Assembly (NCBI GenBank): GCA_040437565.1
Contig: JBDOQK010000034.1
Coordinates: 1-64,000 of the forward strand
Reading direction: 5' to 3'
DNA length: 64,000 nt
From: Albugo candida
Taxonomy: Eukaryota
This document shows positions 1 to 64,000 of the stretch, in pieces; positions within the stretch are counted from its first letter, which is position 1; the number at the start of each line of letters is the position of its first letter. A program made the translations under genes and the position numbers. Under the pieces are notes generated by a model, which worked only from the letters and a program-made list of their open reading frames with translations, was not told where the DNA came from and searched no databases.

Positions 1-109
1 TCGTACGTATAGTACACATCCTTGGTACATTTTTTTATTATTCAATCTTGTGGTATTTTTATTTTATTTTTCATTTATCTTGGTGTATATTTTTTATAAC
101 CCCTATCTT

Positions 110-2118
110 ACGCAGCATCTGCGCTGATACACATAAGCGTTGGAGCTCTATGCTCCCTGTCGTTGACTTCGCGTTAAACAGCTCTGTACATGCCCCTACA
201 GGCTATACTCCGTTATACGTGAACGGACTCACCTACCCTCGCGTTCCGTTAACGCTATCTCTGCGTGGTTCAGGGCTTGGTGGGGGAGAGATGGCCGATC
301 GGCTTGCTGATGTCAGCCCTTCTACTGTAAAGAAACAGGCTGGCGAATTCATCGCAACGTGATTGAATGTCTTACGATATGTGCGTGATGTAATGGATGC
401 GAACCAAGACCGACAAAAGAAGCAAGCGAGTACTTAAAGCAGAGGTTGTATTGAAAGTTATGAGGTCGGATACCAGGCAGTACTAAGAACCTACCTACAA
501 AAAATGCAGTGTCCGCTGTCTTCAAGACAGAGTTTCGACCACGCTTCATTGGGTCGTTCACGGTCATGGCTAAGAAGAGCCTTGCTTACATCCTCAACCT
601 TCCGCTCAAATCGCGCACACATCCCGTGTTCTATGTTGCATTTCTTAAGCTTTATCGGGTTCCTTCCCATGTGAACCTGGAAGCGCTGGCGCCAAAGGAG
701 GTAGCCATGCCACGAATTGCTGCATCCCCATCAAGATACCCGCTGCCCCTCCAAGCGAGGTTGAACTTGCTCCAGGGCTCGTACCCGGTTCTCAACCGAC
801 TCTAGGCGTACCCAGCGCTCGCGACGAAGTTGCACCTCGTGCATAACACCTCCATGGTTTGACAGAGATCATCATGGGGTGGTACCAATATGTCGACCTC
901 CGCCGGCGTTGCTTAACAAGAAAGGGAAGTTTCAATTCCATTTTGAGAAGATTCTCGTTCGACGTCGTCGCCATGGCTAAAGTTAATATCTGGTGAAATG
1001 GCGAGGGTACCCTGAGTCAGAGAACTCTTGGGAGTATGAGATACCTCTTCACAAAATTGCCCATGTACCTTGGATGTTTGTGAACATCGTGGCCAGGATC
1101 ATCTGGTGATCAAAGGCGCTTCCCACTAAAAGTGGTGTGGGGAGGCGGGTTGCAGCACAACGAGTGGTCTGAATTCGCGGTTAACGGTATACCCGAAGCG
1201 TGGCGTGAGTGAGCACTCGTACGCAACAGTTCTTTGACCTCAAGCTTGGCATACTCATACCGAAGCTTTCGTTAAAGACGAACGTCGGCCACACTGGCAC
1301 TTGCTCTTATAGCCATCATGCTTCTTTATCCGTGGACGAAGTAGCTTCTGGGCCGTTGGCCCACCCCGCAAACACATGGCCAACAGTTTGAAGGATACTT
1401 TCTTCCACGTCTTGTGGTTAAACACATAGTCACGATGACTTTGTAGCACTACGGAGGTCTGTGACCATCTCAGAGCGCTCTCTTCTTGCTGAAGAAAGAG
1501 CTGTTGTTGCTAGTCGAGCGGTTTGTTGATGTGCGCCGATGGTGCGTTGAGATCGCTATGTTTGAAGAACGGATTTGGTGCAGAACAGACCACCTCCTCA
1601 CCGGTCTCGCCGTAAGAAGGAAGAGCCTAGGGCTCATAGCATGTCGATGCCATGGTGTTTGATGCTTTGTACAACGGTCAGGTAGTGTGTACGCACCACG
1701 TCCTCTTCTGTTCGAGGAAAAGGATTCGATTGACGTTGAACGTCAGTCTGGTGGGGGATAGTGTAACAGAATTACACGTTGGTTAGTAACCGTTATGACA
1801 GTGTGGTACACATTTGGAACGCTTTGGGAGCTAACGCGTGTCAGCCACCGGACATTCGTGTCTGCGTTTAATGTAAGTACTCTTCTTTTAAAGAAATAAG
1901 TCAGCTCCCCTTTTGATCAACTAGAGGCACCTGCCTGGTTAAGACGTCTCAGATCTTGTACATTTTGTGCTAGCGATTCTGTGAATCGTTAGTTCCCTTG
2001 AACAAGGACCTTAAGCTCTTAAGCTTGTTGACTCGCTGAGTCGAGTTCTCTTAAGAACTAAATTGCTCGTCGAGCAGATAGCCTTCCTCTGGCAAAGAGC
2101 TATAGCAGCTCCGCTACA
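110..2118 (+). mobile_element. Ty3/Gypsy chromovirus-type LTR retrotransposon, 3' relic (integrase C-terminus, chromodomain, PPT, 3' LTR)
   Basis: Integrase-like WSSMLPVVDFALNSSVHAPTGYTP and PRFIGSF...THPVFYV are split over frames. Chromodomain YLVKWRGYPESENSWEYE starts at 987. Purine tract GGTGGGGGATAG precedes TGTAAC at 1762. Confidence 0.88.
1762..2118 (+). repeat. Putative 3' LTR (TGTAAC...GCTACA, about 357 bp)
   Basis: Starts immediately after the PPT and has TG...CA ends with a short imperfect terminal inverted repeat. No partner LTR in the window. Confidence 0.65.
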
Positions 2119-4238
2119 GAAAGGCTGATTGTCACCAGACGGGTATGGCAACTTTTCGTTCAGGAAATAATTGTTTTCTTAAGTTTCAACATGCACCAAC
2201 GTCACTTTCTATGATACAGCATTATAAGTTCTGCATTCAAACCAACGGCTTCGCTTTTACTTTGCTTGACGACCGATCATGCAAATCCTTCATCTATTTC
2301 ATATTTTGTGGCTGGTAACGATTCACCAGTCACTGAAGATTGCTACCTTGACGGGATCGCCATCAAGGTTTCTCGCCACATCGGTGTGCTCGGATATCTA
2401 TAATGATCCGCTTGGACAGATGAAAGTAGCTTAATTTAATGCGATGAAAGCCTAATGTGAAAGTCATGCAAGTAAGATAAAAAAAACGCGATCACAAGGA
2501 TTTTCATGCTTATCGTGCTAGACAATGAAAAGATACTCGTTCCTTGGTTAATTCCTCCATATACGTTAGTTGAAACAGGAGTGTAAATGATGTAAAAATG
2601 GGATGGGTCGTTCGCCTTAAATGTGCAAATATGCAGTTTTCATTTGCGGTATGTTTTGCTTCGGCTTGACACATTAGCAAACACTAGGTGGCTACCAAGA
2701 TTTGATCAGTGTCCAGGCATCACTTCTCCAGTAATGTAAATGTAGATGCGCATACTAATATATTAGGGTTAATCAATCTATTGAAAACGTCAGTGTGTGG
2801 TACTCCGGGAAAATGTTTGACTCAAGTATCTTGAGAAGACGTCCGATTCCACATAAGAGGACATATGAATTCTTTATTTTATTGTCGGACCTAATCTAGG
2901 CAAGCCGGCTTAGAGAGTTTCGCCTCCATCCCGCGGAAGTTGGTCAATCTGCCATCATCATCTTTGCTTTATCCGCCCGTATTCCTATCCTCCCGATCTT
3001 TTTACCTCCACGAATGGTGCATTCATCACAATGAATATTTGTAAGCCGTCGCATACTTGGCTTCTGTAAGTGATTACTCCCATAGGCTCGATTGAATAGT
3101 CTGCGAGCGACGAAGCATCTCGGCAAAGAGATGTTCCTTAGTTTTTTTAGTAGTTTTTATGGTTGAAAAGGATTCTTAGACAATTCTATTAGTATATAAA
3201 AGAAAGTCATCATCGATTGCATACATTTCCGACTCTCCCGATTGCACGGTTCCGTTATCAGGTAGCGATGACATTTCGTCCAAACGAGCAAGATTCTACA
3301 ATACCAAGCAATACAAGAAACAAAGAAAAATCATGCGATTTTTCAGCACACGCGTTCGAATGTGTTCAGTGCTCTTCAGAATAATCTTCGCTTCTTTCAG
3401 AAACGATTCATACAATAAATCCTATCGATTCCCAACCTTTTGCGCGTTGGATCATCAATTCTATCGATGGAACAACGACGCTCTATGGCGATACGATAGT
3501 CTAGTAATTTTATGCTTAATGAAGGAATATTTTCATCAATTCCCCTGAATACGTACAAGCAAGATGATAGTATACCGCGCTCTATCTGTATATGATTTTC
3601 TCGACGAGATGGTACATCATGCAGTATCTCTATAATTGAATCCATGAAGTACGTGTTCTTTAATGGACATTTATATCAAATAAATTGCGAATACGATACG
3701 TAATTGGTAATTAAGATAGTGTATTAGAGGAGTAGTTTGCTACTCAAGCAGGATGAAGAGAATTGCAGCATTGTCGTAGCAATCAGAAGCATATATATAC
3801 TGTGCACAAGTAGCCAGATTGGATAAATATACACGCAATCCGTGTTGTGCATTTGTCTATGCGCTGAATTTAAGACATTATAGTAGTGAGGTGGCCGAGC
3901 CTGCTCAAAGTATTAGAAAATTTATAGCACCCTGATTGTCAATCACCCTTACTGCACATCTTATCTTATGACGCGCATATCGTCATTGCATATTTCTTTG
4001 CGGGTGAGAAATTACCGTATAGATTTCTCCTACGATGGAAAGGCCTGTCGTTTATAGCTCATGGCTGTTCGCTGATGCCCTAATCTCCACCATAATCAGA
4101 CCAGCTCTTTCTGCTGTCTCATTAGCTAAAAGTGTATTTTCCTTTTTAGGTTACGTCGTCTTCAAATGAAATCTATAACGAAGGCACAACTCCTTCTCAG
4201 TGCTAAAAATGGAAAGTGATATTAAGAGTTTGAAACAA

Positions 4239-7200
4239 TGTTAAGAATGAATGTAATAATCCCCTCATAAACTGATCGCTCCTTCCAGATAGTCCGAAGA
4301 CCACTGTCTATGCAGGTTGCTCTTTTTCACGACACATGAACGTCGTGACGCGTAATCCGCTACACTCCCCTTCAACTTGCACTCTCGCGAATTCCACTTT
4401 CATTGCGTAGTTGCAGTAATTGCGGTGCACCAAGTGGATTCGTCAAGTAATCAGCAAGCTGCACAGCTGAAGGGATATGCTTGAGTTGGATCTCGCCTCG
4501 TTCAACGTGGTTCAGAACAAAATGCAACCTTTGGTCAATGTGTTTGGCTCTTGGTGTATAGCCTTGGTTCGTCGCAATACTTACCGCCGACTTATTGTCC
4601 ATATGCACTGTAGGAACGGCCTTGCACGTGACACCCATCTCTTTTAGCAAGTAACGAATCCATATAATTTCTGGTGTAGCATGTGCCAGTACCATATATT
4701 CTGCTTCAGTAGATGACAAATCTACCGAAGTTTGGCGTTTGCTTTTGTATACGACAACCACGCCAAGAGCAGAATCAATACACCAGATATAGGTCGACGA
4801 GTCTTCTTGTCACTTCCCCAATATGCGTCACAGTATGCCCGAAGCATAATCTTGTTGTCGTCCAATTCTTGTACGTGATTCCGTGCGATTGTGTTCCCAT
4901 AAGTTAGTGTAAAACGTGTAAAGCCGCACGCCAGTGCATCTGTCGTGGCTGGTCCAAGTACTGCGATAATACTGACATCCCATAGTCAATATCTGGTCGC
5001 GTTGCGTTCGCAATATATACCAGCGAACCGGCAAAAAATTTGCGGTGGTGTGACTTATCAGGAGTCAAGTCCTGGCGTGTACAGATAGGATTACGAACTG
5101 CATAGGCCCCACTTTGCTCAAGCTTCGAGACCAACCTCGCGATAAATTGGGACTGTTTTAACACCAACTCCCCTTTCTCTCGTGAATAATTCACTTCCAT
5201 GCCCAAAATAAATCGCGAAGCTCCAATTGACTTGACTGTACCATGATCTGTTAATTCTTTGTAGATCGTGTCTGCCTCAGCATCTGACTTGCTTCCAACT
5301 AGGAGGTCGTCAGCATACAAGACTATGTATGTGACTGACTTGAGGTGTGCATGATTGCATCGAACAAATATACATGTGTCTTCTCGTCATGATTCGAATC
5401 CCAAAGTAGACAACACGGACCGCAGCCGCTCGCGTCAAACGATATAAGAAGCGTCGTAATTGCACACCATTCCAAGTGCATTTCCAGCTCCAACTCATGA
5501 AAACTTCTTCTTCCAAATCACCATTTAGGAATTCCGTTTCCACGTTAAATTGTCGGATTACGTATTGCATGCTGCAACAAACCGACATAAACACACGAAT
5601 CGTGTTTGAGTATGCAACAGGTATTTATTTCTCGAAGTAATCAATGTCACGCGTTTGAAAATATCCGAGGGCAACCAAACGTGCTTTGTAACGAACGATA
5701 TCACCGTTTTCATCCTACATACGCCTAAGTACCCACTTGTGACCTATGACCTTGACACCGGAAGGACGGTAGATAGCATCCCATGTGTGGTTCTTACGAT
5801 GGGCTTTGAGTTCTGCTTGAGTAGCTTCTTTCCATTATTCTTCGGTCGTTGACTGCAACGCTTCTCGAATATTCATCAGTATATCAGTGGCAGAAAGCAA
5901 AATTTCGTAATCGTCAACACATTGACGTTTGGGTTCCAGCTCGACCAGCTCGCTATACACCGGCGATCCATCAGTCAGGACTGGTATATTCACACTACCA
6001 TCGTCAAAGCCATCATTGGTGAGTAGATGAGATGAGACGGAAGAACGATAAGGCCTTTTGTTCGACCCCGAGTTTAACTGAAGTCGGGTATCTGGAGGGT
6101 GGAATCTGCACAACGTACAATAGCTCGTGACGGATCAGGTATTCCTGGAAGCATGTGTGTACCATTATTGCCACTTCCAACGACAGTTTCACTTGATGTA
6201 CGATCTGTCATTGAATCGGTTGTGCTGATTGGTTGTATATATGTGCGCCCCCCCCCTCACCGCAATTGGAACCATTTCTAAGGTGAGTGACTAATTGAGA
6301 TGTACAGACGCATCCACAGCTCTGTCTTGCCAGCTCGTATCCGTGTCAGCGGTGGCAGCGACATCCATATCCTCAGCATCTTTATGATTGTTTGAAGCGG
6401 GTACGCCCACGTTCACTTCCTTGTTGTCATAATGAAAGTGTTTGTGTTGCGCAAAAGACTCACTTGAAACAACAACATCTTTGTACCTAATTGGAGGTCG
6501 CTCGTCTAACGTAACAGATCAGTGATTACGAATTGTTCTCTCACCAGGTCCCATACTCGGTATCCCTTATATGCGTCCGAATACCCAAGGAAAATACATT
6601 TGTTTTCTTCGCTGTCCCATTTAGTTCGCTTGCAATCCGCGACTCGTAGATATCCAGTAGAATCAAATACACGAAAATATCTTAGGGCTGGCTTGCAGGA
6701 TGTGGTCGATAAAAAGATGACCATTTTTTGTGAATTTCATTGATATTCACCGTGAGCGCTGAGACCGATACAGCGTTTCATACGGGCTAGTATTAGAGCG
6801 CGCGGTATTTTAAATTCGATTGATGGTGTAGGCAGGCGTCATAATCGCTTCACCCCCTCCCCAGATACGATCCATTTCCATGTGATAAATCATCGAGCGG
6901 GCCATCTCGACAAGGGTTGGATTTATCCTCTCTGCTGACCCGTTTTGTTGTGGACTGTATGGCACACTTGTCTGGTGGAGAATACCTTGTTATGCACAGT
7001 TGAAACGATGATTCGTGTACTCCCCACCATTGTCGCTTCGGATGCACTTAATCTTGCAAACCGTTTGCGTCTCCACCATAACACGAAACGCCTTGAATCG
7101 CTCCAAAAACTTGATACTTTGCTCCTAGCAAGTATACGTAGACAAATCGGCTGTAATCATCAATAAATGTGAGTACGTATAGAGCCCCACCCCCTTCGAC

Positions 7201-7700
7201 TTCGGACTCATAGGTCCCATAAGATCAGCGTGTACGATTATAAGTGGTCAACTCGTCTTTACTTCACTGCCTGAAGTATGACGTAACGGACTGTTCATCA
7301 TTTTCCCACGTGCGCATCCATCACATACACCGCCACCAGATGCAACGACACCTGAAACACCATCGCAAGCCTTTATCTATTGCAAGATCTTGTTTGTAGA
7401 CACATGACCTAGGCGAATATGCCAGAGTCCGCTAGTTTCATTTGCTCTAACTCTGCACTCAACCTGGTATGCCTCCAATGTGACATGTTGTTTCACATTC
7501 CACGCAAACAGCTTTCCCACTCGTTTGATTACTGAAACAGTCACTTCGTTACTCAAAACAAGAGACGACTCATCACGCTCGAAAATCTCAACATTGAACC
7601 GGCTTATATCGTTATTGACCCACCGTCTCAGGTCGGTCAATAATATCTCCAGCATAAGCTGGTCGTCAATCACAAAAGTAGATGTACCGCGAGATATTCG
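4239..7700 (-). mobile_element. Ty1/Copia retrotransposon relic (GAG-pre-integrase, integrase, RT, RNase H, PPT, short 3' LTR)
   Basis: Motifs GLWHIRLGH, CDGCARGK, VHADLMGP, RSDNGGEY, CIFLGYS, FLNGDLEEEVFM, YADDLL, TRPDI, LSSTEAEY and RAKHID, in Copia domain order with many frameshifts and stops. PPT GAAGGGGAG then TGTAGC at 4364. The LTR end near 4239-4252 is uncertain. Confidence 0.93.
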
Positions 7701-9689
7701 GTGAACGTTTGGAAGGAAGGGTATGCTCCAAGATCTGGATATTAATACCTGTCTCTGATCCCAAAACCGAACCAGAAAATGCTTGACTCTGCAAAGTCCT
7801 TTCGATGTCAGCTGAGATTTCCGGCCTTCAAGTATTCCATCCCATACATCTGCTACGACAAGTCACCAAGCATGGCGAGAATCTTGTCCAGTACCGCTGC
7901 GGGCACTGTTGACTTTTCTTCCAATTGTTGATTGATGGTCGCGTCCTGACCCTCCATCACCAGAGCGGGTGTAGCTTATTAATCTGTGCCGCCAACACGT
8001 TCCTTTCGATTCATAACCGGTTCGAAGTATTCGATTTGCCTTTGTTGCAATAGAGTTAGAAGTAAAAGTAGGATATATTTAGCATTTACCTTTTTTGTCA
8101 ACACCGCACCATACATGTGCAACAGCATTACAAACTTGACTTTGTCATGTTTCACCTGACGTCCGTCTGGTCTCACGTGGTGACCGTCTCTTCTCGTCCC
8201 ATCTGTCATTTTGTTACCAAAGAGCCGTTTAGGTGAGTCGGACTTGACCTGCAATAGATCTTGCAGTTAAAAGTCAAGCTCTTGACGACCTTTAAGAAAC
8301 AATATCGGCAATTAATCGCAACTCCTCCGAAAAGTGTGATCGTTGGCATGTAATAAACAAATAGCAGGCCAAATCATCATATTTGTCAATGAGATATGGG
8401 GAATTGACAAAAAACGGAAAATAATAAATGCAATACACTAAGGCTTCCCTTTGTGGGTCGTGTTGTGATACATGAGCTTGTTTACAGAGCACCCAAACGA
8501 TAAGGTAAAAATCTGACGGACTCGTTAGATTATCTTTCTCCTTTTGTATGGTACATGTGGTCATGTTCAAGTCTATCAGATCGTCTGTGGTACGTGACAG
8601 ATAGCCCCATTTACCCAATTCCCCCGATTTTTCTCATCTAAGACGGTAACGGATTCTGTAAGGGGTCTTCACATAGGAGACGATTTGTGCTTCTTGGTCC
8701 CTCACTTTTCCGCCATTCTTTGTTTGCGGCAAAACTGATCCTAATAGGCTCGACCACAGCATCAGAAATTTTTCTCTGTGTATGCATTTCTAGACGTATA
8801 AGACTAGATGAAGATATGATTTCCAAATTGATGCTCGATGCTACCTACCATGCTTCCTATACAATTGAGCAATCACGAGACAAATAAGGTATTTTCCATT
8901 CTCCTCTAAATGCAATTAACAGCAATTTACGCTTCATACCACCGTTTGATAGGAAGTTTTTCTGAAGCACCAATGTAACGTACTCGTGGACAATGTGGGA
9001 GGCTTGAGCGAACGCAATTTACAAAACGAAAGGGTTCTCTGCAGCGGAAGAGCGCCTTTAACATTCTCACTATCCCAAAAGCATCAATGCGAACGCACGA
9101 TGGGACAATCAAAACTATTCATATATCACCTACAAGCCGTAAACCAAAAATATTGCAAGTAATATATGGAAGAACCTGTCTCAGGCAGGGGAGAGTGTCG
9201 ATATGGTGCAACTATCCTAGAACAAACATTTTTGACCAAGTCCAAAGTCTATCAGACACCTGGATTGGAAAGCTTTATCAATCTTTCTTGCACCAAACGA
9301 TAGCTTTCGAAGTGCGGAACGTTTTGTTGCAAGAAGATTGTGTAAATTTTTTTTTCATGGTGCTGATACGTCTCAAAGTTTGACCTTTTTGCGTGTTTTC
9401 CCAAGATCGGCAGGATTTGAAACGCCCCGTGTGAAATGTCGTACGCTGTGCAATTTTTCTTACGTGGATGGAATGAAAGGAAATAAGGCAGACAAGGTAT
9501 CCGAACAAAATGGGAATGTCTATGTACAGTTTTTGGCCCAGGATGAGAGGAAATAGGACATGGGAGGTATAGAAAAAACGACGAATGGCGTTTGTATATA
9601 TGTCAGAGTCATAAGGAAATCCAAAAAAAGCTCAAACACCTGTTGACATCGATATGATATGCCTGCAAAAATCAATCCTTGAGGCGTAG

Positions 9690-12014
9690 ACGTCGGCGCG
9701 ATTTCATCTTCCGTCTGTCCCGCTCAACCCTCTCCGCCTAACGCCATCCTTGGCTTTGCTATACATTTCGATGTATCGCCAGAATGTTCGAGCGTGCTTC
9801 CGAATTCACCTTCATGCTCACTCTATCGAGGATACAGGGAGCCTCTCCCAAAGCGAGGTGAAATTATAATTACATTGGTTCCGAGCTGCTCTCTTGGCGG
9901 CTCCCCAGTACCTCTCTATGAAGTTGCACTCACACTGTAGTTTGAGGTAATATTCAATAATGTGTCCTTCCTGCTTCACCTCCATCTCCAAGGCGTAATC
10001 CTGTTCAGAAAAATTTGGCTGAGCCATCAAGGCATGCGTTCAGCAGCATTCATTTGTTGGAGGCAATGCCTTGGAATGGCAATCCAGATTCCAATTTACG
10101 TTGAGAGGATTCCCGATCTCTCTTTCCTTCAGCACCTGTAAGAGATCAACGTCAGTGATGAGATCGCTTCAGTGAGATCTTGAAAGAACAGAGAAGAAAG
10201 CATACCATCTCGATGCCCTAAAAAAAATCTCTCCATTGTGAGTAAACCGCATGGATTGCCAGATTTTTGGTTATCGATGATGTACCACCCCTCTTGTATT
10301 GGTATGTTTTATCCTTCTTGGGCTTGAGAGTCATACTGCCAGCCACCAGAGCGTTGAGAGAAAACGCCTGATGACTGGAGGATTGGTTGAAAGAAAAAAA
10401 TCCTGTGAAATAAAAATTTAATCTTCAGTCCCAACTAGAAACGTGAAACAAGAAAGTTCAAAAACTCACCAGTACAATCCTAGATAAAGAATGTTGAAAA
10501 TAAGGATGGCCTTCTCATTGAGTTGCCTTGCCATGTTTTCACTTTTCCACCACCATCTCTGTTCTTGCCTGCCTTGATCATCTCTCTATATGATAGTGAA
10601 GTGAGCCCATTCTCCCTCGCTTGCTGATCAGTGACTTTCTGTGCCCATGGCATGGGCACAGAAAGTCACTGATCATGATTGACCCCCCTGGTCATTTCTT
10701 CCTAATCTAGCTATTGCCTTCTTCTACCCAGAACTCCTCTCTTCCATCGTTGATGTAGAAGGTAGAGTCATGATGCGTCCCATGCACATACTTGTTGTAC
10801 CACACTCCCACCTTGCCCTCCACCAACAAATTCATCTCCTCTCAAGTCCACTCATCCATCTTCTTTTCGTACTCAATCATACTCTTTGACTAACCCTCTC
10901 TATACTTCACCACATCCTCCCTTTCATGAGCGTCCATTTACAGCTCCTTTCCCATTTTCTTTTTTTTTTATACCCAGATCTTAAGATACTTGGCCCCTGT
11001 CAAGTAGCTGATCTTCTGCTCCTCATCTCTCAGGACCCTTGGCAAAATGCTGGTTTGAAGGACCATCTGGAGCCCTTTGGGCGATCTTTGATTGAGCTTC
11101 CTCCCCCTCATCCATGACAGGAACTCTCTCTTGATATCAAGCTCTGCCAGAGTCTCTCTCCTTTTTGAAATTCGGCCTTGCTGATGTGCTGGACGGGATT
11201 TGCTGACCAAGTACCGATCGGCCCAAAGCCCAGCGTTCCTGAAGGCCCAGTATGACGTCTTGAGCAGTTTGTCGTTGGCTGCAGTAGATGACGCTTCCTT
11301 CTTTCTCATGCCCTGGTTAAGCCGTCTTTCCAGGTACTGGAGGATGGCCATAAGTCTGAAAGCAAGATAATACGGAAGTTTTCCCCAGCTGCTTTTCTGG
11401 TTCTGTATGCATTTCAGTTCTTCCTTCAAACCGTCAATGGCCTCTTCCATCCTGTCTTCTTCTCCCTCTTCTCCCTGCTGCTCACTACTCTCATCTTCTG
11501 ATACAATGAACAACTCCTTTCTTTTAGTTTCTGATGGCTGCTGGCCTGCTGGTTTGAAGTAGATGTCCAGCATCTGCAGGTTATTCTCCTTGACATACTT
11601 CTCCCTCCTCGACTTGGTAGTTCTTGAGTTCTCTGCCAAGGTAAGTAAAGAGTTAGAGGGTGAAGAACGTTTTTGGCAAAAGAAGCCAGCTCAATTTTAT
11701 AGGTACAGGAGCTTTTTCTTCCCCTTCTTTTCCTTCTCGAGCTGAGCCTGGACAGCAGCAAATCTCCTTTGTAGCTGAGCTGTGTCTGTTTCCAGCCAGT
11801 CTTCTTCACCTTCACCTTCACCTTTCACTTCCCTCTCCCTTCCTCTTCCTTCTCTCCACACCAGTATGACATGAGGCTCTGATAGTCGAGATCCTCTGCT
11901 GCCTCCACCTCTTCCTGCTGTTGTTTCTGTGCCTGAAGTTGCCTCTTCTTGTTTTTGGCTTGGTGCAAGTTGGCTGGCTAATAGGGCCAGCCTTCTTTTT
12001 TTGGGAGGAGCCAT
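9690..12014 (-). mobile_element. Degenerate IS630/Tc1-mariner-like DDE transposase with two spliceosomal introns
   Basis: Motifs HERKEDVVKYR, HDSTFYINDG, ISDFLCPCHG, IKAGKNRDG, FNQSSSH, GIEMVLKER and CECNFIERYWGAAKRAARNQCNYNF. N-terminal NLS-like MAPPKKRR. GT-AG introns at 10403-10469 and 10136-10205. Confidence 0.8.
10625..10675. repeat. Perfect 25-bp inverted repeat with 1-nt spacer
   Basis: TGATCAGTGACTTTCTGTGCCCATG-G-CATGGGCACAGAAAGTCACTGATCA. Confidence 0.95.
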
Positions 12015-13102
12015 TATAGAAAAAATAAATGAGAAATCTTTTGAAATTTCTTTTTCAATGGTTTAATTCGACAATACCCGCAGAACCTTACCAACTTGAT
12101 TCAAATCTACATTCTTATTTATAAAAATTAACTTGAAATAATACTTGAAATAATTTGAAGTTCAAAAAATTCAAATTTAAATGAACATATTCGAAAAATA
12201 GCTTTGGTTGATTCACAAAACGTTTTGGATTTGTTAGGGGAGTCACACCATACTCTTATCATCGTCTGCGTGGGAGAAAGGGCCAGTTGTTACAAATCGG
12301 ATCAATTCCACTGGGTCATTTTCTCTCTAGCCGTTTGGATGATGGACGCACAGGAATACAGCTGGTTCGTAAAGCTGCCAGCAATTATCATCAGAATAAA
12401 CCGAAAGACAAGGGATCCCAAGCTGCCTGGTGTGCAGTTATAAAAGGATTCATAGTATCGAAGAAGTACGGCGTTTACGGATGACTTTGTCATCATTTGT
12501 CTCGGACACTTAAGGTAATGTCGAGAATCTTGGGAATATGTCACTGGTAGTTGACGTCTTTCAAGCAGCATTTTTCTCCCTTTTATGGATAACGTAAGCG
12601 TTCAGGATACAGCTAACATTATTTGCAGCTTGCTCTTATGTAAAACAATCACTGCTATGACTTGTAGTGGAAAACAATATGGACCATCTATGGTTCAAGC
12701 ACGCATATCGATAAAAAAAGGGGTTGGATCCTACTTAAGTGATTCCTGTGTGAGAAGACTAGTAGAGACTTTGGCAATCATGTCGCTGGTAACATCCTTT
12801 TGCCGAAAGTACGACAGTACACTTGATAAACGTTGCATCAGGTTTCGTTTGATACGACATTCATTACTCTCGACTAATTCAATGTAATCTATGTCAGAAT
12901 GAATCGATGTTAAATTGTAGGATTTCGAAGACGAGCTGATATGAGCTCTGCAGCTGATGAAGATATTTGCACAAAACCTAATCAGTATGCAACGTTAAGC
13001 TACGGAGAACCACAATTAAGGAATACTCAGAACCCAAAGCGTGCTGATAAGGACGAGTCTTTGTTCTTAGAGTATAAAGAATTGATGTCACCTACCAAAA
13101 TA

Positions 13103-13820
13103 TACTCTCTCTTCATCCGATGTTGTGGTGCATATCAACGCCATATTCTCCAGCAAACATTACTTCATCATGTTCACCAACTTGCGGTAAACTTAAGTAA
13201 GCTCCGAAGAAGCACGATAATGCCGATGCGCTACGCAATCATAATCCTTTTCGGTCTATACTTCGGACTGGTGTGTTACCTTTAAGGGTGCCCTGAGTGA
13301 GGCGGCCAGATCTTGTTGTCGTGGTATACTCGCTTATGCCTAACTTACAACACACTAGCTGGAAGGTATGGTTTTCATTCACTTGTTCGGCTCGCCTTTG
13401 CACCATTCCAAATACTGTATGATTTCCCAGCTGTCACGAACACCAAATGAGTATACTGTATGACTTAGAATACGTTGAGAATGGACGTATGGAATGACGT
13501 AAGGTATGAGATGACGTATAAAATGACGTATAAAATGACGTGTAAAATGACGTAAAGACATGACGTAAGGCATGACGTATAAAATGACGTATAAAATGAC
13601 GTGATATGATTCACAGGGAAACCGTATGATGTGGACGGATAGGGTAAGCATTTAACCTTGTGTAAAAGTGGCTGACACCACCTTCCAAACCTCATACTTC
13701 TCTTCATCCGATATCACCATGTTCATCAACTTGCCATGAGCTTGAGTAAGCTCCGATGAAGCACGATAATGCCGTCGTGCCGCGCGACAAGATTCTTTTC
13801 GCTCTACTCCTTAGAATGGC
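13103..13820 (+). repeat. Diverged direct repeat pair (about 13103-13270 and 13695-13820)
   Basis: Shared ctcttcatccgat, catgttca(c/t)caacttgc and agtaagctccga(a/t)gaagcacgataatgccg blocks. Confidence 0.8.
13461..13610 (+). repeat. 12-bp minisatellite (ATGACGTATAAA-like)
   Basis: TGACGT at 13495, 13512, 13524, 13536, 13548, 13561, 13573, 13585 and 13597, plus degenerate upstream units. Confidence 0.92.
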
Positions 13821-14061
13821 TCACCGCTTCGATGTATATATTTTCTAAAATAAGATCTACCTTTGATGCTATTGAGGCAATGTCATTCTAGCCAGTCCCA
13901 ACAGAACCTCAACAATTTATACTTATTTGAGGAGTAAAAGCTCTTTTCATTACGTTAGGGTATTAGTGTACAAAAAAGTAGGATCTTTCTGTAGTTGCTA
14001 TGAATGCATATCTTACGTTGCAGGTTGTCCACTATCTAATTTGCCATCAACAACAACACTC

Positions 14062-14553
14062 ATGGTCAATTCAAAGTTCCGCTTTGTCATTTTCGTACTG
14101 ACTGCACTTCATCTAAATGCGCTAAATGATATTGCCGCTCTTTACAATGGAGAAGATGTGCGACTCAAAACCGGAGATGCTTGTAGGGTATTACAGCTGA
14201 TTCCGTTCCGACGCCACAAATTCAGGAATGAGTGCGTAAAAGATGTCGCTTTTCGTAAATCTTCTTTTAGCGGATTTCCAACTAAAAAGTGTGAGAATCG
14301 ATTTATTGAATACAAATCGAAAATCAAAATAGATTTCAAAGTTGCAGAAAGTGAGAGCATATTTGCTTCCAAATCCAAAATGCACAATATGTTTGAAGTA
14401 CAGGGGTGGATTTTTGGATCGTGGGCTACGGCGGTTTTAAGTATAATGCGAGCAGCATATCCGGTAATCAATGCGTACAAGTCAAGTGAGGAAGATCGCG
14501 CTATTCTTTTTTTCATTCTGAGTGATGAGGCTAACGATTGCAAAAAAAAATAA
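14062..14553 (+). CDS. Orphan putative secreted protein (163 aa), candidate effector
   Basis: First true ATG of the ORF gives MVNSKFRFVIFVLTALHLNA, a signal-peptide-like sequence. Four Cys. An Inr/FPR-like CCACTATCTAATTTGC lies at 14029-14044. The ORF ends in an A-run, so it may be truncated. Confidence 0.55.
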   Translation: MVNSKFRFVIFVLTALHLNALNDIAALYNGEDVRLKTGDACRVLQLIPFRRHKFRNECVKDVAFRKSSFSGFPTKKCENRFIEYKSKIKIDFKVAESESIFASKSKMHNMFEVQGWIFGSWATAVLSIMRAAYPVINAYKSSEEDRAILFFILSDEANDCKKK

Positions 14554-14982
14554 GTCTTTTTATATTTACTCGAGTTTCATATCAATCTCGATTGCCAGTA
14601 CTAGAAATTAGGATTACTACGACTACGAAGGTGCACGAATAGAAATAAACTAGGAGGCATACTTATTTGATTTCACGCTTTTAAGAACTCATGCGTTGGC
14701 TAAGTGACCCACCCTCATGTTCGCTAGATATTGACAGAAGTTTTCTCTGCTTGGAACCGAAAGTGGATCTAGACTTTGGTAGCTTCATAATGAAGAATGT
14801 GCTCAGTGGCCGGACTAATATTTGGTTAAAGAGAGATGGATCTTGAATTAGTCTGCACCTTCAAAGTGTAATCCCCTACGGGGTAGTAGTCACTGGAGTC
14901 AACGGTACGTAGCATTGTTACATTCGTCTCATTGACTTTTCATAAGAAGCAATGATAGGCGATCTGTCAGACACCCACTTCC

Positions 14983-16860
14983 TTAGCAGTAAGCTTCGAG
15001 GTAGGCTGAACAAGCTTTGGAGACAATATTCCTACGGTGTGTTTCCATGTAAAGAGTGTGTTGATTGCCAAGTATACTGCTCCACTCGGCCAAAGACGAG
15101 TATGGATCGACAGCGAGCTCATCTGATTCCACCACGTCAATCGCTGTTTTGATCGCTTTTGCAACCGTTGATAAGCTAATCAGCATGGAAGACACGCACG
15201 CGGCTACCATGACGCTGTATGTTGTATCCGAATCTGGTATGAACTCAGTACACCCTCTCAAGGCATCTTTCAGCGTTAGCGCCAACCTCGTACGCCTAAG
15301 CTCCATTTCCTGTGGCTTGCAAGTGACTGTGTCGTGGGCTTGCTCGAGACGTAAAAATTCAAGCCAGAGACCGCCACCAAGATACCATTCACAGCAATTC
15401 CACAACGGTATTGACAAAGCAAAAAGTTCCATTTCTTCGAGTAATTGCAAAAGCAATTGCTTGTCATTGCTAAAAAACAGTCGGGCGGCGATGTGTTTGA
15501 TCAAAACAGAATGAGCTTCATCGTACATTTCGGCAGCCATCCAGTGGCCAATTTCAGAATGATATGCATTTTTGTATCGCATGTCAAGCGCCAACGTCGA
15601 CTCGATCCAATGCACAGGTATCTTCAGTTTCTGCACCAGTTCTTCCAACTGTTCCGCAGCCATTTGAGCTACATCGCACGAATGTCGAAGCAATACAGCT
15701 CGACAGGTGGCTTCACGTTCTACAGGATTTGAGATGTTCAATGTCACGTACAAAGCTTCCTGCCACAACTTATTTCCTTCGAGTTGCATGATGAAATTCT
15801 GATACAAATGGGATTCCCACACAGCGTCGAGTTGGTACCCGAGTGCACGTAAGATGCTGTTCAGATGCCAACTCACTTCATAATCAAGGTATGCGGACGT
15901 GCCGTGCAAAAGTCCACTTGGTGATAGTACATTACACAACGCGACAGGTTGTTCGGCATACAATTTCAATACTTCCATCAGCATATCATCTTTGATCGAG
16001 CCACACGTCGAGACGGAACATGAAGCTGCCAAATTCTTTGCACAGGCTGTTTGATACATTGACAAAGCGCTTTTCAGTGAAGTGGAAGGTCCGTATTTAT
16101 ACCAAAAGAATAACGCGATAGCGGAGAGCCATGACAGTCTCCATTGAGATGAAGCAGTGACAGCTTCGACGGCTCCAGCGAGAACGCTATAAATGAGTGC
16201 GTGGGTCTCACTGAAATGCGATAAAGACTCATCAACTCCCCATTCTGAGAGTTGCGTCATGATCAAATGTCGGAATTCGGAGCCGTCATACGTTGCAATT
16301 TGTGCGACAAGTGTGGCGAGTCTCAAGTTTCCACTATCTGCTGCGAGCTCAGCAGCTTCCGTAATCTGATGTCTGCATAAAAGCTGTAAGATGGATTCTT
16401 CCGACGTGTCTTTCCTGTGACACGACTCATCCTCCAGCAAACCGATCGCATTTTCCATCCATCTCGAGATTGCTACACGACGCAAATCGACTGAGGGCAT
16501 CCTATCGAGAGTTTCCACGTCACATGCATCATCACGTACTGCAAGCGCCCCTGGTCCATCCTCCGCCAACACATTTCTCTCTTGACCCCACAACGCCTGC
16601 ACGAGTTTCCATAATACTTCGATATGACGCTCCACTTTACGACTCTGAAAAGCGTGCGAGTCGCTGTGATGATCCATGAATTTGCAGTACTGCTGTAGCG
16701 CGTGCGTGACGCCAATTCTTGAAGCAATTTGGAACTGCGGGCTTGGAGATGACGCAGCGAAAGTAGCACACTTGTAATGAAGCTCAAGTGTATCTCGCAA
16801 CCTGTCACGTCTCGCGGTATTGTTTGATTCGAATTGCAAAGGGAGTGCGATCGACACCAT
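14983..16860 (-). CDS. NUP96: Nucleoporin Nup96 domain, uninterrupted 625-aa ORF
   Basis: Nup96-like LWKLVQALWG, RRVAISRWM, AAELAADSGNLRLATLVAQ, IYSVLAG, LSWLSAIALFFWY, SWHL and QLEGNKLWQEALYV. It lies directly downstream of Nup98 autoprotease remnants. Confidence 0.9.
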   Translation of the reverse strand: MVSIALPLQFESNNTARRDRLRDTLELHYKCATFAASSPSPQFQIASRIGVTHALQQYCKFMDHHSDSHAFQSRKVERHIEVLWKLVQALWGQERNVLAEDGPGALAVRDDACDVETLDRMPSVDLRRVAISRWMENAIGLLEDESCHRKDTSEESILQLLCRHQITEAAELAADSGNLRLATLVAQIATYDGSEFRHLIMTQLSEWGVDESLSHFSETHALIYSVLAGAVEAVTASSQWRLSWLSAIALFFWYKYGPSTSLKSALSMYQTACAKNLAASCSVSTCGSIKDDMLMEVLKLYAEQPVALCNVLSPSGLLHGTSAYLDYEVSWHLNSILRALGYQLDAVWESHLYQNFIMQLEGNKLWQEALYVTLNISNPVEREATCRAVLLRHSCDVAQMAAEQLEELVQKLKIPVHWIESTLALDMRYKNAYHSEIGHWMAAEMYDEAHSVLIKHIAARLFFSNDKQLLLQLLEEMELFALSIPLWNCCEWYLGGGLWLEFLRLEQAHDTVTCKPQEMELRRTRLALTLKDALRGCTEFIPDSDTTYSVMVAACVSSMLISLSTVAKAIKTAIDVVESDELAVDPYSSLAEWSSILGNQHTLYMETHRRNIVSKACSAYLEAYC

Positions 16861-19800
16861 TGCATACGACGAATTGGATTAAAATGTGTCGGCAAATGCG
16901 ATCAGTTTGCCACACTATGCCAATTCACCTTGCGTTCCCTACGAACAGCGGAATGAAGGAGCCACAAAGAGTCCAACATCGTTTTGGCAAAGAAATTTCC
17001 AGCGATCATCCCACTCGCGCTTTTTGACTCCGCATTGCTCGCTTGTAGTAAGGCATATGTGGGTGATAGCTTTTCTGGTGCAAGTTTTCTGGTTTCAGAA
17101 TCGAATCCCCAAGGTTTGTACTCGTAGAGCGCTCCTATGCTTTCGCCTTTGTAGGAGATAAACTCGACCATTTCAACAGTGTCGGTATCGTCATCCTCGG
17201 GCGCAAGATGACTGTAGAATTCTTTCGAGGGATTCCACTTTCAAGAATGCTTTGGGATCAGTACTCTCAAAGGAGTCAATTTGCATGGGCTCACGGACAG
17301 ACATGTCCATCACAAGGTTCTTTATCGTTGTCTGATGCTGTTCAATGTGCGTTGGATGCTTCTCGGTATAAAACAGACGCCTTATCAGTGGAATGGCAAG
17401 CTTGAGTCGCTTTTTTGAAGAGCCGAAGGGAGAAGCCAACGAATGATCCATTGCAATTTCCAAAGTCTTCTCACTACAGTTCGGTGAATCGTCTGTTCTC
17501 TGATCTCTCCCTTCGTCCATTTCCGTCTCTTTTTCGTTGTCTTTGATCCCAAACGACTGAAATGCTTCACACTGAATCGCCATATTCCGAGTGCTACGGA
17601 ATAGACGATAAAGTCTGCATCGATATCTCTTGTCCGTTGTATCACGCGTTCTTCGTATCGTTTCACCAGTCGGGTCGTCCAAATGTGGTGGAAATATCTC
17701 CAAAAGCTCCACAATCGCAGGCTCAATCAGACCCTCCCCGACCGAATGCTTCTTTCCATCGTCTTTGTACACCATAACCTCTTTCTTCTCAAATGTATCA
17801 AGTTCATCGAGGTTCAGGTTCCGAATGTCTGTGAGCCCAATCCATTCCACCGATCTAAGTTCATGACAGCTCACAGTGAATGATCTGACTTGTGTCAGTT
17901 CTTGATGGCTCACTTGACAGATGCGGTCGTAAGGAGGAACAGTGTAATAGCCTGATTTTTTTTGAAGCGAAAACGCCAGGCATTTCTTCGGTTCTTTGGG
18001 GTAAGCATCGTTGATGTCACACATCGTCTATGACAAGAACTCGTCATTTGTCACAAATTGGTTCAGTTACCGAGGTTTAGTTGATAAAAATGCCATCTCC
18101 TTCCCCGATATACTATTCGATTTGTTGTCGTCGGCAACAACGATGTCGATAACGTCACCATTTTGTCGTTGCAGTGATTTACTGATAATTTCCGAAGTGT
18201 CCTCGGTGTCGAGTACTTCTCTATGACAGACGTATAAAATTTGTCGAGCTGATTGCGCTCCGATGTGCTTTGTGATAGGTTTCTTTGTATCATCCAATTT
18301 CTCATAAAGGGAGACATCAAGCGAGAATGGAAAATTCTCTGCGCCATACTAAAACGTAATTCGTATTCGGCCATCTGTCTCTTCTGTGACAGCGTCCGTG
18401 ACGATCGCCGGAACCTTTTCGACAATTCTATTCGCATGCCTCACGGAATTGTTATTGTTAATGATGAATTTCTTCCATGATCCTCGTAACAGTGAGCCAA
18501 GCGGAAGAGAATCAACAGTATTTCTCAGATGACTCGTTCTCGCTGATGTCGATGCTAAAGCTGTGGTTGGATGGAGTATCTTGGTCTTGGTAGTTTTGAA
18601 TAGCGTTCCAAGAAAGTAAGAGGTACAAAGCGGACGTCGAGAGGCGCTTTTATAGTGGGGACGCGATGCTGATGATGGTGTACTGATACTTCCACGTTTC
18701 AGGCCCACATGTTCAGCAAAGGAATGCCCTCGAGACAGTGTCGAAAAGCTATTCGATCCTACTTTTATCGCTTGATCGTCGAGTGCAGCTTTGACGATTT
18801 GATCCAGTAAGCCGTCTCCATATGACCCAGAGCCATATGGATTGATGTCAGGAGCAGCAATCAGTCCAGCTGGTTGGGCGTTGGAAGCCATATTGTTCTG
18901 AACAGAAATATTCCCAAATGTGTTACTGCCAAAGCCACTGAAGGCGGACGAAGCGGTGTTTCCAGGTACAGTTGATCCAGAACCAAAACCCAGAGTACTC
19001 GTACTTGCTCCAAAAGCCGATCCGGTGCCTCGACCAAAACCATTGGTGCCAAATTCCGAGCCAAACGATCCATTAGGTGTACCTGCGCCAACAAAAGTGC
19101 CAGAATTACCTAATATCTTAGTCGGATTCGTTTTCGTATTCGTTTACCTGAACAGAACTCCAGACTTTGGAGCATTAAAAAAGTTGTTTGTATTGTTTTC
19201 CGTCGCATTTGATTGACCGACAAACCCTCCAAAGCCTGTATTCGCCGCACCAAACATTGACGACCAGCTTGTAAGAGATGGTTTCGAGCCGAAAGTAGAT
19301 GGTTGGGTAGCACTATAAGCGCCAAATGTGTTTGTAGTTGAAGGTTTAGCAGCATTATTGGCTTCAAAGCTGAACGCTGTATTTCCTGTCGTCTTGCCAA
19401 AAAGAGAATTTGAAGGGGCATTAGTGGCTGTATCCGTTGCTCCAAATGCATTTCGAGAGCCTCCAAAAAAGAATCCAGTATTGTTACTGGCTGCAGGTGT
19501 CGTTGTACTTGTACCAAACCCACCAGCAAATGCGGGTTCTCCAAATGGTGAGCCGGTAGCACCAAATCCAGCGCTTGTAGAGGTATGAAAGCCTCGACTC
19601 ACACCGGATCCAAAAACTCCACTCGTCAAGCCCGTACCTGTCGGCTGAGTCGCCTGATTTCCGATCGTATTGCCAAACGCAGAATTTGTTGTTCCTGTGG
19701 AAACGAACGCCCCTGTGATCTGAAACCACCCGATGTAGCACCAAATGGCTGATCCGAAGTGGTGTTCGTACCAAATGCATTTCCAGCTGTAGCAACGCTC

Positions 19801-20017
19801 CAGTTGACGCCGCTGGTTGCGCATGGAACGAAGACGATCTAAAATTGCCAGAGCCTGACGTTGCTGGAGCTCCAAAAGAACTTGAAGGCGTTGTAGTAGA
19901 CCCAAATCCGGTTGACATACCTCCGAACGCGCTGGTCTTGGTATTTCCAAATAAGCTGTTACCGGTCGATTGCCCGGCGCCAAATTCTCCGGCATTGGGT
20001 GCTTGTGTTTCAAACGT
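16861..20017 (-). pseudogene. NUP98: Disrupted Nup98 portion (FG/GLFG-like repeats, DINPYG region, autoproteolytic domain, Nup96 N-terminal linker)
   Basis: FG-rich fragments switch frames repeatedly. The APD parts GYYTVPP...NLDELDTFEKKEVMVY...GEGL and WRFSVKHFSR are in different frames. In-frame stops at 16941-16939, 16917-16915 and 16881-16879. The probable start reads ACG-TTT (20017). Confidence 0.8.
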
Positions 20018-20526
20018 GTTGAAAGGCTCAGTGAGCGGGCAGCTCAAGCGGCGAGAAATTGTGCACTTTGACGAACTGTGAGATTTTACTTGGAATTGGG
20101 ATTCAATTTTCCGATACTTGTGCACTTTTTATAATGTAGACTATACATACAGAAATGTATCGAACACGTAGTTGCGCTTCAAATACGTATAAGGGTACGT
20201 ATACATGCCAATTTATTGACTCACATCACTCTGATTTGATGTCACGGTGGATTTTGATTGATGGAACATGGCGATGACGGGATGAGTCTTCACGAACTTT
20301 CATTTCACGAACAATGCCTGTTAGTGATATAAAGAATTTGCGAGCATTGGAAATGTGATTAAAGTCGCACATGCAGAGGCCAATTCGTATAGCACTGTCA
20401 GCTCATAGTTAAAACATAGATTCGTATCCTGCAAAAATAAATCTAATTTTCGTATTGATCTAACTCTAGCGTGACGTCTGAAGGATGGCTCTTCTCGACG
20501 CTTGCTCTTATTCATCACATGCGATG

Positions 20527-20900
20527 CTATAAGCAGCACTTTCCGACTATTGCTTCTACTATTTGTTTAAGGCGCAGATTGGCTGTTAAGAGAATCGAAC
20601 GGACAAAAAAAGTCGCATCGAGTACACTCCAGATTCTACAAGCAATTTCTTGCACATGAGTGCATTTTTTGGTTTGCTTTGAGACTAATTTGTTGTGACT
20701 GATAGCTGAAGAACTGTGATAGTTCGGAAAAAGAAGGTGTTGAAGTGGTGCTATTTCTTGAGAATTTATACGAGCGTCTCGTCTTACAAAGCGCAGAACA
20801 CAATTCGGAGCGTGCGACATCCATTTATGGCATATTGGCGATCTGTGAGGATCTTCCAGCACTTTTCTACAAAAAGCACATACTTGCATTTGAAAAATGT
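20527..20900 (-). pseudogene. Possible RING-finger relic
   Basis: Fragments CAFCRKVLEDP/PICHKW and ANLRLKQIVEAI resemble a RING domain and its following helix. No coherent gene model. Confidence 0.2.
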
Positions 20901-21969
20901 CGCACGTTCATTCGCAGCATTATGTGTGGGCCATAAATGTGACTCCATCTGTTTCCAACAATTAAGATGCATACTGTAGGGAAGGTTATGGTGGAAATAC
21001 GCATCAGCTAAAAATCATAAGCTTGGATTATAGGCAAGCCATTGCTGGTGATATGGATCTTGTTAGCCTCGAAAGCAGCAGTTCTCCACTGCTGACACTA
21101 GAATGGATGAAGAATGTGGCGAAAATGGAACAACTTGAACTGATGCGGAACAAAGCAATTGTCTATTACATAGTAACATCCGTCGGTGCCCAACATGTTC
21201 TCTCCATTATCAACGATGCGCACTGAAGTTGTAATTCACCTTATGGTAATATTGACATGAGTTATGGTAAGACGAAAATCGATCGATATGACGCAACTTG
21301 TTTTGATCGCGGACGTCTATAGTCAGAAATGCATTGGTTGAAATGAACTCAGAGTTATCGCACACAATGGGTAAAAGTGGCTGAGAGTAGACAGATGTGC
21401 GTAGCGCTACCAGGAACCTGACAACGGCTTGAGTCTGCTTCCAATATTATAGCAATTTAGGCTTTAGCAAGCATGACGTTCTAAGAGATAAGTAAGATAA
21501 TAGAAACAAAGAACCCCATTTAAAACCGTAAACTGAAATGGATATGCGGAGGCAAAGTACCATTTTCAAATAATAAAGGGAGTTTCTGGTATTCACTCCC
21601 CTCTTGATAGTATTCACTCAACCCCAAATAATTGGCTAAGATTCATCGCTCATTACTAATACATTCGCTAAAATTCATCACCTGTGACGCGCGGTGACTC
21701 ACTTTCACCTACCACTCGGCACAAATACACAATGAAATTGAAGTCATCTTATTAACCATATCGCTCAGCACATACATCATTATGTATGCTTGAATATGTA
21801 TATAATTAAAAGTGGCTTTTATTTAGGACATAGAAGTTTACACAACTGTCGAGAAATGATAAAAAAAAANNNNNNNNNNNNNNNNNNNNNNNNNNNNNNN
21901 NNNNNNNNNNNNNNNNNNNNNNNNNNNNNNNNNNNNNNNNNNNNNNNNNNNNNNNNNNNNNNNNNNNNN

Positions 21970-22700
21970 TGGTGCGATGGTGAATATATCCATCGGCTTG
22001 TGTGGTCCAAAGGAAGGTTGGAGTAAGTTGTAATAATTCCGTCGAAGCAGTTGTCCAATTCGCAGGAATAATTGTTGACGCATCGGATGCGAACTGCTGA
22101 AGGAATTGAATACGTTTCAGCTTAAATCGTCCCACCATAAAAGGAACTTGTAGTCCACCATCTTGTCGGCGAAGATATAAAAACTCTTTGCTGATATCTA
22201 ATCATGGTCCTTGAGAGCTGAAGAGGAAGCTGGTCGCATAGATCAAGTTGCGAAGCACCCCACATTTTGGCACAACTTATCTATAAGACCTATTGTTACT
22301 CCTCAGTCGTCCAACTTATTCTAAAAGCAAAAATTGCGCTAATTTCGGATGTCAAAGCTTTTCCGAGACATGACATCATGTCCCGCATACGTGAAAAAGA
22401 AACAAACGTTAGTGTCATCGCACGCATCAACACCAATGATATCATCAGCACTCAGATCACGTGTATTCATTCGATATTCTCGTCGATGTTTTGCTTATGA
22501 TATTTCTACAGCCGTTGTATTCGCGAATGATGTGGTGTGCTCGCTTCTTCCAACCGGCACATCCTAAGTGACTGTGAAGGCCGTCCAGTCGCTGTTTTGC
22601 TTTCTTACGGCTCACATATCAAAAGCACGTAAACTTATGATCGCGAAGGGGCTTCAAGATCAACCATTCAGTTTGGTCCTGCTTCGAACGCAAACAACTA
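21970..22700 (-). mobile_element. LINE (L1/Tx1-like) RT C-terminal relic
   Basis: ISKEFLYLRRQDGGLQVP matches the L-x-L-P-R-x-x-G-G-L motif after the LINE RT thumb. Upstream EHTTSFANT may be a decayed (Y/F)ADD. Heavily degraded. Confidence 0.5.
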
Positions 22701-25700
22701 AAGAACAGTAGCCAGGAGCATAGTCGCCAAGACCAAGACATGAGGGTGCTCTGTAGATGATAGAGCTATAAAGAAAAAGCGCGCAATACGGCTGCTTTTA
22801 TACTGCAGGGCGCCATTTTTTAATGCTTTCCCGACGAATGCCTGACGAATTCTGTCAACAGCTAGGCTGTGACTTGACTTTTTCTTTATTTCATGACAAT
22901 CGTTTCAATTCTCAGCATTTATGGTATCCCTTTGGCTAGAATGAGGGGAAGAGTTCAACGAAAGCATTTAAATTAGAGGAGAAAACGTTTTATTGGATAC
23001 CAATGCATGTAACAGTTCCAAAAGATATCAACTTGAACGCTATAGAAGAAAATCGAGTTATGATATCAGACGCCGGATGTCGGGGATGCTTTTGCTGTTC
23101 TCGGTACTTCGTGCTACTTGGGAGATGACTAGAAAATCAACGCTACCCAGAAAAAATTCTATGCAAATAAATGTTCTATCATAAAACTATTCGACATTCA
23201 AGATGTGTAGCAAGCACTTCTTTTAGTCAGCTGCGTGCTGCGCCGCTATGACGTCATCAGCTGCCTTAGCCTACGTATCTTCCTATTGGCCGAAACATGA
23301 CGACGATGGCAACAGTACGATTAAGACATTTGAGCTGGGTTTTCTGTAAGTCATATATTGTTTCGATTTATTTTGACATTGATTTCATACAACCACTCGT
23401 CTCGCCCAATATGAGAGAATTTCGAAGTCGATTTGATTCTAGCCTTTTGTGGGTTTCATGGTTGTGGAGGAAGCACGATGTGCGCGCCCTTTTGCGGATC
23501 GCAGGGACTTGACAATGATTTTTCCCACTATCCAGAGATATCTACAACGAAGTATTAAAATTGGACGAATGTGGCATGGTGTGCATTTTTTGTATTGCTT
23601 ATAAGTGATCAAAAAAAAAATACGCGAGCAGAAAGAGGGTCTGACCTGTGAAAAGACACTGATAGAGGCTGACATCGCTCAAGAATTGGAGGACATACCT
23701 GTCACGCAAAATACTCCGTCACTGAAGACAATCCTCATTCGAAATCTGGCAAAACAGTCTAACTCGCGGAGACTAAGACACTGGAAGTAGGAAGGTGTAG
23801 TGATAGGAGGATCTTCAAGGGTATGAAAGGCACGGTAAAATTCCTTGATGTGCAAAACAAGCAAAATCAAGAAATTTGGTGTAAAAATAGTCCTTTTTTC
23901 TCTCATAGAAGAAAATTGGAACTACTGACCAAGGCGTTTGTAGCTTTCAAGGACCAGAGGCGAAACGTTTAACTCTAGCATTTTCGTTTGGACTCGAGAT
24001 CCTCGAAGAATAATCGAAGATTGGTTTACACCCCACCGAAGGATATGTTTTTGTAAAGGTTGTTTTTAAGCATGTGAAATATATGGTGGAGGTAAGTAGT
24101 TCAAAGCATCCTGTGACCTTCGGTGCGCTGAAAAAATCAAACCCGCGTCTCAACCTTTACAGAGAGTTCAACGATTATTTGTGTAAAATTAGACTATGTG
24201 TGCTGAATATGTCCATAATTGCTGATTGCTGGTTTTTGCCAAATTTGACAAAGTGTACTGCAATTTCGTGTAAGAATGGTTACTAGCATAATTATACTAA
24301 CCTGTCGATACGTGCTCTTTTTATTCACTCTACTTGTGGCGTCTACTATCTAAGCCGCCATGAAAACATGTGTGTTACTTTCCCACTGCTACATCCTTAA
24401 AGCCTCTTCATGCTTGCTTATCCTTCACAATTGTGAACAATGAATTTTTATGCTTGCAAACTTTGCTACGTAATGCTGATTGACGGTGCAGCTAATATAC
24501 CATGCTTTCCATCAATGCTGCACGCCCTGCCTCAGTACGAGCTGATACTAGCCCGAAGCCTTTCTGTTTTTTTCTCAAGTCGATAAATATTTTCTAGCTA
24601 GCTTTCGCTCACGCTGTTATAGTATTCCGTTGTCTGGTTTGCATTTAGTGGTTTTCTTGCAACGAGTCGCAATTCTGGAGTGCTATAATCTTGTTCAACT
24701 CGTGGTGCATCTTCAGGATATGAATGGGACTCATTGTGTTACTGGAAAAGAGAAAGAGAAAAGAAGAAGGTTATAGGCAAGCGTCATTTTCGTATTCGTT
24801 GTAATTATGGTGCTTTTTTAGACAATTCCTCTGCTTTGAATGTATTGAGCTGTTACTATCCGCTGTACACTGCAGTTCGGGCTTGCCTCGATTTGTCGCC
24901 AGCCAGACTTGTCATGACAATTTCGACGGATACACACAGTAAGTGTTCCGGCACAAAGGCGCACTATTTACAAGACGCAATCTCGTGAAAACAAACGATA
25001 TTATAGACCACACATAAGTAAATTTTTCGGAACACCTGTGAAACCGGCGCTAAAGATTTAGAATTTGTCGCAGTTACCAATCTCAAGAAGATTAGCAGTA
25101 AGTTGGCTTTATCACTCGCTGCCTTGCTACTCCATTCTTCATCTCTTTCATGCGCGCGCATGGATACGACGAAAGCATGGAAGGTCTAACCTTTTTGGTT
25201 CTCGGGGTCTGACTGCAGCGCCGACATCGCATAATAACTCAGACTACTTTCCTGGGATGACGTTTCGTTTCAAGCATAAGCCGAGAAAATTCGGGAAGCC
25301 TCCTCACAGAATTCTCGCTCTCTTCTACTGGAGTTTTCACATTACAATAGATCGGTCTTGTATCTAGGTGTCTAATAGTCTGCATATACAAAAACGAGCT
25401 TCTATAGCCCAGACTTCGCCTCAATCGGGACGAGAAGAAAAACAGGATTTGTTTGTGAGCTATCCAGGAGTTCCTTGTGGAAAACGAGAATACCATAATA
25501 ACGAGTAGCGATTGGGAGCGCACTCTCCGCGTCGCTGTTTAACTCGTTGTGTCGGAGAAAATTATGAGACGGACAACCATTCGGTTATTAAGACAGCGTT
25601 CGATGTGAAACTAATGTATGTGCCACCTTTATACACACCACCATGCTGCACATCTGCCCTTTGTTTAAAGATGCCGCAAATGTTTATGAAAGCATCAAAC

Positions 25701-26173
25701 CTGGAGCATTCTTATCGAGGCCAAGATCATTACCGAGAGCATGATTATGAATAAAATCTAGAAGCGGACTTGATAATGATGATTCAAAGCAGCTTTTCAT
25801 CCGAAAAGTGATCGGCGAAGCATAGCATATCATTATGGCCGAAAATTATTTGATTGCGACGTTCCTCACTTAAGTAGTAGCATTGGCTCGATTCCTCCGT
25901 GCATACGAGGCGCGTGATCGTTGAGTTCACTCGAAATTAAGAAAGGCTCAGAACGGAAGCGCCTAAGCAACTCTCTCAGTTGGAAATTAGTATCAACTGT
26001 TCCCTGAAACAGGGAATTTCTCCATGCCGTGACTTGTCGATCGAAAGTGCGGTTAGTTATTTACTTCTTCACTTGCTAATAAGCTCACCCATGCGATCCT
26101 AGTTTAGGTGTTACATTATGGAACGTGACCTTGTCTGAGGTTACCAACGCGAAATTCGCTCATGGAATAGCGC

Positions 26174-27229
26174 ATGGACGACAGTGTAGCACCCCAAATT
26201 GTCGAAAAGTGTAGCATACACGCTCATACACGCAATATTTCAAGCGTAAAGTTTGCACCGAAAAATCCAATCCTGCTCGCAAGCTCATGTAAGTCAGTAT
26301 CATTTCTATAATCACCTCGCGAATGAATGGAAAATGTCTTTATAGCTGCTGATGCGAGCGTAAAATTGTGGAATTTGACCCGCCCAGAAAATGCGGAAAG
26401 AGTTTTTGAGGGACATACACAAGGGATTTCTGACCTTGCTTGGTCGCCATCGGGCGGATGTATAGCCTCGGCATCCGATGATCATTCAGTACTACTTTGG
26501 GATTCGGAAACGGGGGCTAATCTTGGAATGTTGGGCCAAAGAAAAGGTCGAAAATATGGTTATCAGTACACTCACGAAAGCATAGAGGTGGCTGGGCATA
26601 CGAATTTTGTCTACTCTGTGGCTTTCAACCCACAAGAATCGCTACTTGCAAGTGCATCATTCGATGAAACAGTTCGCTTATGGGATTTGAGAAGTCACTC
26701 GTGTGTAGCGGTTATCGATGCTCATCAAGAAGCCATCACATGCGTGGCATTCTCTCATGACGGAACTCTGTTATCTACATCGAGTTATGATGGGGTAGCA
26801 CGAGTTTGGGATATCTCTTCTCAACAGTGTCTTCGCACGCTTATTCTCGAGCGCCCTCCGGCTCCTCCTCGGACAGCTGTATCATACGTGAACTTCTCAC
26901 CAAATAGTCGATACCTTTTGTGCTCCATGCTCAACCAGCGCATGTGTCTATGGGATTTTATGCGAGGTTCTGATACAATTGCAAAAGAGTATTCAGGTCA
27001 CTTAAACAAGAACTTTTGTATTTCGTCAGCCTGGTTCCGAAGCCGGGATAAACTTCTCATCGTGTCAGGTTCTGAGGATAACACTGTGGTTCTGTGGGAC
27101 GCAATTGGACAGCAAGTGGTTCGAGTACTGCACGGACATGAAGAAGCAGTGATTTCAGTGAGTACAAGTGATGATTGCATTGCCTCCGCAGCTGGAGGAT
27201 GCATCAAGATCTGGAGGAAACAAACATGA
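26174..27229 (+). CDS. WD40-repeat protein, WDR5/Swd3-like; join(26174..26288,26346..27229)
   Basis: Exon 1 HAHTRNISSVKFAP...LASS joins over a 57-bp GT-AG intron to SADASVKLW. Also GHTQGISDLAWS, GHTNFVYSVAFNPQ, SASFDETVRLWD, KEYSGHLNKNFCI and IVSGSEDN, typical of the WDR5 family. Confidence 0.88.
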
Positions 27230-27762
27230 CAAAATCATCATTTTGACAAGCGCGGTCATGAATATGATTGGTCATTACTCTGCTAATAGCGTTGGTGATT
27301 GGTTTGAATGGCAGACGTGAGCTTCAGTCCATAATAGTGCTATATTTTAATAAGGAGGTATATTTGCTTTGCCTAATATCTGCACTACACATGCACTATT
27401 GATAGGTTCTGTTGCAGTACTCTTGTGCATTCTGTGCAGTCACATTTGTAATCCACTTTTTGACCAATCATGCGGTTGGCCTTTTGACATGAAGGAAATT
27501 AAAGGCTTGAGAACTTTTATGCTGAAATTTATGTCCAGAACGAGTTCGACTATTACAGCTTCACCTGATCTCCATAGAAACTTAAGCTACTTTCTAAATC
27601 TCGAGAACAGATTTTTCGTGACTAAAGAGTGATTGTATCTCTACGTGTGCCTTAATGGCTGTNNNNNNNNNNNNNNNNNNNNNNNNNNNNNNNNNNNNNN
27701 NNNNNNNNNNNNNNNNNNNNNNNNNNNNNNNNNNNNNNNNNNNNNNNNNNNNNNNNNNNNNN

Positions 27763-29047
27763 ACCCGCCCAGAAAATGCGGAAAGAGTTTTTGAGGGACA
27801 TACACAAGGGATTTCTGACCTTGCTTGGTCGCCATCGGGCGGATGTATAGCCTCGGCATCCGATGATCATTCAGTACTACTTTGGGATTCGGAAACGGGG
27901 GCTAATCTTGGAATGTTGGGCCAAAGAAAAGGTCGAAAATATGGTTATCAGTACACTCACGAAAGCATAGAGGTGGCTGGGCATACGAATTTTGTCTACT
28001 CTGTGGCTTTCAACCCACAAGAATCGCTACTTGCAAGTGCATCATTCGATGAAACAGTTCGCTTATGGGATTTGAGAAGTCACTCGTGTGTAGCGGTTAT
28101 CGATGCTCATCAAGAAGCCATCACATGCGTGGCATTCTCTCATGACGGAACTCTGTTATCTACATCGAGTTATGATGGGGTAGCACGAGTTTGGGATATC
28201 TCTTCTCAACAGTGTCTTCGCACGCTTATTCTCGAGCGCCCTCCGGCTCCTCCTCGGACAGCTGTATCATACGTGAACTTCTCACCAAATAGTCGATACC
28301 TTTTGTGCTCCATGCTCAACCAGCGCATGTGTCTATGGGATTTTATGCGAGGTTCTGATACAATTGCAAAAGAGTATTCAGGTCACTTAAACAAGAACTT
28401 TTGTATTTCGTCAGCCTGGTTCCGAAGCCGGGATAAACTTCTCATCGTGTCAGGTTCTGAGGATAACACTGTGGTTCTGTGGGACGCAATTGGACAGCAA
28501 GTGGTTCGAGTACTGCACGGACATGAAGAAGCAGTGATTTCAGTGAGTACAAGTGATGATTGCATTGCCTCCGCAGCTGGAGGATGCATCAAGATCTGGA
28601 GGAAACAAACATGACAAAATCATCATTTTGACAAGCGCGGTCATGAATATGATTGGTCATTACTCTGCTAATAGCGTTGGTGATTGGTTTGAATGGCAGA
28701 CGTGAGCTTCAGTCCATAATAGTGCTATATTTTAATAAGGAGGTATATTTGCTTTGCCTAATATCTGCACTACACATGCACTATTGATAGGTTCTGTTGC
28801 AGTACTCTTGTGCATTCTGTGCAGTCACATTTGTAATCCACTTTTTGACCAATCATGCGGTTGGCCTTTTGACATGAAGGAAATTAAAGGCTTGAGAACT
28901 TTTATGCTGAAATTTATGTCCAGAACGAGTTCGACTATTACAGCTTCACCTGATCTCCATAGAAACTTAAGCTACTTTCTAAATCTCGAGAACAGATTTT
29001 TCGTGACTAAAGAGTGATTGTATCTCTACGTGTGCCTTAATGGCTGT
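27763..29047 (+). repeat. Copy of 26378-27662 across an N gap (partial second WD40 gene; likely assembly overlap)
   Basis: No differences noticed at offset 1385. The copy starts exactly at the gap edge. Confidence 0.85.
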
Positions 29048-29839
29048 CAGAAACATATGGACATTTGATATCTCGGAAGATATCGCTGGCTTTACCACTT
29101 GACCTCATTGTCATCAGCATTGAAGTTAGTACAAGAATTGAGACGTCGACGGTGCGTGTCAAAAACCATACTTCGTTCCGATTCGAAGCAGAGGGCAAAT
29201 CGAGTTTTACTTCTCTCACTTCATCATTTCCTAGTCGACGGTAGGGACATAAAATGCACTCGACGCAATTGAGCAAAGATTCGCCAAACAGTTGTGCTCA
29301 AATTTATATCGAATGTGTACTTTGTAGACAAGACACCCGCACTATGTAGCACAATTCTCGGTTTGCAAATTCAGTTCGACAGACTAATAAACAATCATAT
29401 ACCTTAGGCTTCAGCTCATTAGCTGATCGCAGAAGAATTTGCTTAGCAAGCAGACGTGGATCGTTTGGTCATGTGATCTTCTTCTCGAGCAATAATAATC
29501 CATTTTTGGAACTTGACCATGTCGTAACGGTACGAGTTGTTTACTTAATTCGTGCTCGAGCATTGATCTGCTACAATTAGAAAATTCTTCTCAATTGGAT
29601 TATTGGCTGAAGGTCTGGTTAACTCCGACGTGGGCATAAAGTGCTGGTCACAATGGTTGGAGGTAAATGGCGAGGATCTCTCTGTGGTGATATCGCCGAG
29701 ATCTCCGTCAATCATAGCTTTTTCCCAGTAGAGAAAGCAACACTACACCTCTCAAAAGAAGATGGTGAACTGAAGTTGATTGCTGGTCCACTTCAGCTTG
29801 TATGCTAAGTTCTCCTCGATTATCTCAACGCGGAACAAT

Positions 29840-32620
29840 ATCTCAGCGCTCACGGTGAATGTCAATGAAATTCATAAAAATGGTCATCTTTTATCCGACC
29901 ACGTCCTATCACAACACTCAATTTGTTGTGTTAAAAAAAACGAAGTTCCACGATTACAACCAATTGGACTCATTTCACTTTTTATTACATTCAAAAACGC
30001 AGCACAGAATTTTTCTAAATGACCACAACAGTGCGTTTATTTATCCAACTCAAAATCGCAGTGGCGGTGTGGTGACAATCCTTCGTTCGCACTTTCCCGG
30101 TTATACAACAGCTAAAGCAGTCACCGAACGAAGAATTCGAAATCGCTATTTGGTTTTGCGTCTTCTCATTCACGATGCCCCTTCAAATGTTTATGCACCG
30201 GTCAAGGCCGAGGAACGAGTGTTTTTTTTATGAGTTACTGCTCTCCAACACTTTCGAATCGACCGCAACACATATCGTTTACGGTGATTTCAACACACCA
30301 CTCGATCCTGCTATCGATGCTTCGAGTGGAACAATTCCGGCACGAGCCAATTCGATTAGCCTGTTTGGAATGGCTTCACAGTTGGGTGTGGTAGACGCTT
30401 GGCGAATTCAACATCCGGCTGAAAATGTAGACACAGGACCATTACCGCGCAAGAATTGACTAGATTACATCTGCATGTCGGAGGAGCTATTCAATATGGT
30501 ATACAAAACCTCAGAATATTCCCGTCCACGACATGCCGGAGATCATCTGGCACAAAAAGAAACTTTTGCAAAATAGCCTCAATCTCCGGGTCGAGGATAT
30601 TGGAAATGTTCATCACGACTATTTGGATATCCACAAGCTGTCCAAGCAATCAAATTGGAAGCGAATTTGGTGCTCGAATCCCGGAAAAAATATGCGAAAG
30701 TTGGAAGACGAATATCAAGAATCAGCTTCAAGTAATTGAAATAAAAGAATTTCACAAGATAGCCGACTTGCTGCTGAGTCTAGCCAGCTTTTTTTTGGAA
30801 TCCGATTCAGCTCGATATCGCATTTAGGCCAGCAATCAGTCGCGGCATTTTACAAATCGAGTCTCGAACAATTCAGAATTTTGGTCGAAATCAATGCCAA
30901 ATCCAACCAAGAATCTTCGACATCACGTGAAGCATATGGGAAACTCTTCCAAGAAATATTTTCGCCCTCCGGATAGTTCTTGTCGTCGCGTGCCGATCGA
31001 AAATGTCACCAAAAAATGTGGCACCGTGACATCGAACCTGAGGGAGATTATTGACGAATTCAGATATCATTGGGGCGGTTTCATGGGCTCTCTTTATATC
31101 TCCGAACCAACTCAGCTAATCCATGTGACAGAAATGAAAAAAAAACTACTCCATTCGATTCAAGTGTCCCTTGCGTCAGGAGAGCAAGACCGTTTCTCAG
31201 CCCGCTGAAGTAAGACTGAGATGGCGGAAGCGATCAAGCACATGCAGAGTAGTTCTTCTCCAGGAATGGATGGACTAGCAGCTGCATTTTATCTGCTTGA
31301 TTCGGAAACGTTTGGCGAGTGTCTGAAGATCGTGTTAGAATTTCAGCTAGAAAGAGGTATCTTACTTCGATCACAACGTCACTCGGCAATAACATTATTG
31401 TACAAAAAAGGAACACGAGGTGATCCTGGGAACTATCGACCGATCGCAGTTCTTTGCGTCGATGTCAAAGTACTTTATAAAAGTGTTGGCGTATCGATTG
31501 CAACGGCTTTTGCCAAAATTGATCCATCAAAATCAAAAAGCGTTTGTGCGAGGAAGGTCAATGCATCACCATATTCGACATCTTTCTACATCCAAGACTT
31601 GGTCACTCATCGTGGGGAGGAAGCTTATGCGACTTTTCTCGACTTTGAGAGATCTCATGATCGAGTCAATTGGACGTACATGTTTCACGTTTTGGAAAAA
31701 AAAGGCGTTGGAAGAATTTTCATTGACTGGGTTTATAATCGTACAATGGCTGAAGAAAAGTTATTGAGTCGACTTTACAATTAAGTTACAGATACTCCAG
31801 CGTATTCACTCGACGTTTGGTCTCATCAGTTGAATCCAACAAAACAGAAGTGGCAGCGCCTAATATTTGGGAGTACAAAGGAAGGAGAGGATTATTATTT
31901 CTCATCTATTCCACGCTCTCAACTCTCACAAATCGTCTGGAAACCTCCCGGTCCAACCAAGACTTATTCGATGTCTACATTGGTCATCACGGGAGAGATT
32001 AGACGCAATGGATTCAGAACTAGTTGAAACATTCATGGCTATATCACGGCATCTTCGAAAACGTGTATTACATATTGTCAAAGATCTACAGTTTCGTCTG
32101 GCCTTTCGATTGTTGCCAGTTCGATCTCATCTCTGGTCTAAAAGAACATTCATCCCGACTTTATATTGTGCATTCAGCCTTCGTGCGGTGCAGTGGAATC
32201 CGATAAACATCTTTTTCTAGAGTGCGGTCATACGGCACAATTATGGAGGGAGTTATTCCCTAGTTGGGATTAGTTCTTCCTATCCCGACCACGTTGGCCG
32301 CATATTGCATGTGTACTCGTGCCGACACTTCTGCCGGCATGGAATGAATATCAGTAAATCATATCAGATTTATAGCTTGCATTGCAAGCAGTGACGCTGC
32401 ACTTCGTCTGGACAGTTAGGTATCGTCGTTTGTTCGATCAGCGATCGGCAAGTCCGACAGTTCCAGCATTTTCCGTGATCTTGGTTTCGTTTAGTGCGCA
32501 CGTTCGGTACTTTCAAAGACAGTATTACGATCAAGACGAACGCATCCAGCTTACAGAGGTGTTGAATCAACTCGCATGCAAGGATAGTTCGGTGGATTCT
32601 TCAGAAGTCGAAGATGATTG
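29840..32620 (+). mobile_element. LINE (L1/Tx1-like) ORF2 relic: APE endonuclease, RT, C-terminal zinc region
   Basis: Motifs TVNVN, SGGVVTIL, NVYAP, GDFNTPLDP, DAWRIQHP, SPGMDGL, NYRPIAVLCVDVK, QKAFVRGR and FLDFERSHDRVNW, then an internal deletion, then RLLPVR and HLFLECGH. Many frameshifts. Confidence 0.9.
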
Positions 32621-35600
32621 CTGCGAGTACGCCACAGACAAGTCAAACTGCAAGTGCAACTCTGATCCTAGTCCTTGTTGGATGGCTAATATATCGACAC
32701 CTTCAACTGAAGGTCTGATTGTTACCCTTCATATTGCATCGATGCAAAGGAGAAGCATATATATGTCCATTCTATCTTGTAGACATCGGACAGGAATTGT
32801 GGAACTACATCAACCTTCGCTGTCATATGTATATGTTGATGCATTTCACAGATGACAAACACTTGCTCAATTAAAATGTTAAGTGATGAGCTAAAATTGA
32901 TTCGTTTATCACATCATTTGATAGATATATCCTTGCGCACTCGATATCGTCCGAACATGCCGTGACAAGATTTGATGGTTTGGTGATATTTTGAAAGTAC
33001 TGCTGAATTCTTCGGGAAATGTGCTGTCGGATGCTTAAGTTTTCATAGTGATGAAAAGAATGTACCTACTTCACGAGGTCTGAGTGCGGTAATAGAAATG
33101 ATAGCGTGGTTTTGCTATTCGAATGGAATGCAGGGGTATCTGGATACTTATAGCGGTTCCGAGTACAAAATAGATAAGGAAATTCAGGGTTTAATTTAGG
33201 GTATCTGGATAACGTCTCTTGGCTTTTTTAGTATGTGGATTCATCTCGGTCCTTAACCTTATTAGATTTTCACATTTGTAAAAAAATCTTTTCATGTTTC
33301 TACGTTCTTACCTTAGCACTAGTTAGCAAAAATCCCAAGTTTTAGCTCATGCTCATTCTTATCCTTTTCGAAACCTAAAGACAAGATAAGTTCGAGGAAC
33401 CAAATCACTCGCAGACAACTCGCAGATAATGGATGTCTGATTAGGGACAACCAGGTACAACGTATCATTATATTCTACTCCTTTGCAGTACACAAAAGTG
33501 TTGACCTATTAAGCAATTTCCATTGCATGCACCGAGAACGACCTCCATACTGGTCACAACTTGCTGCAACTAACTCCTTAGTTCACAATACTTTCGTGGA
33601 AGTCATGGATAATTGTTCAATAGACCACATGGGCATGTTCTCGATCTTCCCCTCAACGTAACTTCTCATGTTTGTTCATTCACTTAAACAGCGCGGTTAG
33701 TAACTATTCCAAGAAGGAGCTGGTCCAAAAAATAACGCTATTTACTATCTTTATCTTATTGTCAAGAGCTCTTCAATGTGTGTCTATTATTTTCTTGCCA
33801 AAGTGGAATTCCGCAAAGTCAATTTTGCCCTGGCGCATNNNNNNNNNNNNNNNNNNNNNNNNNNNNNNNNNNNNNNNNNNNNNNNNNNNNNNNNNNNNNN
33901 NNNNNNNNNNNNNNNNNNNNNNNNNNNNNNNNNNNNNNTTAGTTCACAATACTTTCGTGGAAGTCATGGATAATTGTTCAATAGACCACATGGGCATGTT
34001 CTCGATCTTCCCCTCAACGTAACTTCTCATGTTTGTTCATTCACTTAAACAGCGCGGTTAGTAACTATTCCAAGAAGGAGCTGGTCCAAAAAATAACGCT
34101 ATTTACTATCTTTATCTTATTGTCAAGAGCTCTTCAATGTGTGTCTATTATTTTCTTGCCAAAGTGGAATTCCGCAAAGTCAATTTTGCCCTGGCGCATA
34201 TGCATCGTGCCCTTTACCATTCAGCAATAAACATCATTCGAATGTATTCTGGACAAATACCTCCAAGTCTCACTTGCCATACATCAATTCCTACACCACT
34301 CGTAATAGCAAATTTTTACAACCGTGCTTCCTGTCTCTTACTTAATCCATCTCGTCCGTAGTACATCATAAGCAGTGAGCGTTCATAGATGATTTTGTAT
34401 TGCGTCCGGATTACTACTGTTTCGTATTTCATCATTTCATGCAAACGGATATCATACATATAATATCATGTCGTTTGAAAGCCTTGGTTAATTGCTAGGC
34501 TAGGCTGGCAATTGACTAATGGAAAATAGAGCACGCCTTCGACAAGAAAAAAAACCATTTTCTCTTCATCCTTCACTGTAAGAAAAATAATATTAAATTC
34601 TTCTTCTTTGGCTTCAAGATTATCAGCGAATCCTTCATCCTAGTAAGCTGTGATGTGTGTACTCGATCCCGATTAAAAGTATCATCGCAAGGGCTCTATC
34701 TTATATTGATAGTTTATGAATCACCACTCCGCGCTCATCCGTTCTTTTCATTCCATGTATCACTGTCGCTTGTGTTCACCCAAATGAGCTTGATTTGGTT
34801 ATGTCTTCTTCCCCAACCAAGCTCGAGAAAGTAGAGTTTAAAGTGATCTCCACCGCAACGCAATCATATCAGCCCCCATTTTCAATCTTGGCAGCTGGCT
34901 TCCTTTTAGCATGATTGTATGGTTTCTTGCCACGATGAGAGCCTCCTTGCATACAGTGACTCATTTCGTGTGCGCTTGTTCCCCTGCGGGATTTTCACAA
35001 TCTTCATGTTAGTACAAATAAAGCCTTATGTCGTAATATGTCATAACAGATCAGTGTTAGAAGACTTTGCAACATGTGGTCCATCACCTGCAAGCCATTC
35101 ATGGGCGATGTAAATCTGCAAGTTGATTTTTGATATGGAGAATCTTGCAAAAATGGGTGCCCTTCCCGCGCGGTGGCTCCTGTACAGCTCACCTTGCAAG
35201 CGATTCGCCTTTTTTGCAGTCAAATAGGTTTCGTCTTATCTTCGTAGATTGATTCCACATCTCCGTGACAGTACATGTTATTGTACATTGCTTCGAAAGC
35301 TTCATCGAGAGCGATTCTTCATTTAGTTTTTTGCTCCTTGCTTGTTACCTATTGCATTCGCTCTTCATTATTCATTACTCCAGCTTACCTCCAGACATTC
35401 CTTTTTGATAGCTATCTGATCCGATAGACTTTTCTGAAGCAAATTCATCATTTCATGCTTGAAACAGTCCAGTCGTCTCCGTTTCAGCGTATGGGAGTCC
35501 CTGCAGATCCAACTCCAAATTCTCCTGCTTCTTCCCCGTAGTCTGAATATGACGATATGTTTGATGTAGTGTGTCGAATCGGTCGCGAAGAACCGGATAT

Positions 35601-36899
35601 TTTGCGAGTATTCGAGCTCATTACCTTAATGGAGACCGCGCAAAAATGTGACACTCAAATATATACGAGAATCTGTTTCTATCCATCTAACTACGGAGCT
35701 GTCTTTTTGAGCTCTTGACTACTTATCACATTTAACTCACTGCAGCTGTACCCAACGTAGAACAAGTTTCTACCACAAAAAGCTTAGATTAAGATACTAG
35801 TTGAAATCCTGCCTACGCAACAGCAACATGAAATTGTTGGTTGAAGAAGTGGTTGCTCCATCGTATTAGTGACAAACGGCTAAAAAAATTTCATCAGAAA
35901 AAAAACACTTCGTATAAGGAAAGCAACGAATTATAAGTCTTCGAAATTGCCTTACCTGGTCTTCGATTTTAGTATATCTTGTCCCTTTTGTTCGGAGTGG
36001 GATGATTTGAAACCATCACAGTTTTATGCACTGCGTTGGAAGCTTCTCGCTATAGAAGGATGCTCGTTCTAGACATGCTGATGAGATCATTTTGGCTTGA
36101 TCAACGATCACGGAAGCTGTACGGACATCATCGACCGTTGCCAGCAATGAATTTAGTGGCTGAATGCTATCGACGAGTGACTGCGCTGTGTCGATGTGAA
36201 AGTAGTTTGAGAGTATTAGCGCATCGACTTCACCACTCGATTCTACCTGGTACTTCAAAGACGAGCATAGAAGCCTGTGATAGATATGGTGTGAGGAACA
36301 AAAATTAATCAAATGTTGATCTGGCTGAAAGAGCTGGAATGTCTAAAGCTGGTGTTGAGAGCTTCGTCGCATGTGACTCTATTGATACGAAAAGACGTGC
36401 ATTCATTTGCAGCGAGTAAGTGGGTGATCTTTGTTTTTTTGGTCGATAAGGAAGCAACTCATTATGTAGGCATCTTGGACAGCATCACCATGTCCAATAC
36501 ATGTACACCGTCAAGCCTTTGCTTCTATCCACACTTAGAGTGTCACAAACTGCTTGCGCCTTGTTCTTCGGAAAGCCCGTTGCCATTCGAGGTCACGATA
36601 GTGTATGTTCGTGACTAGAAATCAAAGACAAATAAAGCAACACTCCAATAGTAATGATTTACTTGTATAAACGACGTTTTTGCCTTCAGCTTACAATTAC
36701 TCTTAATCGTATGATACTAAGTAGACATCAATTCCTTATGAAGATTACTAGAATTGGCTACACCGAATTAACGAAGTAAAGCAAATAGAATAATGGTGAA
36801 TTAGATCACGGCATGATGGGAGAATACACGTTCACCTGTGTGTCCGTGCAACAAAATGCACGGATACGATACTCGTATTTGATGTCTACCACGATTGCA

Positions 36900-38800
36900 C
36901 GCACTGCAGGTCTCGTTTCCAGTCGCATGTGCAATTATACGAGCTGTACATTTTCGATAAGATGGTTTCATTGTTCATAATTGACTTTTTTTCGTAATAC
37001 AGCTGATGATAATACAAAACTCTTATTCGTGCATCTATACAGACGTATTCTTTCAGCCGAATTTGTGTGATAATGGGCTTCACATCACTAGTGTGATACT
37101 TCCGTTTGAATTACTTCTGTGCTACAATCACCAAGACTGTTCTGTTTGCGCCTAATGCGTTTTTTGGCAATACCAAACAAGGAATGTACATCTCGTACTA
37201 GTGTCTGCCGAAGATTGCGATTATATGGAATCTGCGGTCCGGCTTTCATCTTGTCGTCGCAATTCGGACAAATTGGGAAATCCATCTTATATTTTACCAT
37301 CCACAAGTAACGATTAGTCGCAGAGATAAAACAACGTTTCTCTTTCGCATAACACAACGAAAGCAATGTATCAATTCATTCTCATCATTCGTGTCAACGC
37401 TCGTCCATTTGTACAAAGTCACTTTTGCTTCAGCAGGCTCAATATCGCTATGGTCACTGAGCAAACGACTCGCCAATTCTTCCTGCGGACGCAAATTCAA
37501 ATCGAAATTGAACTTAAAGCGGCTTGATTCGTAATGGCATATTGCATCGGGTATAAGGTCCGCTTCTGTGCACTGAGTATTACGAAAAAATGGGAATTTC
37601 AGTTTGATTCGACGACTTTTGCCTTCTGATAATGACATCAAGAACGAGATGGACGTGAAAGACTGCATGGCATTTGGATCCATCTTTTCGAGTGTTGTTC
37701 AGGAAACACTCACCATGAAGATTCGATACGCGATTTTCGCGATGCGTAGCACTTTTACCTTCCATTATTGCAGCAATGTCATGGGTAGGTGTCAAACGAT
37801 CCACATGAACGGCATCCAACATGCAGTCGTCATGGGAATGAAGTTTACCACATCGGAGTTTACAATGGAGCTCTATCTCGGAGAAATACTTGGTGAACAG
37901 ATCAGCACGAAATCTTCCCTTCCCAGGCTTCGGAAATGGCACACTTTTATTAAATACAATCACTCCGTCATACTGTTTCTGCGAGCAACTCCAGCAATTA
38001 GAATTTTGACTACGTGCGGTGTCAGTCGAAATGCAGTACGACTGGAGTAGAATAGCATGAAGGCTACGCTTTGATCTTTCTTTCTCATCGGAACTGGATA
38101 AGGTTGGGGGCCAAATTTCAAAATCGTTATCAATTTAATCCACTCGAGGAAGCCTGCCAGCGCTTTCTTGCTGAATTTTTTTCGGTGATATTTTGTGTCT
38201 GAAATTATGTAAAGATCAGCTGATAATACAATCGTTTCTCCTCTGCACATTTGGAATCCGTGGCACGACTCAATAAACTTCTTGTCACTCGATGTGTATA
38301 TCACATACATCTGACCCGGTCTCGCATGCAAAATCATAGCGTACTTTCCATGCTGCCAGTATTGCTTTTCAGTTTGAAATAAGTTTCACATAAGGAGAAG
38401 TGAAAATGGTTTGGTATAAGGCACAGCGGTTTTGCCGGAGAACCGGATGGGTCTGATGATAAGATCTCCTCGATGATAAGCGCAAATCTTCATTACTCCT
38501 TCTCATTGTTTTGGAAATCGACTGACTCAGGCTGGAAGTCTCGACATTGATACGAAGTAGAGCATTCAATGCGATTAGTTTCGATATAATCGATCAATCC
38601 CACGACGAAGTAGCTTGTGGTTTCATCGCTACCCCCTCGTATTCTTCGACGTGAAGTGCACCCGTGTTTTCCGATAAGCATTGCTGACAGTCTTTATACT
38701 TGATTGTTTTCGCCGTGATGATCATCGAGACCAATCGAGCAGGATAAACTCGAGAAAAGCGATAGAGTACGGCTATGCGGATGGAACAAGTGGATTTCAT
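36900..38800 (-). pseudogene. Albugo-type CCG (CHxC-like) secreted effector pseudogene
   Basis: ATG at 38800, preceded by Inr-like GCTCATTATTAATTCTGC. CQQCLSENTG (CxxCxxxxxG) at 38689-38660, residue 38. Frameshifted continuation ...IECSTSYQCRDF. Later Cys-rich fragments HCFRC and CPNCDDK. Confidence 0.65.
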
Positions 38801-39037
38801 GCTGCAGAATTAATAATGAGCAAGATGACGCTATGTATCAGCATTTTGTGTCTGTGAACGCATAACCTCGTATAGCTTTTAACGCATTATGAGAAGATTA
38901 TATGAATGTATTGCATTCATCACTCCAAAAAAAAAAANNNNNNNNNNNNNNNNNNNNNNNNNNNNNNNNNNNNNNNNNNNNNNNNNNNNNNNNNNNNNNN
39001 NNNNNNNNNNNNNNNNNNNNNNNNNNNNNNNNNNNNN

Positions 39038-41358
39038 AGAAATCAAAGACAAATAAAGCAACACTCCAATAGTAATGATTTACTTGTATAAACGACGTTT
39101 TTGCCTTCAGCTTACAATTACTCTTAATCGTATGATACTAAGTAGACATCAATTCCTTATGAAGATTACTAGAATTGGCTACACCGAATTAACGAAGTAA
39201 AGCAAATAGAATAATGGTGAATTAGATCACGGCATGATGGGAGAATACACGTTCACCTGTGTGTCCGTGCAACAAAATGCACGGATACGATACTCGTATT
39301 TGATGTCTACCACGATTGCACGCACTGCAGGTCTCGTTTCCAGTCGCATGTGCAATTATACGAGCTGTACATTTTCGATAAGATGGTTTCATTGTTCATA
39401 ATTGACTTTTTTTCGTAATACAGCTGATGATAATACAAAACTCTTATTCGTGCATCTATACAGACGTATTCTTTCAGCCGAATTTGTGTGATAATGGGCT
39501 TCACATCACTAGTGTGATACTTCCGTTTGAATTACTTCTGTGCTACAATCACCAAGACTGTTCTGTTTGCGCCTAATGCGTTTTTTGGCAATACCAAACA
39601 AGGAATGTACATCTCGTACTAGTGTCTGCCGAAGATTGCGATTATATGGAATCTGCGGTCCGGCTTTCATCTTGTCGTCGCAATTCGGACAAATTGGGAA
39701 ATCCATCTTATATTTTACCATCCACAAGTAACGATTAGTCGCAGAGATAAAACAACGTTTCTCTTTCGCATAACACAACGAAAGCAATGTATCAATTCAT
39801 TCTCATCATTCGTGTCAACGCTCGTCCATTTGTACAAAGTCACTTTTGCTTCAGCAGGCTCAATATCGCTATGGTCACTGAGCAAACGACTCGCCAATTC
39901 TTCCTGCGGACGCAAATTCAAATCGAAATTGAACTTAAAGCGGCTTGATTCGTAATGGCATATTGCATCGGGTATAAGGTCCGCTTCTGTGCACTGAGTA
40001 TTACGAAAAAATGGGAATTTCAGTTTGATTCGACGACTTTTGCCTTCTGATAATGACATCAAGAACGAGATGGACGTGAAAGACTGCATGGCATTTGGAT
40101 CCATCTTTTCGAGTGTTGTTCAGGAAACACTCACCATGAAGATTCGATACGCGATTTTCGCGATGCGTAGCACTTTTACCTTCCATTATTGCAGCAATGT
40201 CATGGGTAGGTGTCAAACGATCCACATGAACGGCATCCAACATGCAGTCGTCATGGGAATGAAGTTTACCACATCGGAGTTTACAATGGAGCTCTATCTC
40301 GGAGAAATACTTGGTGAACAGATCAGCACGAAATCTTCCCTTCCCAGGCTTCGGAAATGGCACACTTTTATTAAATACAATCACTCCGTCATACTGTTTC
40401 TGCGAGCAACTCCAGCAATTAGAATTTTGACTACGTGCGGTGTCAGTCGAAATGCAGTACGACTGGAGTAGAATAGCATGAAGGCTACGCTTTGATCTTT
40501 CTTTCTCATCGGAACTGGATAAGGTTGGGGGCCAAATTTCAAAATCGTTATCAATTTAATCCACTCGAGGAAGCCTGCCAGCGCTTTCTTGCTGAATTTT
40601 TTTCGGTGATATTTTGTGTCTGAAATTATGTAAAGATCAGCTGATAATACAATCGTTTCTCCTCTGCACATTTGGAATCCGTGGCACGACTCAATAAACT
40701 TCTTGTCACTCGATGTGTATATCACATACATCTGACCCGGTCTCGCATGCAAAATCATAGCGTACTTTCCATGCTGCCAGTATTGCTTTTCAGTTTGAAA
40801 TAAGTTTCACATAAGGAGAAGTGAAAATGGTTTGGTATAAGGCACAGCGGTTTTGCCGGAGAACCGGATGGGTCTGATGATAAGATCTCCTCGATGATAA
40901 GCGCAAATCTTCATTACTCCTTCTCATTGTTTTGGAAATCGACTGACTCAGGCTGGAAGTCTCGACATTGATACGAAGTAGAGCATTCAATGCGATTAGT
41001 TTCGATATAATCGATCAATCCCACGACGAAGTAGCTTGTGGTTTCATCGCTACCCCCTCGTATTCTTCGACGTGAAGTGCACCCGTGTTTTCCGATAAGC
41101 ATTGCTGACAGTCTTTATACTTGATTGTTTTCGCCGTGATGATCATCGAGACCAATCGAGCAGGATAAACTCGAGAAAAGCGATAGAGTACGGCTATGCG
41201 GATGGAACAAGTGGATTTCATGCTGCAGAATTAATAATGAGCAAGATGACGCTATGTATCAGCATTTTGTGTCTGTGAACGCATAACCTCGTATAGCTTT
41301 TAACGCATTATGAGAAGATTATATGAATGTATTGCATTCATCACTCCAAAAAAAAAAA
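39038..41358. repeat. Copy of 36617-38937 across an N gap (second CCG pseudogene copy; likely assembly overlap)
   Basis: The ORF track repeats identically at offset 2421. The boundaries coincide with the gap edges. Confidence 0.85.
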
Positions 41359-41499
41359 GAAAAAGAAGCTGATCACTTGGGGGGGGGGGTCATCACCAGT
41401 TATACTTGTGTATTTAGGCTTCGAATATCGCAACAACATGATTCAATCGAACGACGACACGATTCGATTATTTGCTTTTTTTCTTAATGTGGAACGCAA

Positions 41500-42802
41500 T
41501 GTGTAGGTATCCACGGCCCATATGCTGTGTGTGGTCACTTTTTAGGTTACAAATCATTAATCAACGCGCCAGTATTTTGTCTATTACCAAAACGAGTGGG
41601 AAAGCTGCGATTTACAGTTACAATCTGTCGAGGTCTTACAGTGCTTTGCGATGCACACCACTTGTATTCTGCCATAAATATGCATTCCGGTTGTTGCTAT
41701 TCTTCAGCAAGGTCGAAAATCGCTATTGGGCAGAGCTCAGTTTCACCACTGCGTCCCTCGTCCTCTTAAAAGTAGGTCTGAGTCATGGTCAAGGTGCTAT
41801 GTTGGCGCATCGTAGCACTTTTTGCATAACTTCAAACGTTGGTGTGGATTCTGTCTTCCTTATCCATTTGTGCATCAATAACTTAACTAACGAAGTCCAA
41901 TCGCTTGACTACATTGATACAATCACGGCTGATCACTACAATTCTAGGATTCCAACATGTATATGAATGATTTCTCTGCAACCGTAAGTCCAGCATACGT
42001 TGATGACGCTGGTGTAACACCTTGTGAGAAACAGAAGTATAGACAAGGGGTTGTAATCTAGTCACATCGCCGGTTTCAATCCAAAATTCACAAGTCATCC
42101 CAGCGATTTTTACCTTCCTGTCTTTCAATACGAAAGTGATTTCTTTGATTGCAGCATGGAGACGTCGGAAGACAATTCCTCTCGGATTTATAAGCTACTC
42201 AGTCTTGAATACACTCAAGCCCGAGCCAATCAGGCAAATAGGAGATATTGTTATACGCAAATGCAAATCACTTATGTAAAAAAGGTCATCTCGACATTGC
42301 AGACGCTCTAATCACCAGATCGGAAATAGTACATAAGGAATAGAATAAGGCACGACCCGAAAGGATTGATGTCATTGGAACTATAGATATGTAGGTTGGC
42401 ATAGAAATCATCATATCTTATACACGACTTCATTCACCTTTCGTGTCTTTGTCGACCCATCATGCGGCATCAGCAAGAATTCAACAATATTGAATCTCAT
42501 CCGTGGTTTTGCGGCGATGAAACAATGTGTGGCTGCGAGCTGACGGGATCTGCAAAAGGTGCTGCATTAGATCCAAACACATCCTTACAATGTCCTTCGA
42601 TGATATGAGTCGAACATCCATTCTATCACTACGTCGATCGGAGTGCAATGAAGGAGGGCTCAGTCTAGCAGCCACAAAGTTCTGAATCTTTTGTGATTAT
42701 ATTCCTTCCTTAAAATCTCTTCAATTAAAAGATAACTTGCACGCCGTTCGGAGCTCCAGAAATACCAAAACACCAGCCATTAGCTAGTAGCACGGCTGAC
42801 GT
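41500..42802 (-). pseudogene. Probable second, more decayed CCG-like effector relic
   Basis: Signal-like AGVLVFLEL. IQNFVAARLS has CCG spacing (TTT from TGT, AGC from GGC). A frameshifted CSTFCR parallels CSTSYQCR of the 38800 gene. Confidence 0.35.
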
Positions 42803-45800
42803 TCCTCTTTAGACTATGAACGGCAAACGCGAGCCGGCTGTGGGAATAATTTCTTATTGTCAGGATGCGCACCATGTGCACCAAGTGTGACTTCTCGTTA
42901 TCAAATTTTAACTACAAGTAGGTTATCGACTCGTTTATACTGACGGTCCACTAGCGGCGTCTTTCGTGATTTCAAGCCAAGGATATCCCGGGATATAAAT
43001 ACTCGTTGATTGAGATACTTCATGTGGCTGATATTCAGCGGCATCTTCGCGATCCTCTCCCTTTTCCTGTACTCATATTAGACAGTAGGCAAGCTTACTA
43101 CTCCCTTCGCTCCGATACCTTCTTAACTTGCGTTCCACTCATTATATTGTCAACGGCTTTCTCACTGCTGCCACCGTACTAGCTATGCTAGTCCAGTATA
43201 CTCATCAAAGCGTGAAGCTGTCTCGACCGGAAGTCGTGCTGTCCTGTCACTTTGTTTTTTCGCCACCCATTTTTAACGCTCCAAGCAGCCCCAGTGATTT
43301 GCCACTGATGAGCGTATTTATACCATTCTTATATACCATCATCGAGTTCATCGCAGGCAGATCGCCATGCAATAACTACGCGCCACCCAATCTTGCAGAG
43401 ATGCAGATGGCATTCCCACCTCGCATGCGAAGTTTTCCGGCTACTTCCTGTTCTTATCCTTATCTAGACCCCTTCCCCTGTTCAGACTTAATTGTTGCAT
43501 GTACTCCACTGAAAGATTCATTGTATTTTAGCCTTCACTGAAAACAAGCTTCTCGGAACTTTTTTCACATACAGATTAGCTTCGTAGAGATCGACGAGTG
43601 TTGCCAACTGTGCAAATATGTAAGATTTTTGCGTTCGATTGTATGCACCATTCACTTTCCAGCGTCAACGACATTTTAGCTTCGTATCATTTACCCTCTC
43701 GACCACGAATAGACATGGCACCCATCAATAGTGAGAGTTTGTAGTATATGCTTAGAAACAAGCTCCCATCTAGCAAACGACACTACATAGACTGATACTA
43801 CCTCATCAAGCTCATGTCCTTTTATATTAGTCTTGGTATATACGCAAACTTATCCATCTGGTAACCTGATCCAGTGCTTTATTATAACACCATGTTTCGA
43901 TACTTCCGTACCATCACCTTGTCGATCATTCATCTGTCGTGTCGTGAATTCCAGCGCGATGCATTATCTGTGATATGATGCAGTCGCCGACAGTCTGGTT
44001 GAATCTACTGACAGGCGTACTGGTCTTTAAATTTTGATACTACTGATGTGCTGGAATGCCACTCAACGAATGCGCTGAAAATGATTGTTAGTTTCTAGAG
44101 GTACGGGGACTTTATACCACATTTTTCAAAAAATATGGCTTATATACCATAAGCTTGAAAAATATGGTTTTTATACCAGAACAAATATTACACNNNNNNN
44201 NNNNNNNNNNNNNNNNNNNNNNNNNNNNNNNNNNNNNNNNNNNNNNNNNNNNNNNNNNNNNNNNNNNNNNNNNNNNNNNNNNNNNNNNNNNNNATGCTTC
44301 TTTGACACCGTGAGTGGGTGGTGCTTTCTAAACGCGTCAGTTCATCCATCGTCACGCATAGACTCATCTTTACCATGGGTTCGTAAGCGCGCTGGTACAC
44401 CTCCTTTGTCCACGACGTGTCGCAGAAAGTCTTGAGTAGCGAGAGCTTGTTGACGGATCGCAGGGCCGCAAAGAGATGAGATCATGGCCCTTTCATGTCG
44501 CCAAAGTAGCCACAAAAACACGGATTCTCTGGATTATCTAGATCGACAGAATACTCTACAGGGAGCTCTCCATCCTGTCTGCAAATACAGATACAAAGCG
44601 CTTGCGCTCGAATTCCTTCGACGCGTAAGCTCTAAGTTACCCCCACGAAGCCGACTTGGCGACGAATTCAACCTACTTGATCCCTATGTACTTTTCCACC
44701 GCCATGATACAGTCCAGAAGTGGCTTCTCTCTAGCTTCAAGCAGGACTTTATTAACAGACTCCACATTGTTGCTAGTCATGGTCCAAAAAGCGTGGACGT
44801 ATACTATACGCGGCAACCCATTTGAGCTTGTTTGCATCGAGTAGCCATGGGGCAGCGCCTTTGAATTGTTTTTCTTCAACTCAGTGGCTCGCCGTTTGAA
44901 CGACGCAACCGTCAAGGACCTGGAGAGATTCCATGTCTGGTCCTTCAGTGTCGCACTGCAAAATTAGGCGCTTAAATTGGCGAGAATGTGACGAAGACAA
45001 ACAAAGTAAGGGATGTCACCTGCTTGAACTTGCATCGCCGGAGAGAGACTCTTTTCACGGTTGGAGATGAATAATGTGACGAATGCTGGCGCTTCTATAG
45101 AGCGTAGAAGAAAGTTCAGGAACCATGACCAATTGTCCTTCATTCGCCTGACACCCAAGCGACCGCGACAATTTGGCTCTCATTGTTGCTGTTTTACAGC
45201 AAGTGAAAAGAAGAACTCCATCATATTTGTGCTTCATAAATGAGTCATCCAGATTGACTGAAAATTCGCGAAGCACATGAATGCCGGACTTGTATACGAC
45301 GACGAACCTAAAAAGTTTGTCCTCACGCAACGCGATATCTGCCTTGTGTCCGCGCTTGCTCATTTCGTGTACGTATGACCAGATGAACTGATTTTGCGTG
45401 CGATCTTCATCGACGAGTTGCGCTTTGAGTTGAATGCAGGCGTCGCGCAAGTCTGGTACGTTAATCGACGCCCATCAGCCGTAAGCTTCTTCTGCTTCTT
45501 AGCTGGACTGGCGTCACGACTATTATCAACGACGAACTGAAGGGCCGAATCAGGCAAAGTGAAGTATGAAGACTTATTTCTACGACTCGATTCGTATGAA
45601 GCCAAGTCAGCCCTCGTAGCGTCGTATGTGTGCGGCACGAACGTATGAGGCGGCACAAATCCCCTACCATACGCAAAAGCGACTGCGAAGCTGCAATTTG
45701 GATCGACACACAACACCTTGTAGCGTCTGTGGTCGCTCGATATGACACAAAACGCTTGTCGAACTTCTTCGTTGTATTCAATAATCGAACATGATATGTG

Positions 45801-46002
45801 GTCGCGATTGGCGCAGTCGCGTGAGTGAAAATATGCACGCCCGTCTACCCAGTCCTCTGGCGAACACCCGTCACCTGACTCTTGTGTATCACCAACGTAT
45901 CCGTCGTTGTTGGTATTCGTCATAGTCGCCAAATGTGAATATTTTAACGATATGGCACTCAAGAAGGTGTAAACTTCAGAGTTTTTGGTATATTTTTCAT
46001 AA

Positions 46003-48477
46003 GGGATCCGCTAAGGACCCATCACCCCCATATTTCCAGCCAATTACAGACCTCCAGTGGCTTTCCAGGGGAGTCGCGATACAGTATTTTTTAATACAGA
46101 ATACAAAATAACTCAACTTTGCCAAGTTCATAGTTGCCATCTTCTTGCCATCTTCTTTCCAAATTCCGATCTCCACTCATGTCAGTCTTTGTCAGCCTTT
46201 TCATATAAACGATGAACCCCCTTGACCTTGAATCTCTTCCTGACCATGTATTTGGTACCTTGAAGGAAGCCCGTGATGCGGTTGACAAGTTGTTCCAAGA
46301 TGAAGGGTATATAATGACCATCTTGCACACCAGACACGCTGGAAACAAACCCTCTGGAGAGGTCAAAGTACTTGACCTAGCATGCTCTTGCAATGGAAGA
46401 TTACGGACCACTTGTTTACAACAACAACAGCGTCAACGCATACGAGGAAGTCGCGCTACCGATTGCAAGTTTAGCTTGTTGATTCGTCGGTGTGTATAAC
46501 TTGAATGGCTGGTAGAGCTTGGCATGCATGACCACGGCCATTAAGTTTTTGTGGACCCTAAGGTCCATCCACAAGGTAGCGCACTCACAAATGAACAGCG
46601 CTCTGTGGTTCTTGATATTATCCTTGATGGTCTCCCACCTGTCAGAATTGTGGCAAGCATGAGAAGCCAGAATGTCTCGGTCACACACTCCGTGACATCT
46701 ACAACATCAAGCAAGCCGAACGACGGCGTGTTTTGGGTGGACGCTCATCACTTGCTGCCCAACTTGGCAGCCTGGAAGGGAATGCCTCCACTCCATACTT
46801 CACCCGGTTTGATGATGAGCGCAAGCTTACTCATCTGCTTATTGTTTCTGCATCTGCAAAAAAAATCTGTAGCAAATACAGCGCCAACAAGATCTGGCTC
46901 ATTGGCTCAACGTATAAGACCAGTCGCTTTGGTCTACCGCTTGCACATGTTGTTGGACTTACCGCTACTGGCCAAAGCTTCATATTTGCATACCGCTTCA
47001 TGTCAGCAGAAGGCGAGGACAACAACCTTTGGGCCGTGCGCCTCATCCGTGAGCTTTTCAACAGGTTCTCTCTACCAGCATCTACTACGTTTGTCACTTA
47101 TCGCAAGCTGGCGCTGATGAATGCACTGGATAGAGTCTTACCAGATGCAACGTTTTTGCTGTGTCGCTGGCACATCAGCAAGTATTTTCTGAGCAAGGAG
47201 CGAAAAACCTTTGCATCAATGGAAGCTTTCCAGAAGCTTTATCAAGCATGGAATCTACTTGTCTCGTCAAAAGCTGCAGAGAACTACGAGACCCAGCTGG
47301 CATCAATGCGCACCGAATTCTTCCATCATGTCATGACATATCTTGAAGAGACATTGCTCATCTACAAGGACCGATTTGTGGATTACCTCAAACGTGGTAA
47401 TCTGTGTTTTGGGAATGCCACAACTTCACGAGTAGAGGGTGCACATGAAACATTGAAAAATTGGATTCGGGCATCCAATGGGGATCTTCTGACAGTGGAG
47501 ACAGCATGCAAGCTTGCCTGTGAGGGTCAGCTGGCATCAATTCGTCAGCAAACAGCATTGGATCGGGCTACCGCTGATTTACAATTTGGGGAAACTTTTG
47601 CTGCTGTCATGGGCAAGATTTCTGTGACCGCATCAAAGCTGGCTTTCAAACAATACCAACAGCGACAAGTAGCAGGCGAATGCTCAGGTAGATTTCAATC
47701 AACCCATGGCATTCCCTGCAAGCATCTCCTCCGCAATTCATCTCCGCTGGCTTGCGAGGATTTCCACCAGCATTGGTGGTTGGTAAAGCCAGCTTGTGTG
47801 GTTACGCTACTGGAAGCAAACAACAATGAATCCATTGACGCAGATCTGCAGAGAATTCGTAATGAATTTAATAGAGCATCACAGTTCCATCGCCAGATGA
47901 TTCGTGAACACCTTGCAACCCTACCTGATGCCACAGTACTCAAACCTGTTGTAATCCGAGCTCGTGGCCGACCTGCTCGTTCGCTAAACAGGAGGATCCC
48001 TACACCATCCACGCAGACGGACCCCTCACAGTTTGAGCATGTTGAAGCATCTTTACAGCGACAACGAAGATACGGAAACTTTCGCCAGATTGGCCACAAT
48101 CAAAGAATTTGCCAGAATCCAAAAGTTGCACCAGCATCGGCAGCAGCACTACCAGCAGCTGGCAATCTTGCAGCGCTTGGCGCTGCTGACGAGCGGGAGT
48201 TCCCAGGCTGGCCCACAGATGCCTGGGATCACATCTGAGTCCATAGAATTATATCGCTTTTGAAATCTACTATATATCTATCTAAAATAGGTTTAATTTC
48301 ATCAATCCACGTTGCTTTGCAACGTGAACAATAACACCAATTTTAAAAGATGAATTATTCTGTATGAAAAAGTACTGTATCGCGACTCCCCTGGAAAGCC
48401 ACTGGAGGTCTGTTATTGGCTGGAAATATGGGGGTGATGGGTCGTTAGCGAAAAGTAATGGGTCGTTAGCGGATCCC
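46003..48477 (+). mobile_element. Inner Mutator/MULE element with near-intact transposase (46212-48238, stops and a frameshift in the N-terminus)
   Basis: Motifs STYKTSRFGLPL, LCRWHISK, FGNATTSRVEGAH, GIPCKH and RGRP. About 90-110 bp TIRs GGGATCCGCTAA.../...TTAGCGGATCCC. Exact 9-bp TSD TTTTCATAA (45994-46002, 48478-48486). Confidence 0.95.
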
Positions 48478-48489
48478 TTTTCATAAATA

Positions 48490-49313
48490 GGAAACTGCTA
48501 TCCGGACAACCCCTGGATTATAGCCAATCAAGAGCCTGGAAAAGCCTCCCCTAAATGACTTGTTAGCAGTTAGTCTCCCACTACATCGATCAATGTACAT
48601 AATGAGACTCCTGAATATAATAATTACAAACGACTAAAGATTGGACCGAAGGCTGGTAGGAACGCTTCGATGACATCAATTTGGATAGATATAGAAAAGA
48701 ATAGGTAGCAAATACACTGGTCCAAAAAGATATTTATCATCTTTCAGAGTCATTGCTTGAAACGTTTTTTGTTGAGGTCATTATCTAAATATCGAATATC
48801 ATCTAGCTGATTTGCAAATTTGCGACAGATTTCATCGGAAGTACTAAATACAAGCCTTTCGGGAACATTGGAGCCAAAATAATAGTGTCTCTCATCGATA
48901 GTGTGAGTGCCGGTAAAGATTACGGAGTAGAATCGTATTATACGCACAGATCATATCTTGCTTCAAATGAAGCTAGGACTAGGGCTGATGTGAATGGTAA
49001 CGATGATCACTCATCCTGCTGGTTTCTATCCTTAGAATTTACTTATTTGATTAAAGTTACGCTTTTCTGCGAATGTCACCCAAAAAACGTTTGACAGAGT
49101 TTTTTACGGTGTAGTCCACCTCTTTTCACCAGGGTTATCCATCCATTCAGGTTGCACGTATATCAATGAGAATTAACACATTGAATCGTGATGAGATATC
49201 GGCTATTTTTGCGTATGAAGAGTTTCGCGACGCGATGAAGATTTTCCAGGGTTTTGATTGGCTATAAACCAGGGGGGCCGGTTAGCAAAGGGGGTGTCGG
49301 GATAGCAGCTCCC
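48490..49313 (-). mobile_element. Non-autonomous, internally deleted Mutator-like element (about 820 bp)
   Basis: Inverted termini GGAAACTGCTATCCGGACA...TATAGCCAATCAAGAGCCTGGAAA versus the reverse complement GGGAGCTGCTATCCCGACA...TATAGCCAATCAAAACCCTGGAAA. Internal KPAG*V relic resembles KPSGEV of the inner MULE. TSD degenerate. Confidence 0.7.
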
Positions 49314-49689
49314 TTTAAATATGGTACATAAACTATAGTTTTCAAACTTTAGGTATATAAATCATATCCATGGGTTCCCTAGTTTTTATCTAATCTTCTA
49401 ATGTCTCTTACTGAATTCCATGCATATGTAGTTGTTCTTAGTAGTTTTTAGCTCTATTAGGAGCAGTCATTTTGATCGAATGGAATGTTGAGAGCATGAC
49501 AAAGGGGATCTAATACACTGGGGCTTGCGCAATATGCTCCTACTTTTAGACTGCGTCATTATGTTTTCAGATACAAAGTTATTTGTCCTTGATGGTCGAT
49601 ACAACCGCTGACTGATATATGAATGATGCTTTGAGAGGGATAAATGCAAAACACAACAGCTTGCGAGATTTTTATCTGCTTTTGTCGTA

Positions 49690-49870
49690 TTCGACAATCA
49701 AGATTCACAAACCGAGTACCTGCCGGAATTTGCGATTATATGGAGTCTGGGACTCATGTTATCTTGTCGTTGCATGGTGGACAATCTGGAAATCCATCTC
49801 ATATTCTACCATTCACACGTAATCATTTGTCGCCAATCTAACAACAACGTTTATTTTATGCGATATACTA
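49690..49870 (-). pseudogene. Paralogous fragment of the CCG-like gene C-terminal region
   Basis: Clear DNA similarity to 37190-37350. Translates to NVVVRLATNDYV*MVEYEMDF/PDCPPCNDK versus NVVLS/ATNRYLWMVKYKMDFPICPNCDDK. Confidence 0.75.
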
Positions 49871-63157: not shown

Positions 63158-64000
63158 ATGCAAGCGACGGAACTTGTATATTTGTATTTCCTCGTACTTT
63201 TGGTTTATTTCCACAACAGCTATTATTAAACAGGCTAATTGACTTCAACCTGAAAGATCTAATGTCTTCCTGTCAAGTACTTTTGCATTCTTATGACGCG
63301 TTCTCATGGAGTCAGTCGAAGAGGTATGCAGAAGTGAAGATTGGTGGTCACTCGCTGGATCACAAGCAAATCTTTCACAAGAGAAAATTCAATTCGCAGA
63401 GTTCAGGCAGTAGGGAAAGTATACATTATCGTTCGTCGCGAGCGTACGCTTTTGTGCCTCCAAAACCGCTAATTTATGCGTCTACAAAGATCGGAGGACA
63501 CGAACTCGATCATGTTCCTTTCATTCACCGAGGCAAACCTTCTGGTCCTATCCTTCTGTTGACTGAACTTGCGTGTGATCAGAGCGCTGATGCTCGCAAA
63601 TGCGGCATAACTTCTCAAATTGTAGAAAGCGCTTTTCCGAGCGTCAAACTTTGCTGTCACAATGGAAAATCGCATGAAATATCCTCGATGACAAGTAAAA
63701 AGCATAAATCTGGCGAAAAAAGCGCAGGAATCTCCAATCCGTCAACGATCAATCACAATGACGAAAAGGGACTCGATCCTTTCGGAATGTTTACTTTAAC
63801 AGCGTCAAGCTTTCGGATGTGCTTACTGCTCAAGCAGNNNNNNNNNNNNNNNNNNNNNNNNNNNNNNNNNNNNNNNNNNNNNNNNNNNNNNNNNNNNNNN
63901 NNNNNNNNNNNNNNNNNNNNNNNNNNNNNNNNNNNNNGTGATCAGAGCGCTGATGCTCGCAAATGCGGCATAACTTCTCAAATTGTAGAAAGCGCTTTTC

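Follow-up and report, generated by a model that had tools for sequence, protein, structure and literature searches.

A truncated, decayed Nup98-Nup96 copy in Albugo candida with a clean 3′ part probably refreshed by gene conversion

Is a Nup98-Nup96 gene that is broken in its first part and followed by a long open frame splitting in two, or simply decaying? The question is raised by a locus on the minus strand of the window, i.e. the whole 64,000-nt stretch of Albugo candida DNA analysed here (contig JBDOQK010000034.1), where Pfam profiles, tblastn and frame-aware alignment identified a Nup98-Nup96 homologue. The original prediction was that, after duplication, this copy had lost its Nup98 half and kept a stand-alone Nup96, by an independent fission. 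We consider the copy, hereafter W, as a non-functional, 5′-truncated, DNA-level duplicate of the A. candida Nup98-Nup96 gene, the clean 3′ part of which was probably refreshed by gene conversion (probability about 0.72); that is, as an ordinary pseudogene and not as a gene splitting in two.

Extent and structure of the copy

The features of W are the following.

14983..20025, minus strand: whole 5′-truncated paralogous copy W (tblastn and frame-aware alignment to P0044 and to A. laibachii P0001)
18880..20025, minus strand: remnant of the second FG-repeat block (frameshifts 19795 and 19721; stop TAA 19146-19144; in-frame 21-nt deletion near 19069)
17956..18879, minus strand: FG-to-autopeptidase linker (stops TAG 18351-18349, TAA 18069-18067, TAG 18030-18028)
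17550..17955, minus strand: S59 autopeptidase remnant (Pfam PF04096 in two frames; frameshifts 17667, 2 nt missing, and 17552, 1 nt missing)
16879..17549, minus strand: remnant of the Nup96 N-terminal domain and of the first part of the presumed Sec13-binding motif (frameshifts 17241 and 16994; stops 16941, 16917 and 16881)
14983..16878, minus strand: open frame of 631 codons stop-to-stop, Nup96 alpha-helical C-terminal domain
15250..16865, minus strand: tract almost identical to the intact paralogue, interpreted as the product of gene conversion (right edge 16865/16866; left edge approximate)

W is colinear with residues ~299-2004 of P0044, the intact, fused 2004-aa Nup98-Nup96 of A. candida (CCI43318.1). 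The earlier view of W as a post-duplication copy is right. The first ~298 codons of P0044, including 22 FG dipeptides, are missing from W, and residues 1-298 had no counterpart anywhere in the 64-kb window except low-complexity FG cross-matches. The missing stretch contains the block NYISISRM...EELRYEDYLK, which we take to be the GLEBS motif. The ACG TTT GAA at 20017, previously read as a lost start codon, aligns to an internal N-T-F-G (~303-306 of P0044), and that reading is withdrawn.

To check the locus and its lesions, contigs from four coded DNA runs of different studies (X1, X3, X18 and X20) were compared with the window. The 5′ junction of W is bridged by X1 record 7 (19857-20209, 2 differences) and by X3 record 30, and past 20025 the X18 contig of the intact copy stops resembling the window. 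Since the X1 junction contig has a depth of 126.8, close to the flank depth of 133, W is a separate locus, apparently present in both haplotypes.

As intact orthologues we considered A. candida CCI43318.1, A. laibachii F0WIM4 and the Phytophthora and Pythium proteins of ~2000-2100 aa. W has the same order as the Nup98-Nup96 and yeast Nup145 precursors (FG repeats, linker, S59 domain with His-Phe-Ser, Nup96); unlike the functional genes, it lacks the start codon and the first FG block, and its frame is broken 13 times. The second FG block retains 24 of 39 dipeptides (15 lost), against 38 of the same 39 in A. laibachii. Among residues invariant in oomycetes, 8/52 are gone from the linker and 8/69 from the S59 remnant, where PF04096 matches in one frame with 70.8 bits (profile positions 2-118) and in another with 23.9 bits (positions 112-146) and the His-Phe-Ser cleavage-site codons (17564-17556) are out of frame with the domain start. 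Hence the N-terminal FG/GLEBS region and the end of Nup96 are not connected by a continuous frame. The Nup96 domain itself is present: PF12110 matches the open frame at 14983-16878 with E 1.4e-57 (profile positions 1-294 of 295), and from the ATG at 16860 the frame comprises 625 codons up to the stop at 14985-14983.

Lesions, constraint and copy number

Lesions were called by frame-aware alignment of W to P0044. There are 6 frameshifts (19795, 19721, 17667, 17552, 17241 with 14 nt missing, and 16994 with 1 nt missing) and 7 in-frame stops (TAA 19146, TAG 18351, TAA 18069, TAG 18030, TAG 16941, TAG 16917 and TAA 16881), the last three at codons that in P0044 are Trp, Tyr and Glu, respectively. 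All 13 fall in 20025-16879 (3147 nt) and none in 16878-14986 (1893 nt), where ~7.8 would be expected at the 5′ rate (P(0) ~4e-4). Thus a dead Nup98 half and 625 codons free of frameshifts and stops, both noticed before, are borne out, and so is the remark that the stops are substitutions beyond homopolymer error (e.g. the Trp codon changed to TAG at 16941).

Most of these lesions were found again in contigs of the independent runs: X1 record 5 (17447-17710, 0 differences) covers the frameshifts 17667 and 17552, X1 record 6 (18137-18429, 0 differences) the stop 18351, and X3 record 29 (19001-19583, 1 difference) the stop 19146. At 16994, 17551, 19793, 16915 and 16940 the window state takes the majority of the depth in both X1 and X3. 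Such recurrence means that they are not assembly errors. The exception is the stop at 16881, found in none of the four runs: every contig there (4, 3, 2 and 1) reads C on the plus strand (GAA, Glu), and this stop is either private to the window assembly or an error. Other letters private to the window are those at 13977, 15649, 15667 and 18536, where all contigs of the four runs read another letter; the letters at 17960 and 18048 are contradicted by nearly all the depth of the runs.

The intact states occur in the same runs. Among the variants listed, the alternative states at lesions are 16940 T>C, 16915 C>A, 16881 A>C, 16994 +C and 17237 +14 nt. X1, X3 and X18 carry intact states at the indel lesions, and all four runs at the stops 16915 and 16940; X20 does so at these two stop sites only, with mixed states and very low depth (3.8). 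The depth of the intact state was 86.4/235.9 in X1, 61.2/199.4 in X3 and 151.5/151.5 in X18 for +C at 16994; 113/306.5, 110.1/333.3 and 175.9/175.9 for +T at 17551; and 91.1/301.5, 134.9/383.7 and 105.8/105.8 for +A at 19793. The intact +CG at the 17667 frameshift and +21 nt at 19069 are present in other contigs.

Depth over the gene is several-fold that of the flanks (bins up to 129-943 against 132-133 in X1, and up to 111-632 against 98.5 in X3), therefore the family is multi-copy. By identity, the 199 X1 contigs divide into 84 at ≥99%, 46 at 95-99%, 54 at 90-95% and 15 below 90%. At least three further decayed copies are annotated in A. candida (P0042, P0054/P0046 and probably P0051), which, with W and the intact P0044, makes at least five copies derived from Nup98-Nup96. 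The open frame is 100% identical to A. candida KAL0585307.1, whose 90% cluster contains CCI43318.1; protein searches did not find an intact full-length protein from the annotation set of KAL0585307.1 itself. That the window's own genome carries an intact copy rests on the DNA runs, which differ from it at several private window sites.

We polarised unique amino-acid changes with A. laibachii as outgroup. In the 5′ part (1049 sites) the ratio of changes unique to W to those unique to the intact copy was 120:17; in the open frame (626 sites) it was 3:12 (Fisher p = 8e-8), where ~72 changes unique to W would be expected at the 5′ rate. Residues invariant in 16 oomycete proteins are lost at 34/204 positions in the 5′ part and at 0/129 in the open frame, which is identical to P0044 at 605/626 aligned residues. 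Constraint is relaxed in the 5′ part of W only.

The divergence step and its origin

At the nucleotide level, W diverges from the intact copy by ~9% just upstream of (right of) 16866, and the divergence drops sharply to the left. X18 record 12 (15500-16865) differs from the window at 5 of 1366 nt (0.4%). In 16881-17087 X18 has, among the variants listed, 17 substitutions and 1 indel, i.e. 18 differences in 207 nt (Fisher p = 1.3e-12 for 18/207 vs 5/1366). The same step is found in X3, with 31 differences and 1 gap in record 27 (16873-17199) and a single difference in record 26 (16568-16865). The latter has a depth of 186.9 against a flank of 98.5 (~1.9x), and given this depth the copies appear to have collapsed into one contig over the tract. 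Around the edge, in 16994-16860, we counted by eye ~9-10 nucleotide differences giving 10 amino-acid differences, in line with free substitution outside the tract. Left of the tract, the last ~270 nt (14983-15250) again differ from the intact copy, with 8 substitutions clustered at 15164-15247 beside a 9-nt in-frame deletion at about 15094-15099; they are still open, a weak argument against the pseudogene reading, as only ~1.1 lesions are expected there.

Under selection alone, the tract would by our estimate retain some 30 synonymous differences. Near-identity together with the sharp edge at 16866 looks like the signature of gene conversion rather than of selection, as judged from short, unitig-like, unphased contigs, no single one of which joins the W-specific 5′ part, the common tract and the W-specific 3′ end, and from the tract variants listed.

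The history that we propose is as follows. After A. candida and A. laibachii had diverged, W would have arisen in the former lineage, and its promoter was lost together with the start codon and ~298 codons at the 5′ end. Unconstrained drift would then have produced the 6 frameshifting deletions and 7 stops, with loss of FG motifs and invariant residues. Recently, the intact paralogue would have overwritten, or swapped with, a final coding stretch of ~1.6 kb (about 15250-16865) by gene conversion. This stretch would be pristine because it was converted too recently for decay, and three stops would be followed by 625 clean codons because the edge of the conversion tract lies there. Conversion and function of the open frame are compatible with each other, and purifying selection also predicts 0 lesions and 0 lost invariants in it; nevertheless, the open frame of W is probably without function.

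The tract could instead be an assembly chimera, i.e. W would be decayed throughout and the assembler would have threaded intact-gene sequence through a repeat common to the paralogues. The scaffold is of draft quality (eight 100-N gaps in the window, at least four of them flanked by exact unmerged overlaps), the family is multi-copy, and the contigs of all runs end at 16865/16873. Moreover, other copies are damaged in their Nup96 part (a 1-nt deletion at 15725 in one contig of each of the four runs; ~90%-identical contigs, X1 record 4 and X3 record 25). However, the locus lies within a gap-free piece (1-21869), and W-specific sequence is confirmed on both sides by X1 records 3 and 7 and X3 records 24 and 30. 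P0047 joins the W-type 3′ end with its 9-nt deletion to ~620 nt of clean upstream coding sequence. The W-type 5′ and 3′ parts also covary across runs: both are in X1, X3 and X20, and X18 is without the W 5′ part at six listed indel sites, its 3′ flank contig having a depth of 22. Finally, the common unitig of ~2x depth abuts a W-type branch, which indicates real identity at least over 16568-16865. We regard a chimera as unlikely.

The open frame as a putative Nup96

Slightly less probable still is incipient fission or subfunctionalisation, in which W would encode a stand-alone, truncated Nup96 from ATG 16860, with a putative promoter of its own in former coding sequence, under purifying selection. 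The lesion counts (0/1893 nt vs 13/3147 nt), the absence of lost invariants and the just 3 amino-acid changes unique to W in the frame agree with it, and P0047, a short contig of independent origin, carries a W-type C-terminus that is likewise open and shares the 3-codon deletion. An annotation pipeline also placed a gene here, KAL0585307.1 (P0040, 497 aa), which covers part of the frame. This model, however, starts downstream of ATG 16860 and its end lies in a different frame; it is thus no support for the 625-codon frame. Since A. candida still has the intact fused gene, which is also present in the DNA runs, nothing has been split, and the 5/1366 differences with the sharp edge are unlike the outcome of selection.

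The product would also be incomplete. ATG 16860 corresponds to residue 1376 of P0044, and solved Nup96 chains begin aligning at ~1334-1337, so that about 40 ordered Nup96 residues precede the frame. It lacks the whole N-terminal domain and the conserved block SFRCSWGP...ELAYCGKL, which would make up the greater part of the Sec13-binding domain invasion motif, an assignment of Albugo residues based on the alignment to the solved chains and on PMC5653651 and PMC9233733. The Inr-like TTCATTCC near 16950, proposed as a promoter sign, is coding sequence for the conserved S-F-R and occurs at chance frequency (6 in the window vs 3.8 expected; ≥6 in 21/100 shuffles). For these reasons, the claim of an independent fission is not upheld.

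An intact single-copy gene obscured by sequencing or consensus errors, or by introns, is effectively refuted: the stop at 16881 and the further private letters of the window are of the kind expected, but W frameshift and stop states recur in independent runs, the lesions lie within colinear conserved coding sequence and cannot be spliced out as introns, the first 298 codons are missing and 120 amino-acid changes are unique to W.

Seed plants, with a separate Nup96 (e.g. in Arabidopsis), are the precedent for fission, and W is likewise open for Nup96-type sequence alone. In contrast to them, A. candida still has the fused gene, the frame of W comprises the helical C-terminal domain only, and gene conversion is the best explanation for the absence of lesions in this frame. 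Duplicated, unprocessed pseudogenes that swap sequence with a functional paralogue by gene conversion are a general, well-known class. As in this class, W has an intact paralogue, lesions, free substitution and a near-identical, sharp-edged tract. It differs in that the parent gene, which encodes an essential nucleoporin, has at least four decayed copies; this is unusual, although not new in kind.

The matter is chiefly one of annotation. The model KAL0585307.1 probably describes a pseudogene. CCI11506.1 and further A. candida 'Peptidase S59 / Nup96' fragments are models threaded around the lesions of other decayed copies. Lesions followed by a long clean frame can stem from gene conversion by a paralogue and not from selection, which calls for caution in reading-frame scans. 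It is very doubtful that the refreshed 625-codon frame is transcribed from a cryptic start into a Nup96 helical fragment unable to bind Sec13, as either a first step to a Nup96 with a gene of its own or a pore fragment with a regulatory or dominant-negative role, with A. candida multiplying pieces of an essential nucleoporin gene (at least five copies) by a targeted or mobile-element-linked process. If the open frame were indeed expressed, the locus would offer a rare view of the disassembly of the Nup98-Nup96 polyprotein, as in seed plants.

Structure and origin of the window copy

Nup98-Nup96-like sequence spans 20128-14983 on the minus strand of the window, where the stop-to-stop frames are one frame of 631 codons (14983-16878) and upstream pieces spread over three frames. 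In Pfam, PF12110 (Nup96) matches the 631-codon frame (E 1.4e-57), and the match to PF04096 (S59 autopeptidase) is divided between two frames. A part of KAL0585307.1 (P0040; 497 aa, "hypothetical protein ABG067_004839 [Albugo candida]") matches the long frame at 100% identity; this annotated model starts downstream of ATG 16860 and ends in a different frame.

The question of a second locus was addressed through the protein collection and the contigs of public sequencing runs. Among full-length proteins, the first search placed A. laibachii F0WIM4 (P0001; 2030 aa, 75% identity) nearest. Together with the match to KAL0585307.1, this assigns the window to A. candida. CCI43318.1 (P0044), an A. candida "Peptidase S59 domain-containing protein" of 2004 aa encoded on a 118-kb contig and a member of the 90%-identity cluster of P0040, is colinear with the A. 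laibachii, Phytophthora and Pythium proteins. A. candida has in P0044 an intact fused Nup98-Nup96 gene; a second copy with an intact Nup98, which the original prediction proposed to look for, is thus present in the species, as shown by this protein and by the intact states in run contigs. The protein-collection searches returned no intact full-length protein from the annotation set of KAL0585307.1, and no publication on copies of Nup98-Nup96 in Albugo came up in our literature search.

P0044 was aligned to the window DNA by frame-aware dynamic programming. Credible homology begins at about 20025, at P0044 residue 299-303 approximately, with unrelated sequence upstream. Nowhere does the window hold an equivalent of the N-terminal 298 residues of P0044; these contain 22 FG dipeptides and the block NYISISRM...EELRYEDYLK, which we take to be the GLEBS motif. 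The codons ACG TTT GAA, previously read as a lost start, align instead to an internal N-T-F-G of P0044.

In run X1 the contig carrying the 5′ junction of the window copy has full flank depth (126.8 vs 133). In run X18 the contig of the intact copy diverges from the window at 20025, and on the minus strand its loose end, as translated by eye, encodes the P0044 residues preceding the breakpoint. For these two reasons we considered the window copy as a separate locus, apparently in both haplotypes, and rejected an allele or haplotype variant. In a passage of PMC4384639, races of A. candida are said to differ by only about 1%. In the 5′ part, 215 derived states relative to A. laibachii are common to the window copy and P0044, which dates the duplication after the divergence of A. 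candida from A. laibachii.

A retrocopy, considered for the truncated 5′ and complete 3′ end, was rejected: no poly(A) or poly(T) tract was found at the 3′ edge, and homology to other copies extends past 14897, with a 12-nt indel (contig loose end, read by eye). Introns offered no comparison on this point. Within 12000-24000 no flanking repeats or mobile element were found around the copy, except a 12-nt tandem array and two weak pairs, and 20100-26300 holds short ORFs only. The array (13481-13615; ATGACGTA-like units with a TGACGT core in at least 7 registers) lies upstream of an unannotated 225-codon frame (13876-14553, plus strand) with no match in Pfam.

A multi-copy family

Other A. candida protein models are threaded around the lesions of further copies:
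CCI11506.1 (P0042), 441 aa, skipping the His-Phe-Ser region
P0051, 89 aa
P0054, 173 aa, together with P0046

With these three or more, the intact gene and the copy in the window, the species holds at least five Nup98-Nup96-derived copies. Flank depth was 132-133 in X1 and 98.5 in X3, and bins within the gene ranged over 129-943 and 111-632, respectively, with aligned contigs in identity classes from ≥99% down to <90%. This several-fold excess fits several annotated copies, summed contig depth not being a copy number. In X18, a 3′-flank contig of the window type (14593-15009) had a depth of 22.4, vs 234-294 over the gene.

A copy of the Nup96 part with a 1-nt deletion at 15725 was present as one contig in each of the four runs, and one or more Nup96-part copies are about 90% identical to the window (X1 record 4 and X3 record 25, record numbers denoting run contigs aligned on the window; 16321-16597 / 15308-15681). 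The decayed members of the family outnumber those visible among annotated proteins.

Lesions and constraint

Disabling lesions of the window copy (minus strand), from the alignment to P0044:
19795, 19721, 17667, 17552, 17241, 16994: frameshifts
TAA 19146, TAG 18351, TAA 18069, TAG 18030: in-frame stops
TAG 16941 (Trp in P0044), TAG 16917 (Tyr), TAA 16881 (Glu): in-frame stops

Two deletions that keep the frame were also found, one near 19069 (7 codons) and one at 15094-15099 (3 codons). All 13 disabling lesions fall within 3147 nt and none in the remaining 1893 nt, an absence with a probability of about 4e-4 at the 5′ rate (7e-4 if 12 lesions are counted). The earlier observation of a dead 5′ part followed by a clean tail was essentially right.

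Parts of the stretch are included in 20 runs of 14 studies, none of them recorded as RNA, X18 and X20 being possible RNA runs; contigs of four of these (X1, X3, X18 and X20, from four studies) were aligned to 13800-21200 at ≥88% likeness, and per-site states were taken from the listed sites, with 18030, 18069, 19721 and 17241 outside the site-by-site check.

Run contigs matching the window copy:
X1 record 5, 17447-17710, 0 differences: frameshifts 17552 and 17667
X1 record 6, 18137-18429, 0 differences: stop 18351
X3 record 29, 19001-19583, 1 difference: stop 19146 and the 21-nt deletion
X1 record 7 and X3 record 30: 5′ breakpoint
X1 record 3 and X3 record 24, 0 differences each: 3′ flank

Intact states in the runs (depth of the intact state / depth at the site):
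16994, +C: X1 86.4/235.9; X3 61.2/199.4; X18 151.5/151.5; X20 0/3.8
17551, +T: X1 113/306.5; X3 110.1/333.3; X18 175.9/175.9; X20 0/4.44
17666, +CG: X1 113/306.5; X3 0/199.9; X18 175.9/175.9
19793, +A: X1 91.1/301.5; X3 134.9/383.7; X18 105.8/105.8
17237, +14 nt, and 19069, +21 nt: X18 only
16940, TGG for TAG: X1 86.4/235.9; X3 61.2/199.4; X18 and X20 all depth
16915, TAT for TAG: X1 86.4/363.9; X3 61.2/346.9; X18 and X20 all depth

The check on raw reads that had been proposed, run here through contigs, upheld several lesions in window-identical contigs of independent runs; the stop at 16881 was in none, as all 10 contigs of the four runs carry GAA there, which makes it either an error or a variant of this assembly alone. 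The window letter is contradicted by every covering contig at 13977, 15649, 15667, 16881 and 18536, and by nearly all depth at 17960 and 18048; we considered these seven letters as private isolate variants or consensus errors.

Amino-acid changes unique to either copy, with A. laibachii as outgroup (window copy; P0044):
FG block: 45; 6
Linker: 40; 6
Autopeptidase: 21; 2
Nup96 N-terminal part: 14; 3
Four 5′ segments together, 1049 sites: 120; 17
Open frame, 626 sites: 3; 12

The contrast between the 5′ segments and the open frame is significant (Fisher p = 8e-8), with about 72 changes unique to the window copy expected in the open frame at the 5′ rate and 3 observed. In an alignment of 16 full-length oomycete proteins (P0044 and 15 chosen from 39 hits), with 402 invariant columns, invariant residues are gone from the FG block (14/63), linker (8/52), autopeptidase (8/69) and Nup96 N-terminal part (4/20), and from the open frame in 0/129. 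FG dipeptides are retained at 24 of 39 positions in the window copy and at 38 of 39 in A. laibachii.

The clean tail and the proposed Nup96

Selection and recent homogenisation both predict this amino-acid pattern, and it is the nucleotides that tell them apart. X18 carries the intact state alone at all six listed indel sites; its record 12, a single contig over 15500-16865, has 5 differences from the window in 1366 nt. In the adjoining 207 nt (16881-17087) X18 contigs show 17 listed differences and one insertion, a step (18/207 vs 5/1366) with p = 1.3e-12. X3 record 27 (16873-17199) has 31 differences and a gap in 327 nt and, further upstream, X18 record 13 (18766-19647) has 75 differences and 21 gap letters in 882 nt. 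The run contigs are short and unphased. The X3 contig at 16568-16865 has a depth of 186.9, about 1.9x flank, and branches into three contigs at 16866, and in X1 one contig of depth 250.5 lies over 16619; the depths at 16568-16865 fit a collapse of two identical sequences, those of the window copy and of the intact gene. On the far side, eight differences are clustered at 15164-15247, adjoining the 9-nt indel at 15094-15099, which places a tract end near 15250.

On the divergence step, the collapsed depth and the far edge, 15250-16865 is probably a recent gene-conversion tract between the window copy and its intact paralogue, and the three stops just upstream are then the first old lesions past the tract edge.

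An assembler path threaded through the shared tract may also produce a clean tail, and the scaffold is a draft interrupted by eight 100-N gaps, at least four of them flanked by exact unmerged overlaps; the locus, however, lies within a gap-free piece of 21.9 kb.

Scaffold gaps (100 N each):
21870-21969, 27663-27762, 33839-33938, 38938-39037
44194-44293, 60366-60465, 61972-62071, 63838-63937

Examples of exact overlaps are 26378-27662 = 27763-29047 (1285 nt) and 36617-38937 = 39038-41358 (2321 nt), and we therefore considered apparent perfect tandem duplications at gaps as scaffolding artefacts, not biology. A WDR5-like WD40 propeller gene found twice on the plus strand (26327-27229 and 27622-28614, 283/283 residues identical) is probably one gene, doubled by the overlap across 27663-27762. 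Elsewhere, a 536-codon open frame at 46628-48238 (plus strand) with a MULE transposase domain (PF10551, E 3e-18) is a putative Mutator-like element or a domesticated relative.

Selection alone would also keep the frame clean, but at about 9% neutral divergence over 455 codons we estimate that roughly 30 synonymous differences would be expected, against the 5 differences of any kind in 1366 nt.

Gene conversion also bears on the fission into a stand-alone Nup96 that the original prediction had proposed, which was not borne out: the intact fused gene persists, and the tail is read as converted. The alignment of P0044 with Nup96 chains of solved structure begins near its residue 1334-1337 (7vci_F from 239, 9sob_M from 23, 5a9q_5 from 253). 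ATG 16860 corresponds to residue 1376, past the conserved block SFRCSWGP...ELAYCGKL, inside which the three stops fall. As described in parts of PMC5653651, yeast Nup145C has an unstructured N-terminal domain (1-148), a Sec13-recruiting domain invasion motif (149-183) and a helical domain (184-711), and in Chaetomium the N-terminal domain of Nup145C recruits the Nup82 complex. By inference, translation from ATG 16860 would give a product that has no N-terminal domain and misses most of the Sec13-binding motif. At 16950-16957 the Inr-like TTCATTCC, proposed as a promoter element, is coding sequence of the conserved S-F-R, and its frequency is at chance level, with 6 occurrences vs 3.8 expected (at least 6 in 21 of 100 shuffles).

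The refreshed open frame may yet be expressed, with a low probability. The window copy is a paralogue of an essential nucleoporin gene, truncated at the front, in decay and with a probable gene-conversion tract, and as such a known kind of object.
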